A DNA stretch of 51,878 nucleotides, taken from Patescibacteria group bacterium (GTDB taxonomy: Bacteria > Patescibacteriota > Patescibacteriia > Magasanikbacterales > GWA2-37-8). The notes beneath the pieces are model-generated. The model saw only the letters and a list, made by a program, of their open reading frames with translations, made no database searches and was not told the origin of the DNA. The translations under genes and the position numbers were made by a program. The stretch is taken from positions 1-51,878 of the forward strand of contig JBBTQE010000019.1 of assembly GCA_038065775.1 (NCBI GenBank), given 5' to 3'. The stretch's first letter is position 1. The number at the start of each line of letters is the position of its first letter. This document shows positions 1-51,878 of the stretch, one piece after another.

Positions 1-148
1 TGCCAGCCCCGTTGTCTTGAGAGCGCATAGTTTCTTTAAGATTGGCGATTAGTTGTTGTATTTTTTCAGATTTAATTTCATTGACGTCAATATTGTTGGC
101 GACTTTATGAAGTAATTCATCAGGCTCAATTAAAATATTTAAAATCAT
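1..148 (-). CDS. def: peptide deformylase, N-terminal part (gene continues off the left edge)
   Basis: Hand translation from the ATG at 148-146 gives MILNILIEPDELLHKVANNIDVNEIKSEKIQQLIANLKETMRSQDNGAG. This has the usual Def N-terminal layout and ends where the GxGLAA motif begins. It is too short for the ORF track. Confidence 0.6.
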   Translation of the reverse strand, partial: MILNILIEPDELLHKVANNIDVNEIKSEKIQQLIANLKETMRSQDNGAG

Positions 149-156
149 AGTATTGC

Positions 157-2022
157 TTATAGGCATAAAATTGAATTTGGATTTGGGTCAACCTTCCATG
201 TTTTGGGAACTTTGGTTAGAAGTAATTTTGTGCTTTGTTTGTAACTCTCGTATTTTATTTTTGCCAAAATTACTTGCCAGAATTGTCCGCCGTAGAAATA
301 TGGCGCGGTTTGCAGTGGACCGGATATTGTAATATCTTGGTGAATTTTAGTCAAGGCTGTTAAATCAGCGGCTAATTTTTCCGATTCACGTTCAGCCATT
401 TCACGGCTTGAATTGCCGTACAATAATTTTACGATAAATTTGAATGGCGGATAGCCCAAGGCGCGCCGCTCGTTTAATTGTTCATTATAAAAAGATTCCG
501 GATTAAAAAGCGATTTAAAAATAATATGATCCGGGTTGGCGGTTTGTATGATAATTTTTGCTCCGTTTTGTAAATTATACTGAGCGTCGCGAACTTGCCA
601 CCACAAATTTTCCGCGATTTTATACTCCGGAATAAACAGCGAAGAGTCGGCGTCAACAAATGCCATCAGTTTAATTTTTTTCCAGTCAAGACGAGGCCAC
701 GCTAATTGTGTGCCAATTATAATTTTGTCTTCAGTTGTATTCAGTTTTTCAATGTCATTTTGGTCGCTATCAATTCTGATTATTAATTTTTTGTTCGCGC
801 TCCCGAGCAGACGATGTATTGTCGTTTCAACTAATTGCGTGCCGGCGCCAAACATGGCCATGTTTATGCCATTGCATTTTTTACACGACTCAATCATCGG
901 TTCAAAATATTTGTCAAAGTGGCACACTACTCGGTTTGCATCTTCGTGAAAATTCATTGAACGATTGCATTTTGGACATTTTATAACATTCCCGCAATCC
1001 CGACAGCCGACATAGCTAGAGCTTCCTCTTCTGTTCAAAAAGAAAAAAACATCGCCGGAGATTGTTTTGAATCCGTCAACCAAAGCGTTGCTTAAAAAAC
1101 TATAATTATGGGCTTTGCGTTCGTTTCGCAGGTCGATAATTTCCGTGCTCGTTTGAATTTGCGGAATCTTTGATTCATTATAGTAAATTTTATTTTTTGC
1201 GAAGAAAAATGTTTCAACAGATGGCGTATGGCCCATTAAATAAAGTTTGGCGTTGTGGTGCTTTGCCAAAAAAATTACGGCATCTCTAGTGTGCAGGCGC
1301 GGAGCCATGTCCCAGCTTTTATAATTTTGATTTGCCTCATCATCAAGAATGATGGTGCGTAAATTGTGCCACGGAAGAAATAACGCCGAGCGCGTGCCCA
1401 TTACAATTTTTTTTGAACCAGTCCAGACATCAATCCATTTTGCAAATAGTTCTTTATTCCCCATGTCTCCGGCAATAAATACAACTTTATCTTGCGCTTC
1501 CGCCGGAAGTATTTTTTTCAGATTAATCAATGAGGCAATTTCCGGGACCAGCAAAAGCGTCTGGCCGTTTTCTTCGCCAATAGTTGAGATTAAAAAAGTA
1601 ATTTTGTCAAAAAAATTTTTATATAAAAAAACACCCGGTTTTTTGGCGGTTTGTTTTTGCGAGTCAAAATTTTGAACAAGTTTTGATAAATATTTTAACT
1701 TTCGTTTTTGTAGTGGCAATAAATTTGTTTTTAATAAAAATCCAAGCGAAGTTTTGTAAAATTCGGACATGTCTTCCAAAAAAGCGATTTGCTGTTTGGA
1801 TAATAGTGCGGTAGTTGAAATTATTTCAGCAATTGGTTTGGCTTCTTTAGCTCTGGTTTCTGTTTTTAATTCGTTAATTATTCCAAAAATTTCTTTAGAA
1901 CGAAAAGGAATTTTTACAAGCTGGCCAGCTTTAATATCGCCGGCCATATCGGAGGGCACTAAATAATCCAAATACTGAAGCCCCAAAGGCATTCTTCGCG
2001 CCGGAATAACTTGAGCAAACAT
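157..2022 (-). CDS. priA: primosomal protein N' (replication restart helicase PriA)
   Basis: 621 aa. The N-terminus MFAQVIPARRMPLGLQYLDYLVP is PriA-like. The helicase core contains DDEAN, and there is a Cys-rich Zn-binding insert (CRDCGNVIKCPKCNRSM...CHF...CKKCNG). Confidence 0.85.
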   Translation of the reverse strand: MFAQVIPARRMPLGLQYLDYLVPSDMAGDIKAGQLVKIPFRSKEIFGIINELKTETRAKEAKPIAEIISTTALLSKQQIAFLEDMSEFYKTSLGFLLKTNLLPLQKRKLKYLSKLVQNFDSQKQTAKKPGVFLYKNFFDKITFLISTIGEENGQTLLLVPEIASLINLKKILPAEAQDKVVFIAGDMGNKELFAKWIDVWTGSKKIVMGTRSALFLPWHNLRTIILDDEANQNYKSWDMAPRLHTRDAVIFLAKHHNAKLYLMGHTPSVETFFFAKNKIYYNESKIPQIQTSTEIIDLRNERKAHNYSFLSNALVDGFKTISGDVFFFLNRRGSSSYVGCRDCGNVIKCPKCNRSMNFHEDANRVVCHFDKYFEPMIESCKKCNGINMAMFGAGTQLVETTIHRLLGSANKKLIIRIDSDQNDIEKLNTTEDKIIIGTQLAWPRLDWKKIKLMAFVDADSSLFIPEYKIAENLWWQVRDAQYNLQNGAKIIIQTANPDHIIFKSLFNPESFYNEQLNERRALGYPPFKFIVKLLYGNSSREMAERESEKLAADLTALTKIHQDITISGPLQTAPYFYGGQFWQVILAKIKYESYKQSTKLLLTKVPKTWKVDPNPNSILCL

Positions 2023-2023
2023 A

Positions 2024-2824
2024 TTATCCTTCGGACAAAGCGAAATTAGCTGTCAAATATCCCACTCCAAACGGCGCTTCGTATGCGTATTGTTTATAAA
2101 TATTATGGATGCCCTGCAAAATACCCATTAATATTAAAATTGATCTGAAACCGCATTCGGCCGCGTCTTTCACTAATTTTTTATCCAACTGCAACATTCC
2201 CGCCAAATTATTATGAGCTAAAAATTCTTGTATTTTTTTATCAAATTCCGCGCCAGCCTTGTTAAAACCCGCCGGCGCCTCGGTGATTAGAGCGTGCGAC
2301 AAATCGGCTGATGCTACAATTGCCACCCGTTTGTTTGTTTCGAGAACTTTTTCTTTTATCATCACTCCAAAATCAACATGAGTCTTCCAGTCCAAGTCGG
2401 AAAATCCAAGTTGCATAAGTTTTAAATCAGCTAAGTGCCTTGTTAAAAAAAACAATGGCACGGATGTTCCGTGGTCAAGATTTGTTTCGCTTATCATTCC
2501 CATTGGAAATTTTTGTTCTTTTCCACTTTCACGGATATATGAAGATAAGTTCATTTCTCCTTGAAATTTTAATTTTGTGCTCAAATCACCGAATTCGCGC
2601 AGGTCAGTTTGAAATTCATGAGCGACATTTAACGTAAATGCGTCGCTAAAATGGCTTCCATGCGGGGAAATTACGATTAGTATTTCAGGTCGGCTCAAAT
2701 ATAAATCCTGCTCCAGCTGTTCATAAGCTTTTTGAGTTTTTTCAATTTTTTTAACAGCCTGCTTGCCGATGCTCGGAATTAAAAGCGGCGGGTGCGGCGC
2801 AATTGCCGCAAAAACTAGAGACAT
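2024..2824 (-). CDS. class III extradiol dioxygenase / MEMO-LigB superfamily protein
   Basis: 266 aa. The N-terminus AAIAPHPPLLIP and later VISPHG and ADLSH match the LigB-type fold pattern. The specific function is unknown. Confidence 0.5.
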   Translation of the reverse strand: MSLVFAAIAPHPPLLIPSIGKQAVKKIEKTQKAYEQLEQDLYLSRPEILIVISPHGSHFSDAFTLNVAHEFQTDLREFGDLSTKLKFQGEMNLSSYIRESGKEQKFPMGMISETNLDHGTSVPLFFLTRHLADLKLMQLGFSDLDWKTHVDFGVMIKEKVLETNKRVAIVASADLSHALITEAPAGFNKAGAEFDKKIQEFLAHNNLAGMLQLDKKLVKDAAECGFRSILILMGILQGIHNIYKQYAYEAPFGVGYLTANFALSEG

Positions 2825-2827
2825 AGA

Positions 2828-5059
2828 TTATTGTACATTAGCGATTTTAACTTGGCCGCTGGCGATCCACTTCGCCAAATTATTCGGCTCATTAAATCTA
2901 TTTTTGTAATCTTTGTTTCCAAGAGTCACGATAACAAATTTTTTCTTTGTTTTTCTTCCTTCCACCAACATCACCATTACAGATCCAGCCTCGTCAGTAT
3001 AGCCGGTTTTGCTTGCCAGTATTCTATAATTTCTGCCGGATAATTTCAATAACTGATTTGTGTTGGCAATCGTATGCAATTGAGCGCCGGCTTTGCTCGG
3101 CATTTCTTTGAATTGGTATGTTTGTTCAAACAAAGTTTTTTGCATCAAATCATTTTCAAGAATTTTTGTAAAGATTTTTAGCAAATTTCTCGGCGTTGAC
3201 TTATTACTCTCGTCCAATCCGGTAACATCGGCAATGGTCGTGTCGTCTGCGTCCCAGTTTTCCAGTCGTTTATTTATAGTTCGTATGAATTCATCTTCAG
3301 AAAGCCCGCTTGCCTGCGCGACCATTCGCGCCGTGTTGTTGTAAGAACCGATCAGCATGGCTGAAAAAAGATCCAGATTTTTTAATTTTGCGCCATTTTT
3401 TAAATTAAGAATATGTCCGCTTGAGCCGGCTATTTTTTTGTCGTATGTTGATATTTTTTTAAGATCAAAATCCTGATTTAGCGCTTCATATGCGACAAAT
3501 AGTTTTGTCAACGAGGCGATAGGACGCGGAGTGTCTATGTCCTTGCCGGAAATTATACGGCCGCTTGGGTATTCGGCAATCAAATACGCCGGAACTTTGC
3601 TCTTTCTGTAAATATCATCAACCTTTATCAAACTGTCACCCAAAAATTTATTGCGCGATGAAAGCAGGCTGCTGTTCAAGAAGATTGGTTCGCCGGTTAG
3701 AATGCCGAGAGCGGTGATTTGTTGCACGGTGATTACATTGGATTTTTTGTAGCCCATTGATTTGAAGGTCTCATTGTCTGCAATTTTTCGTTTTTTACCA
3801 TTTTCCATCACGAATATGGAGTTGCCGCCTGAAATCCTAAGGAGCGTCCCGTCTTTAAACGGAAGTGGCATGTCGGCAACAGGTAAATTTTTAATGTCAA
3901 TCAGTTTGTGCTGTTCAATTTTTAAATCACTAAAATTTTCATCAACAATTTTTTCATCCGTAATCGGATAAAGTACATTGTCTTTGTAGAGGTAAAAAGC
4001 ATTGCTTAAATCCGTTATCTGATAAATTACGCCCTGCGGAGCGGTGGAGGTTGTGTTGATTGTTGTCCCAATCGTATAACCGGCGATATCTTCAGCTGTT
4101 ATTCCTATAACTTCATCCGGATTATAGCCGATCTGGCGAAAAACCTCATCAGAAGCGAATGGCCGAAGCGTATCGTAGTCAAGCAAGTAATAAATTCCCG
4201 CGACTTTTAAAATAGAATAATTGGGAAAAGCGATTTCCGCGCCTGTCTGATAATTGTTAAGTTCAATATCCGGAATGGAAATAATTAAATCCGGATTCGC
4301 GCGGCTAAGAAGCGTGGCTTGATTTTTAAATTTGCGTTTGACGTTGTTTTGAATCAACCAGATTTCCGAGCTGGAGGCGGACTTAAGAAGTGTGCCGTTT
4401 GGATAAACCTGCGCGAACCATGTGTTCCAAATTCGCCAAAAGTTTTTATTGCCATGAAGATGCGGTGTGTAAGTATATAAAAATGCGGTGGCCCAGCTTC
4501 CGGGGATAACAGGTTCCTTGTCAATTATTGTGGTTTGGTCTTTCTTTTTTACAAAAGATTTTTCAGTGTTTTCATAATACCAACGAATAATTCCAGCCGA
4601 ATTATCAACTTGTTTTCCAAAGCCTTTGTGTTTTAAAACATTCGGGTCGCTTAAGTAACAGCCGTCACAAACACCATAACCGGTCGCCCAGTCAAGCTGT
4701 TTTTGAGTGGGTGAGTCCTCGGTTATTAAACTTTGTTCTTTTTGGAGAGTCACCAAAATATATTTTGGGTTTATTTGGTTCCTTTGCGCCGATTGATAAA
4801 TTATCTCACTCGCGCGTTTAAAAATTCCATCAACATCTTCGGCAAAAAAAGCGGCGAGGTAACTTCCTTTGGATTCTAAAAATTTTTGGATATCATCCGC
4901 GGCCCAATTAACCGTACTCTGCATTTCTTCATCGGAAATAATAAAATTCGGATTGAATTCCGATTGGGAATGCGCCGGGAAATAGGGGATGAGTAAAGCT
5001 AAGAATACAAGAAAAGCTATGATTTTGTCTTTCTTTGGCATATAGAGGTAGTATAGCAT
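2828..5059 (-). CDS. secreted multidomain D-alanyl-D-alanine carboxypeptidase (S11/PBP5-like C-terminal domain)
   Basis: 743 aa with a signal-peptide-like N-terminus; an alternative start is MPKKDK at 5041. The C-terminal domain has SxxK (ASLTKLF), SxN (SYNN) and KTG (KTGYT). The N-terminal ~250 aa is an uncharacterised domain containing the NPKYILVTLQKEQSLI motif. The central part holds about four ~50-aa repeats of the type GKKRKI..xxxFxxxGY...V..V. Confidence 0.75.
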   Translation of the reverse strand: MLYYLYMPKKDKIIAFLVFLALLIPYFPAHSQSEFNPNFIISDEEMQSTVNWAADDIQKFLESKGSYLAAFFAEDVDGIFKRASEIIYQSAQRNQINPKYILVTLQKEQSLITEDSPTQKQLDWATGYGVCDGCYLSDPNVLKHKGFGKQVDNSAGIIRWYYENTEKSFVKKKDQTTIIDKEPVIPGSWATAFLYTYTPHLHGNKNFWRIWNTWFAQVYPNGTLLKSASSSEIWLIQNNVKRKFKNQATLLSRANPDLIISIPDIELNNYQTGAEIAFPNYSILKVAGIYYLLDYDTLRPFASDEVFRQIGYNPDEVIGITAEDIAGYTIGTTINTTSTAPQGVIYQITDLSNAFYLYKDNVLYPITDEKIVDENFSDLKIEQHKLIDIKNLPVADMPLPFKDGTLLRISGGNSIFVMENGKKRKIADNETFKSMGYKKSNVITVQQITALGILTGEPIFLNSSLLSSRNKFLGDSLIKVDDIYRKSKVPAYLIAEYPSGRIISGKDIDTPRPIASLTKLFVAYEALNQDFDLKKISTYDKKIAGSSGHILNLKNGAKLKNLDLFSAMLIGSYNNTARMVAQASGLSEDEFIRTINKRLENWDADDTTIADVTGLDESNKSTPRNLLKIFTKILENDLMQKTLFEQTYQFKEMPSKAGAQLHTIANTNQLLKLSGRNYRILASKTGYTDEAGSVMVMLVEGRKTKKKFVIVTLGNKDYKNRFNEPNNLAKWIASGQVKIANVQ

Positions 5060-5074
5060 AAATAAATAAATAAC

Positions 5075-5107
5075 AAAAAAACTCCCCCTGACAAGGGCAG
5101 TTTTTTT
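5075..5107 (-). terminator. putative bidirectional rho-independent terminator downstream of clpB
   Basis: AAAAAAA-CTCCCC-ctgacaa-GGGCAG-TTTTTTT: a 6-bp stem with one mismatch, flanked by an A-run and a T-run. Confidence 0.4.
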
Positions 5108-5112
5108 ATTTT

Positions 5113-7749
5113 TTACTTTTCAAGCGTAATTTTTTCCTTCTTCGCCGAAACGTGAACAATGTCATTTTCTTCAAACCTTTTTTCAATAATAGCCGTTGCC
5201 AGTTCGTCTAAAAGTTCTGTTTGAATTATCCGTTTAAGCGGACGCGCGCCGTATGTTTCATCAAAACCTTTTTTAGCCAGATATTTTTTGGCATTGTCCG
5301 CTATTTCCAATGTAATTTTCTTTTCAAGAAGACGCTCCTTAACTTTTTCAAGCTGAATTTCAACAATTTTCGCGATATCCAGTTCTGTTAGTGAGTGAAA
5401 AATTGTAATTTCATCAACTCTATTTAAAAATTCCGGCTTAAATTGTTCGCGCAGGCTGGTCATAATTTTATCTTTGATTGCTTTTTCTTCAGGACGTTTA
5501 CCGTGTTCCGCTCCAAAACCAAATTCTCCTTTTTTGGACCAATCCAGAATCATGCCGCTTCCGATATTGCTGGTCATGATAATAACGGTGTTTTTAAAAT
5601 TTATAACCCTGCCTTTGGCGTCGGTTACCCGTCCGTCATCCAAAATTTGTAGAAGAACGTTAAACACATCCGGATGCGCTTTTTCAATTTCGTCAAATAA
5701 AACTACAGAGTATGGTTTTCTGCGAATGATTTCCGTGAGCTGTCCGCCTTCCTCATAACCAACGTAGCCGGGAGGGGAGCCGATAATTTTGGAAACGGTG
5801 TGTTTTTCCATGTATTCACTCATGTCAACGCGAACAAGCGCATCTTCGGTATCAAACAAAAATTCAGCCAATGCTTTGGCGAGTTCTGTCTTGCCAACTC
5901 CGGTTGGGCCAAGGAACATAAATGAGCCGATGGGCCGTTTAGGTTCCGCTATACCAGCGCGAGATCGTCTGATTGCGCTGGCCACGGCTTTCACAGCCTC
6001 TCCCTGCCCGACAACGCGTGTTGATAAGTAGCCTTCCATTTTTAAAAGTTTGTCCGCTTCGCCAATGAGCATTTTTTGCGCCGGTATGCCCGTCCATCTG
6101 GAAACTACGCGCGCGATATCTTCTTCGGTAACTTCTTCCTTCAAAATCCCACTGTCTTTTTGAATTTGTAAAAGTTTTTGCTCTTCTTGCCTGATTTGAC
6201 TTTCTATCGTCGGAATTTTTCCATAGCGGATTTCGGCTACTTTTTGCAAGTCTCCTTTGCGCTCATCAATTTCCGCCATTTGCTTAATTTGTTCAATTTC
6301 TTTTTTGTGCTTGTGTATGCTGGTAATGATTTCTTTTTCATTTTTCCAGCGAGCTTCCAATTCCATACTTTTTTCTTTGAGCTCGGCAAGATCTTTTTCT
6401 AATTTTTTCAGTCGTTCTTTGGCCTCTTCTTCCACTTCTTTTTTAAGCGCGCGTTTTTCAATTTCCATTTTTATCATCGCGCGTTTCATCTTATCCAGTT
6501 CATCCGGCATGGAGTCAATTTGCATGCGCAATGCTGAAGTGGCCTCGTCGATCAGGTCAATGGCTTTATCGGGAAGAAATCTATCGCTAATGTATCTTTG
6601 CGACAAATCAACGGCCGCTATAATCGCGGAGTCCGTAATGCGAACACCGTGATGGACTTCATATTTTTCTTTAATCCCGCGAAGAATGGCGATTGCGTCA
6701 TCGCGCGAGGGCTCGCTAACCAGAACAGGTTGGAATCTGCGCTCTAGAGCCGCGTCTTTTTCAATGTATTTTTGGTATTCTTTGAGTGTTGTAGCGCCGA
6801 TAGCGTGAAGTGTGCCACGCGCTAAATCCGGCTTAAGCATATTTGAAGCATCTACCGAGCCTTCGGATGAGCCAGCTCCGACGATGGTATGCAGTTCATC
6901 AACAAATAAAATTATTTTGCCGTCAGATTCATCAATTTCCTTCAGAACCGCCTTTAATCTATCCTCAAATTCGCCTCTGAATTTTGTGCCAGCTAAAAGC
7001 GATCCGATATCTAGCGCGATTATTTCTTTGTTTTTTAAAGATTCAGGCACATCACCGTTCACGATTCTCTGCGCCAGGCCTTCCACGACCGCGGTTTTGC
7101 CAGTACCCGGTTCGCCGATAAGAACAGGATTGTTTTTTGTGCGTCGGCTTAAGATTTGCATTACGCGCCTGATTTCATCGTCGCGTCCGATTACCGGGTC
7201 AAGTTTTTCTTTGCTCGCGAGTTCTGTTAAATTTTTTCCGTATTTTTCCAAAACATTGTATTTAGTTTCGGGTTCTGGCGAATCAACTCGCTGTGTTCCG
7301 CGAATGCCGGCTAAAATTTTGAGAGCGTCGTCATAATTTACTTTGTGCGACAAAAGCAAATCGCTGATTGGATTTTTATTTATCATGAAGGCCAAAAATA
7401 AATGTTCAACACTGATGTATTGATCTCCCATTTTTTTTGCTTCGTTTACAGCTGTCTGAAATATGTAAATCATTGCCTGCCCAAGCAAAATTTGTCCGAG
7501 TCCGCCAGGTTGAGCCGTGGAGTTGGACTGGCGCGGAAGTCTGTCAATTAAAGATTGGGCGCCGGCCTTAAGCGCGATAATATTTGCGTTAAATTTATGC
7601 AGGATTGATGTCGTGACGCCTTCAGCATCTTCCAAAAGCGCAAAAAACAAATGAGGCGGCTCAATTTGTTGCTGGCCGTTTTCATATGCTATTCTGGCCG
7701 CGTTTTGAATGATTTCTTGAGATTTATTGGTAAAATTTTGCGGGATCAT
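5113..7749 (-). CDS. clpB: ATP-dependent chaperone ClpB (AAA+ disaggregase)
   Basis: Two AAA+ modules (GEPGTGKTA and GPTGVGKTE Walker A motifs) are separated by a long coiled-coil M-domain ([25 protein letters not shown]...). I place the start at the ATG at 7749 (MIPQNF). The track's longer start at 7767 is a GTG lying inside the CIRCE operator. Confidence 0.9.
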
Positions 7750-7760
7750 GCTGATTTGGT

Positions 7761-7787
7761 TTAGCACTCTAATGCTTAGAGTGCTAA
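7761..7787. promoter_or_regulatory. CIRCE operator (HrcA binding site) in the clpB leader
   Basis: The sequence reads TTAGCACTC-taatgctta-GAGTGCTAA, an exact match to the CIRCE consensus TTAGCACTC-N9-GAGTGCTAA. It lies 12 nt upstream of the clpB ATG. Confidence 0.85.
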
Positions 7788-7788
7788 T

Positions 7789-7816
7789 ACTATATCATCT
7801 TGTTAAAATATGTCAA
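7789..7816 (-). promoter_or_regulatory. sigma-70-type promoter of clpB
   Basis: On the minus strand: TTGACA (7816-7811), a 16-nt spacer, then TATAGT (7794-7789). It sits immediately upstream of the CIRCE element. Confidence 0.6.
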
Positions 7817-7862
7817 GTTTGATAGAATTAGCCTGTAATTATTTTTTCATACGGTAAAAAGT

Positions 7863-8558
7863 ATGGCGAACGATTCAGTAATTCCGGAACATATTGGCAT
7901 CATTTTAGATGGCAACCGCAGGTGGGCAAAAGAGCGCGGGTTGCCCACTTTTTTTGGGCACAGGAAAGGGATGGAAAACGCCAAACGAATTATTTTGTAT
8001 GCCCAAAAAAGTGGGGTGAAGATAGTTACAATGTTTGCTTTTTCAACTGAAAATTGGTCGCGCGCGCCAAAGGAAGTTGGCTATCTGATGAAATTATTTG
8101 AGAATTATTTGGATAAGTATTTGCTGGAATTTAAGAAAAAAGGAGTTCGGCTTGGGCATGTCGGTTCAATGGAAGAGTTGCCGGAGAGTTTGAGCAAGAA
8201 ATTAAAAAAGGCGATTGAGGAGACGAAAAATAACAAAGGGATTATTGCAAATTTGGCGTTGAATTATGGCGGGCGCGACGAGATTAAGCGGATGATTCAA
8301 AAGATAATTTCTATGGGAATAAAGGCGAGCGAGGTTGATTTTGATTTAATCAGCGCGAATTTGGATACGAGTGGTTTGTCAGACCCGGATCTGATCATCC
8401 GCACTTCTGGTGAACAGAGAACTTCCGGTTTTTTGATTTGGCAGGGCGCTTATAGTGAATTATATTTTCCAAAAGTCCACTGGCCTGCTTTTGATGAGAG
8501 AGAATTTGATAAAGCGATTGAGGAGTATGGTAAACGACAAAGGAGGTTTGGGGTATGA
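7863..8558 (+). CDS. uppS: undecaprenyl-diphosphate synthase (cis-prenyltransferase)
   Basis: 231 aa with HIGIILDGNRRWA and RTSGEQRTSGFLIWQ motifs. Confidence 0.9.
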   Translation: MANDSVIPEHIGIILDGNRRWAKERGLPTFFGHRKGMENAKRIILYAQKSGVKIVTMFAFSTENWSRAPKEVGYLMKLFENYLDKYLLEFKKKGVRLGHVGSMEELPESLSKKLKKAIEETKNNKGIIANLALNYGGRDEIKRMIQKIISMGIKASEVDFDLISANLDTSGLSDPDLIIRTSGEQRTSGFLIWQGAYSELYFPKVHWPAFDEREFDKAIEEYGKRQRRFGV

Positions 8559-9373
8559 ATTTTCTAGGAGTCAAAATCAGCGAAGTTGATTTGGAAAAAG
8601 CGCGAGAGAAAGTTCGTGAGTTTTTAGGTTCTTCAAATCAGCATAAAATTTTCACTCCCAACCCGGAAATGATTGTAAAAGCGCAGAAAGATAAATATTT
8701 TCAAGATGTCCTGAATTCCGGCGATTTGAATTTGTGTGATGGAAAAGGGTTGGAAATGTTTACAAAAATTAAACGCATTCCCGGCATTGATTTTATGTTG
8801 GAGGTTTGTAAAATTGCGGCGGAGAAGGGGACGGGTGTTTATTTGTTGGGCTCCGGCAGGGATGAAGTTGTTAAAAAAACCGCAGAGAATTTGCAAAAAC
8901 AATTTCCGGGTTTGAAAATAGTTGGGTATGATAAAGGGCCGGTGATTGAAGAGAATTGTCATTCCGAACACATTCACTGCGTTCAATGTAAACTCCGTGA
9001 GGAATCTCTGTCCAATTCGTTTGGACACGGATCCCTCGTCGGCGCGAGCCTCGCTCGGGATGACACTGTGGCTAAAATAAACGCGTGTAACCCCGACATC
9101 CTCTTCGTCGCCTTTGGCATGGGCAAGCAGGAAAAATGGATTCATGAAAATTTATCAAAAATGCCAAGCGTAAAAATCGCGATGGGAGTCGGCGGTTCGT
9201 TTGATTATATCTCCGGCAAGGCAAAACGCGCCCCTTTATTTTTACGCAAAGTTGGGTTAGAATGGATGTATCGATTGTTTAAACAGTCGAGCCGTATATG
9301 GCGAATATTAAATGCGACAGTAAGGTTTTGTTATCTGATTATCAAAAATTATATTTATGAGAAAAAAATTTAG
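8555..9373 (+). CDS. WecB/TagA/CpsF-family glycosyltransferase carrying an in-frame palindromic-element insertion
   Basis: 272 aa. The ATGA overlap with uppS suggests translational coupling. Family-typical segments include FTPNPEMIV, DILFVAFGMGKQEKWI and MGVGGSFDY. About 37 extra residues (CHSEHIHCVQCKLREESLSNSFGHGSLVGASLARDDT) are encoded by repeat copy 8957-9066. Confidence 0.75.
   Translation: MNFLGVKISEVDLEKAREKVREFLGSSNQHKIFTPNPEMIVKAQKDKYFQDVLNSGDLNLCDGKGLEMFTKIKRIPGIDFMLEVCKIAAEKGTGVYLLGSGRDEVVKKTAENLQKQFPGLKIVGYDKGPVIEENCHSEHIHCVQCKLREESLSNSFGHGSLVGASLARDDTVAKINACNPDILFVAFGMGKQEKWIHENLSKMPSVKIAMGVGGSFDYISGKAKRAPLFLRKVGLEWMYRLFKQSSRIWRILNATVRFCYLIIKNYIYEKKI
8957..9066. repeat. palindromic element, long variant, inside the tagA-like CDS
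   Basis: tgtcattccgaac...gctcgggatgaca, with terminal inverted repeats TGTCATTCCGAAC and GCTCGGGATGACA. Its 3' half matches copy 29516-29628 at 36 of 37 positions when both are read on the coding strand. Confidence 0.85.
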
Positions 9374-9815
9374 TAAAAATATTCAGATTGTATTAGATAT
9401 TCTTAAAGATGAAGTTGATGGCGATGTAGCGTCAGCTTTAAAGAAAATGACAAAAGATTATACAATGACATGGGTTGATACGGGGTTAAATGGCAAAAAA
9501 CTTTTTCCAACTACCACGCCGAATCTTAAGGCTGAATTGGAGGATGTTTATCCAATTAAGGGCCGACAGTAAGATATTAAGAATGTTGCTGAAGGAGATA
9601 ATGTTATTATGCTTGAGTTGATTGAAAGTTATCCTGATCAAAAAACAAAAAAGGTATACCGGACGCCATTAATATTAGTGCTAGAAATGAAAAATGGAAA
9701 AATTAGAACTGGCAGACATTATCTTGATCCGAAATTGTCGGACAAATATCTTACTGAAGAACAAATTGAAAAGGCATATAAAAACAACAAAGGTTCTCTG
9801 CTAATTATAAAATAA
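9357..9815 (+). pseudogene. NTF2-like (SnoaL/ketosteroid-isomerase-like) protein interrupted by one in-frame TAA
   Basis: ORFs 9357-9572 and 9609-9815 are in the same frame. The only stop between them is the TAA at 9570-9572. The joined product (...YPIKGRQ*DIKNVAEGDNVIMLELIE...GKIRTGRHYLDP) has the length and C-terminal pattern of a single NTF2-like domain. Confidence 0.5.
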
Positions 9816-9816
9816 T

Positions 9817-11307
9817 ATGATTCGCACTCGTTTCGCCCCAAGTCCAACAGGATACTTGCATGTTGGCGGCCTACGCACCGCGTTGTATCCATATTTATAC
9901 GCCAAAAAGCATGGCGGAAAATTTTTGTTGCGTATTGAAGACACGGATAGAGAGAGATATGTGCCTAACGCCGTGATAAATATATTAAAATCATTACATT
10001 GGGCCGGATTTGAGCCGGATGAAGGCGTAAAACTGGAATGTATAACCGACTCGGGCGATTGCGTTGTAACGCAAGAGGGGAAAGATGGGCCGTATATCCA
10101 GTCCGAGCGTTTGGAAATTTATAAAAAATACGCGCAGGAGCTTGTTGACGCCGGCCACGCCTATTATTGTTTTTGCGCGCCTGAACGACTTAGCGAATTG
10201 CGGGAAAAACAGCAGGCGAAGAAACTGCCGACCGGTTATGACGGTCATTGTGCGTCAATTGATCCGAAAGAGGCGGAAAAGCGAGCGAAAGCGGGCGAAA
10301 AATGCGTTATCCGTATGAAGATGCCAAAAACAGGCGAGACGATATTTAGAGACAATATTCGCGGGGAAGTTAGTTTTAAGAATGAGTTAATTGATGATCA
10401 GGTGATAATGAAATCAGACGGCTATCCTACTTATCATTTCGCGGTTGTTGTTGACGATCATCTGATGGGAATCACGCATATTATCAGAGGCGAGGAGTGG
10501 ATCAGCAGTGTCCCAAAACATATTCAATTATATAAATATTTTGGCTGGGATGTCCCGGAGATGGCGCATTTGCCGCTTTTGCTAAATCCGGATAAGTCCA
10601 AATTGAGTAAACGGCAAGGCGATGTCGCGGCCGAGGATTATCAAAAGAAAGGATACTTGCCTGAAGCCATGATTAATTTTGTCGCTTTACTCGGGTGGAA
10701 TCCTGGCACGGAAAAGGAAATGTTTACCTTGGCGGAGCTTATTGAGGAGTTTGATTTGTCGCGCGTTGGCAAGGCCGGCGCGGTGTTCAATATAGAAAAA
10801 TTGGACTGGTTTAATAAACAGTATATAAAGAAGTTGTCAGATGAAGAACTGGCCGAGCGAAGCCGGCCGTGGTTTGATGAGTCGGGCATAACAACAATGG
10901 AAAACTTTACCGAAGAGTTGTTAAAAAAGGCGATAGTCCTTGAGCGCGAGAGAGTAACTGTGTTATCCGAACTTCCGGATGCGGTTAAGTTTGTGTTTAG
11001 AACCCCCGATTATCCGGCTGATTTACTCGTTTGGAAAAAGAGTTCTAAAAATGAAGTTAAAAATGTCTTGCCGGGACTCGCGGAATTAATGAACACAATA
11101 AGTGTTCATGACTGGAACAGAGAAAAGTTGGAGGAAAAGATAGTGGAGTGGATAAAAGAAAAGGAATATTCCACCGGTTCTGTGCTGTGGCCTCTTCGTG
11201 TTGCGCTTTCGGGTCAGGAAAAGTCCCCCGGGCCGTTTGAAATTGCGGAGGTGTTAGGAAAAGATGAGACGTTGGCGCGTATTTCTTCTGCCGCAGATAG
11301 GGTATAA
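9817..11307 (+). CDS. gltX: glutamate--tRNA ligase
   Basis: 496 aa. RFAPSPTGYLHVGGLRTALY provides the HIGH-type motif and KLSKRQ provides KMSKS. Confidence 0.9.
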   Translation: MIRTRFAPSPTGYLHVGGLRTALYPYLYAKKHGGKFLLRIEDTDRERYVPNAVINILKSLHWAGFEPDEGVKLECITDSGDCVVTQEGKDGPYIQSERLEIYKKYAQELVDAGHAYYCFCAPERLSELREKQQAKKLPTGYDGHCASIDPKEAEKRAKAGEKCVIRMKMPKTGETIFRDNIRGEVSFKNELIDDQVIMKSDGYPTYHFAVVVDDHLMGITHIIRGEEWISSVPKHIQLYKYFGWDVPEMAHLPLLLNPDKSKLSKRQGDVAAEDYQKKGYLPEAMINFVALLGWNPGTEKEMFTLAELIEEFDLSRVGKAGAVFNIEKLDWFNKQYIKKLSDEELAERSRPWFDESGITTMENFTEELLKKAIVLERERVTVLSELPDAVKFVFRTPDYPADLLVWKKSSKNEVKNVLPGLAELMNTISVHDWNREKLEEKIVEWIKEKEYSTGSVLWPLRVALSGQEKSPGPFEIAEVLGKDETLARISSAADRV

Positions 11308-11338
11308 TTTTACGCCTGTTTGTGGTATACTATATATC

Positions 11339-12562
11339 ATGATCATAAAAAAATACTCGTCATTATTAATTTTAGCAATTTTTATTTTAGCCTTAACCGG
11401 GCCGAGTCTTGTTTTTGGAGAAGTGGGTGGAAATTCCGAGGAAATTCAACAATTAAATTCTGAAATAGAGCAGAGAAAAAATACAATCAAACAACTTGAA
11501 GAGGCAATTGAAAAATACAAAAAAAGTATTGAACAAAAGCAGACGGAAGCTTCGTCATTAAAAAATCAACTTGCGATTTTGGATGCGAATATTGTGAAAG
11601 TTACGGCCGATGTTGAATTAACAGGGGAAAAAATTAAACAAACATCATTGGAAATTGAAGCGCTTCAGTTGTCGATAAAAGACAAGGAGGCTGTAATCGC
11701 CAGGCAGAAAAAACTGGTCGCAAAAATAATTCAGAATATTCACGCTGACCAGGAAAGAAATTATTTGGAAATAATGTTGACGAACGGCAGTTTCGCGGAA
11801 TTTTATGATAAAATTCAGTACAAAATGAGTGTTTACACCGATCTTGGAAGATCTGTTAAAATATTGCGTTTAACCAAGGAAGATTTGGAAAGCAAAAAAT
11901 CGCAGATTGAGAGAAAAAAATTGTCATACGAAAAATTAAAAGTTGAACTTGAAGAAAATAAAGAGCGTCTTGAAGATCAGCAATTAGCTAAACAAGATTT
12001 GCTAGTGCAAACGCGATTTTCCGAAATGAAATACAAAACACTGCTCGCTAGTTTAAAGCAGGAGTACCAATCTGTTGAGGGAGAAATTAGAAAATTTGAA
12101 GAGCAGGTAAGAAAAAAACTGGAGGCTCAAGATAAGCTTATTGGCGCGGCCGGAGATTTTTTTTGGCCAGTGCCAAGCCGGGTTATTACCGCTAAATTTC
12201 ATGATCCGGATTATCCATTTCGCAGAGTTTTTGAGCATAGCGGCACTGATATTCGCGCTTCACAGGGCACGCCGGTTAAAGCCGCAAATTCAGGCTACGT
12301 TGGACGCGCGCGAAAGTGTTCTTTAGCCTCCTGTTATAGTTATATTTTGCTCATTCATACGGGGAATTTATCAAGTCTGTATGGCCACTTGAGTTTGGTA
12401 AATGTTGAGGCAGATCAGTTTGTTAACAAAGGCGATATCATAGGATATTCAGGCGGAAAGCCCGGAACTGTTGGCGCCGGTTCTTTTGTTACAGGCCCTC
12501 ACCTGCATTTTGAAATTCGTCAAAATGGAATTCCTGTTGATGCCGAACAATATTTGCCTTAA
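11339..12562 (+). CDS. M23-family peptidoglycan endopeptidase with N-terminal coiled coil (EnvC-like)
   Basis: The start is taken at MIIKKYSSLLILAIF, which is signal- or TM-like. The longer track ORF overlaps the gltX 3' end. A long coiled coil is followed by HSGTDI...GHLS...GPHLHFEIR (the HxxxD and HxH motifs of M23). Confidence 0.8.
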   Translation: MIIKKYSSLLILAIFILALTGPSLVFGEVGGNSEEIQQLNSEIEQRKNTIKQLEEAIEKYKKSIEQKQTEASSLKNQLAILDANIVKVTADVELTGEKIKQTSLEIEALQLSIKDKEAVIARQKKLVAKIIQNIHADQERNYLEIMLTNGSFAEFYDKIQYKMSVYTDLGRSVKILRLTKEDLESKKSQIERKKLSYEKLKVELEENKERLEDQQLAKQDLLVQTRFSEMKYKTLLASLKQEYQSVEGEIRKFEEQVRKKLEAQDKLIGAAGDFFWPVPSRVITAKFHDPDYPFRRVFEHSGTDIRASQGTPVKAANSGYVGRARKCSLASCYSYILLIHTGNLSSLYGHLSLVNVEADQFVNKGDIIGYSGGKPGTVGAGSFVTGPHLHFEIRQNGIPVDAEQYLP

Positions 12563-12582
12563 ATTTGGAGGAAATTATAGTT

Positions 12583-13563
12583 ATGAAAAAATTAAAAATT
12601 GCGGTATTAGTTGGTGGGCCATCGTTGGAGCGAGAAGTGTCGTTCGTCACTGGGAAAGCGATTTTTGACAATCTTGATAGAAAAAAATATACGGTAAGTT
12701 TAGTTGAAATGACGAAAGAAGGCCATTTTTTTGTTACCGAGAATAAGGTGAAAAAAGTTATTGATTTTCAAAATAAAGACAAAAATAAGTTTGATTTGAT
12801 TTTTATCGCAATGCATGGAACGCCTGGTGAAGACGGCACGATACAAGGCATGTTTGAAGTCTTGAAAATTAAATACACTGGTCCAAATACGCTCTCCAGC
12901 GCTCTTTGCATGAATAAGATTTACTCGGCGCAGATTTATTTTGCCAACGGTCTTCCGTATCCTGATTTTATCAATTTTAAAAAAGATGGCTGGAAAAATT
13001 CAAAAGAAAAAATTTTAGATGATGTAAATAAAAAAATTGGCTACCCGGCGGTTATTAAGCCGGTGGATCAGGGTTCCGCGGTCGGAGTTTCTGTTGTAAG
13101 AAATAAAGAGGAACTAAAAAATACTGTTGACAAAACGATTAAGAAATTTCCATGGCTGATCGCGCAAAAATTTATAAAAGGACAGGAAGCGACTTGTGGC
13201 GTAATTGAAATTGACGGCAAACTATTTCCGCTTCCTCCCACGCGTATTCTGCCAAGATTGGGAAAATTTTACGATTATAAATCAAAATATAAAAAAGGTG
13301 GCTCAACACATATTTGTCCAGCGGATTTTTCGCCGGAAGTTAATTTGGCGATTCAGGATCTTACATTAAAGGCGCATATTGCTTTGGGCTGTCGCGGCAT
13401 GTCCAGAACGGATATCTTTGTTGGCGATGATAAAAAATTATATATTTTGGAAACCAACACCATTCCCGGCATGACTCCTACCAGCCTCTTCCCTGAAGCA
13501 GCCGCAAAAGCTGGAATTGATTTTTCACGAATGCTTGATTTAATTATCAAATCTTCATTATGA
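12583..13563 (+). CDS. ddl: D-alanine--D-alanine ligase
   Basis: The start is at ATG 12583, preceded by GGAGG at 12567-12571. The product begins MKKLKIAVLVGGPSLEREVS and continues with an ATP-grasp fold (YPAVIKPVDQGSAVGVS, ETNTIPGMT). Confidence 0.9.
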   Translation: MKKLKIAVLVGGPSLEREVSFVTGKAIFDNLDRKKYTVSLVEMTKEGHFFVTENKVKKVIDFQNKDKNKFDLIFIAMHGTPGEDGTIQGMFEVLKIKYTGPNTLSSALCMNKIYSAQIYFANGLPYPDFINFKKDGWKNSKEKILDDVNKKIGYPAVIKPVDQGSAVGVSVVRNKEELKNTVDKTIKKFPWLIAQKFIKGQEATCGVIEIDGKLFPLPPTRILPRLGKFYDYKSKYKKGGSTHICPADFSPEVNLAIQDLTLKAHIALGCRGMSRTDIFVGDDKKLYILETNTIPGMTPTSLFPEAAAKAGIDFSRMLDLIIKSSL

Positions 13564-15692
13564 GAAAAAGCGATCGGAGCTTAATTAAATTATTCAATCC
13601 GGATTCGGTAGCCATTTTAGGCGCCTCCCGTGATAAAAGAAAAATAGGACATCTTGTTTTAAACAATATTATTCAGTCCGGGTTTAAAGGCAAGATTTTT
13701 CCGGTTAATCCAAACTCCAAGTCAGTTGAAGGCTTGGTTTGTTATGCTCATTACAAAAATTTACCCGTGACACCTGATTTGGCAATTTTTGCAGTGCCCG
13801 CTGAATTGGCCATCACTCTTTTGGAGGACGTGGCCCTAAAAGGAACAAAAAATATACTTATATTTAGCGCTGGATTTAAAGAAGCGGGGCTAGAAGGGGA
13901 GAGGAAACAGTTAAAATTGCAATTCATATCAAAAAAGTATGGGTTAAATATACTAGGTCCGAATTGCCTAGGATTTGTGAATAACTTTGAAAAACTCAAC
14001 GCCACGTTTAGCCGGACAAGCGGAGAAGCGGGCAATTTACGATTTATTTCGCAATCAGGGGCGCTGGCTTCCGCGATTTTTGATTGGGCAGATGATTTTC
14101 AGTTGGGTTTTGATGAATTTATCACAATAGGAAACAAAGCTGTTTTAAATGAAAATGCCATCTTAAGATACTGGCTTAAAGAGACAAAAAAACATAAATT
14201 TGTGGCTGGCTTATCCAATTGCCGGCCGATTGGAATGTATCTGGAATCCGTAGAAGATGGGAGAGAGTTTATTGAGTTGGCCAAAAAGATTTCGCTTCAT
14301 GATCCGATATTTATTTTAAAACCAGGAAAATCAAGCGGAGCGAGAAAAGCGATTAGTTCACATACTGGCTCAATGGTGGGGGATGACGCGGTATTAGATT
14401 GCGCGCTAAAGGAGGCGGGAGTTACTCGATGCGATGGGGTTGAAGACATGTTTGATCTTGCAAAATTTTTTTCATGGGAGAACGCGCCTGAAGGCCCCAA
14501 TGTCGCGGTTATTTCCAACGCCGGCGGCCCGGCGGTCATTTGCTCTGATTTTATTGAAGAAAATGGTTTGAAGTTGGCAGAATTTAATGAAAATACGAAG
14601 GCCGAATTAAAGAAAAATTTACCAGAATTCGCAAGCGTCTTAAACCCGGTTGATGTGTTGGGCGACGCATTGTCGGATCGTTATGAATTCGCGATAAATA
14701 CTGTGCTTTGCGAAAAGAATGTTCATTCGCTTGTTGTTATTTTAACGCCTCAAATCATGACAAAAATCGAGCTTACTGCGCAAAAAATTGCGAAATTGGC
14801 GAAGAAGTACCGAAAAACAGTTGCCTGCGTTTTCATGGGAGGTAAGATAATTCGTAAGTGCAGAGACGCTCTTGAGTCTAGCAAAATTCCTTTTTTTAGA
14901 TACCCGGAGCGAGCGATAATGGCTTTGGCAAAAATGTGGCAATGGAAAAAATGGACTAAACAAAAAGCAGAAAAAAGACTTTCCTTCCATCTACTAACAA
15001 TTCCAAACGCGGCGAAGCAGATAATCAAAAAGGTTGAGAACGACAAGAGGAGTGTTTTTTCAGGGATTGAAGCCAGTGATTTTGTTGGCGCGTGTGGTAT
15101 TAAAACTCCCGCTTCTCGCATCGTAAATTCTAACCACGAGGCGATCGGCTTCGGTGGCAAAAATTGGCCCGTTGTATTAAAAACATCGTCTTCGGCATTA
15201 ATACATAAAGCCGATTCCGGAAATGTTGTGACAGGAATTAGTGACACAAACAAATTATTGAAAGCCATCAGCGAACTTTCGCGAAAAATTGCAAGATTGC
15301 CAAAAAATTCAAATGGTTCAATCCAAATACAAAAACAAATTTTTGGGGTTGAGGTTATAATTGGCGTAAAGGAAGATAAAAATTTTGGAAAAGTTTTAAT
15401 GTTTGGAGCTGGAGGCGCTTTGGCCGAGTTAATCTCTGACAAAAATTTAGCAATTTTACCGATTAACAAATCATCGGCGGAAAAACTTGTTTCCGAATCA
15501 AGGGTTTTCCCGCTGTTAAGAGGTTATCGCGGACAAAAACCTTGCGCAATTGAAAAATTGGTTGATTTAATTGTAAAATTATCAAATGTCGCGCAAAGTG
15601 CAAGCGAAATACAGGAAATTGAAATAAATCCAGTAATTGTTACGGAAAAAGAAGCTTACGCCGTTGACCCGAAGATAATTTTGAAAAAATAG
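13560..15692 (+). CDS. ADP-forming acetyl-CoA synthetase (fused alpha and beta: CoA-binding, CoA-ligase and ATP-grasp domains)
   Basis: 710 aa. LFNPDSVAILGAS marks the CoA-binding domain. SQSGA and ISNAGGPAV are succinyl-CoA-synthetase-like motifs. The C-terminal ATP-grasp_5-like region ends in EINPVIV. The start overlaps the ddl stop (ATGA). Confidence 0.8.
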   Translation: MRKSDRSLIKLFNPDSVAILGASRDKRKIGHLVLNNIIQSGFKGKIFPVNPNSKSVEGLVCYAHYKNLPVTPDLAIFAVPAELAITLLEDVALKGTKNILIFSAGFKEAGLEGERKQLKLQFISKKYGLNILGPNCLGFVNNFEKLNATFSRTSGEAGNLRFISQSGALASAIFDWADDFQLGFDEFITIGNKAVLNENAILRYWLKETKKHKFVAGLSNCRPIGMYLESVEDGREFIELAKKISLHDPIFILKPGKSSGARKAISSHTGSMVGDDAVLDCALKEAGVTRCDGVEDMFDLAKFFSWENAPEGPNVAVISNAGGPAVICSDFIEENGLKLAEFNENTKAELKKNLPEFASVLNPVDVLGDALSDRYEFAINTVLCEKNVHSLVVILTPQIMTKIELTAQKIAKLAKKYRKTVACVFMGGKIIRKCRDALESSKIPFFRYPERAIMALAKMWQWKKWTKQKAEKRLSFHLLTIPNAAKQIIKKVENDKRSVFSGIEASDFVGACGIKTPASRIVNSNHEAIGFGGKNWPVVLKTSSSALIHKADSGNVVTGISDTNKLLKAISELSRKIARLPKNSNGSIQIQKQIFGVEVIIGVKEDKNFGKVLMFGAGGALAELISDKNLAILPINKSSAEKLVSESRVFPLLRGYRGQKPCAIEKLVDLIVKLSNVAQSASEIQEIEINPVIVTEKEAYAVDPKIILKK

Positions 15693-15706
15693 CGCGAAAT
15701 TTACGG

Positions 15707-16672
15707 CTACTCTTTGTCAAAAAGAGGATGAAAATCATGGTGCGTTTTCTCCGCGAACTTATCAGAGGCGTGCACGTAGCGGGTCGTCGTGTCTAGCGAC
15801 TCGTGGCCCAACAGAATCTGGATTGCCGCAGGGTTAGCGCCATTTTCGGCTAAAAAAGTAGCAAACCCATGGCGCAGAGTATGGGCGCTGATGGGAATAT
15901 TTATATCGAGCAACTCCCGATATTTTTTTATTTTAAATTGCAAGTAATTGGTTGATATTTTTTTATTTTTTTCCTGATTATTTCTGCCCCGGTAGGGGAC
16001 AAATAACATATCAGACGTGCTATTTCGTTTGGCGAGGTAATTTTTTAAGTGCGCAAGCGCTCGAGGCGTCAAATATACAAAACGTTGTTTTTTTCCTTTT
16101 CCAAGCACATAAATTCGTCCAGTTTGGTCAATTTGGTTCACTTTTAGCGATAAAAGTTCGGAAATACGCATGCCAGTGGCGAATAATGTTTCAAGCATCG
16201 CTCTGTTGCGTAGAGCGACACGTTCCTCGCCTTCATATTTTATCGGAGCTTCAATAATTTTTATAATTTCTTCAAATTCAGGCACTTGCGCGTGTTTTTT
16301 AATGTTTTTAATTAATTTTATCGCGGCAGGGGATATGGGGGTGGTATGATCCATATCTTCCATAAACTTTAAATAAGACCGCAAGGCCGAAAGCATGCGG
16401 TTTATAGAGTAACTGCTTAGCTTTTTATTAGGTCTATTGGTTGATATGGCCGTTCTACGGTCAGAAGAGCCCAAATAAGCCTTGTAGCGCAATAAATCCG
16501 TCTTATCTATCTTGTTAAATACTTTTTTTATATCTTCGTTTAAAAAATATTCAAAAATTTTTAAATCGCGCTCGTAGTTGTAAGCAGTTTCTTCAGAGAA
16601 GTTATTTGCTTTAAGATTTAAAATAAAATCATCTAGATATGGAAGTTGCGGTAAATTGTTTAAAGTAGTCAT
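15707..16672 (-). CDS. tyrosine site-specific recombinase (XerC/XerD family)
   Basis: The C-terminal catalytic signature is HTLRHGFATFL...LLGHESLDTTTRYVH, plus ATGMRISEL. The start is taken at MTTLNNLPQLPY (16672), because the longer ORF overlaps the upstream ftsQ-like gene. Confidence 0.85.
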   Translation of the reverse strand: MTTLNNLPQLPYLDDFILNLKANNFSEETAYNYERDLKIFEYFLNEDIKKVFNKIDKTDLLRYKAYLGSSDRRTAISTNRPNKKLSSYSINRMLSALRSYLKFMEDMDHTTPISPAAIKLIKNIKKHAQVPEFEEIIKIIEAPIKYEGEERVALRNRAMLETLFATGMRISELLSLKVNQIDQTGRIYVLGKGKKQRFVYLTPRALAHLKNYLAKRNSTSDMLFVPYRGRNNQEKNKKISTNYLQFKIKKYRELLDINIPISAHTLRHGFATFLAENGANPAAIQILLGHESLDTTTRYVHASDKFAEKTHHDFHPLFDKE

Positions 16673-16760
16673 ATTGAACTGAGTGTAAGAGATATTATAC
16701 TCAATTATATAATACTCTTGAAATGCGGTCAAAGTACTTTTCCACAGCCCTCCCCTTCTA

Positions 16761-17672
16761 TTACTTCCAATAAATTCTGCTGTCAAGACGTAAATCAATA
16801 TACTCGGTTGGTTTCACCGTTTTTAAAATATTTTTAAGATTATTAATTTGAAAATCTACATCAATAATATCCGGATTGAAATAAATATTCCATGTTTTTG
16901 CCGTATCTATCATTACGCCCGCGGAGGGATTGTCTATTTTAAAATATTCAGCCGTGCCAATCCCCTTTTTTAAAAGCGCGGTGTGCCATGCAATTATTGA
17001 TTCTACTATATTTTGTGGAAGTAAACCAAGCTGATTGTTTTCAATTTTTATAATTTGAGTGTCATAAACTATGGGGTAATTTCCATAGAGAGCCTGAATT
17101 TTTTTAAAATTTGGCGTGTAAGTTGAGCTTGCGCCAGAAACATGCGATGTGCTGCTGGTCGCATTTTTAAGAATTGAAAAATTAGAGGGGGTGCCTGACA
17201 CGGAACTGGCTTCACCCAGATATTTAATTAGACCGCCCCCAGTATCTAGCAAATAATATTTTGAATTGTTTTCATAGATCACGGAAGAAACTTTTTCTGT
17301 AATATTTACAGTAATTTTATTTGGGAATAGTTTGAATACCGCTACGTCTTCAAGCGTAAATTTATTTTTGAGTGATGCCTGAATTTTTTCTGGATTAACT
17401 AAAAAATAATTGTCAAACGGAATATAATAGTATTTTGAAAAAAGAAATTGTTCATAAATAAAATTTTTAACCTCCACCTCGCTTAAATTATTTATCCCAA
17501 CAATCTTTACACTTGTAATTCTAAAATACGGAAGGTACATCGCCAGAAGAAGCCACGCGAGAACGGTTGCAAAAAATAAAATTAAAATCAATCTCGCCTT
17601 TGATGTTTTTATTTTTTTAGGCGCGTGAGGTTTATATTTTTGAAAGCTTAATTCAGATCGAAGATGTCTCAT
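16761..17672 (-). CDS. FtsQ/DivIB-like cell division protein (TM helix plus POTRA)
   Basis: 303 aa. A single N-terminal TM helix (LILILFFATVLAWLLLAMYL) is followed by a POTRA-like FRITSVKIVGINNLSEVEVKNFI segment. Confidence 0.6.
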   Translation of the reverse strand: MRHLRSELSFQKYKPHAPKKIKTSKARLILILFFATVLAWLLLAMYLPYFRITSVKIVGINNLSEVEVKNFIYEQFLFSKYYYIPFDNYFLVNPEKIQASLKNKFTLEDVAVFKLFPNKITVNITEKVSSVIYENNSKYYLLDTGGGLIKYLGEASSVSGTPSNFSILKNATSSTSHVSGASSTYTPNFKKIQALYGNYPIVYDTQIIKIENNQLGLLPQNIVESIIAWHTALLKKGIGTAEYFKIDNPSAGVMIDTAKTWNIYFNPDIIDVDFQINNLKNILKTVKPTEYIDLRLDSRIYWK

Positions 17673-17674
17673 GT

Positions 17675-18787
17675 TTATGTTGTTATTCGAGGTAAAAGCG
17701 GATTTATTCTGTCAACAATCTCATAATTTATCGTCCCGGCCCAATTCGCAAGTTCGTCAGCGCTTATTTTCGTTTTATTCTTCCCGCCAATTAAAGTTAC
17801 TCTATCCCCCACCTTTGTTTTTACATGCGTGATATCAATCATGGATAAATTCATGCAAATTCGCCCCACAATTGGGCATCTTTTTTTATTTATTAAAACA
17901 AAGGCGCGGTTTGACAGTCTCCTGTCGTAACCATCCCAATAACCAACCGGAATTATTGCCAGGGTCGTTGGTCTGCTTGTCTTAAAAGTTCCTCCATACC
18001 CAACATTTACGCCAGTTCGAATTTTTTTAATTTGTATTATTTTTGTATACCAGCTTAAGGCTGGTTTTAAATCCGCAAATTTTTGCGATCGCGAACTTGG
18101 ATACAACCCATATAAGCTTAATCCGAGCCTGACCGCATTTCCATGTGTAAACTTGTGCAATATAGATGCGGCAGAGCATGCCATGTGTTTAATTGGAGGA
18201 TTTATGCCTTTTTTCTTTAAACCCAGCAGAACTTTTTTAAAAATATTGAATTGCTGTCGTGTTAAGGCGGCGTCCTCTTCGCTTGAAGCAAAATGACTGT
18301 AGAGGCCCTCAATTTCAATATTTTTAAACTTACTAATTTGCTCAACAAACGTTAAGGCGATATCTGGCAAAATACCGACGCGCGATGTTCCGGTATCAAT
18401 TTTTACATGCGCCTTAATTTTTTTGTTCATTTTTTTTCCGAGTCTTTGCAAGATTTTAGCCGATTTAATATCATAAATTGGAAAAACTACATTATTTTTT
18501 ATAGCCAATGATAGATTGCGGCGATCATTTAATTCAAAAAAACTCAAAATTATTATTGGTTTAAGAATATTATTTTTTATTAAATTTACGGCTTCGTCCA
18601 AGTTTGCCACGCAAATTCTATCCACTTCCCTATTCTGTTGACAAATTTTGGCGACATTTAAAAACCCGTGCCCATACGCATTCGCCTTAATTACCGGCAT
18701 CAACAAGACATCTGGGCCAACTAATTTTCGAAACTGTTTGATATTATGCCGAATCGCCTTGGAATTGATCTCAACCCAAGTAAGCAT
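17675..18787 (-). CDS. alr: alanine racemase
   Basis: 370 aa. VIKANAYGHG carries the PLP lysine, and the C-terminal GRICMNLSMIDIT is family-typical. Confidence 0.9.
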   Translation of the reverse strand: MLTWVEINSKAIRHNIKQFRKLVGPDVLLMPVIKANAYGHGFLNVAKICQQNREVDRICVANLDEAVNLIKNNILKPIIILSFFELNDRRNLSLAIKNNVVFPIYDIKSAKILQRLGKKMNKKIKAHVKIDTGTSRVGILPDIALTFVEQISKFKNIEIEGLYSHFASSEEDAALTRQQFNIFKKVLLGLKKKGINPPIKHMACSAASILHKFTHGNAVRLGLSLYGLYPSSRSQKFADLKPALSWYTKIIQIKKIRTGVNVGYGGTFKTSRPTTLAIIPVGYWDGYDRRLSNRAFVLINKKRCPIVGRICMNLSMIDITHVKTKVGDRVTLIGGKNKTKISADELANWAGTINYEIVDRINPLLPRITT

Positions 18788-18799
18788 AAATTTCCTTCC

Positions 18800-20053
18800 T
18801 TAGAGTTTAGCAAAACCGGTATATTTCTGTAAAATTTTTGGAACCTTAACCGACCCATCTTTCTGCTGATAATTTTCAATTATGGCTATCGGGAATCTAG
18901 AAAGCGGAATTCCGGTTCCGTTTAATGTATGAACATATTCGCACAAACCATCTTCCTTTAAATATTTTATATTCAATCTTCTGGCTTGGTAGTCCGCGCA
19001 ATTACTCGCGCTGGTGATTTCGCCATATCCGCCCTGCTCGTCTTTCCCGCCTTTCATAGTCATCCACGCTTCCAAATCAAACTTCCTGTACGCCGAGCCG
19101 CCTAAATCACCACTTGCAATATCAATTACGCGGTATGGCAACTTAAGACCTTCAACGATCCTCTTTTCAATGTTAAGTAATTCCTGGTGGTATTTTTCAC
19201 TTTCGGTAGGCACGCAAAATACGAACAATTCAAGTTTTGTGAATTGGTGAACACGATACAAGCCTTTGCTTGTGCGACCATAAGCGCCGGCCTCGGTTCT
19301 AAAACAATGCGAGAGAGCCGCATATTTTTTTGGGCCTTTGCTCAAATCCAAAATCTCATTTGCGTGATACCCGCCAACGGCTATCTCGGCGGTTCCAACG
19401 AGGCTTAGGTCGCTATTTTCAATAGAATAAACTTGAGTCTCCTCCCCTCTTGGATTAAAGCCAGCTCCTTTTATTATTTCATTTTTAGCTAAATCCGGAG
19501 TTTCAAGTAAAATATAACCATATTTTTCCGCGATATCTAAACCATAATTTATCAAAGCCTGATTAAATCTCACCATTTTATTTTTTAAAAAATAAAATTT
19601 TGAAGTTGCCACTTTGGCGCCTCTCTCAAAATCAACTAAATCCAGCGAGAGCATGAGTTCCTCGTGATCCTTGGGTTTAAATTTAAAAAGCGTGGGGTTT
19701 TTGTTTGTAGAAATTACTTTAAAATCGTCCTCTCCTCCTATCGGCGAGTCGGGATGGGTTAAATTTGGCACTTGCGCGAGCAAATCCTGATACGTTGTGT
19801 TAATCTTACTCATTTCCAGCTCGAGCATTTTAATATTATCACCGAGATCGCGAAGCTTTGTTATGTCTTCAACGCTAGGTTTGCCTTTTGATTTCCGATT
19901 TCGTTCCGCTCGTAAATCTTCATTTTTTTTTAAATATTCCTTTCTTTTCTCATCCATTTTTAAAAGTTCATCAATGTCAATCTTTACATTTCTGTTTCGG
20001 CAGTTTAATATTATTTTTTCTTTATTTTCTCGTATATATTTTATATCTAGCAT
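18800..20053 (-). CDS. serS: serine--tRNA ligase
   Basis: 417 aa. It has an N-terminal coiled-coil arm (MLDIKYIREN...) and class II core motifs (FRTEAG, GTGIPLSR). Confidence 0.9.
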   Translation of the reverse strand: MLDIKYIRENKEKIILNCRNRNVKIDIDELLKMDEKRKEYLKKNEDLRAERNRKSKGKPSVEDITKLRDLGDNIKMLELEMSKINTTYQDLLAQVPNLTHPDSPIGGEDDFKVISTNKNPTLFKFKPKDHEELMLSLDLVDFERGAKVATSKFYFLKNKMVRFNQALINYGLDIAEKYGYILLETPDLAKNEIIKGAGFNPRGEETQVYSIENSDLSLVGTAEIAVGGYHANEILDLSKGPKKYAALSHCFRTEAGAYGRTSKGLYRVHQFTKLELFVFCVPTESEKYHQELLNIEKRIVEGLKLPYRVIDIASGDLGGSAYRKFDLEAWMTMKGGKDEQGGYGEITSASNCADYQARRLNIKYLKEDGLCEYVHTLNGTGIPLSRFPIAIIENYQQKDGSVKVPKILQKYTGFAKL

Positions 20054-20057
20054 ATTA

Positions 20058-21092
20058 TTAATCTAAATATTTTTTAAGAATTATCCGGTTGCTTTTTGAA
20101 TGAAAACTTTTTTTGTTTAATGGTAAAAAATTTAATTTCAGAGCTTCTTTATAAGTGTACCAACCATGATCAGACGTTTCCGCATCAGCCAGTTTAAATT
20201 GCCCTGATTTTATTTTACAAATATAAAGAACAAGATGCACCTGATAAGCGCCATCAGCGCCACAATTCACAATAGTACTAGGTATGTCCGGCAGTTGTTC
20301 TTTTTTTAGAATATCATAGCCAGTCTCTTCTTCAACCTCTCTTTGAAGTGTTTGGGCAAAAGTTTCGCCATTCTCCACTCCCCCGCCAGGAAATTCCCAT
20401 TTATTATTAAACTCCGGACGTAAATCTCGGCGTTTAGTAACAAGCATTTTTTTATCTTTAATTATAATTCCGGCCACGCAAATAATCTGTTTAAATTCAT
20501 GGTGCTTCATTAAAAAATATTTTATATGATTTATCATCTTCCCTCTGTGACTGATGCTGTTTTTTTCCAACAATGACAATTCGGCAAAAGTTTTTTTAAG
20601 GAGTGGGAAATAAAATATGGAGTCATAACCTAAACCAATTCTGCTCTTCTTGCCGATTGTTTCAGTTATCCGTCCTTTTGTTTTCCCAAAAAAAATTGAA
20701 AAATTATCATCGCTTGGATCGTAAACGCATCCGGCTGCTTCAAAATACGCGCCGCGTTTTTCCTTCGGGACCCCTTTCAATGCTACCAAAAATTTTTTAT
20801 TTCGTTCCGCTTCGGTTGCCCCGTAACGCTTCGTGAGTACACCCGGCGCTCCTTCTAAATAATTAACAAACAAGCCCGTGTCTTCAGCAATTGTTAACAA
20901 TTTGCTTTTTTTTGCAAAAAATCTGGCTTTGACCAGAGCATTTTCCCATGTTGTGTTATACGGCTCCTCTACCTCTAAATTATCCAATTCTAAATCTTTC
21001 AAGTTTACAAAATCAAACGGAAGATCTTCCAGCTCAATCTTTATTTCAGAAAATTTTCCGACGTTGCTTGTAGCAATAAGAATTTTTTTCAT
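20058..21092 (-). CDS. fusion of non-canonical purine NTP pyrophosphatase (RdgB/HAM1) and NUDIX hydrolase
   Basis: The N-terminal half has MKKILIATSNVGKFSEI...AEDTGL...GYDSIF...SHRG, which is the HAM1 family pattern. The C-terminal half has the Nudix box GGGVENGETFAQTLQREVEEETG. Confidence 0.8.
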   Translation of the reverse strand: MKKILIATSNVGKFSEIKIELEDLPFDFVNLKDLELDNLEVEEPYNTTWENALVKARFFAKKSKLLTIAEDTGLFVNYLEGAPGVLTKRYGATEAERNKKFLVALKGVPKEKRGAYFEAAGCVYDPSDDNFSIFFGKTKGRITETIGKKSRIGLGYDSIFYFPLLKKTFAELSLLEKNSISHRGKMINHIKYFLMKHHEFKQIICVAGIIIKDKKMLVTKRRDLRPEFNNKWEFPGGGVENGETFAQTLQREVEEETGYDILKKEQLPDIPSTIVNCGADGAYQVHLVLYICKIKSGQFKLADAETSDHGWYTYKEALKLNFLPLNKKSFHSKSNRIILKKYLD

Positions 21093-21094
21093 AT

Positions 21095-21514
21095 CTATTC
21101 ATTCGTCTCGTTCGCTTCTAAAAGTTCCCTGATTTTAGAGCTTTTATATATTTCCGGCATGAACGGCTTTAAGCGAACGATTTGGACACAATCATCCACC
21201 GCGTCTGATAAGTTGTCAATAAAAACTTTTTGATCATAGCCAAGGGCGATTACATCCGGTTTCTCGTCGGCAATTACTTTATATTTGTCTCCTATACAAC
21301 CGAGGCGGACCTTGTCCGCGATTTTTAATTTTTTTAAATTTTCTAATCTGGTTTCCTCATCATATTTTGGGTCTTTGCCCTTTATATGACAAACTGTGTA
21401 ATCTCTTGCGACAACAGCGATTAAATAATCGCCATATTCACGCGCTTCATTAAGCAAATGAATGTGGCCATCATGGATTATGTCAAATGTTCCAAAAACT
21501 ATGACTTTTTTCAT
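21095..21514 (-). CDS. cytidylyltransferase-like nucleotidyltransferase (archaeal RibL-type FAD synthase-like)
   Basis: 139 aa. It has VFGTFDIIHDGHIHLL (the HxGH motif) and overall collinearity with small RibL/TagD-type enzymes. Confidence 0.6.
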   Translation of the reverse strand: MKKVIVFGTFDIIHDGHIHLLNEAREYGDYLIAVVARDYTVCHIKGKDPKYDEETRLENLKKLKIADKVRLGCIGDKYKVIADEKPDVIALGYDQKVFIDNLSDAVDDCVQIVRLKPFMPEIYKSSKIRELLEANETNE

Positions 21515-21529
21515 AGAATTAAAAAATAA

Positions 21530-22987
21530 TTACAATTGCGGCCTTAAAGTCGGAAAAAGTATGACTTCTTTCAAATTCTGGGCATCTACAAGAAGTTTGA
21601 TCAACCTATCTATGCCCATCCCGAGCCCCGCGGTCGGAGGCATTCCATATTTTAAAGCATTAATATAGTCTTCATCATACGGCATGCCCTCCTCGTCTCC
21701 GGCCCTTCGCAACCGTTCTTGTTCGGAAAATCTCGCCTCTTGGTCTATCGGATCGTTTAATTCGGAGAATCCGTTGCAAAGTTCATTTCCGCCGGCGCAC
21801 AGCAATTGCATCCTTTCAACATATCTTGAATTTTCGCTTTTCTTTTTTGCTAAAGGTGAAAGTTCAACCGGGTGATCTATAACAAAAATTGGGTTTATTA
21901 TCTTAGGTCTGACATATTTTTTATAAATCTCATCAACCAATTTTCCATAACCGGCCTTTGAATCCACATCCTCAATTTTGAGATCCACGGCTTTTTTAAA
22001 CAGTGATTTTTGATCAGAAAAATCTTCAATATCAATTTTTGCGTATTTTTTTATTAATTCTGTCATTGTTTTTCTTGGGTAAGGCGGTGAAAAATCAACC
22101 GTCTCGTCCCCTACTTTAAATCTTAATGATAAGCCGGCGGCCTTAATAATCGTCGGTAAAAAATCTTCCATTAAATTCATTAAATCATTATAATCCGCGT
22201 ATGCCCAATAAAATTCAATCTGCGTAAATTCCGGATTATGATTATTATCTACGCCTTCATTTCTAAAACACTTTGCAATCTCATAAATTTTTTCAAAACC
22301 GCCGACAATCAAACGTTTTAAATACAATTCCGGCGCGATGCGCAGGTACAGCGGCATGTCTAACGCGTTGTGATGCGTTACAAACGGGCGCGCCATAGCT
22401 CCACCATAAATTGACTGAAGAATTGGCGTTTCTACCTCATAAAAATCTTTTTCATCAAAATATTTGCGGATTTCTTTAACAACGCGACTGCGTATTTTTG
22501 CCACTTGCATCGAGCCGTCATTTGCGATTAAATCCAGGTACCTTTGTCTGTATCTTGTTTCAACATCCGCTAATCCATGAAATTTTTCTGGGGGTGGCAG
22601 TAAAGACTTGGCGAGAAGTGAATATTTTTTAACAAGGGCAGTTATTTCACCTTTGTGAGTGGTAAAAATTTCTCCGTTAATTTCAACAAAATCTCCTAAA
22701 TCAAAATTTTTTATAAAAAATTTGTAGTCTTCTTTTCCAAGTTCTTTTTCCGAAAAAGCGGCCTGTAATTTTCCAGACTCATCCTTTAAGTTGACAAAAC
22801 ATATCTTGCCCATTTCTCTCTTCAAAATTATTCTTCCGGCAATATTAACCAGCGTCTTTTCGGGACTTTTTTTAGCCGAATCAAGCGTGCAATTTCTGTT
22901 TGATCTGCTTGGGTAGGGATTAATACCGAGAGAACGAAAATATTCTAAACGTTGTTTTCGCGCTTGACCTTCGCCTGTTTGAATCAT
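21530..22987 (-). CDS. lysS: lysine--tRNA ligase (class II)
   Basis: 485 aa. An OB anticodon-binding domain is followed by a class II core (FRNEGVDNNHNPEFT, GLGMGIDRL). Confidence 0.9.
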   Translation of the reverse strand: MIQTGEGQARKQRLEYFRSLGINPYPSRSNRNCTLDSAKKSPEKTLVNIAGRIILKREMGKICFVNLKDESGKLQAAFSEKELGKEDYKFFIKNFDLGDFVEINGEIFTTHKGEITALVKKYSLLAKSLLPPPEKFHGLADVETRYRQRYLDLIANDGSMQVAKIRSRVVKEIRKYFDEKDFYEVETPILQSIYGGAMARPFVTHHNALDMPLYLRIAPELYLKRLIVGGFEKIYEIAKCFRNEGVDNNHNPEFTQIEFYWAYADYNDLMNLMEDFLPTIIKAAGLSLRFKVGDETVDFSPPYPRKTMTELIKKYAKIDIEDFSDQKSLFKKAVDLKIEDVDSKAGYGKLVDEIYKKYVRPKIINPIFVIDHPVELSPLAKKKSENSRYVERMQLLCAGGNELCNGFSELNDPIDQEARFSEQERLRRAGDEEGMPYDEDYINALKYGMPPTAGLGMGIDRLIKLLVDAQNLKEVILFPTLRPQL

Positions 22988-23007
22988 AAATTATTGTAAA
23001 TTTTGAA

Positions 23008-23472
23008 TTATACTATGTCTAATATTTGGTATGTCTGTTTACCAGCCGGGGTTTCAATTTCAACGTTTTCGCCAGCTTTTCGTCCCAAAAAAGAGGCTCC
23101 CAGTGGAGACTCATTAGAAATCTTGCCGGATAATGGGTCAGCCTCATGAGGTCCAACTATAGTATATTTTTTTAATTTATCGTTATTTTTTATCGTAATT
23201 TCGCTTCCTACTACCACAAATCCAGCCTTATTTATAGTTTTTTCAAGAATTTCGGCATGATCTAAAACATGCCGCAGTTCCAACATTCTCCCTTGTGCCC
23301 ACGCCATTTCTTCTTTTGCCTGATGATACTCGGCATTTTCGGATAAATCGCCCTGTTGTTTCGCCTCGTCAATTTTTGATGCTATCTCTGGAATTTTTAT
23401 ATCCACTATTTCTCGAAGTTCTTTTTCAACTTCTTCATAACCACTTTTGGTTAGGTATTGGGTATTAATCAT
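23008..23472 (-). CDS. greA: transcription elongation factor GreA
   Basis: 154 aa with GDLSENAEYHQAKEE and a C-terminal FKBP-like domain (ISNESPLGASFLG). Confidence 0.9.
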   Translation of the reverse strand: MINTQYLTKSGYEEVEKELREIVDIKIPEIASKIDEAKQQGDLSENAEYHQAKEEMAWAQGRMLELRHVLDHAEILEKTINKAGFVVVGSEITIKNNDKLKKYTIVGPHEADPLSGKISNESPLGASFLGRKAGENVEIETPAGKQTYQILDIV

Positions 23473-23537
23473 AAATCTTTTTTACCTCTTATAAGCAAAA
23501 ATTTGAGCCTTGCGCAGGTACATTATTATGCCATTTT

Positions 23538-23566
23538 ATAATACTTTAAGATCGTCAAAAAGTCAA
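23538..23566 (-). promoter_or_regulatory. candidate sigma-70-type promoter of greA
   Basis: On the minus strand: TTGACT (23566-23561), a 17-nt spacer, then TATTAT (23543-23538). An AGAGG Shine-Dalgarno sequence lies upstream of the greA ATG. Confidence 0.35.
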
Positions 23567-23568
23567 AA

Positions 23569-25533
23569 TCAACTGTTATATTGCTTGTTCCACCAAATCA
23601 AAAAGTCCCTGGCAACCGGCTGGGCTACAATACTGCCTTCGCCCCCTTCTTCTATCAAAATAGTAATAACAACTCTTGGCGATTCAAACGGCGCAAATGC
23701 AGTAAACCATGCATGGTTATTTTTATTTGAGCTCCATTGTGCCGTTCCGGTCTTTCCGGCTGAAGAAAAAGCTAGCCCGCGCAACTGTTGGCAGCTGCCA
23801 TACTCAACGCACGCTTTCATACCCGCTCTTACAACTGCTAAATTTTTGCCGCTTACAGGCAAATTCGCGGTCTCATATTTTATTTTAGTAGCCTTTTTGG
23901 TTTCCTGATCTATTATGACGTCAACCAAATGAGGTTTTATAATTTTGCCGGTAGCCACAGCTGAAGTCCAAAGCGCAACCTGAATTGGGGTTACTAATAA
24001 ATCTCCCTGCCCGATAGATAAGTTATAGGTATCTCCAATAAACCAACTTTCTCCCTTAACAGTTTTTTTCCATTCTTTACTTGGTAAAAAACCTTCCGCT
24101 TCGCCTGATAGATCAATGCCTGTTTTTTTTGCTAAACCAAATAATTTCATGTACTCAATCAGTTTATCCGCTCCAAGGCCGGTAAATTTTTTATAACCCC
24201 CGCCAATATAATAAAAGTAAGTATTTACAGACCACGCGATTGCTTTTACCATATTCGTCACTCCGTGCCCGCCTAAACTCCAATCTTTAAAAAGCCGCCC
24301 TCCCGCAGTCAAGCCCCCTGTGCTCAAAACAGTAGTCCCTGGCGTAACGATATTTTCTTCTAAAGCCGCAACTGAAACTACTAATTTTATTGTTGACCCT
24401 GATGGATAAGTGCCGGCGATCGCTCTATTAAATAACGGATTATTTGGGTCTTCAGAATATTTCCTATAATCTTCCTGCGATATTCCACCTGAAAATTTAT
24501 TTACATCAAAAGTTGGTAAACTTACCAAAGCTATGATCGCTCCATTGTTCGGTTCTATAACTACACCGATAGCCTTTTGTGTGCCGGTTTTTTTTAATGC
24601 GATCTCAAGCAAGCTTTCAAGTTTCCGTTGCGCTTCCAGATCTAACGTTAGTTTTAAATCTTGCCCTGGAACGGGCGCGTTTTCACTAAGGATCGTCTGC
24701 TCATGGCCAAAGGCGTCAACTTCAACTTTCTTATTTCCGTATTTACCGCGAAGTTCTTTTTCGTAGTATTTTTCCAATCCCATTTTTCCAATATTGTCAG
24801 CTAACAAATACCCATTATTTTTAAGTTCTAGAGATTGTTTTTCATCAAGCTTGCCAAGATAACCCAAAATATGGGACAAACTTATGGTGCTTGAATTAGA
24901 TTTAACCTCAACATTTATTGAATACTGCCTTTTGCTACCTTTTTCTATTGATATTCCAGGCATTCGCGAGCTCTCTATATAAAGGCGCAAGGCTGATTCA
25001 TAATCAAGATTTTCCTTAATTACTATTGATGCGTAACTGTATGCGCGATATCTTTCCAACAATTCAACAATTTGGCTCTTGGACACCCCGCTTAATTCCT
25101 CTACTTTCTTAATTACCTCGTCTCTTTTTTTGGGTTCCTTTGGAACATCCTGCGGAACAAGCGCCAACGAAAAATTAGGCACATTTTGAACAAGCTCATT
25201 ACCTTTTTTATCAAAAATTACGCCCCTTTCTGAAATTACAGGCTTTATTCTGATTCTATTGCCTTCCGCCAACCCTCTATAGTGCTCACCTTTTAATATT
25301 TGTAGATAAAAAATTTTAATTAAAATTATAAAAATACCCAAAATAATAATCAAACTAAAAAAAGAGATTTTTTTAAGATCCACACTTTTGCCAAGATAAT
25401 CTTTTGTTTGTGAAATCTTGACTTGCTTACCAGACGACCTTTCAAAATTAAAAGACTCTTCCACCCAATCGTGATTATATTTACCTTTTAAATTAGGAGC
25501 GCCATCATTTGTTTTGTTTTTTTTAAAAAACAT
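23569..25533 (-). CDS. mrdA: penicillin-binding protein 2 (elongasome transpeptidase)
   Basis: 654 aa with an N-terminal TM helix. The transpeptidase motifs are SxxK (GSTIKLV), SxN (WSVNTY) and KTG (GKTGTA). It lies directly downstream of mreBCD. Confidence 0.85.
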   Translation of the reverse strand: MFFKKNKTNDGAPNLKGKYNHDWVEESFNFERSSGKQVKISQTKDYLGKSVDLKKISFFSLIIILGIFIILIKIFYLQILKGEHYRGLAEGNRIRIKPVISERGVIFDKKGNELVQNVPNFSLALVPQDVPKEPKKRDEVIKKVEELSGVSKSQIVELLERYRAYSYASIVIKENLDYESALRLYIESSRMPGISIEKGSKRQYSINVEVKSNSSTISLSHILGYLGKLDEKQSLELKNNGYLLADNIGKMGLEKYYEKELRGKYGNKKVEVDAFGHEQTILSENAPVPGQDLKLTLDLEAQRKLESLLEIALKKTGTQKAIGVVIEPNNGAIIALVSLPTFDVNKFSGGISQEDYRKYSEDPNNPLFNRAIAGTYPSGSTIKLVVSVAALEENIVTPGTTVLSTGGLTAGGRLFKDWSLGGHGVTNMVKAIAWSVNTYFYYIGGGYKKFTGLGADKLIEYMKLFGLAKKTGIDLSGEAEGFLPSKEWKKTVKGESWFIGDTYNLSIGQGDLLVTPIQVALWTSAVATGKIIKPHLVDVIIDQETKKATKIKYETANLPVSGKNLAVVRAGMKACVEYGSCQQLRGLAFSSAGKTGTAQWSSNKNNHAWFTAFAPFESPRVVITILIEEGGEGSIVAQPVARDFLIWWNKQYNS

Positions 25534-25544
25534 GCGCGCGCGGC

Positions 25545-26087
25545 TTAAAATGTTATTTTTTTTCTTCCAACATAACCAGTGTTAAGATTTTTTATTACTT
25601 TTTTCCCAATTAAATAAATAATCACGAGAACAGAAGTCGTGAAAATAATTTCCCAAAAAATATCAACAAATATATTTACTGAAAAAGAAACCGCTAGGTC
25701 TCTAAAAAAATTTGTAAAGAAAGTTAGGGCTAAAAAAAATAATCTATATATTATTACGCTTATAATTGTTGAGAGGAAAACCATATAAATTGTTCTGTTT
25801 GTCAAAAGGTTGCTCATCAGCCACGCGATAAATATTACGCTTAACATCATCGAAAGAATGCCAACTCCAAATAAATTACCGCTTAGTAATTCTGACGCGT
25901 ATGCCAAAACAAAACCTGTTAATAAAACATTAAATCGCGAATTGACTATCATCAACCAAAGTACGACCACCAGAGGGACATTTATGTGATTAACCGGGTA
26001 AGGAAAAAAATTTAAAGAAGAGATATGGATTATCAGAATAAAAAAGTAAAAAAGCAGATACTCTAGCAATCTTAAAATGGATTTCAT
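25545..26087 (-). CDS. mreD: rod shape-determining protein MreD (polytopic membrane protein)
   Basis: 180 aa and very hydrophobic. The call rests on its position after mreC; it overlaps the mreC stop. Confidence 0.6.
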   Translation of the reverse strand: MKSILRLLEYLLFYFFILIIHISSLNFFPYPVNHINVPLVVVLWLMIVNSRFNVLLTGFVLAYASELLSGNLFGVGILSMMLSVIFIAWLMSNLLTNRTIYMVFLSTIISVIIYRLFFLALTFFTNFFRDLAVSFSVNIFVDIFWEIIFTTSVLVIIYLIGKKVIKNLNTGYVGRKKITF

Positions 26088-26881
26088 ACGCCATTTTCAG
26101 TAAGCACGCTTACGATAAATAATTTTGACAGATCAGTAGCGGTAGTTAAAATAGCTTGTTGAAATGGTTGAAACGATTCATTTTGGGCTACAGCAACCTC
26201 TCCGATCAGCAAGCCCTTTGGAATATTTTTCTCAAGGCCGGATGTAATAATCTTGTCTCCAACCAAAATAATTTCATTTCTAGGTATAAAATTCATTTTA
26301 ATGCTTAGTCCGTAGCCACCTTCCACAACTCCCAAACTTTGATCTCTGTTTAATATTGTGGCCGCAATTTTACTTTGATTATCATTTAATAAACGAACGA
26401 TTGATGTATCTTTTTCCACATGGCTGACAATTCCTACAAGAATACCTTCCCCTACTATTACTGGTTGATCCATGCGAATTCCAGCGGTCTCGCCAGCATC
26501 AATGATAATCATTTTTTGTAAGCTGTCAGAATTTTTACCAATAACACTTGTCGTTATCTTTAAATAATTGCTCCCTTGAAAAAAATTTAAAATTTTCTTG
26601 AGTTCGGCATTTTCAGTTTCCAAAACTTTAAGTTTTACGTAAGAAACTTCAAATTCTTGCGATTTAACTAAATAAGTTTGATAATTTCGCTTCAATTCGT
26701 CGTCTCTTTTAAAAAAATCTGAAAATTGGATGCGCCATACGTTAAGTTTGAAAGATATTGGTTTTAATAAATATCTTACGCCGGACTCAACTCCACTTAA
26801 ATACCCAGCATAATGTAAAAAAAATAAGATCGCTAAAAAAAGGCTAATTATAATATAAGTTTTTGATTTTGCCGGTCGCAT
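26084..26881 (-). CDS. mreC: rod shape-determining protein MreC
   Basis: 265 aa. An N-terminal TM helix and a coiled coil (ENAELKKIL) are followed by beta-barrel domains (PVIVGEGILVGIV, GLLIGEV). Confidence 0.8.
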   Translation of the reverse strand: MRPAKSKTYIIISLFLAILFFLHYAGYLSGVESGVRYLLKPISFKLNVWRIQFSDFFKRDDELKRNYQTYLVKSQEFEVSYVKLKVLETENAELKKILNFFQGSNYLKITTSVIGKNSDSLQKMIIIDAGETAGIRMDQPVIVGEGILVGIVSHVEKDTSIVRLLNDNQSKIAATILNRDQSLGVVEGGYGLSIKMNFIPRNEIILVGDKIITSGLEKNIPKGLLIGEVAVAQNESFQPFQQAILTTATDLSKLFIVSVLTENGV

Positions 26882-26890
26882 AAAAATTAC

Positions 26891-27937
26891 TTAAGCGGTT
26901 TCCTTGTCTGTATTAATAGCGACCTCATTCAAAAGTTCCGGCTCGTCTAAAAGGATGCCAGTGCCGCGGGCGACTGATGTAAGCGCGTCATCCGCTATTC
27001 TAACTGGAATTTCCGTGGCTCTGGCTATCAACCGATCCAAACCGCGCAACAGGGCTCCGCCTCCAGATAAGACAATGCCTCTTTCGTGAATATCCGCCAC
27101 AAGTTCCGGCGGAGTTACCTCAAGAGTAGCTTTAATATTTTCAATAATAGTTCTAAGAGATTTGGCGATTGCTTCTCTAACATTAGAATCGTCTATCATT
27201 ATTTCTTTGGGTAAACCGGTGACAAGATCCCGACCCCTCATAGGAAAATGCATCGGTTCTTTTACTTCAATCGCGGATCCTATTTTAATTTTAATTTCAT
27301 CAGCTTGCTTTTCTCCAAGCAGAAGGTTGAAATGATCGCGAGCATATTGAACAATATTTTTGTTAAGTTCATCCCCGGCGATTCGAAGTGATTTCCAAGT
27401 AACAATACCCCCCAGAGATATAACAGCAATTTCAGTTGTTCCGCCACCCATTTCCACAATAAAATTTCCAACCGGCTCTTTAATCGGCATACGCGCGCCG
27501 ATCGCCGCAGACATCGGTTCTTGAACAATTATGACTTCCCTAGCCCCCGCATTTGTGGCGGCATCATTTATCGCTTTAAGTTCAACTTCTGTAATTTCAA
27601 GAGGAGCGCCAATGACTATGCGCGGGCGTGTCATAAAATTCATGCTGTTTTCATAAACTTTGTCGATAAAATAACGCAACATTTTTTCTGTTACTTCAAA
27701 ATCCGAAATAATTCCATTAACAAGTGGACGAGTGGTAATTATGTGAGGCGGAGTCTTGCCAAGCATTTCTCTCGCTTCATTGCCCACGGCCAAAATTTGT
27801 TCGGTCTTTGTGTTTATTGCAACTACGCTTGGTTCATTTATTATTATTCCCCTTCCTTTAACATAAACAAGGGTGTTTGCGGTACCCAAATCTATGCCAA
27901 TATCCTTTCTAAATCGGCCTAAAAAATTACTCAACAT
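26891..27937 (-). CDS. mreB: rod shape-determining actin homologue MreB
   Basis: 348 aa with IGIDLGTANTLVY, EMGGGTTEIAV and VLSGGGALLRGLD. Confidence 0.92.
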   Translation of the reverse strand: MLSNFLGRFRKDIGIDLGTANTLVYVKGRGIIINEPSVVAINTKTEQILAVGNEAREMLGKTPPHIITTRPLVNGIISDFEVTEKMLRYFIDKVYENSMNFMTRPRIVIGAPLEITEVELKAINDAATNAGAREVIIVQEPMSAAIGARMPIKEPVGNFIVEMGGGTTEIAVISLGGIVTWKSLRIAGDELNKNIVQYARDHFNLLLGEKQADEIKIKIGSAIEVKEPMHFPMRGRDLVTGLPKEIMIDDSNVREAIAKSLRTIIENIKATLEVTPPELVADIHERGIVLSGGGALLRGLDRLIARATEIPVRIADDALTSVARGTGILLDEPELLNEVAINTDKETA

Positions 27938-27940
27938 ACA

Positions 27941-28342
27941 TCAAGAAGCCAAATCTTTATTATTGTATTTTCGTTTCGTAAATAGAATTCCTTCCATAAC
28001 AAAAAAAAGTAAAAGCAACAAAGTTCCGTTCCACCATGTTAAAAGTCTGGCCTGCAAAAGCAAGAGTCCAAAAATTATCATTAACGAAATTAGAATCCCT
28101 TGTCTAAATGTACGTTTTACATGATGAAAAACGGCTTCATCCAATCTAATCATTCGTCTGCGGATTAAAAATCCAATTACTGATACTGTGCCGGTTAGAG
28201 ATAGGAATAAACTGGCATAGAAAAATATAAAACCGGCGACGCCAGCTTGCTTAGGATCTATGCTGTTAATAACAAAAAACCAAGCCCCCCAACAAATCGC
28301 GGCCCCAATTGACATTAAAATCAGGTATTGCCTCAAAGTCAT
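27941..28342 (-). CDS. small integral membrane protein, unknown function
   Basis: 133 aa with about four hydrophobic helices. It is tightly packed between the DciA-like gene and mreB. Confidence 0.55.
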   Translation of the reverse strand: MTLRQYLILMSIGAAICWGAWFFVINSIDPKQAGVAGFIFFYASLFLSLTGTVSVIGFLIRRRMIRLDEAVFHHVKRTFRQGILISLMIIFGLLLLQARLLTWWNGTLLLLLFFVMEGILFTKRKYNNKDLAS

Positions 28343-28401
28343 ACAGCTCCTTTATTTTATCCTCTTTTACTCGGTTTGGCAAGGTTTAAAAAATAACGAT
28401 T

Positions 28402-28692
28402 TTAAGCCAAATATCTTATTCTTTCAACGGTCTGTTTACCGAACTTATTTTTTAATTTTTCAATTATCGTCCGTTCGTTTAGCCGAATTTCTTGCGCCGC
28501 AACACTGCTAAGACATGTTATGGCCAAAATTTTATTTTTTAAATACAGCGCGCGGGCGAATTTTTGAATTTCCGCGCCGAGAATTTCTTTTAAAATTATA
28601 TTGGCCTCGTCAACAACAAGAGAGGCCTCAACGGCTTTCCAAACCACAGATCCGCCCATTTGTTTTTTAAGCAAATCGCCAAGCAACTTCAT
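28402..28692 (-). CDS. DUF721 / DciA-like protein
   Basis: The start is taken at MKLLGDLL (28692), 2 nt after the helicase stop. The pattern ...ARALYLKNKILAITCLSSVAAQEIRLNERTIIEKLNKFG...VERIRY is DUF721-like. Confidence 0.55.
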   Translation of the reverse strand: MKLLGDLLKKQMGGSVVWKAVEASLVVDEANIILKEILGAEIQKFARALYLKNKILAITCLSSVAAQEIRLNERTIIEKLKNKFGKQTVERIRYLA

Positions 28693-28694
28693 TG

Positions 28695-31691
28695 TCATAC
28701 CTTGTACTGGCAAATATTTTTAAAATCGCAATATTTACACGTGTGCTGGCCCGGGGTTGCGGAAAAATTTCCGGAATTGATTTGCTCGATTGTTTTAATC
28801 AGTTTCTCTTGAAGTTTAGAAATTTCTTTTTCATTTCCTAAAAACGAAACGCGCTTGTTGTCGTTTAAATAGTAGAATGTCAATTTTCCCGGCGCGCCAA
28901 TTTCTCTGTATTCTGGAAGTTGCCGCAGGGCGATTTGGTAAATTATCAGCTGGTCCTTATCTTCGCCCTCAACTTTTTCTTTTGCCTTTCCTGTTTTATA
29001 GTCAATAATTTCAAACGAACCGTCCGGCAAACGGTCAATTCTATCTATCTGACCGCGCACCAAATAATTCCCAATTTTAATTTTAAACGACGACTCCAGC
29101 CCAACCGGAATTGTCCAATTATTTTCTTCGGATTTATAAAACTCGCGTAAAATATCCTTGCCAAGCTGGTAATATTCTTCGCGTTGGAGCTTTGTATTAT
29201 ACCAATCTTCAATCCATGATTCTTCATAAAAAACAAGTAATTTATCCAACGAAGGCGCTTTGGTGGTTTTTATCGGCGCGTTCTTTCGCGGCGCGTCAAA
29301 AAGCGAGTCCTGTCTCACGTCGTTTAACTCGCATAGCCGTTCATAAAATTTATGCATCGCGCCATGCACACTTTTTCCAAAACTAAAACTCGCGCTTCCT
29401 TTGGTTGGTATTTTCAAAATGTGCGCCAGCTTGTATTGGTATGGGCATGTGCTGTAAGATTTGATTTGTGAAAATGAAAAAACGTCTGGGTGCTGATAGA
29501 TGAAGTCGGCCTTGTTGTCATCCCGAGCGAGGATCGCGCCGACGAGGGATCCCTGTCCATTTATCGATTGAGATAGGGTTTCCTCCGGAGCTTGCACTGA
29601 ACGAAGTGAATGTGTCGTCGGAATGACAGAAAACCCCAGCTCGGCTAAAAACCTGCTGATCTTTTTCGCCCTTGCCCCTCCGTAATCATCGGCGCTTAAC
29701 AAAAACAATTTTTCTTTCGCGCGCGTTATGGCCACATAGAACAAACGCCGTTCTTCCTGGCAGTGGCTATCCCCTTCCGAGAGCTGTTCTTTAATCAATT
29801 CGGCCGGTATTTCAATTCCCTCGCCGCGTCGTCTGGCAGGGAACCTATCCTCAACCAAATTAACGACAAAAACATACTTAAACTCCAGCCCTTTTGCCTT
29901 GTGGACAGTAATAATGTTAACGGAATCAGGCGTATCTGATGGCTGATAAAGCGCGCCCATATCTCCTGATTCAAGCACGTAATGAAAGTGTTCTAGAAAG
30001 CCGACAATGTTTGGGTTTGATGTTTCTGACTCATACTCATTTACATACTCAAAAAATTCTTTTAACTGATAAATTTGGCGAATCATTTCGCGATTCCCTT
30101 TTTGCTCTTCTTTTGTTAATAATTCCAACAACCCTGTTTGTTCTAAAAAGTTATACAGAATTACAGTCGGTTTTTCAGTTTTTGATTTTTGTAAGCCGAT
30201 TTGAATAATGTTTAATATTGCGGAGGTGTTTTTTTGGCCATTTTCGCTGACTCCAAATTCGCCGGTCCGCTTTAACGCTTCATAAAACGACACACTTTTC
30301 CGTTTGGCGTTATATGACAATTTCTGCATGTCTTGCTCGTTAATTTTCCAAACCGGCATGCAGAGCAATCGGTATATTGATTGTGAATCGTAAAAATTTT
30401 CCAAGACCCTAAAATAGTTTATACAGTCCAAAACAATTGGCTGACGGTAAAGTCCGGAAGCCGCCAAAAATTCGTATGGCACGCCGGCTTTTTCCAGCGC
30501 CGCCATAAATGGTTCGCTGTGGCTATTGGCCCTAACCAAAATTGCAAAATCATCCCAAACAACATTGGAATCGTTTTCTTTAGCCCGGATTATTTCTCTC
30601 ACAACCGTTTTTACTTCTTCGTCAATAGTTGAACACATAATGTGAACAACACTTTTTTCGTCAGAAGATGGAACCTTCGATGTAAACTCGGGATGATTAG
30701 CGCGGCTAATCAATTTTTTATCTAGTTTTAATTTTACCTCCAAGCGATCGGGATTATTATTTTGGATTAACTTGTAGGCAGTGTCTAAAATCTCTTGATT
30801 GGATCTATAATTTTCATTTAACACGATTTCTTTTGCCTTGGGAAAGTCATCCTTAAAACGCAAAATGTTTGAAACCGACGCGCCACGAAACGCGTATATG
30901 CTCTGGTCGTCATCTCCCACCACCGTTAGATTTGGGTTTTCGCCGGCCAGCAATTGCACCAATTGATACTGCGCCCAATTTACATCCTGGAACTCATCAA
31001 TAAGAATGTATTTGAATCTTTTTCTCAACTTGTCGGTAATATTTTCGCGGGTTTGCAAAAGTTTTAATGTATAAAAAATCAGGTCGCCAAAATCCAGCGC
31101 CTCATTTTCCAAAAGAAGTTGGTTGTATGTGTGGTACGCATTGGCTACTTCTGATAAGCGAGTTTTTTCGTCGGTATTATCTTTATTCAGCTTGTTATCT
31201 TCCGCTAAATTCAAGTAGTCGTCCGGCGTTATCAATTCATCTTTGCATTTGTTAAAATGAGTAATCAATTCATGGATGTGCCCGGAGGGATTCCCAAGCG
31301 GACTATAATAATCCAAATTAAATTTGTCCAAATTTTTCCTCATTAACATCCACGCCTCGGATTCGGTTGCAAGTTTAAACTTATTGCTTAAACCAATGTC
31401 CAGCGCGTATTTTTCCAAAATTTTCTGGCAGAATGAATGAAATGTTGAAATTTGTAAATCAACATACCCGATCTCAATCAGATTATCCACTCGGGTAAGC
31501 ATTTCATCGGCCGCTTTTTCGGTAAAGGTTAAAGCCAAAACCTCCTCGGGAGTAGCGAGTTTTTGTTCAATTAAATAGGCGATTTTTTGCGTTATAACCG
31601 TTGTTTTACCGGTCCCGGCGCCGGCAACGATGATAAGCGGGCCATTGTTGTATTCCACGGCCTCTTTCTGGGCTTTGTTAAGAGTTTGCAT
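28695..31691 (-). CDS. UvrD/PcrA-type SF1 helicase fused to a C-terminal PD-(D/E)xK Cas4/AddB-like Fe-S nuclease
   Basis: 998 aa. Helicase motifs include VAGAGTGKTTV (Walker A), ILIDEFQDVN, VGDDDQSIYAFRGA and TVHKAKGLEF. The C-terminal nuclease has CPYQYKL...GQIDRID...IIDYKTGK...QLIIYQ...CKYCDFKNIC. The linker contains repeat copy 29516-29628. Confidence 0.85.
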   Translation of the reverse strand: MQTLNKAQKEAVEYNNGPLIIVAGAGTGKTTVITQKIAYLIEQKLATPEEVLALTFTEKAADEMLTRVDNLIEIGYVDLQISTFHSFCQKILEKYALDIGLSNKFKLATESEAWMLMRKNLDKFNLDYYSPLGNPSGHIHELITHFNKCKDELITPDDYLNLAEDNKLNKDNTDEKTRLSEVANAYHTYNQLLLENEALDFGDLIFYTLKLLQTRENITDKLRKRFKYILIDEFQDVNWAQYQLVQLLAGENPNLTVVGDDDQSIYAFRGASVSNILRFKDDFPKAKEIVLNENYRSNQEILDTAYKLIQNNNPDRLEVKLKLDKKLISRANHPEFTSKVPSSDEKSVVHIMCSTIDEEVKTVVREIIRAKENDSNVVWDDFAILVRANSHSEPFMAALEKAGVPYEFLAASGLYRQPIVLDCINYFRVLENFYDSQSIYRLLCMPVWKINEQDMQKLSYNAKRKSVSFYEALKRTGEFGVSENGQKNTSAILNIIQIGLQKSKTEKPTVILYNFLEQTGLLELLTKEEQKGNREMIRQIYQLKEFFEYVNEYESETSNPNIVGFLEHFHYVLESGDMGALYQPSDTPDSVNIITVHKAKGLEFKYVFVVNLVEDRFPARRRGEGIEIPAELIKEQLSEGDSHCQEERRLFYVAITRAKEKLFLLSADDYGGARAKKISRFLAELGFSVIPTTHSLRSVQAPEETLSQSINGQGSLVGAILARDDNKADFIYQHPDVFSFSQIKSYSTCPYQYKLAHILKIPTKGSASFSFGKSVHGAMHKFYERLCELNDVRQDSLFDAPRKNAPIKTTKAPSLDKLLVFYEESWIEDWYNTKLQREEYYQLGKDILREFYKSEENNWTIPVGLESSFKIKIGNYLVRGQIDRIDRLPDGSFEIIDYKTGKAKEKVEGEDKDQLIIYQIALRQLPEYREIGAPGKLTFYYLNDNKRVSFLGNEKEISKLQEKLIKTIEQINSGNFSATPGQHTCKYCDFKNICQYKV
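29516..29628. repeat. palindromic element, long variant, inside the helicase-nuclease CDS
   Basis: tgtcatcccgagcgagg...tcgtcggaatgaca. On the minus strand it is translated as VIPTTHSLRSVQAPEETLSQSINGQGSLVGAILARDD. Confidence 0.85.
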
Positions 31692-31725
31692 AAAAAATAA
31701 GAACAGCTTTTTAGGATGTTCTTAT
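31692..31725 (-). terminator. hairpin and T-run downstream of the ABC transporter, abutting the helicase start codon
   Basis: ATAAGAACA (31697-31705) pairs with TGTTCTTAT (31717-31725) across an 11-nt loop. On the minus strand the hairpin is followed by TTTTT, then directly by the helicase ATG at 31691. Confidence 0.45.
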
Positions 31726-31770
31726 TATAATTGAAATGAGCGAGAGAAGCAATAAAACCTTGAAGCTTTT

Positions 31771-33525
31771 TTAATTATCGGCATCAATAAAACCACCCGC
31801 TTGCACTTGCCATAATTTCCTGTAAATTCCATCCCTTTTTGTGAGTAATTCTTTATGTGGGCCATCCTCAATAATACCACCATCTTTTATTACCAAGATG
31901 CGATCCATCTTCATGATAGTTGATAATCTATGAGCAATAACAATTACCGTTTTCCCCTTAATAAGCGCGTCCAAAGCTACCTGAATCAGTCTTTCAGATT
32001 CTGAATCCAAACTTGACGTGGCTTCATCTAAAATAAGAATCGGCGCGTTGTGTAAGATTGCTCGCGCAATTGCCACGCGCTGTCGTTCTCCTCCTGACAA
32101 TTTTATTCCTCTTTCACCGACATGAGTTTCGTATTTTTCCGGAAAATCACTTATAAATTCATGACAATGCGCCAATTTGGAAGCTTCAATCACCTCTTCA
32201 TCATCTGCGTCTGGTTTGCCGTATCGGATATTTTCCATTAAGGAACGATGAAATAAAACCGGATCTTGAGGAACCATGCTCACATTTTTCCACAAACTCT
32301 CAAGTTTGATATTAGAAATTTTTTGATCATCAACCAAAATTTTTCCGCTCACAACATCATGCATCCGCAATAATAGGCGCGCAATCGTACTCTTTCCGGC
32401 TCCGGAAGGACCGACTAGAGCAACTTTTTCCCTTGGCGCAATCGTTAAATTAAAGTTTTTCAAAACGCTACGAGTTTGATTGTAGGTAAAATTGACATTT
32501 TTAAACTCTATCTTCCCTTTCGTAACAACCATATTTTTAGCGTTTTTTGCGTCCTTGATTTCATGAGGTGTATTCAAAATTATGGTCATTTCCTCCGCAT
32601 CGGCCATATTTTCGTATGCGCGTTGAATAATCTTTCCAAAATCCCAAATTTTCATAAAAATTATCAACAAATACGATTGTACCAATACAAAATCACCAAC
32701 AGTTAAAATTCCCTGTTTCCACAGTGAGATTGAAAGATAAAAAGCTCCAATTTCCAGTCCTATCATCAGCATGCTTTGAGCGGCTTCAAAATAACTTCCA
32801 ATATTCCATGTAAACAATCTTAGCTCCCGCACTTCATCATTAATTTTTTTAAAACTTCCAACCTCTCTATTATAACCGACAAATAATTTAACATTAGAAT
32901 TATTTGTAATCGTATCAGCCATAAATCCGGTGGCTCTTGAATCGGCGGCGCTCCGGAGCAAATCATATTTAATTTTATAACGCGTAAAAAGGCCGTTGAT
33001 TATTAGAAAAATTATAATCCACAAAAGCATTCCGGCGCCAAGAAGGATATTTCTTTCAAATAACACAATCAGAATCACGATAATCGTAGTGGCCAACGGA
33101 AGCAAATTAAAAATTGTTTTATCAGCAAGATCCTCAAATGACATGGTGAATCTATTTACTCTCTTGACTAGTGAACCGACAAAATTATTATTAAAAAAAC
33201 TAAAAGAATGTTTATGAAGATACTTAAAACATGAATTTGTGATGTCAGCAATTATGTTTGATTCAAAATACGAAGTAGTGAATGTGTTGATTCTCCAAAA
33301 CACCCACTGTAACAATTCAAGCGCCGCCACCATAAACAACACGTTCATTAAACCGGCCGTTTGGGACTGATTTAACAAATTAAAAAATTGCTTAAAGTAA
33401 ATTGGCACTATCGCATTTAAAATAGACGCGGCAACCACTGTCACAAATATCACAAAAGCGGAAATCTTGTAATTTCCCAAGTGTTGCCAGTAAATTTTTA
33501 ATGTCGCTTTTGTGTTATTTTGCAT
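31771..33525 (-). CDS. ABC exporter, fused permease and ATPase (MsbA/MdlB-type)
   Basis: 584 aa. Six N-terminal TM helices are followed by Walker A (GPSGAGKST), the signature LSGGERQR and Walker B (ILILDEATS). There is no N-terminal C39 peptidase domain. Confidence 0.85.
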   Translation of the reverse strand: MQNNTKATLKIYWQHLGNYKISAFVIFVTVVAASILNAIVPIYFKQFFNLLNQSQTAGLMNVLFMVAALELLQWVFWRINTFTTSYFESNIIADITNSCFKYLHKHSFSFFNNNFVGSLVKRVNRFTMSFEDLADKTIFNLLPLATTIIVILIVLFERNILLGAGMLLWIIIFLIINGLFTRYKIKYDLLRSAADSRATGFMADTITNNSNVKLFVGYNREVGSFKKINDEVRELRLFTWNIGSYFEAAQSMLMIGLEIGAFYLSISLWKQGILTVGDFVLVQSYLLIIFMKIWDFGKIIQRAYENMADAEEMTIILNTPHEIKDAKNAKNMVVTKGKIEFKNVNFTYNQTRSVLKNFNLTIAPREKVALVGPSGAGKSTIARLLLRMHDVVSGKILVDDQKISNIKLESLWKNVSMVPQDPVLFHRSLMENIRYGKPDADDEEVIEASKLAHCHEFISDFPEKYETHVGERGIKLSGGERQRVAIARAILHNAPILILDEATSSLDSESERLIQVALDALIKGKTVIVIAHRLSTIMKMDRILVIKDGGIIEDGPHKELLTKRDGIYRKLWQVQAGGFIDADN

Positions 33526-33600
33526 AAATTAACAAAAATCACTACCCGATTTGGCAGCTTACCTTTATAGGAGACGAAAAAATAGCCAAAATGTTACAGC

Positions 33601-33732
33601 TTAACTCTCTAATTTGCACTCACAGCCACAGCTGCTGTCGCATTCGCAACAGCTGGAGCAAACGGATTCGTTGCAAATACAATTCTCGCCCTCTCGCTCC
33701 AATGATATTTCGCATTTTGAACATTTTTCCAT
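33601..33732 (-). CDS. candidate 43-aa cysteine-rich (metallothionein-like) peptide
   Basis: Hand translation gives MEKCSKCEISLEREGENCICNESVCSSCCECDSSCGCECKLES followed by a stop. It has 11 Cys with CxxC, CxC and CC spacings, and it is co-oriented 75 nt upstream of the ABC exporter. There is no obvious Shine-Dalgarno sequence, and a Q/S-rich frame is also open on the opposite strand, so coding status is uncertain. Confidence 0.35.
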   Translation of the reverse strand: MEKCSKCEISLEREGENCICNESVCSSCCECDSSCGCECKLES

Positions 33733-33759
33733 ATTTGAAACGATGAAATTTTAAGTATT

Positions 33760-34092
33760 TTAGACCCCTTGGTCCTTCGTTCTTTTCGCCCTGCGAATCA
33801 ATTCGTCGCGCAACTGCTCCGCGTCCGCTTGTGAAAGCCCTGACAATCGCCCTTCTGCCGCAGCGCCCAATAATCCATAGCGAGATATCTGTAAAGAAGC
33901 CCCTGCAGTTTGGATATGCAGATCTGATAACCCAAGTATTCGCGCCAAGATACCGCGGTAAATATCTACATTTTGAATTTTGTCGTATGGGATTGTAACA
34001 TATTTTTTGGTAATGACGCCCATTGCGGCTTGCCGCGGATAATCACAACGGACTGGCTTCGAAAATACCTCGGAGCTTGCTCCAAGGAACCT
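33760..34092 (-). pseudogene. 5'-truncated bacterial PH-domain (bPH_2, YdbS/YdbT-like) gene remnant
   Basis: The ORF 33760-34023 reads GVITKKYVTIPYDKIQNVDIYRGILARILGLSDLHIQTAG, the core bPH_2 pattern. The frame stays open upstream without an ATG as far as a stop at 34093-34095. The two TM helices normally found N-terminal of this domain are missing. The segment is visibly more GC-rich than its flanks. Confidence 0.5.
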
Positions 34093-34125
34093 TTATTATA
34101 GCAAATGCGCAAAAAAAAGCAATGT

Positions 34126-34584
34126 TTATTTGATAACTTTTACTCCGGCCGGCAAATTTTTTTCAATGCCGTTTAAGTCAAGTTCTGAATAGTCATTTCC
34201 CGAAACATTAAAAGTTTTTAAATTTTTCAAATTACCGAGTTCGTTTGGCAGACCGGTTAATTGATTATTTGACAAGTCAAGCACTTCTAAATTTTTTAAT
34301 TGACCAATTTCCGCCGGAACACCGGTCATAAGATTATCACTTGCGTTGAAAATTTTAAGCTTTTTAAGCTGACCGATTTGAGATTGAATCGCTCCTGTAA
34401 GCTGGTTGTTTGATAAATTTAATTCAACCAAATTTGTTTGGTTAAAAACATGCTCGGGAACTTTTTTTAATTGCTGATTGCTCAAGTCCAGTTTATTGCC
34501 GGCCACTTGGCTTGTTTGTTTCAGCAATGCGCAACCGCTCAAAAATAAAGTTATGATAATAATTGATAGGAGTTTAAATTTCAT
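34126..34584 (-). CDS. leucine-rich-repeat lipoprotein
   Basis: 152 aa. It has a lipobox (LFLSGC) followed by about five 23-aa LRRs (LxxLxLSNNQLTGxP). Confidence 0.75.
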   Translation of the reverse strand: MKFKLLSIIIITLFLSGCALLKQTSQVAGNKLDLSNQQLKKVPEHVFNQTNLVELNLSNNQLTGAIQSQIGQLKKLKIFNASDNLMTGVPAEIGQLKNLEVLDLSNNQLTGLPNELGNLKNLKTFNVSGNDYSELDLNGIEKNLPAGVKVIK

Positions 34585-34589
34585 GCAGT

Positions 34590-34997
34590 TTAAAATAATG
34601 GATTAAAATTTTGTTTTAACAAATTTTGAGTGGGTAAAAAAAGCGGCTGTGGCAAATTATTCCAATCAAACCAGTCCCACCCTTCGCATTTTTCCGGTTC
34701 CATTGTTTTGACTTCGCCTGACGCGAAATCCGCAACCATGTAAATTGTAATGTAATGTTTTTGTTCCACTTCAAAAATATCGTTTACGACGGAGCCGAAA
34801 CGCAAATTTTTTATTTCAATACCGGCCTCTTCCATTGTCTCGCGACGGGAACATTGTTCCCATGATTCTCCATATTCCAAATGTCCGCCGGGCACGCACC
34901 ACGCCCCTTCGCCATGAGCGTTTTTTCTTTTACCAAAAAGGACCTTTCCGTCTTTTATAATGATTACTCCAATCCCCACTTTTGGTCGATCGGTCAT
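34590..34997 (-). CDS. NUDIX hydrolase
   Basis: The start is taken at [13 protein letters not shown]. The Nudix box is [23 protein letters not shown]. Confidence 0.8.
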
Positions 34998-35054
34998 AAA
35001 AAAGATTAGTATCCACCTATATATTAAGCCCAAAACAAAATTTTCGCAATAGAC

Positions 35055-35082
35055 AAAAAACCCGGCGCGAGGCCGGATTTTT
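35055..35082 (-). terminator. rho-independent terminator of the atp operon (bidirectional shape)
   Basis: AAAAAAC-CCGGC-gcgag-GCCGG-ATTTTT. On the minus strand the GC stem is followed by GTTTTTT. It lies about 10 nt after the atpC stop codon (hairpin stem 35062-35076). Confidence 0.7.
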
Positions 35083-35084
35083 GA

Positions 35085-35495
35085 TTATTTTCTATACTTT
35101 TTCGCCACTCGCATCTTGTTCACTTCTCTATCGATCAACGCCTGCAGTTTGGCAAAGTCAACATCTTGAACATTTTTAATATTTTTCATTTGTTCTTCGG
35201 CTCGTTTGCGCGCCTCTTCCGTTTTTTCCAAATCAATTTCTTCGGCTCTTTCGGCACTATCGGCCAAAATTATGACCTCGTTGTTTCCTCTCACCTCAAT
35301 AAATCCGCTTGAAACCGCAATGTGATGCTCGCCGTCTTTATCTTTTATTTTTAATTCGCCCGAAGCCAAAACGGAAACCAGTGGAATGTGATTTTTAAGA
35401 ACAGTAATTTCGCCACTCGTGGTTGGAATGGATACCTGAAAAATTTCATTTTCGTAAACAATTTTTTCCGGAGTGACGATTCTGAATTTAAGCAT
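35085..35495 (-). CDS. atpC: F1 ATP synthase epsilon subunit
   Basis: The start is taken at MLKFRIVTPEK (35495), just after the atpD stop. A beta-sandwich domain is followed by a C-terminal helical hairpin. Confidence 0.8.
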   Translation of the reverse strand: MLKFRIVTPEKIVYENEIFQVSIPTTSGEITVLKNHIPLVSVLASGELKIKDKDGEHHIAVSSGFIEVRGNNEVIILADSAERAEEIDLEKTEEARKRAEEQMKNIKNVQDVDFAKLQALIDREVNKMRVAKKYRK

Positions 35496-35496
35496 A

Positions 35497-36873
<1,377 letters not shown>

Positions 36874-36889
36874 TTAATTATTTTTTAGC

Positions 36890-36966
36890 TGTCATTCCGA
36901 ACGCAGTGAGGAATCTCTGTCCAATTGGCCAACCGACAGAGATCCTTCGCTTCGCTCAGGATGACA
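36890..36966. repeat. palindromic element (atpD|atpG intergenic)
   Basis: tgtcattccgaacgcagtgaggaatctctgtcc-aattggccaacc-gacagagatccttcgcttcgctcaggatgaca. Confidence 0.9.
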
Positions 36967-36980
36967 AATTGTAATATGAA

Positions 36981-37934
36981 TTATTCCAATGCCGCGGCGC
37001 CGCCTGCTATTTCCGCAATTTCTTGCGTAATGCCTGCTTGCCTGGCTTTATTAAAATTCAAATTTAATTCTTTGATCATATCTTCAGCCGCGTCGCTCGC
37101 GCTCCTCATCGCCACCATTCTGGCGCTGTGTTCGCTGGCGGACGACTCCAACATCGCCTGATAAATTTGCATCTCAACCAGACGCGGTAAAATTATTTTT
37201 AAAACATCCAGTTTGTTTGGTTCAAAAAGATAATTGCCTAATTCAATCTCCGTTTTTTGTTCGTGAGATTTGCTTACCTCTTCAATTTCATTTAACATCT
37301 TTTCAAGATCAACTTCTGAAATAGGCAAAACCTGTCTTAATTTCGCGATTTGCGCGATTGTGGATTTAAAATCCGTGTATGCGACGATAACTTTGTCGTA
37401 GACCTTGTTTTCATAATCATTAACGACCATTCTTCCGATCGGCAAGGCATCATTCATGTTAGGGGTATCAGACAAATTTGTAAATGATGCGATTAAATTA
37501 TACCCCATTTTTTTCGCAAAATCCGCGCCTTTTTTTCCGATGCCAATTACATCAACTTCAATTTTATCGCTTGGCGCGACTACTCTTCCACTAACTCTTT
37601 GTCTGCTGATATTTTTTGGATCTTTTAATTGCTCGGATGTTTTTCTGATGATGTTTGAATTAAAACTTCCGCACAATCCCCTGTTTGATGTTATCATGAT
37701 TACCAAAACTTTTTTTACCTGTCTGGCTTCAAGCAACGGGATTTGCATTTTTTCTCCTTGCGAAAGATGAACAAGCAAATCCCAAGCAAGCGTTGCGTAA
37801 TTTCGAGTATCCAAAGCAGCGCTGACGGCTTTTCTCATTTTTGCCGCCGCGACCATTTCCATCGCTTTCGTAATCTTTCGCGTGCTTCCGACGGATTTTA
37901 TTCTTCGTTTGATTGCTTTGGTGTTTACGGCCAT
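36981..37934 (-). CDS. atpG: F1 ATP synthase gamma subunit
   Basis: 317 aa. The N-terminus IKRRIKSVGSTRKITKAMEMVAAAKMRKA and the C-terminus ITQEIAEIAGGAAAL are gamma-subunit signatures. Confidence 0.9.
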   Translation of the reverse strand: MAVNTKAIKRRIKSVGSTRKITKAMEMVAAAKMRKAVSAALDTRNYATLAWDLLVHLSQGEKMQIPLLEARQVKKVLVIMITSNRGLCGSFNSNIIRKTSEQLKDPKNISRQRVSGRVVAPSDKIEVDVIGIGKKGADFAKKMGYNLIASFTNLSDTPNMNDALPIGRMVVNDYENKVYDKVIVAYTDFKSTIAQIAKLRQVLPISEVDLEKMLNEIEEVSKSHEQKTEIELGNYLFEPNKLDVLKIILPRLVEMQIYQAMLESSASEHSARMVAMRSASDAAEDMIKELNLNFNKARQAGITQEIAEIAGGAAALE

Positions 37935-37941
37935 ATAATTC

Positions 37942-38024
37942 TGTCATCCTGAACGCAGTGAAGGATCTCTGTCCATATTGTTTTGACGAACAAGACAGAG
38001 ATTCTTCGTATGCTCAGAATGACA
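37942..38024. repeat. palindromic element (atpG|atpA intergenic)
   Basis: tgtcatcctgaacgcagtgaaggatctctgtcc-atattgttttgacgaaca-agacagagattcttcgtatgctcagaatgaca. Confidence 0.9.
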
Positions 38025-38036
38025 ACTGATAATAAA

Positions 38037-39524
38037 CTACTTCTTAAACTCCTCGCAAGCCGACTTTAATTCCGCTTCAATTTTTTCGTCCCACTCGCCT
38101 GCGGAAATTTTATTTAACAGCTGTCTTTTGCCCTTGCGCATAAAATCCGCGAACTTTTTTTCAGCGACCGGAATATCTTTTACCGCAACGCTGTCAAAAA
38201 ACCCATTGTTCGCCGCATAAATAACAGCAACTTGATCTTCAACCGCAACCGGTTGGTACTGTGGCTGTTTCAAAAGCTCTGTAATGCGTTGACCGCGGTC
38301 AATCTGTTTCTTTGTTTCCGGATCCAAATCGCTGGCAAACTGCGCAAACGCTTCCAGTTCTCTAAATTGCGCCATTGCCAATTTCAATTTGCCTGCAACT
38401 TTTTTCATTGGTTTAATTTGAGCGGCTCCGCCAACGCGTGACACAGAAATACCGACATTCAAAGCAGGACGGATGCCCCGGTAGAACAAGTCGGTTTCCA
38501 AAAAAATCTGGCCATCGGTAATGGAAATCACGTTTGTCGGGATGTACGCTGTCACATCGCTTGCCTGTGTTTCGATTATAGGCAAAGCGGTGATAGATCC
38601 GCCCCCGGATTCTTCGTTTCTGCGGCAAGCGCGTTCCAATAATCTTGAATGTAAATAGAAAACATCGCCTGGGTATGCCTCACGGCCAGGTGGTCTGCGG
38701 AGCAAAAGCGAAATCTCGCGGTATGCCCATGCCTGTTTGGACAAATCGTCATAAACGCATAAAACATCTTTGCCCTGATCCATAAAATACTCGGCCATAG
38801 CAACACCGGCGTAAGGGGCGATGTATGCCAACGAGGCCGGTTGTGACGCGCCTGCGACGACAACAATCGTGTAATCCATAGCGCCCGCTTCTTTCAGTTT
38901 GGCGACGATACGCGCAACCTTAGATTCTTTTTGACCAATGGCAACATAAACACAAATCATGTCCTTGCCTTTTTGGTTGATAATAGTATCAATCGCAACC
39001 GCGGTTTTTCCGGTTTGGCGATCGCCGATAATAAGCTCTCGCTGTCCGCGTCCGATTGGAATCATAGCGTCAATCGCTTTAATACCTGTTTGCACCGGTT
39101 GTGTTACCGGCTGACGTTTCATTACGCCCGGAGCAATTTTTTCAATCGGATAAAACCTTGAGGATTTAATATCTTTTCCACCATCAATTGCTTGACCCAG
39201 AGGATTAACAACACGCCCAATCAATTCTTCTCCGACCGGCACAGACAAAATTCTGCCCGTTCTTTTTACAGTATCCCCTTCTTTAATATGTTTATATTCT
39301 CCAAGCAACACGCAACCTACGGTTTCTTCCTCAAGATTTAGCGCCAAACCAAAAGTTCCGCCTTCAAACTCAATCATTTCGCTGGCTTGAATTTTTGTTA
39401 AACCGGAAAGACGCGCGATGCCGTCGCCTACTTCTATAACTTTACCGGTTTCTTCTTTTTCAACTTCTTTTTGAAAAAGAGAAATATTTTTTTTCAATTC
39501 TTCAACAATGGAATTGGTTGACAT
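38037..39524 (-). CDS. atpA: F1 ATP synthase alpha subunit
   Basis: 495 aa with GDRQTGKTA (Walker A) and ITDGQIFLE. Confidence 0.95.
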
Positions 39525-39530
39525 ATCTAT

Positions 39531-39914
39531 TTAAATTAATTGATTTTTTAATCTTGATAATTGTTTTTTTAAACTCGCGTCGTAAACGATATTATCAACT
39601 TTTATTCTGATTCCGCCAATCAAATTCGGATTCGTTGTTTCTTTTATCTCCGCGTTGTCTCCGAATGTTTTTTTAATTTTGCTTAATGTTATTTTGCTTA
39701 ACTCGCCGGCTGACTCAACTTCAACCTCTTTAATGCCATCCTGATTTTTTGAGTACCTTTCAAATTCATCTATTATATATTCAATTTTCTTTAACTTTCT
39801 ATCTTTTAAAAGCAATGACAAAAATTGTTTCGCGACTTCATCCAAATGATTCTTTGGCGCGTCTTTTGACACCTCATACAACGCTTTTGCGTATTGTTTG
39901 TTGCTTTTTTTCAT
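39531..39914 (-). CDS. atpH: F1 ATP synthase delta (OSCP) subunit, short form
   Basis: 127 aa. The call rests on its position between atpF and atpA, the YAKALYEV N-terminus and the LIGGIRIKVDNIVYDASL C-terminus. It is shorter than typical delta subunits. Confidence 0.7.
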   Translation of the reverse strand: MKKSNKQYAKALYEVSKDAPKNHLDEVAKQFLSLLLKDRKLKKIEYIIDEFERYSKNQDGIKEVEVESAGELSKITLSKIKKTFGDNAEIKETTNPNLIGGIRIKVDNIVYDASLKKQLSRLKNQLI

Positions 39915-39919
39915 ACCAA

Positions 39920-40504
39920 TTAGATCTTCATGCTTTCTACCGCTTCTTCAATAATTTTTTTATCTTTTGTTGAATCCAATTTGCTGGAAAGAATTTTTTC
40001 CGTGGCCATGACTACTAAATTCGCGGCCTGCTCCCTTACTTCGTTAATTGATTCATCGCGTTCGGCTTTGATATTTTTTCTTGCCTGCTCCACAAGCAAT
40101 TCTATGTCTTCCTTGGCTTTCACCTTCATATCATCGCCCAATTTTACGGCTTCCTGTTGGGCTTTCTCAGTTATTTTATTCGCTTCAACTTTTGCGTCAT
40201 CAACCCTTTCTTGAAATTTTCTTTCACTCATCATTAAATTTGTTTCAACTTTTCTGGAATTTTCAATACTGGCATCAATCATTTTTTGCCTTTCGGCCAT
40301 CTTTTTTGTAAGCGGTTTAAGAATTAAAAACCATAAAATCAAAGCAACCGCGATAAAATTGATTAACTGAAAAATAAATAGTGTGCCGTTAATGCCGAGG
40401 GAGGCCAGCACTCCGCCATCAGCTGCGGCTTCGGTGGCATGCCCTGCGCCCTCTACGGCTTTTTTAATAGGTTCTGACGCGTATACAGTTTCAATAAAAT
40501 TCAT
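39920..40504 (-). CDS. atpF: Fo ATP synthase b subunit
   Basis: 194 aa. A single TM helix (LFIFQLINFIAVALILWFLIL) is followed by a long charged helix. Confidence 0.8.
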   Translation of the reverse strand: MNFIETVYASEPIKKAVEGAGHATEAAADGGVLASLGINGTLFIFQLINFIAVALILWFLILKPLTKKMAERQKMIDASIENSRKVETNLMMSERKFQERVDDAKVEANKITEKAQQEAVKLGDDMKVKAKEDIELLVEQARKNIKAERDESINEVREQAANLVVMATEKILSSKLDSTKDKKIIEEAVESMKI

Positions 40505-40515
40505 ATATTTTATTT

Positions 40516-40598
40516 TGTCATTCTGAGTGAAACGAAGAATCTCTCTCTACTGGTTCTGATAATACAGACAGATATCCTTCATTACATTCAGGATGACA
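40516..40598. repeat. palindromic element (atpF|atpE intergenic)
   Basis: tgtcattctgagtgaaacgaagaatctctctc-tactggttctgataataca-gacagatatccttcattacattcaggatgaca. Confidence 0.85.
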
Positions 40599-40647
40599 TT
40601 TTAAATAAGTCAATTCCATTGGGCTCTTATGAACCCAATGAGTTGAA

Positions 40648-40869
40648 TTACTTCAATGTGAAAACAACGACCAACGCATAAATAGCGATGGCTTCGGCAA
40701 ACGCGGCGCCGAGCAACATCGGAACGAATAATTTGTCCGATGCCTCCGGGTTGCGACCGATGGCTTGCATGGCTTTGGCAACAAGATTGCCGATAGCCAA
40801 GGCAGGCCCAAAGCCGCCGATGGCCATTGTCAAACCCTTTACCAACGCGACCACTGATTCGTGCTCCAT
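40648..40869 (-). CDS. atpE: Fo ATP synthase c subunit
   Basis: 73 aa forming a two-helix hairpin, with the polar loop GRNPE and the conserved carboxylate in AFAEAIAIYALVV. Confidence 0.9.
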   Translation of the reverse strand: MEHESVVALVKGLTMAIGGFGPALAIGNLVAKAMQAIGRNPEASDKLFVPMLLGAAFAEAIAIYALVVVFTLK

Positions 40870-40956
40870 ACGATTTTTACCTTTCAGACACCATCCGTTC
40901 GAGGGAATAATATATTTAACCTCGCAAATGGCATCTTTAAAAATTAATCGACCTAA

Positions 40957-41778
40957 TTAATGTGTTAAAGTCGGCTCTGCGCGCGTTTTATGGCTGTCTT
41001 TTTCTTCGTGGCCATGCGGCGCCGTGGACATTATGGTTAAATAAACCAATGTTAACATTGTAAACACGCTGGCCTGAATCAATCCAACCAAAACCTCCAG
41101 CATCATAAACGGCGCAGGCACCAAAAGCGCGGCGATACTGCTGATTACGGAAATTAAAACTTCGCCGGCAAAAATATTTCCAAACAACCTAAGCGAAAGA
41201 GACAAGATTTTTGCAATTTCGCTGATGATTTCTATGAGTCCTACGGCCAATTCAACTACGGCGGTAAAAATCGCAACCGGACCTTTTGTTAAACTTTTAA
41301 AAAACGTCCCGATTTGAATAAATTTGTTTAGATGAGTAAACACGCCTACGGTTATAAAACCAAAAACATGGGACGAGAGCACGGCAACGACCGCCATTGC
41401 CGCCGTAAGGTTTAAATCGGTGTTGGCGGGGCGAAGCAACATGCTCTGGCCAAGCTTAATACTTCCGGTTCCCGGCAATAGGCCGAGCCAGTTGGAGAGT
41501 AAAATAAAAAAGAAGACGGATCCGACAATCGGCAAAAAGCGCATTGTCTTTTTTCTGTCTCCGGTCACTCTGTCAAAATATCCAAGAAGTTTTTCTAAAA
41601 AAAATTCCATGAAGTTTTGCATTTTTCCGGGTTTGACGCTCAATCTCTTGCGGATAGTCAACCCTAGCACTAGGAAAATAATAATCGCCAGCCACGTATT
41701 AATAATAGTATTGGTAATTGGCAGTTTTCCAATATGAAATAGGGTTTCTGGCGCTAATGTTGGTATGTGAAATTCCAT
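40957..41778 (-). CDS. atpB: Fo ATP synthase a subunit
   Basis: It contains LSLRLFGNIFAGE with the essential Arg. The start is taken at MEFHIPTLAPE (41778). The longer track start at 41793 (MTQKT) lies inside repeat copy 41788-41852. Confidence 0.85.
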   Translation of the reverse strand: MEFHIPTLAPETLFHIGKLPITNTIINTWLAIIIFLVLGLTIRKRLSVKPGKMQNFMEFFLEKLLGYFDRVTGDRKKTMRFLPIVGSVFFFILLSNWLGLLPGTGSIKLGQSMLLRPANTDLNLTAAMAVVAVLSSHVFGFITVGVFTHLNKFIQIGTFFKSLTKGPVAIFTAVVELAVGLIEIISEIAKILSLSLRLFGNIFAGEVLISVISSIAALLVPAPFMMLEVLVGLIQASVFTMLTLVYLTIMSTAPHGHEEKDSHKTRAEPTLTH

Positions 41779-41787
41779 AGTTTTCTG

Positions 41788-41852
41788 TGTCATCCCGAAC
41801 TTGTTTCGGGATCTACTGTAATTTCAGATGCTGAAACAAGTTCAGCATGACA
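41788..41852. repeat. palindromic element, short variant (atpB|atpI-like intergenic)
   Basis: tgtcatcccgaacttgtttcgggatct-actgtaatttc-agatgctgaaacaagttcagcatgaca. Confidence 0.85.
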
Positions 41853-41860
41853 ATTAAATT

Positions 41861-42118
41861 TTACTTACCCAACTTCTTATACTCTTCTCCGTAATTTTTT
41901 GCTTTTTTGTGGATTATTTTTACAGAAATAAGCGCGGCAAGAACAAATCCTAAAATCGTGAATAGCGGACCGCGGCGATATTTTTCATCCAAATATTGGC
42001 CGGCCAGCACAAACAAAATTACCGGAATTGCGATTGATGCGCCAAAATCCCCCATTATCTTGAATGCAAACAAGTAATATTCTCTACTCTTTGATTTTTG
42101 CGGGATTTTTTCATCCAT
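41861..42118 (-). CDS. AtpZ/AtpI-like small membrane protein (first gene of the atp operon)
   Basis: The start is taken at MDEKIPQK (42118), because the longer ORF would cover the promoter. The product has two TM helices (FGASIAIPVILFVLAGQYLD..., LFTILGFVLAALISV), as in the ATPase_gene1 family. Confidence 0.6.
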   Translation of the reverse strand: MDEKIPQKSKSREYYLFAFKIMGDFGASIAIPVILFVLAGQYLDEKYRRGPLFTILGFVLAALISVKIIHKKAKNYGEEYKKLGK

Positions 42119-42143
42119 ATTACAATCATTAAACGACGCCAAT

Positions 42144-42172
42144 ATTTTACAAAAAAAACCCGGTAAAGTCAA
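42144..42172 (-). promoter_or_regulatory. sigma-70-type promoter of the atp operon
   Basis: On the minus strand: TTGACT (42172-42167), a 17-nt spacer, then TAAAAT (42149-42144), about 25 nt upstream of the atpI-like ATG. Confidence 0.6.
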
Positions 42173-42217
42173 GGCTTTTTTAAATTCACTATAATTGAAT
42201 ACCGAAATATCTGAATA

Positions 42218-43138
42218 TTAAGATATTTTGAACAATTTCTTCGCATTTTCTGTTGTTTTGTTTAAGACCGCTTCTTCGGGAACGCCTTTTATCTCCGCAA
42301 TCTTTTTCGCCACTTCTTCCACCATCCATGGCTCGCAACGCTGGCCTCGATAGGCCTGCGGAGCCAAATATGGCGCGTCTGTTTCCACCAACATCCGCTC
42401 AAGCGGACACTTTTCAACAACTTCAAGCAAGTCCAATTGTGTTTGCGGATCGGTTTTTTTGGGCGGGAATGTGATAACGCCGGTAAAACCAAGATATAAT
42501 CCCAAATCCAAATACTGCTCGGCAATTTCCCAATTACTTGTATAGCAGTGAATAACGCCGCGGATGGTAGATTTTGTCATCCCGAACGCATGTGAAGGAT
42601 TTCTGTCGGTTGTATTTTTGGACAGAGATTCCTCGTCGCTTTGCTCGCTCGGAATGACAAGATACCGCAACAACCCAATCATTTCTTCATGCGCTTCTCT
42701 AACGTGTATGACTAATGGCAAGCCAAGTTCTTTGGCTAAATTATACTGGGCTAGGAATATCTCCTTTTGTTTTTTCAAAACTTCCTCCCCGCCAACTCCT
42801 TTCGGCAGATGAAAAAAATCCAACCCACACTCCCCTATCGCGATTACTTTTTTATTCTTCGCCAGCTTTTTGTAATATTCATAATCAAATTCTTCTTCGC
42901 GCGACTCAAACTTTGCTTCCGCTTCGTCAACGCGCGATTTAAAAAGATGGATCGGATGCAATCCGACCGTGGCATAAATATTATCGTATTTTCCCGCGTA
43001 TTCTACCGCCCGGGCGCTCGTGTCTCTTTGCGATCCGACCGCGTTCAAGATTACATTTTTTTCAACGCAACGTTTAATTACTTCGTCCGCGTCGTCTTTA
43101 TACGCGCTAAATTGTATATGGCAGTGGGTGTCTAACAT
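42218..43138 (-). CDS. TatD-family metal-dependent hydrolase carrying an in-frame palindromic-element insertion
   Basis: 306 aa with MLDTHCHIQF, IGECGLDF, LVIHVREA, VIHCYTS and ETDAPYL. About 29 extra residues (VIPSEQSDEESLSKNTTDRNPSHAFGMTK) lie between the HVREA and HCYT strands and are encoded by repeat copy 42575-42659. Confidence 0.85.
   Translation of the reverse strand: MLDTHCHIQFSAYKDDADEVIKRCVEKNVILNAVGSQRDTSARAVEYAGKYDNIYATVGLHPIHLFKSRVDEAEAKFESREEEFDYEYYKKLAKNKKVIAIGECGLDFFHLPKGVGGEEVLKKQKEIFLAQYNLAKELGLPLVIHVREAHEEMIGLLRYLVIPSEQSDEESLSKNTTDRNPSHAFGMTKSTIRGVIHCYTSNWEIAEQYLDLGLYLGFTGVITFPPKKTDPQTQLDLLEVVEKCPLERMLVETDAPYLAPQAYRGQRCEPWMVEEVAKKIAEIKGVPEEAVLNKTTENAKKLFKIS
42575..42659. 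repeat. palindromic element inside the tatD CDS
   Basis: tgtcatcccgaacgcatgtgaaggatttctgtcgg-ttgtattttt-ggacagagattcctcgtcgctttgctcgctcggaatgaca. Confidence 0.9.
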
Positions 43139-43141
43139 ATC

Positions 43142-43666
43142 TTATATTATCCCGTCCACCGTGCTTCGCAACATTTTCAGCGCTTCGGGAAACAACGGCA
43201 CTAAAATGGAAGCTAGCTTAACCAGCGGCGGAGCGAACTGCGACTCGCCCAAAGCATTCATAAAAAATGAACCGAGCGGAAATCTGGAAATAAAATACAA
43301 GGAAATTCCGACTACCAAAGCGCCTTCAAAAATACCAAAAATAAGACCGGCTATTTTATCAAGACCTCGTATAAATGGAAGCTTGGTAAAAATGCTTAAA
43401 ACTTTTTGCATAATCCAAAACACAAATCCGACAAGCCGCGCGATTATTAAAAAAACAATTACAAAAATTACTACTTTAACGTGATTTTGATTCCAACTCG
43501 TAAAATTTATAACCCAATTGGCGATCGGCTCGTAATATCTGCTTGCCAAATAAACACCAAACACCGTGCCGAGCAAAGAGCCAACTGTATGCAATAGGCC
43601 AAACCATAATCCAAATAACCCAAAGCCGCTTATGATTATAATTAAAACTATATCAAATATAGACAT
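43142..43666 (-). CDS. CvpA-family membrane protein
   Basis: The start is taken at MSIFDIVLIIIISGFGLFGLWFGLL. It has four TM helices and a GLIFGIFEGALVVG motif. Confidence 0.7.
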   Translation of the reverse strand: MSIFDIVLIIIISGFGLFGLWFGLLHTVGSLLGTVFGVYLASRYYEPIANWVINFTSWNQNHVKVVIFVIVFLIIARLVGFVFWIMQKVLSIFTKLPFIRGLDKIAGLIFGIFEGALVVGISLYFISRFPLGSFFMNALGESQFAPPLVKLASILVPLFPEALKMLRSTVDGII

Positions 43667-43690
43667 AATAAAATTATTTAAATACAACTA

Positions 43691-43738
43691 GATTGCTTCG
43701 CGGAATTTATCCCGCGCAGAGGCGGGGCTCGCAATGAC
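43691..43738. repeat. half or degenerate copy of the palindromic element (single arm)
   Basis: Read on the minus strand it is tgtcATTGCgagccccgcctctgcgcgggataaattccgcgaaGCAATct. This keeps the TGTC terminus and the ATNNC...GNNAT arm hairpin, but there is no second arm. Confidence 0.5.
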
Positions 43739-43739
43739 A

Positions 43740-45269
43740 TTACAATAATCGCGGAAAAAGTTGCCCTTCTTTGTTAATTTTATTACCAACCGTTAGCTGA
43801 ACCCAATTTTGAAGTTCTGACAACGGTTTGGCTAATTCTTTGGACACATCCAAGCCGAGCTGAACAAATATTTTTTCAGATGTCTCCGGTATCACCGGCC
43901 AAATCATCACCGCAATGTGCCTCAAACCCTCGGCCAAATGATGCAACATGTCGCAAACCTCCGCGTTTTTTCCTTCCTTAACCATAACCCACGGCTGTTT
44001 ATCTGAAATCATCTGATCGCAATAAGACACAAACTTCCACGCGCTTTCCAACGCGCGATCAAAACGCCAAATCAACATCATTTCATTATATTCATCACTT
44101 GTCTTTTTCGCGAAATCAATTATTTCTTTATTCACCTCAACTGTTTTGGGTACAACTCCTTCGCAATACTTTTCAATCATTGTCAAAATTCTATTGGAAA
44201 GATTTCCAATGCCATTTGCCAAATCCGCGTTATATCTTTCCAAAAATTTTGCATTGGAAAAATCGCCATCATTATCAAAAGCTATTTCGCGCATCAAAAA
44301 GTATCTAACCGCATCCAAATTATACTTATCCGTGAGTTCAAGCGGATTGATGACATTGCCGATCGTCTTGCTCATTTTTTGTCCATCAACCGTCATCCAA
44401 CCGTGAACAGCGATTTGTTTCGGCAGATCAACTCCGGCGGACATCAGCATCGCTGGCCATAACAAAGAATGGAAGCGGTTAATTTCTTTTCCTATCACAT
44501 GCGCGTCAGCCGGCCAATATTGCTTAAAAAGTTTATCTTTTTTGGTCCCCCAGCCGAGCGCGGTAATATAATTTGTCAGCGCGTCAAACCAAACATACAT
44601 CACTTGCGTATCGTCGTCTGGAACCGGAATGCCCCATGGCAACTTTTCTTTGTTTCTGGAGACACTCACATCTTCCAGTCCTTCTTTTAAAATATTTTTC
44701 ATTTCCTTAAAACGATGCGCCGGATAAACAAACCCGGGATTTTGTTCAAAGAAAAATTGCAACGGCTCTTGATATTTTGACAAGCGGAAAAAATAATTTT
44801 CTTCGGATAAAATTTCCGGCGCCTTGTTGTGATCCGGGCATTTGCCACTAACGAGATCCTTTTCTGTTTTAAACGCTTCACAACCGACGCAATACAATCC
44901 TGAATAACTTTTTTTATAAATGTCGCCTGTCTCAAGCGACCGGCGCCAAAATTCCTGCGCGGATTTTATATGGCGCTCTTCGGTTGTGCGAACAAAATCG
45001 TCATTGATAACATTCCACTCATCGGCAAGCATCTGATAAACCGCTGATTTTTCTTTGGCAAAATCTTCAACGGATTGTCCGGCTTCTTTCGCTGTCTTTA
45101 ACATTTTTTGCCCGTGCTCGTCCGTGCCGGTTAAAAAATACACGTCTTTGCCAATCAATTTCTGATAGCGCGCCATTACATCCGCGTACAACAACTCCAA
45201 GGCAAACCCGATATGCGGATCCGCGTTGGCGTATGGAATGGCGGTGGTGAGATAGTATTTATTTTTCAT
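43740..45269 (-). CDS. metG: methionine--tRNA ligase
   Basis: The start is taken at MKNKYYLTTAIPYANADPHIGF, which carries the HIGH motif. KMSKTIGN provides KMSKS. There is a CxxC knuckle (CVGCEAF...CPDH). Confidence 0.9.
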   Translation of the reverse strand: MKNKYYLTTAIPYANADPHIGFALELLYADVMARYQKLIGKDVYFLTGTDEHGQKMLKTAKEAGQSVEDFAKEKSAVYQMLADEWNVINDDFVRTTEERHIKSAQEFWRRSLETGDIYKKSYSGLYCVGCEAFKTEKDLVSGKCPDHNKAPEILSEENYFFRLSKYQEPLQFFFEQNPGFVYPAHRFKEMKNILKEGLEDVSVSRNKEKLPWGIPVPDDDTQVMYVWFDALTNYITALGWGTKKDKLFKQYWPADAHVIGKEINRFHSLLWPAMLMSAGVDLPKQIAVHGWMTVDGQKMSKTIGNVINPLELTDKYNLDAVRYFLMREIAFDNDGDFSNAKFLERYNADLANGIGNLSNRILTMIEKYCEGVVPKTVEVNKEIIDFAKKTSDEYNEMMLIWRFDRALESAWKFVSYCDQMISDKQPWVMVKEGKNAEVCDMLHHLAEGLRHIAVMIWPVIPETSEKIFVQLGLDVSKELAKPLSELQNWVQLTVGNKINKEGQLFPRLL

Positions 45270-45471
45270 AACTTTGATAATTAACCGTCTGTTTTTTTTC
45301 AAACCAACCCAGGATGATGCTACCAATTAATAATGCGAAAATAAAAAATATAATATTAACGACAAAAGACGGCTTAATTCCAAAAATTTTCTCATACCCT
45401 AAATAAAACCCGGCATAAAATAAACCGCAGACAATCTCATACTTGAGCCAGTCGATAATATCCAGTATCAT
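45259..45471 (-). CDS. possible small two-TM membrane protein
   Basis: 70 aa and hydrophobic. It overlaps the rsmI stop by 4 nt and the metG start by 11 nt. Support comes from operon packing only. Confidence 0.35.
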   Translation of the reverse strand: MILDIIDWLKYEIVCGLFYAGFYLGYEKIFGIKPSFVVNIIFFIFALLIGSIILGWFEKKQTVNYQSYEK

Positions 45472-46139
45472 AAACCATTGATCACAATTACAAACTCCCC
45501 TCTTTCTTCTTTCATTTGTTCAATAATCTTATCAATGCATCCCCTGTAAATGGTTTCAAATTTTTTTGTGAGCTCTCGACAGACCATGAGTTGCTTGTCC
45601 GGGCTTAAAACTTCTTTCAATTCTTGCAGACATTTATTTATTCTATGGCCGGATTCATAAAACACAACTGTGTATTCCGCGCCGGCAACTTCTTTAAAAT
45701 ATTTTTGGCGCTTATTTTTATGCGGAGGGAAGCCCATGAACACAAACTTGTCTGTGGGAAATCCGGAAATTGATAGAGCGGAAATCGCGGCCGAAGGACC
45801 TGGAATCGGAACAACCTGCGCTTCGGGTAAACTTTTATAAATTTGATTAATCAGCACTCCTCCCGGGTCACTTATTCCCGGTGTCCCCGCATCAGTGACT
45901 AGTGCTAAATTTTTGCCTTCTTCCAACATCGCAATAATTTCTTTAATTTTTTTCATTTCAGAGTGCTGGTGGTAGCTCATGAGCGGTTTGCTAATCTGAT
46001 AATGATCCAACAAATTTTTCGTTACTCGCGTGTCCTCGCATAAAATAAAATCAACATTTTTCAATGTTTCCAGCGCGCGCAAAGTGATGTCGCTTAAATT
46101 CCCGATGGGCGTGGCAACAACAAATAATTGTCCAATCAT
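45468..46139 (-). CDS. rsmI: 16S rRNA (cytidine1402-2'-O)-methyltransferase
   Basis: 223 aa with LFVVATPIGNLSDITLRALETLKNVDFILCEDTR and DAGTPGISDPG. Confidence 0.85.
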   Translation of the reverse strand: MIGQLFVVATPIGNLSDITLRALETLKNVDFILCEDTRVTKNLLDHYQISKPLMSYHQHSEMKKIKEIIAMLEEGKNLALVTDAGTPGISDPGGVLINQIYKSLPEAQVVPIPGPSAAISALSISGFPTDKFVFMGFPPHKNKRQKYFKEVAGAEYTVVFYESGHRINKCLQELKEVLSPDKQLMVCRELTKKFETIYRGCIDKIIEQMKEERGEFVIVINGL

Positions 46140-46177
46140 AACCCATCTATATTATCAAAATATTCCAAGAAAAGCAA

Positions 46178-46648
46178 TTATTTGACAGCTGTTTTAATTT
46201 TGATTTTTTCAGCTTGAATTTGAACGCTTGGGCGTCGGATTAGGCTGATCTTAGAGACCAACAAACCGATCGCGAAAAACACTGCGCCAAGCATTCCCAT
46301 AAACTGATCCTTGATAACATCTGCGACATTCGGCTGAGAATGGGTAAAAAGATACACATCAGACAAATATTCGTAAAATTCCCAAACAACGGCGGCAGTC
46401 ATCACAAAAAAAACAATGAGCGCGGCGTCAATGAGAATGCGATTAATTTTCAAATAACCAGCTCTTTTTGCCAAATTCAAAATATAATAACCGCTTATTG
46501 CCATGCCCAATCCTCCTAAAAAATGAGCAAACCGATTCAGCCACAAATAAAAATCGTACACATTGAAAATGGCTAAAGTATAGCTAAATATAAATACAAT
46601 GAATGGGAAAATAACTATTTTAATCAAATCTTCAATTTCAAATTTCAT
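46178..46648 (-). CDS. integral membrane protein, unknown function
   Basis: The start is taken at MKFEIEDLIK (46648), just after the ferredoxin stop. It has about four TM helices. Confidence 0.5.
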   Translation of the reverse strand: MKFEIEDLIKIVIFPFIVFIFSYTLAIFNVYDFYLWLNRFAHFLGGLGMAISGYYILNLAKRAGYLKINRILIDAALIVFFVMTAAVVWEFYEYLSDVYLFTHSQPNVADVIKDQFMGMLGAVFFAIGLLVSKISLIRRPSVQIQAEKIKIKTAVK

Positions 46649-46650
46649 AA

Positions 46651-46836
46651 TTACTCCTCTACAATTATGGCCTGCGTTGGGCAAGCATCGGCCGCCATTT
46701 TAATATTTTCAATAGTATCGCCGGCCAAATCAATTATCACGGCTTTATTTCCCTCGTTCATTTTAAAAACATTTGGACACAATGCGGGGCAAGTGCCGCA
46801 ACCAATGCATTTCTCCGCATCTACTGTTATTTTCAT
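46651..46836 (-). CDS. small single-cluster ferredoxin
   Basis: 61 aa with CIGCGTCPALCP plus a distal CP. Confidence 0.8.
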   Translation of the reverse strand: MKITVDAEKCIGCGTCPALCPNVFKMNEGNKAVIIDLAGDTIENIKMAADACPTQAIIVEE

Positions 46837-46847
46837 AACCCACTTGA

Positions 46848-47543
46848 TTAATTTAGCGCGCCATAATATTTTTCCGTGTAAAAACGAAGTAAATCCTCCG
46901 CGGCAGGCAATGCTTCTTTGTTAAAAACCGCCACTTTTAATTTTTTTTGTAAATCCTCAATTGTCCGCGCCCCTTCCAAAACCGCCTCTTCAATATCGTG
47001 ATCGGTAATATTAAAATCCGGATCAATAATCTTGGCGCCGGCGACAATTATTCTACCATGTTGGTCCGTATTGCGAAAGTAATCGTTTATCGCGGCTTGA
47101 AGCGCCTTATCTCCCAACACGGAACAATGAATTTTTCTATCCGGAAGCCCACCAAGGCGAACTAAAATATCTTGAGGTTTGATTTTAATCGCATCCTCAA
47201 TTTTCATGCCGCCGTTTTCGGTTATCATCTCGCTTAAAACCGAAGTGGAAGAAATCGCGCTGCCGCAGCCGAATGTTCTCCATCTGCACTCTTCAATCTT
47301 TTCAGTCTCTAAATCAATATTAAGCCACAAAACCATTTCGTCGCCGCATGCGGGCGAACCAACTCTACCCATGCCGTTGAATTTGAATTTTTCCTCCTCT
47401 CCATACTGCATAAAATTCCGGGGATTAAAAAAATGATCCTTCACTATATCGGAATACAGCCATCCCCCGCCGTCTCCTGAACGTATATCAACTGACTCGG
47501 AAAGGTCGTCTTTTTTTTGAGATTCATCTGGCATAATTATCAT
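46848..47543 (-). CDS. NifU/IscU-type Fe-S cluster scaffold
   Basis: It has GSPACGDEM, FGCGSAISS and HCSVL, which supply the three scaffold Cys residues. The C-terminal extension resembles a BFD-like domain but lacks its cysteines. Confidence 0.85.
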   Translation of the reverse strand: MIIMPDESQKKDDLSESVDIRSGDGGGWLYSDIVKDHFFNPRNFMQYGEEEKFKFNGMGRVGSPACGDEMVLWLNIDLETEKIEECRWRTFGCGSAISSTSVLSEMITENGGMKIEDAIKIKPQDILVRLGGLPDRKIHCSVLGDKALQAAINDYFRNTDQHGRIIVAGAKIIDPDFNITDHDIEEAVLEGARTIEDLQKKLKVAVFNKEALPAAEDLLRFYTEKYYGALN

Positions 47544-48772
47544 TTGTATCGCGCGTGAATTCGCGCCGATAAATTAACTGGTGAAATTTCACGCAAAGTT
47601 TTAATTATTCCCGGCAAATACTCCATAATATAATCAACGTCATTTTTTGAATTGCAACGACCAAAACTGAACCTCAAACTCCCGTGAGCATACTCGTAAG
47701 GCAACCCCATGGCTCTTAAAACATGCGACGGCTCCAAAGATTCCGATGTGCAAGCCGAACCCGTGGAACACATTATGCCATACTCATCCAAATATAAAAG
47801 CATCGCCTCGCCTTCAATATCCATAATTGTAATGTTTAGATTATTTGCGAGCCTGCCATCTCCAATTTCAGGTCCGTTTAACTTTACTTTTGGAATTTCT
47901 TTTTGAATCAACTCCCAAAAATATTTTGCCAATCCTCTGATTCTCTCTGATTCTTTTTGTCTATTTTGCTGAACGAGTTCAAAGGCTTTGGCCAATCCAA
48001 CAATACCTGCGACATTTTCAGTTCCAGACCTCATCTTTCGCTCCTGTCCGCCGCCAAAAATAATCGGTTTAAGCGCGACCGCCCTTCTTACATAAAGCAT
48101 GCCGATTCCTTTTGGGCCATAAATTTTCCCCGCGTTTATCGTCATCAAATCAACATGAAGTTTTTCAACATCCAAATCAAGATACCCCGCGGCCTGACAA
48201 GCGTCAGTATGAAAAAATGGATAAGGCTTGCTCGTTTCTTTTCTCAATTGAAGCAATTTACGACCGATTTCTGCGACTGGCTGAATTGAACCAACTTCAT
48301 TATTCGCGTACATTATAGTAATCAAAACAGTATCCGGCCGAACTGCCCTGATAACATCTTCCGCCTTCACAACTCCTTGTTTGTTTGTTGAAATATATGT
48401 AATTTCCCAGCCTTGTTTTCGCAATTCCTCCAGAGGATGCAGAACGGCGTGATGCTCAATCGACGTTGAAATTATATGCTTACCATGCTTCTCGTTGACG
48501 CGCGCGATGCCGAACACAGCCATATTGTCGGATTCAGTGCCGCTTCCCGTGAATATTATATTTTCCGGCAAAGCATGAATCAATCCCGCAATTTTTCGCC
48601 TGCTGTCATTAAGCACGCCATTCGCTATTCGCCCTATTCCATAAAGCGAAGATGGGTTGCCAAAATGTTCTGTAAGATACGGCTTCATCGCCAAAAAAAC
48701 GCGTGAATCAATATAAGTGGTAGCCGCGTGGTCTGCGTAGACTTCTCTAATTTTTTTCGGTTTTTTAAGCAT
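47540..48772 (-). CDS. cysteine desulfurase (NifS/IscS class)
   Basis: 410 aa. It has the PLP fold (HTDACQA, TINAGKIYGPKG) and an active-site loop STGSACTS. Confidence 0.9.
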   Translation of the reverse strand: MLKKPKKIREVYADHAATTYIDSRVFLAMKPYLTEHFGNPSSLYGIGRIANGVLNDSRRKIAGLIHALPENIIFTGSGTESDNMAVFGIARVNEKHGKHIISTSIEHHAVLHPLEELRKQGWEITYISTNKQGVVKAEDVIRAVRPDTVLITIMYANNEVGSIQPVAEIGRKLLQLRKETSKPYPFFHTDACQAAGYLDLDVEKLHVDLMTINAGKIYGPKGIGMLYVRRAVALKPIIFGGGQERKMRSGTENVAGIVGLAKAFELVQQNRQKESERIRGLAKYFWELIQKEIPKVKLNGPEIGDGRLANNLNITIMDIEGEAMLLYLDEYGIMCSTGSACTSESLEPSHVLRAMGLPYEYAHGSLRFSFGRCNSKNDVDYIMEYLPGIIKTLREISPVNLSARIHARYK

Positions 48773-48775
48773 GTT

Positions 48776-49168
48776 TTATATGGCAACCTTGACCTTTTGC
48801 AACATTTTTATTATCTGTTTATTTAATTTAACGGCAGATGATTTAAAAGCGCAACTTTTGCCGTCAAAACAAGATTTATTCAAATCACAGGCGCATGATG
48901 TCAGCGCCGGCGCTCCTTCCATTGCTTCTACAATTTTATAAAGATTAAGTTTGAAGATAGGCGCGGTAATTTTATACCCGCCATTCACTCCTTGTTCAGC
49001 TTTTATGATTCCAGCCGAATTTAATTTTCTCGCTATTTTTTGCAAAAACCAAAAAGAAATCCCTGACACATTTGAAAATTCTCGAAGGCTGATGCGCCGA
49101 TCTTTGTTCCTTATCAAGTATTGGACCAGAACCACCGCATAATCAGTTTCCTTTTTTAATTTAATCAT
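48776..49168 (-). CDS. Rrf2-family transcriptional regulator (IscR-like)
   Basis: 130 aa with a winged HTH (ISLREFSNVSGISFWFLQKIARKLNSAGII) and C-terminal Cys residues (CACDLNKSC...C). Confidence 0.8.
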   Translation of the reverse strand: MIKLKKETDYAVVLVQYLIRNKDRRISLREFSNVSGISFWFLQKIARKLNSAGIIKAEQGVNGGYKITAPIFKLNLYKIVEAMEGAPALTSCACDLNKSCFDGKSCAFKSSAVKLNKQIIKMLQKVKVAI

Positions 49169-49180
49169 AAATATTGATGA

Positions 49181-49771
49181 TTAAAAAGGCAGAGTTAAAT
49201 TAAGATTCGCGGTCGCGGAATTAGTTCTCGCGATTGGCGCGTCAAAATTAACGGCAAAAGGCAATGTTTCGCCGGTTAAAGATTTGTAAAAAAGCTGTTT
49301 ATTATTTTTCCCAAACTCATATAATTCTTTAGTGACTTTCACATCCTGCTCGCAATATTTTTTTATTTCTCCAATCTTGCCTTCTTTCCACCAACGAATC
49401 GCCTGCAAACCGTCGGCGCTTTTTGTGATGTTATCAAGCGTGGCTTCCGCGACATCGCTTAATTTTAATCTTACGCCCACATTTTCTTTTATAATTTTCA
49501 TTAAATCAAGATGGCTGATCCGCGATAAATCACCCGGGTAGTAGTTGTTTAATATTGGCAAATCAAAATGCTCGCTGTTATAGCCGATTATTCTATCGGC
49601 TTTTTCAAATATGACCCAAAGCTTTGGCAGCTCATTTTCCACAAAACTCTGATAGGAATCTGTCGCATACGAATAGATTGAAACAACCGAAATTTTAAAT
49701 TTTTTAAAATCATTCCCAACTTCGGCAAATGTGTTTTGTGTTTCAATATCAAAAACAATTTCGTTTGACAT
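49181..49771 (-). CDS. stand-alone DEDD-type 3'-5' exonuclease (RNase H-like fold)
   Basis: 196 aa with FDIETQN (ExoI), GYNSEHFDLPIL (ExoII) and YCEQDVKVT (ExoIII). Confidence 0.65.
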   Translation of the reverse strand: MSNEIVFDIETQNTFAEVGNDFKKFKISVVSIYSYATDSYQSFVENELPKLWVIFEKADRIIGYNSEHFDLPILNNYYPGDLSRISHLDLMKIIKENVGVRLKLSDVAEATLDNITKSADGLQAIRWWKEGKIGEIKKYCEQDVKVTKELYEFGKNNKQLFYKSLTGETLPFAVNFDAPIARTNSATANLNLTLPF

Positions 49772-49772
49772 A

Positions 49773-50900
49773 TTAAACTATACTAATAGAGTATGATATC
49801 TTCTCAACTTTGTCAAGTTCGGCGAGATCAATATTATTTTCCAGACGCAGAACATCATTTAACTTTGCGTTCGTTACGGGATGTTTTGCCACAAATAGGC
49901 TGCAGCAATCCTCGTATGGACGGCTTGAAATTTCCATAGTGTTTATTTTTTTTGACAAAGACATTATATCTCTTTTGTTCGCCCCAATCAATGGCGCCAG
50001 CTTCAACATCTTACTTGCGCTGTAAACAACATTCAGATTTTCCAATGTTTGCGATGCCACCTGACCGAGCGAATCGCCTGTTGCCAAAGCAAGATATTGA
50101 TCATCTGCCGCCACCAGTTCGGCAATCCTAAAAAATAACCTGCGGGTGATTATCATTCTGTACTGCGAAGGAATTTTCATTATTATCTGTTTTTGCAATT
50201 CGGCAAAAGGCACAATATATAATTTAATCCGCGGCTGAAATCCGGCAAGTTTTTTTGCCAAGTCAAATATTTTCTGCCCCACTTCCTCCTCTACTTTGGT
50301 CTGATTTTGAAAATGAATTAATCCAACTTCTGCGCCTCTCACCATCATTTTATAAGCCGCCACCGGACTATCAATGCCACCTGAAAGCAAACACAGCACT
50401 TTTCCGGACGATCCGGTTGGCAATCCGCCGGCTCCTTCAATTTTATTGACAAAAACATAGACGCACTTTTTTGACACTGAAATATGTATTGTTAAATTTG
50501 GATTTTTTAAATTTACTTTCCAACCGGTTTTTTTTTGCACATACGCGCCAATCTGATGTTCAATTTCCATGGATGAAAATTCAAATTTTTTATATGAACG
50601 CTCGGCCGATATTCGAAAACTGCCCGCGTTGGCATTATTAATCAAGCAATCAACTGCCATTTTAATTTTCCGCAGATCATGTTCGCATTTTAAAACCTCG
50701 GCAAAATTGGCAATGCCTGGCACAAACGACAATCTGCCAGTCTCTTCCTTATTAAAATCTTCAATCAAAATACCCCCCTCAACCCTGCTCGCTTTAATAT
50801 TGGTAAAAAGTTGTGAAAGATTATTTTTTAAACACCGATAAAAAAATGGCTGATTAGCGCCTTTTAAAAAAATCTCATCAATATGCAGCAGTAAATCCAT
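49773..50900 (-). CDS. thiI: tRNA 4-thiouridine(8) synthase ThiI (no rhodanese domain)
   Basis: 375 aa. An N-terminal ferredoxin-like and THUMP region is followed by the PP-loop LLSGGIDSPVA. Confidence 0.85.
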   Translation of the reverse strand: MDLLLHIDEIFLKGANQPFFYRCLKNNLSQLFTNIKASRVEGGILIEDFNKEETGRLSFVPGIANFAEVLKCEHDLRKIKMAVDCLINNANAGSFRISAERSYKKFEFSSMEIEHQIGAYVQKKTGWKVNLKNPNLTIHISVSKKCVYVFVNKIEGAGGLPTGSSGKVLCLLSGGIDSPVAAYKMMVRGAEVGLIHFQNQTKVEEEVGQKIFDLAKKLAGFQPRIKLYIVPFAELQKQIIMKIPSQYRMIITRRLFFRIAELVAADDQYLALATGDSLGQVASQTLENLNVVYSASKMLKLAPLIGANKRDIMSLSKKINTMEISSRPYEDCCSLFVAKHPVTNAKLNDVLRLENNIDLAELDKVEKISYSISIV

Positions 50901-50915
50901 AGTTTGGTTTAAGAA

Positions 50916-50944
50916 TTGACAATCCGACTTTATGGTGATTAACT
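50916..50944 (+). promoter_or_regulatory. candidate promoter of the GC-rich small ORF
   Basis: TTGACA (50916-50921), a 17-nt spacer, then the weak -10 TTAACT (50939-50944). AGGAGG lies 5 nt upstream of the ATG at 50964. Confidence 0.3.
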
Positions 50945-50963
50945 ATAGGCCGAGGAGGGATTC

Positions 50964-51179
50964 ATGGAAAATGTGGCAGCTGCGGCACTGGCCGCGATTG
51001 CAGACTCGTTGATGCGCAAGAACCGCAATTCCAGGTGTGGCGGCGCATTATGGCGCTTCGCCAATGCTGTCGATGTGACAGCGGGGAAGCTCAAAGGGCT
51101 CCCAGCCCTCGGAAGAAGGGCGCTGGCGGAGCTCAAATACATCCTGTTCGAGACCGCGCGTCCGGATAAGCGCGGCTAG
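50964..51179 (+). CDS. hypothetical 71-aa protein, possibly helix-hairpin-helix (RpoA-CTD-like)
   Basis: It has a strong Shine-Dalgarno sequence (AGGAGG) and is clearly more GC-rich than the surrounding genes. The segment GLPALGRRALAELKYIL resembles an HhH motif; this similarity is an inference only. Confidence 0.45.
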   Translation: MENVAAAALAAIADSLMRKNRNSRCGGALWRFANAVDVTAGKLKGLPALGRRALAELKYILFETARPDKRG

Positions 51180-51199
51180 AACCGCATACTCCTTCTAGC

Positions 51200-51263
51200 C
51201 TCTCTTGGCTTGCTTCTTTCAGCCAAGTTAACTTGATTAACTTAGCCGAAAGAGCCAAGAGAG
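51200..51263. repeat. 64-nt imperfect palindrome (long hairpin)
   Basis: The outer stem pairs CTCTCTTGGCT (51200-51210) with AGCCAAGAGAG (51253-51263). A middle stem pairs CTTTC with GAAAG. The inner stem pairs GCCAAGTTAA with TTAACTTAGC (one mismatch) around the loop CTTGA. Confidence 0.7.
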
Positions 51264-51268
51264 AGAAT

Positions 51269-51297
51269 ATTCAACCCCTCTAAATGAGGGGTTGAAT
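51269..51297. terminator. bidirectional rho-independent terminator between convergent genes
   Basis: ATTCAACCCCTC-taaat-GAGGGGTTGAAT is a perfect 12-bp stem. It is followed by TATTTTA on the plus strand and lies 5 nt from the P-type ATPase stop. Confidence 0.75.
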
Positions 51298-51301
51298 TAT
51301 T

Positions 51302-51878
51302 TTACTTCATTCCACCGCTCCACTTGGCAAATTGCAGAAATAAGAAGATAAATAACGCTCCCATTATTACCGGGGCAAGCATAGATAAAACATTCGCGCG
51401 ACCCGGCCTAAACCGTTTAAGCAATAAAGAATTGCTTACTACGGAAATCGAACTCATGGCCATTGCCAGTCCGGCCAATTCCGGTTTTAAAACCAAACCA
51501 AACGCCGCAAACACGCGCGCCGCGATTGGTATTCCGGCCACATTGTAAAACAAGGCAAAAAACATATTTTGTCTTATTTTTTGAACTGTCTGTTTACTCA
51601 AACTTATCGCCGTTAAAACATCGCGCAGATCGTCTTTGATAATCACAATCCCGCCGGTTTCCATAGCCACATCTGTTCCGCTTCCCATCGCTATACCCAC
51701 ATCAGCCTGAGCCAGCGCTGGAGCATCGTTTATCCCATCACCGACCATAGCTACCACCTTTCCCTCTGCCTGTAGCTTCTTGACTTCTTGAGCTTTATGT
51801 TCCGGGAGCACCTCGGCGAGGGTACGGTCAATGCCCACCTCTCGGGCAATAGCCTCGGCGGTACGCTGATTGTCTCCA
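51302..51878 (-). CDS. heavy-metal translocating P1B-type ATPase, C-terminal part (gene continues off the right edge)
   Basis: The frame is open to the window edge ([30 protein letters not shown]...). It has the hinge motif [30 protein letters not shown] and two C-terminal TM helices. Confidence 0.85.

Follow-up and report, generated by a model that had tools for sequence, protein, structure and literature searches.

A TGTC-tagged REP dimer in frame within a TagA-family glycosyltransferase gene of a Patescibacteria genome

The CGTC-tagged REP superfamily, as defined by Di Nocera, De Gregorio and Rocco (2013, BMC Genomics 14:522; PMC3733652), comprises multicopy, dispersed repeats, found for the most part in spacers flanked by unidirectional or convergent ORFs and less often in frame inside genes. 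Each unit ends in an unpaired terminal tag, CGTC (TGTC or CCTC being accepted variants), and its stem opens with A-T pairs at the first and second positions; families 1-4 combine a stem of 8-9 bp with a loop of 4-5 nt and end in a short tail, mostly CCA. Units are mostly paired head-to-head, with the tags outside and a spacer of variable length. Copies within genes encode from 20 to more than 30 residues, with repair genes, among them those for UvrD/REP helicases and RecBCD, notable as hosts; the repeats lack a transposase of their own, and the superfamily has been reported from five phyla, Patescibacteria not among them (PMC3733652). Two Rickettsia palindromic elements (RPEs) of R. conorii belong to it, RPE-4 as CGTC-4 and RPE-6 as CGTC-1 (PMC3733652). 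RPEs are palindromic repeats that sit in frame in housekeeping genes unrelated to one another, where the protein fold can accommodate them (Ogata et al., 2000, cited in PMC10969869 and PMC3733652). REPINs, built from GTAG-type REPs, are moved by RAYT transposases encoded by a single-copy, REP-flanked gene (Bertels and Rainey, 2011; PMC3116915), and in-frame fusions of MITEs include the Coxiella QMITEs and intragenic ERIC (review PMC10969869; PMC5896051). Searches of a literature library on CPR/Patescibacteria with palindromic elements, MITEs or REPs returned no relevant description, and those by DNA motif and typical peptides turned up nothing but coincidental matches to primers. A palindromic repeat in frame within a gene is an already known kind of event that is apparently new for Patescibacteria; the original prediction, whose author knew of no description for genomes of this kind, is to be qualified accordingly.

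The element of interest, e1, occupies positions 8957..9065 (+ strand) of the window, which is the whole 51,878-nucleotide (52-kb) stretch of DNA analysed, from a groundwater member of the Patescibacteria. It lies in a gene for a TagA/WecG-family glycosyltransferase, a cell-wall enzyme (8555..9373, +; 272 aa), whose intact ORF matches Pfam Glyco_tran_WecG (E = 4.9e-49). An element of 110 bp had been predicted at 8957-9066; the element is there, with a proper extent of 109 bp (TGTCATTCCGAAC...CTCGGGATGACA), palindromic from TGTCAT to ATGACA and bearing outward TGTC tags. As had also been proposed, it is in frame with its host: T8957 opens codon 135, and e1 fills codons 135-170 and the first base of codon 171, giving the Cys- and His-rich peptide CHSEHIHCVQCKLREESLSNSFGHGSLVGASLARDD, then T. 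The left arm (8957..9005) consists of the tag TGTC (8957-8960), a stem (ATTCC, 8961-8965, with GGAAT, 9001-9005) and an expanded loop carrying a nested hairpin (ACATT, 8970-8974, with AATGT, 8985-8989), and it is this expansion that defines the long variant. A central spacer hairpin, GTCCA...TGGAC (9010..9026), separates it from the right arm (9031..9065), which has the stem ATCCC (9031-9035) with GGGAT (9057-9061) and the tag GACA (9062-9065), all on the + strand. As judged from its sequence, e1 is a member of the CGTC/TGTC-tagged REP superfamily, a head-to-head, REPIN-like and non-autonomous dimer. We consider it very probable, taking the evidence together, that e1 is a non-autonomous TGTC-tagged REP dimer that has been kept in frame in a tolerant TagA loop and is read through.

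When folded as a single strand, e1 is more stable than its shuffled counterparts, as RNA (z = -3.6, -45.8 kcal/mol) and as DNA (z = -3.2). So stable an RNA hairpin might suggest that e1 is cut out of the transcript by RNA processing, or passed over by translational bypassing, leaving a mature protein that lacks the insert. Such a course is extremely unlikely: exact excision of 109 nt would shift the reading frame, the borders of e1 have neither a stop codon nor matched take-off and landing codons, and the open frame seen in all three in-gene copies of the window would be needless. No Rfam family, intron or ribozyme matches the element; a scan of the whole window against Rfam 15 at gathering scores returned no match, and scanning it for tRNAs was equally negative.

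Comparison with proteins of the same family places e1 as an addition to TagA. Solved TagA/TarA chains in the PDB align to residues 2-134 and 171-259 of the window protein and have only three residues opposite residues 135-170. Since these chains leave exactly 135-170 unaligned, and since orthologues without the segment exist, e1 is interpreted as an insertion in TagA, which bears out the proposal that alignment with homologues would reveal one. The segment is absent from many TagA orthologues, which have at this site unrelated peptides or nothing, and the loop measures 21-82 aa with a mode of 24; unrelated lineages show no conserved segment equivalent to it, and the claim of an insertion survives this comparison as well. 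The closest relative of the window protein is only about 70% identical to it, and a strictly isogenic empty site was not seen among the orthologues compared. A filled and an empty orthologue (P0022 and P0020) are 87% identical as proteins, with the gap at the e1 loop. The native loop appears to have been partly replaced at e1, rather than cleanly interrupted. The AlphaFold2 model of the window protein has a mean pLDDT of 87.7, with values of 47-58 in the insert and 93-98 in its flanks, and superimposes on the TagA/TarA crystal structures 5wfg and 7mpk with TM scores of 0.90-0.91 (normalised by target). The predicted structure of the protein with its insert therefore retains the TagA fold, from which the insert departs as a low-confidence excursion; in the model it is probably a floppy, disordered loop of 36 residues.

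An insert of this length (36 residues as against three) to which the model gives no confident structure could instead mean that TagA, and likewise the helicase and TatD hosts described below, has been functionally damaged and is decaying or inactive, its frame still open by chance. Gene loss, common in the reduced genomes of Patescibacteria, also counts in favour of damage. We nevertheless regard it as unlikely, given that the window protein retains 49 invariant TagA columns, that all three in-gene copies are open between conserved domains on both flanks, that the identical TagA protein is present in three assemblies, and that dozens of TagA orthologues have comparable inserts in the same loop within intact ORFs. 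The same assemblies bear on a more technical concern, that the locus is a repeat-induced chimera of two contigs, a risk that repeats of about 100 bp pose in short-read assembly. The TagA gene with e1 recurs in two further independent assemblies, from different Hainich groundwater samples, with matching neighbours on both sides (99.75% identity to the window over 13.6 kb and 99.95% over 11 kb), and the TagA halves flanking e1 are collinear with homologues, so that the probability of an assembly artefact is negligible.

A repeat retained in frame in a tolerant loop is not peculiar to this genome. Orthologues P0002 and P0022 carry CGTC-1 dimers (CHSRQSGNP...HGND), and other REP dimers sit in the same TagA loop, and in the same linker of the helicase discussed below, in many Patescibacteria orthologues. 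The TagA loop and the helicase linker are recurrent, permissive sites. A single ancient insertion in TagA was considered and rejected: in a neighbour-joining order of 102 TagA orthologues (loops masked, 220 columns), which is a weak tree, same-family inserts are scattered, with other families and empty sites interleaved. Within the limits of that weak tree, this scatter points to repeated insertion events. At the TagA loop and the helicase linker, REP families replace one another within one clade. Repeated targeting of both sites by several REP families would mean site-directed insertion and not mere tolerance, and could involve, for example, homing to older REP remnants or to local DNA structure. 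That tagged REP dimers, by site-directed insertion, pervasively and repeatedly alter protein length in Patescibacteria is a claim we hold to be doubtful. A linked and similarly doubtful possibility is that the arm of the main repeat family, described below, would be the substrate of a widely conserved, putative single-strand DNA enzyme.

The window holds at least eight related elements, seven of them paired as dimers and one a singleton, and the terminal motif TGTCATYCYGA occurs 16 times where 2.2 occurrences are expected. Four copies lie in spacers of the atp operon, one is otherwise intergenic and three are in frame inside genes; the surviving copies are mostly between genes that share one transcription unit. 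The atp copies comprise e3 (short, 77 bp; 36890..36966) in the atpG-atpD spacer, e4 (short, 83 bp; 37942..38024) in the atpA-atpG spacer, e5 (decayed short, 83 bp; 40516..40598) between atpE (40648-40869) and atpF (39920-40504), and e6 (41788..41852) in the atpI-atpB spacer. The last is a 65-bp dimer of a different, CGTC-2-like family, with units of TGTC, an 8-bp stem (ATCCCGAA/TTCGGGAT) and a 5-nt loop, and its tag shares bases with the first ATG of the longest atpB ORF. A Shine-Dalgarno role was considered for e4, the outer end of which has AGGA 12 nt before the atpG ATG, and was set aside as the distance is too great to convince. The singleton is a TGTC-tagged hairpin (TGTCATTGCGAG...CGAAGCAATC; 43692..43738, - strand) in the spacer between a CvpA-like gene and metG. 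In addition to e1, the in-gene copies are e2, in a helicase-nuclease gene, and e7 (short, 85 bp; 42575..42659, - strand), which is read in frame in TatD (ORF 42218-43138, - strand) as VIPSEQSDEESLSKNTTDRNPSHAFGMT and forms a 27-aa insert relative to PDB 1j6o. All three are open, each lies at a structurally permissive site (a surface loop of TagA, the helicase-nuclease linker and a loop of TatD), and Pfam matches span all three host proteins. Intact copies in the window fold as one hairpin (z from -3 to -6), and no target-site duplication or direct repeat was found at the flanks of seven window copies. Element reading frames are open in 13 of 42 cases, which is near the chance level and gives no sign that the elements are built for coding, a reading set aside on these counts.

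Like e1, e2 is a long variant, of 113 bp (29516..29628, - strand), and it encodes residues 689-725 (VIPTTHSLRSVQAPEETLSQSINGQGSLVGAILARDD) of a 998-aa UvrD/PcrA-type helicase fused to a PD-(D/E)XK nuclease (28695..31691, - strand). Its site is the linker that joins the UvrD helicase core to the nuclease domain; e2 lies past the last PcrA-homologous residues and ahead of the nuclease domain. Full-length alignment of e1 with e2 gives 86% identity and five small indels. The original prediction that the last 37 nt of e1 match the helicase copy at 36 of 37 positions is confirmed, with one mismatch to 29516-29552 (- strand) and a chance expectation of 0.00 over 100 shuffles; the 44 nt at the right end of e1 (9022-9065) are 95% complementary to 29516-29559. 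The translations of the two elements likewise agree with what had been foreseen, their 3' halves sharing one frame, GSLVGA(S/I)LARDD, and their 5' halves being read in different frames (CHSEHIHCVQCKL in e1 versus VIPTTHSLRSVQAPEE in e2).

This divergence in frame bears on the idea that the segment is a lineage-specific functional protein loop, its palindromic DNA being incidental and not mobile. The loop is long in many orthologues, and a Cys/His-rich peptide could suggest metal binding; the 5' halves of e1 and e2 show, however, that the peptide is not what is conserved, the window has the same DNA element in genes unrelated to TagA and also between genes, and the orthologues with unrelated peptides or nothing at the site also speak against it. 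As a protein query the insert peptide found no word-sharing candidates, and an exhaustive protein search gave only three weak matches, a 43-residue query having little power. Predicted junction or insert peptides derived from the elements are exemplified by GPVIEENCHSEHIHCVQCK and EESLSNSFGHGSLVGASLAR. A 29-mer of e1 typical of the long variant occurs at 118 or more metagenome loci or contigs, mostly outside long ORFs. In the main family of the window (e1-e5 and e7) the arm has a 5-bp stem, tandem G.A, 2 bp (GC) and a GNA loop, a hairpin core of the d(GCGNAGC) type, with the tail CTC. The arm motif is found in genome records of many phyla (145 arms at 120 loci), being conserved from Patescibacteria to Acidobacteriota, Chloroflexota, Bacteroidota and Firmicutes, and 79 of the 145 arms in other genomes belong to head-to-head dimers. 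At three variable position pairs, 141-142 of the 145 arms have Watson-Crick partners, the loop base being free, and this strong covariation suggests that the arm hairpin is under selection. A functional loop is already contradicted by these data, including the spread of the arm over many phyla and the metagenome loci of the long variant, and is very unlikely.

The mobile-repeat reading would account for these observations as follows. Spread would probably proceed through single-stranded hairpin DNA handled in trans by a putative enzyme, as suggested by the Watson-Crick covariation of the arm, the lack of target-site duplications and the d(GCGNAGC)-type core. Insertions within genes would be kept only when they preserve the frame, contain no stop and land in a tolerant loop, and small compensating indels arising later could leave the frames of e1 and e2 in agreement in their 3' halves only. 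TagA mRNA would be read straight through e1, as its open frame implies, and the enzyme would gain an extra, probably disordered loop of 36 residues, placed after strand 121-126 and before helix 163-178, and would not have to acquire any function by it. Pfam scans of essentially all ORFs of the window for a mobilising gene found an XerC/D-like integrase as the only recombinase. ORF clustering around the 120 loci in other genomes revealed no gene family enriched beside the elements, the clusters being only common paralogous families (luciferase-like, SDR, AhpC and response regulators).

For the annotation of Patescibacteria, REP-derived peptides of 20-40 residues should be expected within otherwise conserved enzymes, where they lengthen the protein, give rise to 'unique' loops that are not genuine and can lead both alignments and structure models astray. 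The present case takes in-frame palindromic repeats, familiar from Rickettsia and a small number of other bacteria, into a very large uncultivated lineage, and the TagA loop and the helicase linker offer two well-defined recurrent sites for studying repeat insertion and protein tolerance. Conservation of the arm across phyla, together with its covariation, sharpens the question of which enzyme moves CGTC/TGTC-tagged REPs.

Like the CGTC superfamily, the window elements have TGTC at both outer ends of all seven pairs and on the singleton, arms that read TGTC-AT...AT, a head-to-head arrangement in seven of eight copies, and a dispersed, mostly intergenic distribution with three of eight in frame inside genes. 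The unit of e6, with its 8-bp stem and 5-nt loop, resembles CGTC-2, its peptide CHPELVSGS being close to the listed RHSELVSGS (PMC3733652). The main window family differs in its arm (5 bp, G.A/A.G, 2 bp and a 3-nt loop) and its tail (CTC versus CCA), and appears to be none of the four CGTC families of PMC3733652. Its peptides (CHSERSEES, VIPSE..., ...RDD/QDD) are missing from the list of PMC3733652, two of its members (e1 and e2) have the expanded arm and nested hairpin of the long variant, it is hosted by a member of the Patescibacteria, and the arm motif is far more widely spread than was reported in PMC3733652. REPINs share the inverted pair of REP hairpins that folds into a larger hairpin of about 70-110 bp, the non-autonomous, many-copy habit and the lack of target-site duplications; where REPINs have their cognate RAYT gene, no Y1/HUH transposase was seen here in the 52-kb window or beside the elements at the 120 other loci. 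MITEs are likewise short, non-autonomous palindromes that may be read within host ORFs and translated with them, yet they derive from DDE insertion sequences and have target-site duplications, which the seven window copies lack, and the conserved unit in the window is a hairpin arm and not a plain terminal inverted repeat, inverted termini being present. RPE-1 (about 150 bp) belongs to another sequence family, neither the peptide nor the arm of e1 agrees with the peptides given for RPE-4 and RPE-6 in PMC3733652, only the inserts of orthologues P0002 and P0022 match the RPE-6/CGTC-1 type, the host lineage and lifestyle are different, and expression of RPE-containing proteins has been shown in Rickettsia (stated in PMC3733652), whereas translation of the window elements is predicted from their open frames. 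As in the RPEs, the window elements lie in frame in protein genes at structurally tolerated sites, and the RPE-like reading first proposed is supported by a kinship closer than analogy, as RPE-4 and RPE-6 belong with the window elements to one tagged-REP superfamily (PMC3733652).

The palindromic element originally predicted within the tagA gene is confirmed. The host gene (8555-9373, plus strand) encodes a 272-aa glycosyltransferase of the WecG/TagA/CpsF family (Pfam PF03808, E = 4.9e-49). The element, e1 (TGTCATTCCGAAC...CTCGGGATGACA; 8957-9065, plus strand), is read through in frame, as predicted, although its length is 109 bp rather than 110 bp. T8957 opens codon 135, from which the peptide CHSEHIHCVQCKLREESLSNSFGHGSLVGASLARDD is translated as anticipated. 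The final 37 nt of e1 recur on the other strand at 29516-29552 with one mismatch (0.00 matches expected), within a second element, e2 (29516-29628), located in the gene for a UvrD/PcrA-type helicase of 998 aa that carries a fused PD-(D/E)XK nuclease. The original prediction also holds for the reading frames: the 3' halves of e1 and e2 both yield GSLVGA(S/I)LARDD, while their 5' halves use different frames. Over their full length the two copies share 86% identity, with five small indels. An assembly artefact at e1 is very unlikely, because in two additional assemblies, obtained from different Hainich groundwater samples, the encoded TagA protein is identical and its gene neighbours are the same (99.75% identity to the window over 13.6 kb and 99.95% over 11 kb). 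Among near-identical genomes there is a substitution within the e1-encoded peptide, residue 141 being Arg in the cluster representative P0001 and His in the window (HIRCVQ vs. HIHCVQ). Two small ORFs of 71 and 68 aa (9357-9572 and 9609-9815), neither with a Pfam match, lie between tagA and gltX; they are present in the sister assemblies L001 and L002 and missing from the syntenic locus L003. What is a single 743-aa D-Ala-D-Ala carboxypeptidase-like ORF in the window (2828-5059) is split into two called genes, of 509 and 231 aa, in L001 (99.75% identity to the window, 2 gaps); a frameshift at strain level or a difference in gene calling may be the reason. The genome belongs to the Patescibacteria, and its best relatives at the protein level (56-70% identity) carry the labels Magasanikbacteria or Patescibacteria group.

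Against an expectation of 2.2, the window contains 16 occurrences of the terminal motif TGTCATYCYGA, from which seven elements bounded by TGTCAT...ATGACA were defined. Two of these, e1 and e2 (113 bp), represent a long variant, and the other paired elements span 65-85 bp. A third in-gene copy, e7 (42575-42659), lies inside TatD, and four intergenic spacers of the minus-strand F1Fo ATP synthase operon hold e3 (36890-36966), e4 (37942-38024), e5 (40516-40598), and e6 (41788-41852). The spacer between a CvpA-like gene and metG holds one more copy, the eighth, in the form of a TGTC-tagged singleton from another subfamily of hairpins (TGTCATTGCGAG...CGAAGCAATC; 43692-43738, minus strand). The G+C content of the elements is 37-54%, that of the window about 40%. 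The longest atpB ORF (40957-41793, MTQKTMEFHIP...) takes its ATG from the outer tag of e6, ATGACA (41788-41793, minus strand), and the annotated start may thus be repeat-derived; an alternative Met lies five codons downstream. The outer end of e4, TTCAGGATGACA (37935-37952, minus strand), is found 7 nt upstream of the atpG ATG, but a role for its AGGA as a ribosome-binding site is doubtful because this lies 12 nt from the start codon.

Relative to their homologues the in-gene copies are insertions at permissive sites. Alignment with TagA homologues and structure prediction, both proposed as checks on the original prediction, bear this out for e1. In alignments, the solved TagA/TarA chains 7mpk, 5wb4, and 5wfg cover residues 2-134 and 171-259 of the window protein, with only three chain residues opposite positions 135-170, exactly the e1 segment. 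An AlphaFold2 model of the insert-bearing protein, built with 60 homologues as input (mean pLDDT 87.7; TM 0.90-0.91 to TagA/TarA crystal structures, normalised by target), scores 93-98 in the blocks flanking the insert and 47-58 at residues 131-170, placing the insert as a low-pLDDT stretch between strand 121-126 and helix 163-178. In TatD, e7 contributes 27-28 extra residues (VIPSEQSDEESLSKNTTDRNPSHAFGMT), since the alignment with PDB 1j6o stops at residue 163 and restarts at 191 with no gap on the 1j6o side. The helicase copy, e2, begins right where the homology to PcrA stops (SRFLAELGFS|VIP...) and is over before the nuclease domain (738-995), in a linker of 73 residues that mostly has 57-58 in 120 homologues. 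The host frame is open through all three in-gene copies. Over the seven elements, open frames number only 13 of 42, about the chance level; selection on the host genes, rather than an element built to be coding, best explains the open in-gene frames.

The same sites have been used recurrently. The TagA loop from GYDKGP to (D/E)ILFVAFG ranges from 21 to 82 residues, with a mode of 24, in the 101 homologues parsed (51-70% identity). It carries e1-family inserts (CHSE[RQH]SEESL...[QRN]DD) in P0006, P0008, P0025, P0054, and P0061, a long-variant insert (HIRFAQCKLR) in P0105, and probable remnants of the e1 family in P0042, P0092, and P0102. Unrelated palindromic peptides also occur there, namely CHSRQSGNP...HGND, NPTLYPSPYRGGS...SPPIRGRTEEG, CHCEE...RND (in P0014 including the HIRFAQCKLR motif), and VIARSETTKQ. 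At the DNA level, TGTCAT...ATGACA dimers are present in four TagA orthologues, starting within a few codons of one another. In a filled and empty pair of 87% protein and 85% DNA identity, P0022 with a dimer and P0020 without, the gap falls exactly at the loop. Neighbour-joining of masked TagA proteins scatters inserts of the same family and interleaves different insert families with empty sites in one clade; this tree, though weak, suggests repeated insertion events at the loop. A second TagA hot spot, between NLCDG and G(V/I)DFML, holds in-frame inserts that derive from repeats and add 9-41 residues (e.g., P0013, P0030, P0084, P0095, and P0120), that of P0095 being an e1-family copy (CHSEHSEES...LRMT), and about ten helicase homologues bear other tagged-repeat peptides in the linker. 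Other additions to these proteins were also seen. Peptides such as NIQYPISNIQS and NFQFPISNFQS follow GYDKGP in the first TagA loop of P0010, P0021, P0038, P0110, and P0112 and resemble translation products of short DNA tandem repeats. The helicase homologue P0200 (1344 aa) has Pfam Hint and intein-splicing domains, indicating an intein inserted in an orthologue of the e2 host, and some Patescibacteria have a TagA-NUDIX fusion (P0008, P0011, P0051, and P0081; 423-452 aa). Weak similarity to residues 2-16 of the insert query (ENCHSEHIHCVQCKL) occurs in 17 stretches of P0122 (1494 aa); this protein is probably unrelated, with repeats rich in Cys and His.

Each arm opens with TGTC, and the hairpin behind it reads A-T-Y-C-Y / G-A / R-C / G-N-A / G-Y / G-A / R-G-R-A-T. 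Its 5-bp stem leads through tandem G.A and two G-C pairs to a GNA loop, an arrangement that resembles the very stable d(GCGNAGC) mini-hairpin. In 145 arms listed, three pairs left free by the search pattern are Watson-Crick in 141, 142, and 142 cases, alternating between T-A and C-G, and the central loop base is free. The two arms of a window dimer differ from each other (e.g., ATTCC/GGAAT vs. ATCCT/AGGAT) and are each self-complementary. Together with the covariation, this points to the arm hairpin, REP-like, as the unit under constraint. Whole elements also fold as one long hairpin, and the long variant has an additional nested hairpin in its left arm. A 26-nt arm pattern, scanned in one genome per species, matched at least 120 loci; the matches listed span Acidobacteriota, Chloroflexota, Nitrospirota, Bacteroidota, Firmicutes, Planctomycetota, Gemmatimonadota, Proteobacteria, several CPR groups, and one Nanoarchaeota bin, and about half of them are inverted doublets of 63-216 bp with a variable middle. 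These genomes differ widely in G+C and include gut Bacteroidales and Lachnospiraceae; in the right arm, the Nanoarchaeota copy agrees almost exactly with e6. A 29-mer specific to the long variant was traced to no fewer than 118 metagenome contigs, whose G+C runs from 29 to 64%; of 84 complete copies, only 6 lie deep in long ORFs.

The repeats probably spread as single-stranded hairpins handled in trans by a putative enzyme. Insertions into genes would survive only if in frame, stop-free, and in a loop or linker, and subsequent indels would be tolerated when mutually compensating, which would explain the frame switch between e1 and e2. TagA would be made with an extra loop, predicted to be disordered. 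RNA hairpin action has been proposed for other REPs, and by analogy the atp-operon copies, presumably co-transcribed, may serve as RNA hairpins.

Several known classes of repeat were compared. Strictly, the element does not qualify as a MITE, since target-site duplications are lacking at all flanks of the seven window elements. Assignment to a REPIN-RAYT system is not supported, since neither the window nor the surroundings of the arm-matched elements listed in other genomes yielded a Y1 transposase. No Rfam family matches the element. The closest parallel is the superfamily of CGTC-tagged REPs (Di Nocera, De Gregorio and Rocco, 2013; PMC3733652), for which the tag is frequently TGTC, stems open with A-T pairs, units form head-to-head dimers with the tags outside, and a dedicated transposase is not known. 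Most copies are described between unidirectional or convergent ORFs, and a minority lie in frame inside genes, encoding 20-30 or more residues, with UvrD/REP helicases, RecBCD, UvrABC, and DnaE2 as prominent hosts. The same authors equate RPE-6 and RPE-4 of R. conorii with CGTC-1 and CGTC-4, which supports the predicted likeness to Rickettsia palindromic elements (RPEs). The suggestion of novelty stands in part: the kind of in-frame event and the superfamily are already known, but the searchable literature yielded no description of Patescibacteria as host of such repeats, and within it this host, the particular arm family and long variant, and the recurrent TagA and helicase sites appear to be new. 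Peptides tabulated for CGTC-1 (CHSRESGNP, VIPAKAGI, and DSRFRGND) are of the type found in the TagA orthologues P0002 and P0022, and e6 (CHPELVSGS; 8-bp stem, 5-nt loop) is CGTC-2-like, the tabulated peptide being RHSELVSGS. The main family (e1-e5 and e7) has the tag, AT start, and dimer layout of the superfamily but a different stem-loop, and its peptides are absent from the peptide table of PMC3733652. On these sequence characters it is provisionally filed as a further CGTC-superfamily family, outside the four described.

Follow-up and report, generated by a model that had tools for sequence, protein, structure and literature searches.

An in-frame tagged-hairpin dimer in the helicase-nuclease linker gene segment of a Patescibacteria group bacterium

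How did a 113-bp palindrome come to lie, in frame and free of stop codons, within a helicase-nuclease gene of a Patescibacteria genome, and does it matter to the encoded protein? Based on analyses of the window, i.e. the whole 51,878-nucleotide stretch of DNA considered here, combined with comparisons to orthologous genes and to further copies of the repeat, we propose that the segment is very probably a non-autonomous dimer of two tagged hairpins, inserted into linker DNA and kept since it is open and tolerated.

The palindromic element and its family

The host gene (28695-31691, minus strand, 998 aa) encodes a UvrD-type helicase fused to a PD-(D/E)XK (AddB/Cas4-like) nuclease, with four invariant cysteines in the nuclease domain (C749, C985, C988 and C994). 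The element, a long-form palindrome, occupies positions 29516-29628 on the minus strand and encodes helicase residues 689-725, an in-frame insert of 37 residues with the sequence VIPTTHSLRSVQAPEETLSQSINGQGSLVGAILARDD. Its sequence, coordinates and minus-strand translation, as given by a first-pass annotation of this DNA, were confirmed upon recheck, as was the placement between helicase and nuclease, here delimited by Pfam UvrD_C (289-665) and PDDEXK_1 (738-995). In mRNA orientation, the 5' arm (29578-29628, minus strand) is composed of a TGTC tag, the stem ATTCC..GGAA(A) and the expanded loop CGACACATTCACTTCGTTCAGTGCAAGCTCCG. It is followed by a variable centre and spacer (29552-29577), as read from folds and from the alignment with a copy in the QueA gene of another genome (L135). 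The 3' arm (29516-29551), read on the plus strand, again displays a TGTC tag, with the stem ATCCC/GGGAT and the loop GAGCGAGGATCGCGCCGACGA. The central stem has decayed in part, one of its pairs showing a compensated change from T-A in the L135 copy to C-G here, and the fold of the whole element on the mRNA strand represents a modest gain over shuffles (z = -2.0). The GC content of the element is 54%, versus 39.7% for the window.

Further copies are present nearby. The motif GTCATYCYGA (at most one mismatch) occurs at 21 sites in the window compared to 7.5 ± 2.4 expected, a count reached by none of 100 shuffles, and 14 of the 21 pair up in inverted orientation to give seven elements of 65-113 bp. 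These seven TGTCATYCYGA...TCRGRATGACA palindromes are accompanied by one solo arm, and the TGTC tag is found on both arms of the helicase copy and on every window copy. Three of the seven are intragenic, in the same three host genes as previously noted. Besides the helicase gene, a second long-form copy (8957-9066, plus strand, 110 bp, read as CHSEH...LARDD) is placed in frame in a WecG/TagA glycosyltransferase gene (8555-9373), and a short-form copy (42575-42659, minus strand, 85 bp) in frame in a TatD hydrolase gene (42218-43138). The latter adds 28 residues relative to the uninserted, 278-aa TatD of L124, a syntenic locus with the gene order of the window and no GTCATYCY motif in 23 kb; at the DNA level, the TatD insert amounts to a clean gain of 84 nt whose edge is ambiguous by 1 nt (T/A). 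The intergenic copies are located between atpD and atpG (36890-36966; gap of 116 nt versus 15 nt in L124), between atpG and atpA (37942-38024; 102 nt versus 6 nt), between atpF and the region of atpE (40516-40598), and between atpB and atpI (41788-41852). The last has a different arm type, with an 8-bp stem (ATCCCGAA/TTCGGGAT) and a 5-nt loop, and resembles the published CGTC-2. The solo arm (43691-43738, minus strand; TGTCATTGCGAG...GAAGCAATC) belongs to a sister family and directly follows the MetRS stop codon.

Where filled and empty intergenic sites can be compared between the window and L124, the spacers are too diverged to set the element edges, and direct repeats indicative of a target-site duplication, sought around the window copies, were detected at none of the seven. 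Rfam yielded no family at gathering score over the window, and none even at E <= 1 over 36800-42750, a region with five copies. Similarly, Pfam and NCBIfam searches of the encoded peptides returned nothing besides a weak match to NF033850, 'mobility-associated LCxxNW protein' (E = 0.008, 16 bits versus a cut-off of 40). We rejected this as chance, given that the window peptide reads LCxxxNW in place of LCxxNW and that the motif is not repeated from element to element.

Across the family, the tag is TGTC in 491 of 624 arms and CGTC in 96, and among 463 arms, the tail that follows the stem reads CTC in 197 and CCA in only 9. An arm of the main family is built from five Watson-Crick pairs, two G·A positions, two further pairs and a 3-nt loop, and the commonest inner loops (GCGAAGC, GCGCAGC, GCGTAGC and GCGGAGC) fit GCGNAGC, a DNA mini-hairpin consensus (PMC13037366). 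Long-form copies have loops expanded by 17-32 nt; in the helicase copy, the GA-to-GA stretches between the stem halves measure 21 and 36 nt, the GA brackets included. The within-arm stem TYYY/RRRA, closed by GA..GA, is perfectly complementary in 267 of 336 arms. Furthermore, the two arms carry different stems in 88 of 168 elements, and in 64 of these 88 both are still self-complementary. Nearest-neighbour DNA parameters assign a single arm approximately -2.7 kcal/mol (z of about -0.9), which is not significant. As the folding support for single arms is weak, the hairpin assignment is based on covariation together with published reports that such models fail for GCGNAGC; on the covariation, we take each arm to be a separate, independent hairpin.

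A scan of contigs for the family revealed at least 120 loci, which, judging by the 80 record titles listed, come from at least about ten phyla; the DNA scans required exact termini and dimers, hence the dimer frequency is ascertainment-limited. The family is also carried by 112 viral contigs, while a BLAST search of annotated plasmids gave no match to the canonical dimer. In related genomes, the same subfamily is found in frame in genes for QueA (two copies), CysRS, LeuRS, an RluA-type pseudouridine synthase and a FolC-like ligase. A comparison of the ORFs near the element in the 120 loci listed brought up only generic families, namely short-chain dehydrogenases, M28 peptidases, response regulators and ABC ATPases.

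Kinship of the copies and their reading frames

The nearest relative of the helicase copy is the L135 QueA-gene copy, with 105 of 113 positions identical (93%) and two gap columns, and the eight nucleotide differences lead to four amino-acid changes. The 5' arms of these two are identical as far as GGAGGAA, and this arm was not included in the search pattern that found the QueA copy. Between the helicase and WecG copies, the 3' arms share 95% identity over 44 nt (42/44) and the 5' arms 87% over 30 nt; overall, 97 of 116 columns are identical with 9 gap columns in one alignment, and another gives 88% identity with 17 gap columns. The near-identity of the 3' half to the copy at 8957-9066, pointed out by the first-pass annotation, is thus correct, but the closest relative lies outside the window. 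From that near-identity it had further been argued that one of the two window copies arose recently from the other, in whichever direction, by transposition or gene conversion, and the two are indeed both long-form, with the same two loop expansions. We nevertheless regard such recent copying as improbable. Between the two there are 9-17 gap columns and about 12 mismatches, i.e. more than between the helicase copy and the copy in another genome, and the exact 3' arm recurs, joined to various partner arms, in 18 metagenome contigs. In addition, indels cause the helicase and WecG copies to encode different peptides in their 5' halves, and the central stem is more decayed in the helicase copy than in other copies.

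The helicase copy is stop-free in a single frame of six, namely the coding frame, whereas dinucleotide shuffling of the sequence, at 54% GC, leaves approximately 1.9 of six frames open on average. The intergenic window copies are open in 0-2 of six frames, no better than shuffles. The stop-free run had been highlighted as notable; openness in the three host genes stands, but measured against the shuffles it is not remarkable in itself. Of the two explanations then offered, an element sequence that evolved to be stop-free finds no support among 312 non-redundant family members, as no more than 45% and 39% of reads in the two usable frames, respectively, are open and element length shows no bias to multiples of three; outside Patescibacteria, moreover, most copies are intergenic. 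The other, selection for open copies, is supported by the coding frame as the sole open frame of the helicase copy and by the 0-2 open frames of the intergenic ones. Taken as a whole, the family shows no excess of stop-free frames over expectation.

In all three window genes, and in all six independent metagenome cases, the element keeps the host reading frame and has no stop codon in it. We propose that every intragenic copy seen is open because gene-breaking copies would have been purged, and the frame counts point to survivorship rather than design as the origin of openness. We note that inserts at one protein site tend to share their frame (GTC-ATY in TatD, mostly TGT-CAT in WecG).

Insertion into a hypervariable interdomain linker

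All orthologues share the helicase-nuclease fusion as their conserved architecture, and the sequences on either side of the insert align. The connection between the domains, on the other hand, is hypervariable among 120 orthologues, ranging from 33 to 65 residues between sequence anchors. The closest orthologues (P0002-P0005, 68-70% identity) have a K/E-rich linker of approximately 26 residues without trace of the element, and the sequence of the 113-bp element is found in none of 119 orthologues, in a protein database composed of called ORFs only. On these sequence comparisons, the 113 bp are to be regarded as an insertion. However, the native linker next to the insert comprises only some four residues versus 22-26 in relatives, suggesting that this was not a simple insertion or that deletions came afterwards, and no clean empty site for the helicase copy was found among the orthologues compared.

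The same linker has received other repeats. Unrelated GTCAT...ATGAC palindromes of 96, 107 and 103 bp are present there in P0079, P0119 and P0080, respectively, as confirmed at the DNA level, and in P0119 and P0080, as in the window helicase, the insert supplies most of the linker length. Among the helicase orthologues, approximately one in ten has an enlarged linker, with recognisable VI/CH-type repeat signatures in about half of the cases. Likewise, repeat-derived inserts occur in 35 of 107 TatD orthologues and in many WecG orthologues, in each case in the same loop as in the window copy. In the AlphaFold2 model of the helicase-nuclease (mean pLDDT of 82.2), the domains on both sides of the insert are confident, while residues 692-726 have pLDDT below 50 and lack secondary structure, i.e. 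the insert is predicted to be a disordered, floppy linker. The earlier proposal of an insertion into a tolerant interdomain linker is hence supported by the absence of the element from the closest orthologues, the variability of the linker, the independent palindromes and the predicted disorder.

Combining these observations, we propose the following course of events. A dimer of REP-like hairpins, inverted relative to each other and each bearing an unpaired tag on its outer side (TGTC, CGTC-type), would have entered the DNA for the flexible helicase-nuclease linker. By chance, the copy is stop-free and of compatible length in the host frame, and the linker would tolerate the extra disordered residues. 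With the copy open and the linker tolerant, the gene would have stayed functional and the copy been retained, to be transcribed and translated as part of the helicase-nuclease protein. We infer that the insert peptide is made and is functionally neutral.

Alternatively, the insert may have been co-opted, either as a flexible spacer peptide or as an mRNA hairpin that slows the ribosome and thereby aids co-translational folding. Its position exactly at the domain boundary, the minimal native linker that leaves the insert as most of the connection, as in P0119 and P0080, and its persistence in two strains (it is kept in a strain variant on an 85.5-kb contig) would all be compatible with such a role. 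We consider co-option unlikely, however, as sister copies encode different peptides through frame-shifting indels, half as many amino-acid changes as nucleotide differences separate the insert from the QueA copy, the segment is predicted to be disordered, the mRNA-strand hairpin is decaying, and most orthologues function without any insert.

Strong palindromes inside genes, and the capacity of metagenome assemblies to mis-join at repeats, also raise the question of whether the element is translated at all, or is instead removed or bypassed (as an intron, an intein or by a translational hop), or whether two genes were joined artificially. This is extremely unlikely: the in-frame, stop-free arrangement in every window and metagenome gene would be needless for a segment that is removed or bypassed, features of introns or inteins are lacking, and the same protein is encoded on four contigs from two sources, in the architecture shared by all orthologues. 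Finally, that the segment is a native, vertically inherited linker merely resembling a repeat has a virtually negligible probability, for a linker of variable length is present in all orthologues, but this sequence is in none of the 119 compared, nor in L124, and the same DNA recurs in the QueA gene elsewhere (93%) and in the window WecG gene (88%). An inserted hairpin dimer that is tolerated by the linker therefore remains our preferred reading.

Relation to known repeat systems

By analogy to RAYT and IS200-type systems, the element would probably be copied in trans by a HUH-Y1-like enzyme recognising a single-stranded DNA hairpin plus tag; within-arm covariation and the GCGNAGC loops point to the single-stranded hairpin as the recognised form. 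No transposase, RAYT included, was found in the 52-kb window, no parent insertion sequence with matching ends was found, and an all-against-all BLAST of ORFs disclosed no recurrent neighbour gene within 1.5 kb among the 120 loci listed. HUH-Y1 'class 3' was considered as a mobiliser on account of the CnGA foot of the hairpins that accompany it in Solibacter (PMC6006769), and rejected, as the published sequences of these (CCGAGCCGCGACTGTCAAGGAGCGGTTG) are unrelated to the window arms. The wide distribution of the family offers a route to the mobilising enzyme via phylogenetic profiling. A full-text literature search returned nothing specific on the exact arm sequences or on Patescibacteria in combination with MITEs or RPEs.

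REPIN/RAYT systems (Bertels & Rainey 2011, PMC3116915; TnpA-REP, PMC6006769) share with the family two inverted hairpin repeats that form a larger hairpin, a short conserved tag at the hairpin foot, a non-autonomous nature and many copies per genome. The differences concern the tag (GT[AG]G in REPINs, TGTC/CGTC here), the three of seven window copies that are intragenic, the lack of a RAYT gene flanked by units in the window or in the 120 loci listed, and the arm consensus, which is shared across phyla whereas REPIN-RAYT are lineage-specific. MITEs such as Correia/NEMIS, ERIC and RUP are likewise small, non-coding, multi-copy and bounded by terminal inverted repeats, and form RNA hairpins, often co-transcribed in operons, with occasional in-frame fusions. 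For the window family, in contrast, neither a target-site duplication nor a same-ended parent insertion sequence was found, and the arms covary as hairpins, suggesting that their structure is recognised and not a double-stranded terminal repeat.

In a broader reading, TGTC/CGTC mini-hairpin dimers would constitute a single active family across nearly all bacterial phyla, copied by machinery that recognises single-stranded DNA hairpins. Taken as a whole this is tentative and, in our judgement, rather doubtful. If true, such dimers would continually, and on a major scale, supply the essential proteins of Patescibacteria with new loops and linkers, and the frames shared per site would reflect targeted integration, or element-by-element replacement via shared termini, instead of random insertion and purging.

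The tagged hairpin arms match the CGTC-tagged REP superfamily, to which Neisseria dRS3 and Rickettsia RPE-4/RPE-6 belong (Di Nocera, De Gregorio & Rocco 2013, PMC3733652), compared here by its published descriptions. As described, these repeats have an unpaired CGTC tag (variants TGTC and CCTC) at one hairpin end, where the window family has mostly TGTC; their stems begin with A-T and then T-A, as in the AT[YCY]...[RGR]AT stems here; and both occur mostly as inverted dimers, heterodimers being common. The dimer spacers are reported to be 20-100 bp with often complementary ends, and in-frame CGTC/TGTC-tagged dimers are described in genes for UvrD/REP helicase, RecBCD, aminoacyl-tRNA synthetases and pseudouridine synthases, with no dedicated transposase found according to that account (PMC3733652). 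The copy at 41788-41852 and the orthologue inserts VIPAQAGIQ and CHSRQSGNP, furthermore, resemble the peptides published for CGTC-2 and CGTC-1. Differences are found in the stems, described as perfect over 8-9 bp with 4-5-nt loops, whereas the main window family has a 5-bp stem, tandem G·A and a GCGNAGC-type apex of 2 bp and 3 nt; among the window copies, only 41788-41852 (8 bp, 5 nt) fits the published form. The 3' tail may differ too, its consensus being given as a short unpaired CCA, as opposed to mostly CTC here, and CGTC-1 and CGTC-4, equated with RPE-6 and RPE-4 (PMC3733652), differ as described from the helicase-copy arms. The hosts named in that description belong to five phyla, Patescibacteria not among them, and the window family spans far more.

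Rickettsia palindromic elements (Ogata et al. 2000 and 2002, via PMC10969869) are described as palindromes of approximately 100-150 bp in frame in unrelated housekeeping genes. The parallel extends to an in-frame palindrome in functional protein genes, here three in the window and six in metagenomes, to encoded peptides located where the protein fold tolerates them, and to small, reduced genomes (PMC10969869). The likeness is one of description, the host phylum differs, and RPE-1 is reported to encode a conserved peptide, while sister copies in the window are read in different frames. For annotation, peptides such as VIPxE..., CHPE... and ...LRMT/...QNDx inside conserved enzymes represent repeat-derived segments, not domains; in Patescibacteria, about a third of TatD and many WecG orthologues have repeat-derived inserts in one loop. 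In conclusion, the helicase insert represents the same phenomenon as the Rickettsia palindromic elements, a known kind of repeat in a new host phylum, extending in-frame REP-like dimers in housekeeping genes, hitherto best known from Rickettsia, to the Patescibacteria with their small, reduced genomes.

Insertion into the helicase linker

The 113-bp palindromic element at 29516-29628 (minus strand, TGTCATTCCGA...TCGGGATGACA) is a genuine and clearly delimited REP dimer inserted in frame, and the loops of both its arms are expanded (36 and 21 nt from GA to GA), making it a long form. In the host frame it reads as VIPTTHSLRSVQAPEETLSQSINGQGSLVGAILARDD, residues 689-725 of a 998-aa ORF (28695-31691, minus strand), for which Pfam reports UvrD-helicase (residues 4-284), UvrD_C (289-665) and PDDEXK_1 (738-995), plus a weaker match to Cas_Cas4. 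Because UvrD_C ends at 665 and PDDEXK_1 starts at 738, the element lies in the interdomain gap, bearing out the position between helicase and nuclease domains proposed in the first-pass annotation. The tolerance ascribed there to this linker is in agreement with its hypervariability in a 120-orthologue alignment, with the other palindromes found in it and with its predicted disorder. In an AlphaFold2 model based on a 70-sequence alignment (mean pLDDT 82.2, pTM 0.78), both flanking domains are well predicted, and residues 692-726 fall below pLDDT 50 and lack secondary structure.

Comparison with orthologous helicases, proposed earlier as a check, shows that the element is an insertion. Relatives of the 998-aa protein belong to Candidatus Magasanikbacteria and other Patescibacteria, and P0002-P0005, the closest orthologues at 68-70% identity, show no trace of the element in their K/E-rich linker, which is about 26 residues long. 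The locus encoding P0002, L124, shares the gene order of the window (CvpA, TatD, atpI-B-E-F-H-A-G-D-C, ABC transporter, helicase, DciA, MreB and onwards). No GTCATYCY motif was found in its 23 kb, its TatD (278 aa) is insert-free, and its gaps matching the atp-operon copies of the window span 3-79 nt, with 6 nt between atpA and atpG versus 102 nt in the window, and 15 nt versus 116 nt between atpG and atpD; six window copies are therefore missing from this syntenic relative. In a strain variant (85.5-kb contig) the helicase insert is unchanged and the WecG insert contains one substitution. Other lineages acquired elements in this linker independently: the helicase orthologues P0079, P0119 and P0080 have different GTCAT...ATGAC palindromes there (96, 107 and 103 bp, confirmed on DNA).

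The helicase element was thus inserted, belongs to a family of tagged hairpin dimers, and has stayed in frame within a linker for which disorder is predicted. In the sequences with an element (window, P0119, P0080), the native linker comprises about 4-11 residues versus 22-26 otherwise (helicase residues 686-731 compared with P0002), which suggests that redundant native linker, here down to about 4 residues, was deleted after the insert gave spare length. Unlike the helicase linker, the TatD insertion is a clean gain of 28 residues. We infer that the helicase insert is translated and near-neutral. The 1344-aa helicase orthologue P0077 has precomputed Pfam matches to PF01079 and PF14890, which we take to be Hint/intein-type families, suggesting an intein.

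Window copies and family anatomy

GTCATYCYGA (at most one mismatch) occurs at 21 sites in the window versus 7.5 +/- 2.4 in shuffles, and 14 of the 21 pair up as seven inverted pairs, all predicted by folding to form a long hairpin. Intragenic pairs are located in the WecG/TagA glycosyltransferase (8957-9066), helicase (29516-29628) and TatD (42575-42659) genes, and intercistronic pairs in the F-type ATP synthase operon (36890-36966, 37942-38024, 40516-40598 and 41788-41852). The GC content of the element is 54%, versus 39.7% for the window. The atp-operon intergenic copies are probably transcribed together with the operon and, like REPs, may affect mRNA stability. Five copies fall within 6 kb (36890-42659), four of them in F-type ATP synthase intercistronic gaps; L124 has none. 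The arms of 41788-41852 have an 8-bp stem (ATCCCGAA/TTCGGGAT) and a 5-nt loop, a geometry unlike that of the other window copies. Directly 3' of the MetRS stop codon, a sister-family solo hairpin arm is present at 43691-43738 (minus strand, TGTCATTGCGAG...CGAAGCAATC, stem ATTGC/GCAAT), whose stem type also yields the VIAS/VIAR...RNDx inserts of many TatD orthologues.

A scan for GTCATYCYGA-N45-75-TCRGRATGAC, using one genome per species, returned at least 120 loci. The listed matches include Acidobacteriota, Bacteroidota, Chloroflexota, Firmicutes, Proteobacteria, Planctomycetota, Verrucomicrobiota, Nitrospirota, Gemmatimonadota, Omnitrophota and Patescibacteria, and the family also occurs in 112 viral contigs. 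The IMG/VR viral contigs L188, L213 and L197 hold several copies, with a tandem array of five dimers (period 87, 88% matches) at the end of L188 (8545-8980).

The arm is the conserved part, e.g. TGTC-ATCCT-GA-GCGAAGC-GA-AGGAT-C, and the centre varies by locus; the base 5' of GTC is mostly T (491 of 624 arms), with C in 96. The within-arm stem, TYYY/RRRA, is perfectly complementary and GA...GA-closed in 267 of 336 arms. Unlike stems are found in the two arms of 88 of 168 elements, so that arm-to-arm pairing is imperfect there, and in 64 of these 88 both arms are still self-complementary. Judged from sequence, each arm is a hairpin by itself; this claim rests on covariation, since nearest-neighbour folding did not find single arms more stable than shuffles. 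The commonest inner loops, GCGAAGC, GCGCAGC, GCGTAGC and GCGGAGC, all fit GCGNAGC, the consensus of an unusually stable DNA mini-hairpin (PMC13037366).

Relatedness, reading frames and repeated entry

The WecG copy had been considered the sister of the helicase copy, given the near-identity of their 3' halves. The near-identity stands (42 of 44 positions in the 3' arms), the sisterhood is unlikely: the same 3' arm is exact in 18 metagenome contigs, with several different partner arms, and a closer copy, a full long form in the same frame (read VIPTTHSLRSVQAPEESLSQSTNGQRSLVGASLARDD), is present in the QueA gene of L135, a Hainich groundwater metagenome contig. This copy shares 105 of 113 positions with the helicase copy (2 gap columns), versus 88% and 17 gap columns for the WecG copy, and its match to the helicase 5' arm, a part outside the search pattern, continues to GGAGGAA. 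In the contigs related by the 3' arm, 10 of 26 copies are intragenic and represent six independent insertions, all in the GTC|ATY frame, with QueA (two inserts), CysRS, LeuRS, an RluA-type pseudouridine synthase and a FolC-like ligase as hosts. The L135 QueA gene contains two separate in-frame elements (8377-8487 and 8834-8919), one short and one long form, and the RluA-type gene holds a third on the same contig.

The first-pass annotation had further raised the possibility that the element evolved to be stop-free, which the family as a whole does not bear out. Among 312 non-redundant elements, 45% of reads are open in the GTC|ATY frame, 39% in TGT|CAT and 11% in the third frame, and element length modulo 3 is flat (117:91:104); in a cross-phylum sample, 17 of 162 copies lie within an ORF reaching at least 60 codons on both sides, versus 55% of random positions. 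Low openness, flat lengths and few copies within ORFs therefore indicate a family not built for coding, and the intragenic copies are survivors. The helicase copy is open as described, yet its coding frame is the sole open frame of six, versus a mean of 1.9 open frames in its dinucleotide shuffles; the four intergenic window copies have 2, 2, 1 and 0 open frames. The 5' halves of the helicase and WecG copies are in different frames (CHSEHIHCVQCKLREE versus VIPTTHSLRSVQAPEE) because indels separate them, and they converge on GSLVGA(S/I)LARDD; comparison of these two long forms gave no sign of peptide constraint. Intragenic copies of Patescibacteria (window, comparison loci L131, L135, L139 and L142, TatD/WecG orthologues) nearly always use the GTC|ATY (VIP/VIA) frame, despite the nearly equal openness of TGT|CAT family-wide, the WecG loop being an exception (mostly CH frame).

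Protein sites have been entered repeatedly. In TatD, the loop of the window copy holds an insert of 15 residues or more in 35 of 107 orthologues, 21 being VIP/VIA...(MT|ND), 2 CHP and the remainder other repeat families; WecG orthologues likewise show repeated loop inserts, mostly in the CH frame. Non-GTCAT inserts in the same WecG/TatD loops (e.g. P0123, P0243, P0277 and P0321), with peptides such as QNPTLYPSPYRGGS...PPIRGRTEEGV and SPPFQGGxRGG, are evidently further in-frame repeats of Patescibacteria.

Mobility and known systems

By analogy with TnpA-REP, copies might be made in trans by an enzyme that recognises the tagged hairpin as single-stranded DNA. We regard this as rather doubtful, because no candidate mobilising gene was found in the window or as a recurrent neighbour in 120 loci, and because a published lead, the HUH-Y1 'class 3' hairpins (PMC6006769), failed, their sequences not matching the arms. 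An XerC/D-type tyrosine recombinase gene (15707-16798, minus strand) is located at the point, about 16 kb into the window, where gene orientation and GC skew both switch. This gene showed no link to the repeats. Of moderate interest are the frequency of such inserts in essential proteins of Patescibacteria and the clue that the DNA hairpin is the recognised form.

The dimer-of-hairpins logic is common to REPIN/RAYT systems, which however rely on a GT[AG]G tag and on a RAYT gene flanked by the repeats, neither present here (PMC3116915, PMC6006769). In-frame insertion of the RPE type has been reviewed (PMC10969869). Closest in description is the REP superfamily defined by Di Nocera, De Gregorio and Rocco in 2013 (PMC3733652), which consists mostly of inverted dimers, often heterodimers, takes in Neisseria dRS3 and Rickettsia RPE-4 and RPE-6, and for which the authors found no dedicated transposase. 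Its peptides VIPAKAGI, CHSRESGNP and RHSELVSGS match TatD/WecG orthologue inserts and the window copy 41788-41852, which fits the description of CGTC-2 and whose CHPELVSGS reading resembles RHSELVSGS. Compared by description with the four published families, the main family here differs in its G·A brackets, 3-nt apex and loop expansions, and also in host range, with five phyla given there and Patescibacteria plus many more phyla here.

Follow-up and report, generated by a model that had tools for sequence, protein, structure and literature searches.

Dispersed TGTC-tagged palindromes, probably of the REP type, in the atp operon and within genes of a groundwater patescibacterium

The closest described counterparts of the palindromes studied here are the CGTC-tagged repetitive extragenic palindromes (REPs), families CGTC-1 to -4 (Di Nocera, De Gregorio & Rocco, BMC Genomics 2013, PMC3733652). 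Our comparison with them rests on the written definitions and supplementary peptide lists of that paper. In these, CGTC REPs are reported from five phyla, with stated stems of 8-9 bp and loops of 4-5 nt; they have no dedicated transposase, and intragenic copies often lie in UvrD/RecB-type genes. The same source equates the Rickettsia palindromic elements RPE-4 and RPE-6 with CGTC-4 and CGTC-1, respectively, and the dRS3 (NIME) repeats of Neisseria with CGTC-1. Further points of comparison are the Rickettsia palindromic elements (RPE) as a whole (reviewed in PMC10969869) and the GTAG REPs, REPINs and BIMEs of Pseudomonas and E. coli, with their RAYT transposases (PMC3116915).

The window, meaning the whole 51,878-nt stretch analysed, comes from a Hainich groundwater MAG of the Patescibacteria (Magasanikbacteria-like). 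About 95% of the source genome is coding. On the minus strand the gene order is atpI-like, atpB, E, F, H, A, G, D and C, then the genes for TatD, CvpA and MetG, as a sequence-only reading had correctly assigned them. The motif TGTCATYCYGA, allowing one mismatch, occurred 16 times in the window, compared with 2.2 +/- 1.5 times (maximum 6) in shuffled sequences. All six copies listed in that reading were present where it had placed them, but two full copies had been missed, at 8957..9065 and 29516..29628, for a total of seven dimers and one solo arm (Table 1). Because the two additional copies lie outside 36890-43738, the family is not specific to the atp operon. Three of the seven dimers are in frame within ORFs (the WecG/TagA-like, UvrD-nuclease and TatD genes). 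An arm covariance model matched 12 arms in the window at E <= 0.012, every one within the seven dimers; the match that followed in rank had E 0.86.

Table 1. Copies of the element and their setting, in window positions, with predicted RNA folds and covariance-model matches
Feature	Position	Strand	Location	Spacing and neighbours	Fold; arm matches
Head-to-head heterodimer, one long arm	8957..9065	.	within WecG/TagA-like glycosyltransferase gene 8555-9373, plus strand		
Head-to-head heterodimer	29516..29628	.	within UvrD/PD-(D/E)XK helicase-nuclease gene 28695-31691, minus strand		
Putative atp transcription unit (context)	35056..42172	-		from consensus scans	
Head-to-head heterodimer, triplets TCC / CCT	36890..36966	.	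atpG-atpD spacer	starts 14 nt past atpG stop; ends 25 nt ahead of atpD start	-37.7 kcal/mol, z -5.3; both arms E <= 2.4e-8
Head-to-head heterodimer, CCT / TCT	37942..38024	.	atpA-atpG spacer	starts 12 nt past atpA stop; ends 7 nt ahead of atpG start	-37.9 kcal/mol, z -7.0
Head-to-head heterodimer, TCT / CCT, degenerate core	40516..40598	.	atpE-atpF spacer	downstream of separate native hairpin (about 40617-40640); ends 11 nt ahead of atpF start	-29.5 kcal/mol, z -4.4
Head-to-head heterodimer, second subtype	41788..41852	.	atpI-like-atpB spacer	8 nt past atpI stop	-30.1 kcal/mol, z -6.6; arms E 0.004 and 0.012
Head-to-head heterodimer	42575..42659	.	within tatD, ORF 42218-43138, minus strand		
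Solo arm, TTGC subtype	43691..43739	-	metG-cvpA spacer	directly past metG stop codon	

A single architecture had been claimed for all copies; the dimer at 41788..41852 departs from it as a different subtype without the CTCTGTCC core. One of its arms is an 8-bp stem, ATCCCGAA/TTCGGGAT, with a 5-nt loop, the other reads ATGCTGAA..., and within the ATGACA terminus of the dimer lies an alternative ATG for atpB. In the solo arm, TGTCATTGCGA...GAAGCAATC, the inner segment is long. The elements do account for most of the intra-operon spacer, as had been proposed (308 of 541 nt), but the 87-nt atpB-atpE junction of the window contains none. The copies in the window are mutually diverged, and recent activity is thus not demonstrated; the one exception is a 95% identical pair of arms, one each from the dimers at 8957..9065 and 29516..29628, which belong to the same subfamily in opposite orientations.

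The basic unit is the single arm, which at about 25-50 nt forms a hairpin of its own. Its TGTC tag is unpaired and precedes a stem that opens with A-T and T-A pairs and continues with three covarying pairs. Further in come the tandem GA/GA bulge, which is conserved, and an inner stem-loop that varies; the tail (C) is short. The main arm type exists as 5 bp, GA/GA, 2 bp and a 3-nt loop, or with a larger or long inner hairpin. Two inverted arms with their tags outermost form a head-to-head heterodimer, a pairing analogous to that in REPINs and BIMEs. The stem triplets differed between the two arms in all seven window dimers. Across the 322 dimers from all loci, the exact partner of AT plus the triplet was found in 90% of arms, as compared to 23% with permuted triplets, and 144 of 261 dimers (55%) were heterotypic, so pairing across arms has been sacrificed. 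Covariation was evaluated in 70 distinct arms picked without requiring complementarity: 96.3% of cells paired (85.4% in shuffles), and 80 double-sided changes were observed against 25, a value matched by 0 of 500 shuffles. The sequence-only reading had proposed to look for compensatory changes between arms; strong covariation was seen at the level of the arm. It is the hairpin of the individual arm that is conserved, and not paired terminal inverted repeats.

Orthologous sites were compared in related genomes, the nearest being L008 and L007 (AtpG 87% and 76% identical to that of the window, respectively). The atpG-atpD site (36890..36966) is empty in both, as is the atpA-atpG site (37942..38024), where the spacer is 7 nt in L008 and 3 nt in L007. 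L007 is without every copy, including the solo arm at metG-cvpA, and at atpE-atpF the only hairpin in L007 and in L006 is an unrelated one. Copies were found at atpB-atpE and atpH-atpA in L006, at atpD-atpC in L216 and L008, and at atpG-atpD in L215; the L006 copy at atpB-atpE is a near-identical match to the 41788..41852 subtype at another junction. At metG-cvpA, L006 and L213 each have a solo arm oriented as in the window; that of L006 is of the TTGC type but has another inner hairpin, and that of L213 is of the ATTCCCGC GAAG GCGGGAAT type. The presence/absence check suggested beforehand thus found empty sites in the nearest relatives and different junctions in use in others. Copies beyond the atp region, also suggested as a test, were found elsewhere in the window, at other sites in relatives and in most bacterial phyla; the architecture is represented by at least 120 genome stretches, together with 84 IMG/VR stretches (viral contigs). 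The units recur at scattered sites and differ among related genomes through gain or loss.

Presence/absence polymorphism would also be shown by classical MITEs, deletion derivatives of insertion sequences (IS) whose TGTCAT...ATGACA terminal inverted repeats a DDE transposase recognises in trans. TG...CA termini are a feature of several DDE families, and the size (65-113 nt) and palindromic shape of the elements are likewise in keeping with MITEs. Within-arm covariation and 55% heterotypic dimers are not, however, predicted by a constraint on terminal repeats only, and singleton arms occur both at junctions and inside genes. No target motif was detected, and target-site duplications did not exceed chance except slightly at 2 nt (32 against 16); at 4 nt there were none, with 1.5 expected. 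No transposase was found among the window ORFs, as had been stated earlier; the sole recombinase-type gene encodes a Xer-like tyrosine recombinase, and no RAYT gene was seen. Nor did any neighbouring gene or transposase family recur beside copies in 204 loci. A MITE origin is therefore very improbable: of the selfish MITE/REP-like character first proposed, the REP-like part stands, given the further copies and empty orthologous sites, and the strict MITE part is not supported.

The in-frame copies occupy tolerant positions. The tatD copy reads LVIPSEQSDEESLSKNTTDRNPSHAFGMT; this 29-aa insertion maps between residues 158 and 159 of PDB 1j6o and is missing from TatD of L007 (shorter by 27 aa), L006, L213 and L216. 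The copy in the WecG/TagA-like gene, read as CHSEHIHCVQCKLREESLSNSFGHGSLVGASLARDDT, maps between residues 142 and 146 of the TagA structure 7mpk, and that in the UvrD/PD-(D/E)XK gene, SVIPTTHSLRSVQAPEETLSQSINGQGSLVGAILARDDN, lies in the variable linker joining the helicase domain to the nuclease domain, where the net gain over L007 is 8 aa. Copies persist only where they are harmless, at gene junctions and in in-frame protein loops or linkers. The peptide CHPELVSGS, in a frame of 41788..41852, resembles the CGTC-2 peptide RHSELVSGS of PMC3733652, and an L006 MetG insertion, LSFPRKRES, corresponds to SFPRKRES, listed there for CGTC-1. The typical peptides of the main arm type (VILSE, ERSE, AQDD and others) do not appear in the intragenic list of that paper.

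Several features are shared with CGTC REPs as described in that source: an unpaired tag, of which TGTC is a frequent variant; an A/T stem start and short tail; mostly head-to-head dimers with tags outside and 20-100-nt spacers, heterodimers being common; copies lying in frame within genes, those of the UvrD/RecB type in particular; and no dedicated transposase. The written CGTC-2 definition fits the 41788..41852 copy (8-bp stem, 5-nt loop), and that of CGTC-1 fits the L006 and L213 arms (ATTCCCGC-GAAR-GCGGGAAT). In contrast, the main arm has no contiguous 8-9-bp stem but 5 bp, tandem GA/GA and 2-3 bp, or a long inner hairpin; C(TC) takes the place of CCA as the tail; and the host belongs to the CPR/Patescibacteria rather than the five phyla given there. 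Like the RPE, the elements lie in frame in unrelated housekeeping genes of a small genome as well as between genes, add a peptide in a tolerated loop and have no known transposase. The host phylum is different, however. RPE-1, with a length of about 150 bp, codes for a conserved peptide domain; for the peptides of the present elements NCBIfam gave no model match other than one sub-threshold hit to an unrelated family. As in GTAG REPs, REPINs and BIMEs, inverted hairpins are paired and can fold separately or as one, lack a target-site duplication, and lie within operons and downstream of ORFs. BIMEs alternate Y and Z REPs, as the two arm types do here; the tag here is TGTC, however, many copies are intragenic and no RAYT gene was seen in the window. 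The ATTCCC...GGGAAT hairpin core of Neisseria dRS3 is common to the L006 and L213 arms. dRS3 lies in large clusters flanking RS units. It also serves as a phage integration site, and nothing resembling this was seen in the window. Taken together, we consider it likely that the elements are REP-type repeats of the TGTC/CGTC-tagged superfamily.

As RNA, the seven dimers were predicted to fold at -29.5 to -45.1 kcal/mol, with z of -4.4 to -7.0 in six and a weaker -2.0 for 29516..29628; the fold of the solo arm was not significant (-13.9 kcal/mol, z -0.9). Consensus scans placed a promoter-like site at 42172-42144 and an intrinsic-terminator-like hairpin past atpC at 35082-35056, and the four atp-junction dimers are internal to this putative unit. 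Despite the strong predicted folds, it is scarcely credible that the copies represent intrinsic terminators or a structured RNA already described (riboswitch, ribozyme or sRNA). Neither the window nor 18 loci bearing the element gave an Rfam 15 family at gathering score, and nothing relevant came up at E < 5 in the region; no copy is terminator-like or followed by a T-tract, the operon has its own terminator, and intragenic copies are translated in three different frames.

Another rival reading is co-option: cis-acting RNA hairpins would be kept in the atp operon because they set how stable the segments of the polycistronic mRNA are, or how it is translated. Besides their stability and internal position, three of the four atp dimers begin 8-14 nt past the upstream stop codon; such hairpins might stall ribosomes, or might shield upstream segments from 3'-5' decay. 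Of the 8 atp junctions 4 held a dimer, compared with none of the 40 other junctions in the window (p 3.6e-4, post hoc), and all four intergenic dimers of the informative relatives L006, L215 and L216 lie at atp junctions (p of about 0.02, a hand estimate from gene tables). Neutral scatter alone would not predict this enrichment. Where the outer stem had a single non-Watson-Crick pair, the sense strand showed G.U more often than A.C (8 against 1), a weak signal given the crude ORF-based strand assignment. Against co-option, positions are unconserved between relatives, the two arm types are oriented to the mRNA equally often either way (3:3), and the same family occurs in frame inside ORFs, across phyla and in viral contigs. 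Moreover, the post-atpE junction already has an unrelated hairpin, as it does in L007 and L006, which looks like an ancestral stabiliser. We regard co-option as unlikely; despite the enrichment of copies at atp junctions in this clade, conservation gives no support to a dedicated role in the atp mRNA.

The elements are real and evolutionarily mobile, and they belong to a kind already known instead of constituting a new means of regulation. As REP-type repeats they would spread as single-strand DNA hairpins by means of a trans-acting enzyme. Within the atp transcript they would form hairpins of -30 to -38 kcal/mol. Rather than serving as a conserved control device, these hairpins probably impede 3'-5' exonucleases, or slow ribosomes that are completing the upstream gene, as a by-product of their presence. 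What is new here is the host clade, the CPR/Patescibacteria, and the GA-bulged arm type.

The terminal motif TGTCATYCYGA occurred 16 times in the window, as compared with 2.2 ± 1.5 times in shuffled sequences. All six elements that the sequence-only reading had listed around the atp operon were found at the coordinates it gave, and the search with the terminal motif located two further full copies. With a covariance model of the arm, 12 arms were recovered at E ≤ 0.012, each of them part of one of seven dimers; the next match had an E-value of 0.86. The motif search and the covariance model therefore yield an inventory of seven dimers (paired inverted arms, head-to-head with the tags outside) and one solo arm in 52 kb, in a window that is about 95% coding and contains only 2715 nt of intergenic DNA. 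An identical AtpG was encoded in five independent metagenome assemblies from the Hainich aquifer (well H43), including the MAG GCA_964356015.1, and the contigs of those assemblies were 99.8–99.99% identical to the window in DNA sequence, elements included. The nearest named homologues belong to Patescibacteria or Candidatus Magasanikbacteria.

Coordinates of the repeat elements and of the other window features discussed in the text
Feature	Position	Strand	Basis or remark
Dimer	8957-9065		Found by terminal-motif search
Dimer	29516-29628		Found by terminal-motif search
Dimer	36890-36966		
Dimer	37942-38024		
Dimer	40516-40598		
Dimer	41788-41852		
Dimer	42575-42659		
Solo arm	43691-43739		
F-type ATP synthase operon (atpI-like, B, E, F, H, A, G, D, C)	35085-42172	minus	Pfam
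TatD, CvpA, and MetG genes	upstream of atp operon		Pfam
Promoter-like site	42172-42144		Consensus scan only
Terminator-like hairpin, clean, with T-run, just after atpC	35082-35056		Consensus scan only
In-frame ATG in dimer end ATGACA	41788-41793		
atpB-atpE spacer	40870-40956		
Xer-like tyrosine recombinase	15707-16798	minus	Phage_integrase and SAM-like N domain
WecG-GltX "spacer"	9380-9816		Single in-frame TAA at 9571-9573

The tag at both outer ends of every dimer was TGTC, with which all 15 arms in the window began. The arm followed the layout TGTC-AT-xyz-GA-(inner stem-loop)-GA-z'y'x'-AT-C. The AT...AT closing pairs were present in every arm, such that the stem starts with complementary A and T, while the xyz triplet was TCC, CCT, TCT, CCC, GCT, or TGC and its partner within the arm varied alongside. 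In the main arm type, the stem consisted of 5 bp, a conserved tandem GA/GA, and then either 2–3 bp with a 3-nt loop or a long inner hairpin; in four copies the arm was followed by a CTCTGTCC...GGACAGAG core. The dimer at 41788 represented a separate subtype, with a contiguous 8-bp stem and 5-nt loop in both arms, and the solo arm, with its long inner segment, belonged to a TTGC subtype.

Covariation was strong within arms. Among 322 dimers from all fetched loci, an exact intra-arm partner of the triplet was present in 90% of arms, as compared with 23% when triplets were permuted. In a further test, on 70 different arms of 26 nt gathered with a pattern that made no demand for complementarity, standard pairs filled 96.3% of cells (85.4% in shuffles), double-sided changes numbered 80 (25 in shuffles, with none of 500 shuffles reaching 80), four pairs alternated U-A with C-G or G-C with A-U, and pairing dropped to 18–51% in slid controls. 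Based on these intra-arm tests, the unit under constraint is the arm hairpin. The sequence-only reading had proposed a check for compensatory changes between arms; the two arms carried unlike triplets in all seven window dimers, and such heterotypic dimers made up 144 of 261 (55%) in the wider sample. Despite the constraint at the level of the arm, the minimum-energy fold of the dimers was the long cross-arm hairpin, with RNA folding energies of −29.5 to −45.1 kcal/mol and z-scores of −4.4 to −7.0 in six of the seven (only −2.0 in the dimer at 29516). A hammerhead-like reading of CUGA...GAA was dropped because the core positions were unconserved and CUGA was present only in some arms. No Rfam 15 family reached its gathering score in the window or in 18 element-bearing loci, and nothing relevant was found in the element region at E < 5.

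The closest known counterparts are the CGTC-tagged REPs, which Di Nocera, De Gregorio, and Rocco (2013; PMC3733652) set beside the GTAG-tagged REPs as a second superfamily. According to the text of that paper, CGTC REPs have a stem that starts with complementary A and T in positions 1 and 2, a contiguous 8–9 bp stem with a 4–5 nt loop (non-complementary residues and variant loops being allowed), and a short unpaired tail with the consensus CCA; they occur chiefly as head-to-head dimers with spacers of 20–100 bp, heterodimers are frequent and in some families predominant, UvrD/RecB-type genes often host intragenic copies, and the superfamily is said to "apparently lack a dedicated transposase". 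Two of its four named families are equated there with other repeats, CGTC-1 with the RPE-6 of Rickettsia and the dRS3 of Neisseria, and CGTC-4 with the RPE-4 of Rickettsia. The window elements agree with the superfamily as described in tag, AT start, head-to-head dimers (seven, with one singleton, a predominance as described), heterodimers, location, and the absence of a transposase from the window and of one linked to copies in 204 element-bearing loci. The 8–9 bp stem and 4–5 nt loop of the published description were seen in both arms of the dimer at 41788 and were absent from the main arm type, and the tail (always C, then TCT, CCC, or TAC) was only partially like CCA. In the supplementary peptide list of the same paper, SFPRKRES (given with VIPAKAGI for CGTC-1) is identical to part of an insertion in MetG of the relative L006, and RHSELVSGS (CGTC-2) may be compared with CHPELVSGS, read from the 41788 copy; the typical peptides of the main arm type are absent from that list. 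Since, by the text and peptide lists, its stem departs from the published description and its peptides are absent, we tentatively place the main arm type as a further family of the CGTC superfamily, outside the four named ones.

Other known repeats were less similar. The GTAG REPs of the REPIN-RAYT system carry a GTAG (GTRG) tag, whereas the window arms all carry TGTC, and on the basis of this tag the elements are not GTAG/RAYT REPINs; no gene for a RAYT (IS200/IS605-like Y1 transposase) was found in the 52-kb window. The elements are like the Rickettsia RPEs in being inserted in frame in protein-coding genes (three window ORFs, with homologues or structures that lack the segment) and unlike them in sequence, with no membership in an RPE peptide family. 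NCBIfam includes models of RPE domains. Ten element peptides had no match in NCBIfam or Pfam at E ≤ 10 apart from one sub-threshold match to NF033850, "mobility-associated LCxxNW protein", by the peptide FVILSEAKDLCRLANWTEIPHCVRNDS from a minus-strand frame of the dimer at 36890 (E = 0.009; 16 bits, where the cut-off is 40). Translated repeats like these may have served to build that model.

A single pattern of the dimer architecture, for which a rough estimate from information content predicts at most a few chance matches per collection, was scanned against IMG/VR and a collection of species-representative genomes. It matched 84 stretches in the former and at least 120 in the latter, with TGTCATCCTGAGCGAAGCGAAGGATCTGC...GCAGATCCTTCGCTTCGCTCAGGATGACA as a canonical form. 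By record title, the genome matches listed included Acidobacteriota, Nitrospirales, Chloroflexota, Cyanobacteria, Bacteroidota, Firmicutes, Planctomycetota, Gemmatimonadota, Armatimonadota, Omnitrophota, many Proteobacteria (including Rickettsiales), and members of the CPR (Moranbacteria, Curtissbacteria). Elements were also present on the IMG/VR viral contigs L071, L040, L070, and L080, two groups of related phage contigs held several copies each, and the viral contig L041 carried, at a contig end, a tandem array of five heterodimers with A-rich linkers (8545-8970). A canonical dimer had no blastn match among PLSDB plasmids at E ≤ 0.01. Full-text searches of the literature for element DNA strings returned primers only or nothing, and nothing relevant on palindromic elements, MITEs, or REPs in CPR was found in the literature searched.

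The means of mobilization was sought in the flanks of the elements and in the genes around them. The flanks of 307 unique dimers contained neither a target-site duplication nor a target motif; direct repeats were distributed nearly as in permuted flanks, and the sole bias was a pyrimidine before and a purine after the element. The sequence-only reading had suggested MITE-like or REP-like selfish DNA and had remarked that no transposase was in the window, which Pfam searches of all substantial window ORFs bore out. All-against-all clustering of ORFs from 204 element-bearing loci revealed no transposase linked to the copies, only housekeeping families and the two groups of phage contigs, and no parent insertion sequence with matching termini was found in the window or in a non-exhaustive search of 1.6 Mb of element-bearing loci. 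The absence of target-site duplications speaks against a DDE-type MITE, and the MITE reading in its strict sense was not supported. The REP-like reading was, by additional copies in the window, in relatives, and in other phyla, and by gain and loss between relatives. The evidence thus supports the window elements as REP-like selfish DNA of the TGTC/CGTC-tagged kind, in a new host clade and with a GA-bulged arm family. The sole recombinase in the window, Xer-like, overlaps ftsQ by 38 nt and adjoins no element, the nearest copy being 6.6 kb away.

Gain and loss were examined at syntenic loci of relatives, retrieved via AtpG homologues. In L008, with an AtpG 87% identical, the atpA-atpG and atpG-atpD gaps were 7 and 10 nt, both sites being empty. 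In L007 (AtpG 76%), no element was present in 21 kb, junctions measured 3–30 nt, and TatD and the UvrD-like protein were 27 and 10 aa shorter, respectively. Family members lay at different places in other relatives: at atpB-atpE and atpH-atpA in L006, at atpG-atpD in L215 (with an extra arm), and at atpD-atpC in L216 and L008. Comparison of orthologous atp operons, as the sequence-only reading had advised, thus revealed presence/absence differences; the target-site duplications it had advised looking for did not appear in the empty-site comparisons. At the metG-cvpA junction, a solo arm in the same orientation was present in the window, L006, and L213, with inner sequence or even subtype unlike among the three, and was lacking in L007. 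Foreign DNA is generally accepted at the atp junctions of this clade, where relatives have whole ORFs inserted: a Fic-domain gene separates atpG from atpD in L006 (10964-12040), and ORFs of 116 and 157 aa occupy atpF-atpH (7164-7514) and atpA-atpG (9483-9956) in L214. In L006, the atpA-atpG and atpI-atpB junctions are filled by a second kind of hairpin, YCCCCTTA..TAAGGGGR (9956-10000 and 6146-6188; e.g. ctcccccTTTATAAgggggag, cccctccccttagcaaggggagggg), perhaps a further REP-like family of these bacteria.

Three window dimers lie inside ORFs that remain open throughout, in a different element frame in each. The copy in TatD adds 29 residues (LVIPSEQ...AFGMT) that are missing from TatD of four relatives, at a site that in structure 1j6o separates residue 158 from residue 159; a single-sequence AlphaFold model was too poor to rely on (mean pLDDT 53.7), with the inserted residues 161–192, between a helix and the next strand, the least confident. 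A WecG/TagA-like transferase has a gain of 37 residues, at a point bounded by residues 142 and 146 in TagA 7mpk, and a UvrD/PD-(D/E)XK protein carries its element in the variable helicase-nuclease linker, with a net gain over L007 of only 8 residues. In L006, a solo arm adds LSFPRKRES to MetG, an HhH-GPD glycosylase contains two solo arms plus a third copy adding 17 residues, and some intragenic copies substitute for host residues rather than merely adding to them. In L214, tatD (3765-4685) contains a different strong palindromic dimer (4230-4330; −43.9 kcal/mol) at the same loop as the window's insertion, with CTCCTCCTTAGTTAAGGAGGAG-like arms that lack the TGTC tag and a centre, AAAAACAACC, similar to the window's AAAAATACAACC; the shared site could be a hotspot, or a single old insertion may have had its arms swapped. 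An apparent tatD polymorphism in L004, one of the five Hainich assemblies, was only a 100-N scaffold gap across the window's tatD copy (2061-2160, corresponding to window 42380-42827), which suggests that the repeat breaks short-read assembly. The end of the 41788 dimer supplies an in-frame ATG that, if used, would extend atpB by 5 codons (278 aa as compared with the 273 aa called); termini of this family can make spurious or alternative start codons. The 443-nt WecG-GltX "spacer" reads as a gene of about 140 aa with a single in-frame stop, which could mean a pseudogene, recoding, or an error of sequencing.

The sequence-only reading had offered, as its alternative to selfish DNA, that the hairpins regulate stability or processing of the atp mRNA. 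All four atp-junction dimers are internal to the putative transcript, and three start 8–14 nt past a stop codon. Dimers occupied four of the eight atp junctions and none of 40 other junctions in the window (p = 3.6e-4, post hoc); of the spacer DNA free of elements, only about 10% belongs to the operon. Among informative relatives, all four intergenic dimers lay in atp junctions (p of about 0.02, a hand estimate from gene tables). Single mismatches of the outer stem on the inferred sense strand were G.U in eight cases and A.C in one, few in number and based on crude strand calls. E. coli REPs reportedly stabilise upstream mRNA segments, and a REP no more than about 15 nt from a stop codon can reportedly lower translation of the upstream gene (Newbury et al. 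1987; Liang, Rudd and Deutscher 2015). Yet element positions were unconserved even at 87% AtpG identity, arm types were oriented 3:3 relative to the mRNA, the family was as much at home in ORFs, other phyla, and IMG/VR viral contigs, and an unrelated hairpin is already present at the junction that follows atpE, as one is in L007 and L006. We regard regulation as unproven, do not favour it, and conclude that effects on atp mRNA, if any, are a consequence of insertion and not the elements' reason to exist. No element was among the terminator-like sites, which call for a GC-rich hairpin and a T-run. In the 87-nt, element-free atpB-atpE spacer, upstream of atpE, are a CGAGG...CCTCG hairpin and an AAAGGT motif; the equivalent spacer of L006 has both, and the spacer may represent a leader of atpE that is conserved.

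The excess of copies at atp junctions is credible enough to merit a genome-wide test. It is improbable, in our estimation, that TGTC-tagged dimers in Magasanikbacteria-like CPR are drawn to or kept in atp junctions, with the junction differing by lineage; insertion would then target a heavily transcribed operon (e.g. its exposed single-stranded DNA), or selection would repeatedly recruit hairpins by which parts of the atp mRNA are uncoupled and stabilised. Under this reading, the Magasanikbacteria-like genomes, of about 1 Mb and nearly devoid of mobile-element genes, with close relatives that run from free of elements to rich in them, could reveal by gene presence/absence profiling the missing mobilizing enzyme of CGTC REPs and RPEs.

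Regarded as REP-like selfish DNA, the elements add the Candidate Phyla Radiation to the hosts of both the CGTC/TGTC-tagged REPs and RPE-like in-frame "protein-coding palindromes"; for a link between REPs and CPR, no paper was found in the literature searched. Their architecture reaches well beyond the five phyla reported for CGTC REPs (PMC3733652), into many more phyla and IMG/VR viral contigs. For annotation, such repeats inflate or interrupt CPR genes, yield spurious ORFs and start codons (by the ATGACA end), and break assemblies. Element-free and element-rich sister lineages with minimal genomes are good ground on which to seek the mobilizing activity of the superfamily, and with them one can ask if hairpins of REPs influence how a stoichiometry-sensitive operon is expressed. 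The interest of the family lies in its protein-coding palindromes in CPR, in the very wide distribution of its architecture, and in the chance to expose the missing mechanism of mobilization.

Follow-up and report, generated by a model that had tools for sequence, protein, structure and literature searches.

Related palindromic repeats

REP sequences of the CGTC superfamily are short hairpins with a terminal tag, for which TGTC (and also CCTC) is an accepted variant, a stem that must span 8-9 bp and begins with an A-T and then a T-A pair, a loop of 4-5 nt and a short 3' tail with the consensus CCA (PMC3733652). They form predominantly HH dimers, with the tags on the outside, around spacers of 20-100 bp that are often structured and have complementary ends, and no dedicated transposase is associated with them. 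Intragenic copies exist both of these REPs and of those with the GTAG tag, and REPs are also known as RNA elements (PMC3733652). In REPIN/RAYT systems, which are made of GTAG REPs, inverted pairs of REP hairpins act together as single units that spread through genomes. MITEs with coding capacity, such as Correia/NEMIS and ERIC/RU-1, have terminal inverted repeats and a long stem-loop, and are occasionally fused in frame to genes (PMC2229807).

Rickettsia palindromic elements (RPEs) provide a precedent for palindromic repeats that are fused in frame to conserved genes (Ogata et al. 2000, as cited in PMC2229807). They are short palindromes of small-genome bacteria that occur both between genes and in frame within housekeeping genes. 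The one tested Rickettsia case, an RPE-bearing guanylate kinase (gmk), is translated and tolerated; the enzyme is active and has an altered substrate affinity (Abergel 2006, as cited there).

Our analysis of a window of 51,878 nucleotides from a tiny groundwater member of the Patescibacteria concerns an element that lies inside tatD and shows the same behavior as RPEs. The resemblance is one of behavior, in a different phylum. Elements here are shorter than RPEs (about 70-110 bp), they are very dense, with at least 27 copies located in ORFs of a 769-kb genome, and a single protein loop is reused by several repeat families across relatives. In the literature searched, no paper ties in-frame palindromic repeats to Patescibacteria or Magasanikbacteria, and such repeats appear undescribed in this phylum. 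The element in tatD is thus a known kind of event in a new lineage; the new part, judging from sequence comparisons, is the apparent reuse of one TatD loop by multiple repeat classes and their turnover among relatives.

An in-frame repeat within tatD

The host gene encodes a YcfH/TatD-type metal-dependent hydrolase/DNase. Its product matches the Pfam family TatD_DNase (PF01026) over residues 3-304 (7.9e-72, with 242 bits where the curated cut-off is 27), and the best PDB sequence match is 1j6o (8.7e-44), with 6l25 and 1yix matching as well. It is the single TatD-family match in the source genome, G000 (769 kb in 76 contigs, 42% G+C). Exactly the same protein is recorded from five contigs, which means that it is not a one-off assembly artefact. 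The gene order metG-x-cvpA-tatD-atpI-atpB is kept in all loci that were fetched, with one exception: in one relative, a NUDIX gene (L026:2418-2843) sits between tatD and an atpI-like gene.

The original prediction, made from the letters of the window, held that the uninterrupted tatD ORF contains an 85-bp palindromic element, that this element is translated in frame, and that it belongs with the repeats in the atp spacers. All three points are borne out. The element, TGTCATCCCGAACG...CGCTCGGAATGACA, is an imperfect palindrome with a folding energy of -36.5 kcal/mol (z = -5.3), which none of 200 shuffles equaled. A family HMM recovers it with E = 1.4e-13, and the element shares 76% identity with the atp spacer copy at 36891-36965; its nearest copy (80% identity), at C5:7322-7407, is itself within an ORF. 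Positions 42575-42658 encode TatD residues 161-188, VIPSEQSDEESLSKNTTDRNPSHAFGMT, in frame. The insertion junction reads CTT|GTCATT, and the net addition of 84 nt introduces no stop into the reading frame.

Two details of the prediction required adjustment. The acidic loop, expected to have about 29 residues, has 28, and with a net charge of about -3 it is mildly acidic. The element had also been termed a short variant, which is not simply so, because one of its arms is short and the other long, making it a heterodimer (Table 1).

Table 1. Features of the tatD locus and repeat copies in the window
Feature	Positions	Strand	Remarks
tatD (YcfH/TatD-type metal-dependent hydrolase/DNase)	42218..43138	minus	ORF, 306 aa, uninterrupted
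Palindromic element TGTCAT...ATGACA, 85 bp	42575..42659	minus	inside tatD
Short arm, one TGTC-tagged REP hairpin	42575..42603	plus	
Spacer, complementary ends TCTGTC...GACAGA	42601..42628	not assigned	
Long arm	42627..42659	minus	sense strand: TGTC ATTCC GAGCGAGCAAAGCGACGA GGAAT C
Helix alpha 150-161 (HEEMIGLLRYLV), ahead of insert	42656..42691	minus	AlphaFold2 model
Strand 194-197 (GVIH)	42548..42559	minus	invariant His197 at C-terminal end
Intergenic sister copy, atp operon	36891..36965	not assigned	comparison copy
Other window copies	37943-38023, 40517-40597, 41789-41851		
In-ORF window copies	8958-9064, 29517-29627		

We consider it likely that a non-autonomous palindromic repeat inserted into tatD, is translated as a tolerated passenger loop, and was acquired locally in this lineage. 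In the proposed sequence of events, a unit of two TGTC-tagged REP hairpins with outward tags would have entered the coding sequence at the junction between the helix and the short loop that precedes strand 194-197. Reading through it would yield a 28-residue loop that is mildly acidic and probably disordered. Because this loop would lie opposite the metal site, TatD is most likely still able to fold and work, and the insert would be a tolerated passenger rather than a new functional part. This lineage probably gained the copy when the repeats multiplied locally near tatD and the atp operon. Near-identical strains differ by an insert and a patch of substitutions next to it, a pattern that homologous recombination of short tracts carrying filled alleles would explain no less well than transposition de novo.

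Hairpin anatomy

Every copy of the repeat has a T flank on the left and an A(A) flank on the right, which defines the unit as TGTCAT...ATGACA. Genome-wide, the TGTC tag is present in 96 of 102 arms, and a reversed-genome control gave no matches. The tag is followed by an outer stem of 5 bp, AT[CT]C[CT]/[AG]G[AG]AT, and then by a tandem G.A/A.G step (81 of the 102 arms) and two more pairs, so that the stem has a total of nine positions, two of which are G.A mismatches rather than Watson-Crick pairs. The modal arm interior of 11 nt (GA-RY-NNN-RY-GA) leaves a 3-nt loop, and the 3-nt tail is mostly CTC (64 of 102 arms), with CCA present in 6. In all full copies, the tags are on the outside and the spacers have complementary ends, which in this genome take the form CTCTGTCC...GGACAGAG.

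Both arms of the tatD copy follow this plan with modifications. The short arm is made up of the tag TGTC, the stem ATCCC/AGGAT, the tandem GA, AC/GT pairs, a 4-nt loop and the tail TTC, and the long arm is a REP hairpin whose expanded interior carries a CGACG/CGTCG motif. The inner stem formed by the spacer ends is of the type usual in the genome's own subfamily. Some arms elsewhere, such as that at 36941-36965 in the window, have interiors like GAGCGAAGCGA, in which GCGAAGC, which we take to be the classic, very stable DNA mini-hairpin, is flanked by tandem G.A steps. Such interiors suggest that the arms are built as unusually stable single-stranded DNA hairpins.

As Di Nocera et al. 2013 define these classes, the element is an HH dimer of a TGTC variant of the CGTC-tagged REPs, close to that superfamily. 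It has in common with that superfamily the tag, the initial A-T and T-A pairs, a stem of about nine positions, the dimeric arrangement around a spacer with complementary ends and the existence of intragenic copies. A short 3' tail exists here too, but with CTC in place of CCA. The element also differs in its modal loop of 3 nt, in the tandem G.A/A.G step, and in the phylum, which that survey did not sample (PMC3733652). REPIN/RAYT systems also consist of paired hairpins, but the GTAG tag is absent here and no Y1/RAYT transposase (PF01797) was matched in G000, a 95% complete draft, whereas control genomes did produce matches. Likewise, searches of G000 for TnpB/OrfB, DDE_1, rve and IS110 (PF01385, PF01609, PF00665, PF01548) gave no match. 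Transposase genes often go unassembled in draft genomes, which makes such results weak negative evidence; they do agree with the situation of CGTC REPs. Unlike MITEs, the element has no evident target-site duplication beyond its T...A(A) flanks, and the genome yielded no parent IS whose ends match.

Distribution across the genome

The window contains 13 instances of the terminal motif, where 2.8 would be expected. In the 769-kb assembly, the family HMM identifies 47 loci, and a looser pattern yields 55 clean copies, among them members of two related subfamilies, GTCATTGCGA... and GTCATCCTGAACTT..., the latter of 55-65 bp. The copy number is about 55-60. Members of the shorter family, GTCATCCTGAACTT...AAGTTCAGCATGAC (window 41789-41851; G000 C55:2255-2331 and C65:8535-8590), are found both in intergenic regions and in frame within uvrA-like and prmC-like ORFs.

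Slightly less than half of the copies (27 of 55) are within ORFs of at least 150 codons, where all three phases and both orientations are seen. Among these, 15 of 27 have a length that, increased by one, is a multiple of three, compared with 5 of 28 intergenic copies. Such an enrichment of frame-keeping lengths is predicted if selection filters insertions into real, translated genes. The hosts, identified by reading their sequences, include the core genes queA, ksgA, ychF, leuS, secA, lepA and rsmH, as well as ileS, truB (an assignment that was confirmed), dnaE, gatB, uvrA, trmD and others. Three or four in-frame elements, different in phase and subfamily, are present in single ORFs at C5:6716-8161 (queA-like), on C6 (ksgA-like) and at C25:3089-6844 (leuS-like). 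The absence of stops in all frames was considered as a property of the family and rejected, as the mean number of open frames is 1.4 for intergenic copies, 2.6 for copies in ORFs and 2.2 for random genomic DNA.

Copies are unusually dense around tatD. Six TGTCAT elements fall within about 7 kb (36891-43738), a stretch that comprises the atp operon spacers, tatD and the cvpA|metG spacer, in contrast to roughly one copy per 13 kb genome-wide. The nearest relative (L025), whose TatD is 83% identical, has no TGTCAT elements in its syntenic 6.9-kb tatD-atp locus, and its TatD loop holds only a small CCCCGC/GCGGGG hairpin. The six copies here and the absence of any there indicate that the tatD copy belongs to a lineage-specific local expansion.

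This clustering, mostly in atp operon spacers, together with the strong predicted hairpin and the precedent of REPs that act on RNA (PMC3733652), is what one would expect if the element functioned mainly as an mRNA-stabilizing or processing hairpin in a cvpA-tatD-atp transcript, its passage through coding sequence being incidental. However, the strand that folds better is not preferred among copies in ORFs (13 sense and 14 antisense), nothing relevant was hit when 36.5-44 kb was compared with Rfam (E <= 1), no run of T residues follows the hairpin, and the operon of the nearest relative does without these elements. A primary role as RNA therefore appears improbable.

Location of the insert in the TatD structure

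In PDB alignments, TatD falls into two blocks, residues 1-158 and 192-305. The crystal chains pass from the first block directly to the second, so that about 30 residues of TatD are extra. An AlphaFold2 model, built on an alignment of 120 orthologues, has a mean pLDDT of 92.4 and a pTM of 0.88. Its (beta/alpha)8 fold superposes on solved TatD/YcfH structures: Foldseek returned 1j6o with E = 5e-25 and TMt 0.89 and 1yix with TMt 0.86, and the range over 1j6o, 6l25 and 1yix is 0.86-0.90. In the model, helix 150-161 is followed by coil through residue 193 and then by strand 194-197. The insert itself is poorly modeled, with mean pLDDT values of 67, 50 and 55 for successive 10-residue blocks across 161-190, and is probably a floppy, disordered surface loop.

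The original prediction stated that canonical TatD proteins have only a short loop between the LVIHVREA and GVIHCY strands. In fact the first of these strands is followed by a 12-residue helix (150-161), and the insert occupies the loop of 4-5 residues after this helix. Structure prediction and crystal alignment, which had been proposed as a check, thus place the extra residues in a helix-to-strand loop of a barrel that is kept.

The insert starts about six residues ahead of the strand that bears the catalytic His197, and enters at the N-terminal end of that strand. In (beta/alpha)8 barrels, catalytic residues are located at the C-terminal ends of the strands. By this topology, the modeled loop would be on the barrel face opposite the metal site, and the earlier description of an insertion within a catalytic barrel overstates the risk to the enzyme.

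Empty and filled loops in orthologues

Orthologues were drawn from 40 related genomes of the same family or order but different genera, from which 20 were fetched, and from the 120 closest database entries, whose sources name Candidatus Magasanikbacteria or Patescibacteria. The loop is empty, with 4-5 residues, in 15 of the 20 and in 73 of the 120. The extra residues are therefore not a lineage-wide conserved TatD loop, the finding that had been named in advance as fatal to the prediction.

In four other fetched orthologues, the filled loop contains a GTCATTGCGA...TCGCAATGAC element (G014), a GTCATTCTGA... element in the same frame (G013), a repeat in another frame that gives CHSERSEESL... (G020), or a different palindrome, CCCCTCC/GGAGGGG (G015). 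In the larger set, the same loop is longer by more than 10 residues in 47 of the 120 proteins, and the reading frame is intact in every one of these. These inserts derive from at least four repeat classes, and their peptides can be sorted into VIP (10), CHS (5), VIA (13), GG-rich (10) and other types, some of which have short motifs such as EESLS in common. The CHS class is the same DNA family as VIP, translated in another reading frame. Junctions differ slightly by class: those of the VIP class, to which the G000 copy belongs, are exactly CTT|GTCAT, those of the CHS class are one base later, and those of the VIA class are 3-6 bases earlier.

The GC-rich palindromes in this loop (CCCCTCC/GGAGGGG and CCCCGC/GCGGGG) give peptides like SPPFQGGARGG and are carried by P0003, P0037, P0078, P0081 and P0109, as well as by L005 (G015) and L025 (P0004). 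Elsewhere in the 120 TatD proteins, no repeat-derived inserts were found. A second site after IHVRD, with 8-12 residues in 10 orthologues, was considered, but it does not look repeat-derived.

On a TatD tree built without the insert columns, the carriers among the fetched orthologues are parted by well-supported branches and have empty sisters. For the 120 orthologues, the pattern of presence and absence needs at least 28 changes on the tree. The inner stem of the elements is genome-specific, and in both G000 and G013 the insert in tatD has the type of its own genome, which argues for local origin or local homogenization.

These results bear on whether the insert was ancestral in the TatD clade and was precisely lost many times instead of being gained repeatedly. 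The presence of the VIP class in four lineages at the identical nucleotide, along with the tendency of palindromes to be deleted (PMC3733652), is in keeping with such a history. Common ancestry would not account for at least four unrelated repeat classes in different frames with junctions offset by 1-6 nt, nor for inserts that carry the inner stem of their own genome; moreover, empty loops resemble ordinary TatD loops, and the carriers are scattered over well-supported clades. We consider an ancestral insert unlikely. The TatD loop instead appears, from these comparisons, to be a permissive landing site with fast turnover in Magasanikbacteria-like relatives.

TruB provides a second example. 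Two loops of its orthologues (G000 truB at C66:271-1365, compared with P0122-P0146) are repeatedly filled with VIP, CHS, GG-rich and other peptides, and this similar behavior indicates that the hot spot is not peculiar to TatD.

Consequences for TatD function

All 49 columns that are invariant among the 120 orthologues are preserved in TatD, including H5, H7, E103, H145, H197 and D254, which are assigned as metal ligands in this family. The dN/dS ratio relative to the nearest homologue is about 0.11, like that of other pairs, but the branch is long and dS is near saturation, and as an average this weak measure cannot show that constraint persisted after the insertion.

The original prediction left two outcomes, an enzyme that tolerates the loop or one that is inactivated while its frame remains open. 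With invariant residues intact, a dN/dS of this order, a barrel with a pLDDT of 92 and similar inserts in about a third of orthologues, sequence and model together favor the former, and the insert is probably tolerated rather than inactivating. A young pseudogene that is still open by chance would be in line with the readiness of small-genome Patescibacteria to lose genes, and with an insertion of 28 residues that lies only a short way along the chain from the His197 strand. It is quite improbable, even so, since this is the sole TatD gene of the genome, 47 of 120 orthologues combine inserts in the same loop with intact frames, and the insert is expected on the non-catalytic face of a confidently modeled barrel. 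Some effect on folding or stability is conceivable for a tolerated insert as well, given its closeness to that strand; the Rickettsia gmk insert did alter substrate affinity.

Strain-level turnover of the loop

Contigs that come from the same aquifer samples form two pairs, each with one filled and one empty tatD, whose members are 100% identical over about 2.5 kb outside the insert and a patch of substitutions. The members of each pair differ by the insert (81 or 69 bp) and by 15-22 substitutions within about 25-100 nt of it. Such clustered substitutions could represent either a short imported recombination tract or error-prone repair at the insertion. A donor of the divergent patch was sought among the 120 orthologues, and no clear one was found. 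In another close pair, the same TatD loop holds two different element families.

That the loop is an adaptive, selected addition, such as an interaction surface or a regulatory loop, is very unlikely, because, although inserts are frequent, persist with open frames in many lineages and in some classes have motifs such as EESLS in common, these motifs stem from the DNA repeat rather than the host protein, the peptides vary by repeat family and frame among close relatives (VIP, CHS, VIA, GG-rich), some strains that are otherwise nearly identical have the insert while others lack it, and the segment is predicted to be disordered.

A tolerated passenger loop makes tatD a clean and structurally interpretable case of selfish palindromic DNA that is translated within an enzyme, apparently with no obvious damage. 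It also represents a natural insertion-tolerance experiment, in which one loop takes 20-40 residues of varied sequence in dozens of lineages, and may be of use in studies of TIM-barrel robustness and of how transposase-less REP-like repeats move. For the annotation of Patescibacteria proteins, it implies that many "unique insertions" would be repeat DNA.

A broader and more tentative proposal, which we regard as possible but not likely, is that the TatD loop, like certain TruB loops and probably loops of other core enzymes, is a targeted insertion hot spot for multiple families in Magasanikbacteria-like Patescibacteria. Several unrelated repeat families would enter, replace one another and leave on a strain-level time scale, and filled alleles may move between lineages through recombination of short patches, with the conserved catalytic strands as anchors. 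If true, it would amount to a general route, as yet undescribed, by which repeats remodel the surface loops of essential proteins in reduced genomes.

A second cluster of differences, with 10 substitutions and indels, is present between the otherwise identical strains L021 (296-355) and L022, in the gene upstream of cvpA, and may be another repeat-associated variable spot. This gene encodes 276 aa in one strain contig and is split into ORFs of 64 and 201 aa in the other.
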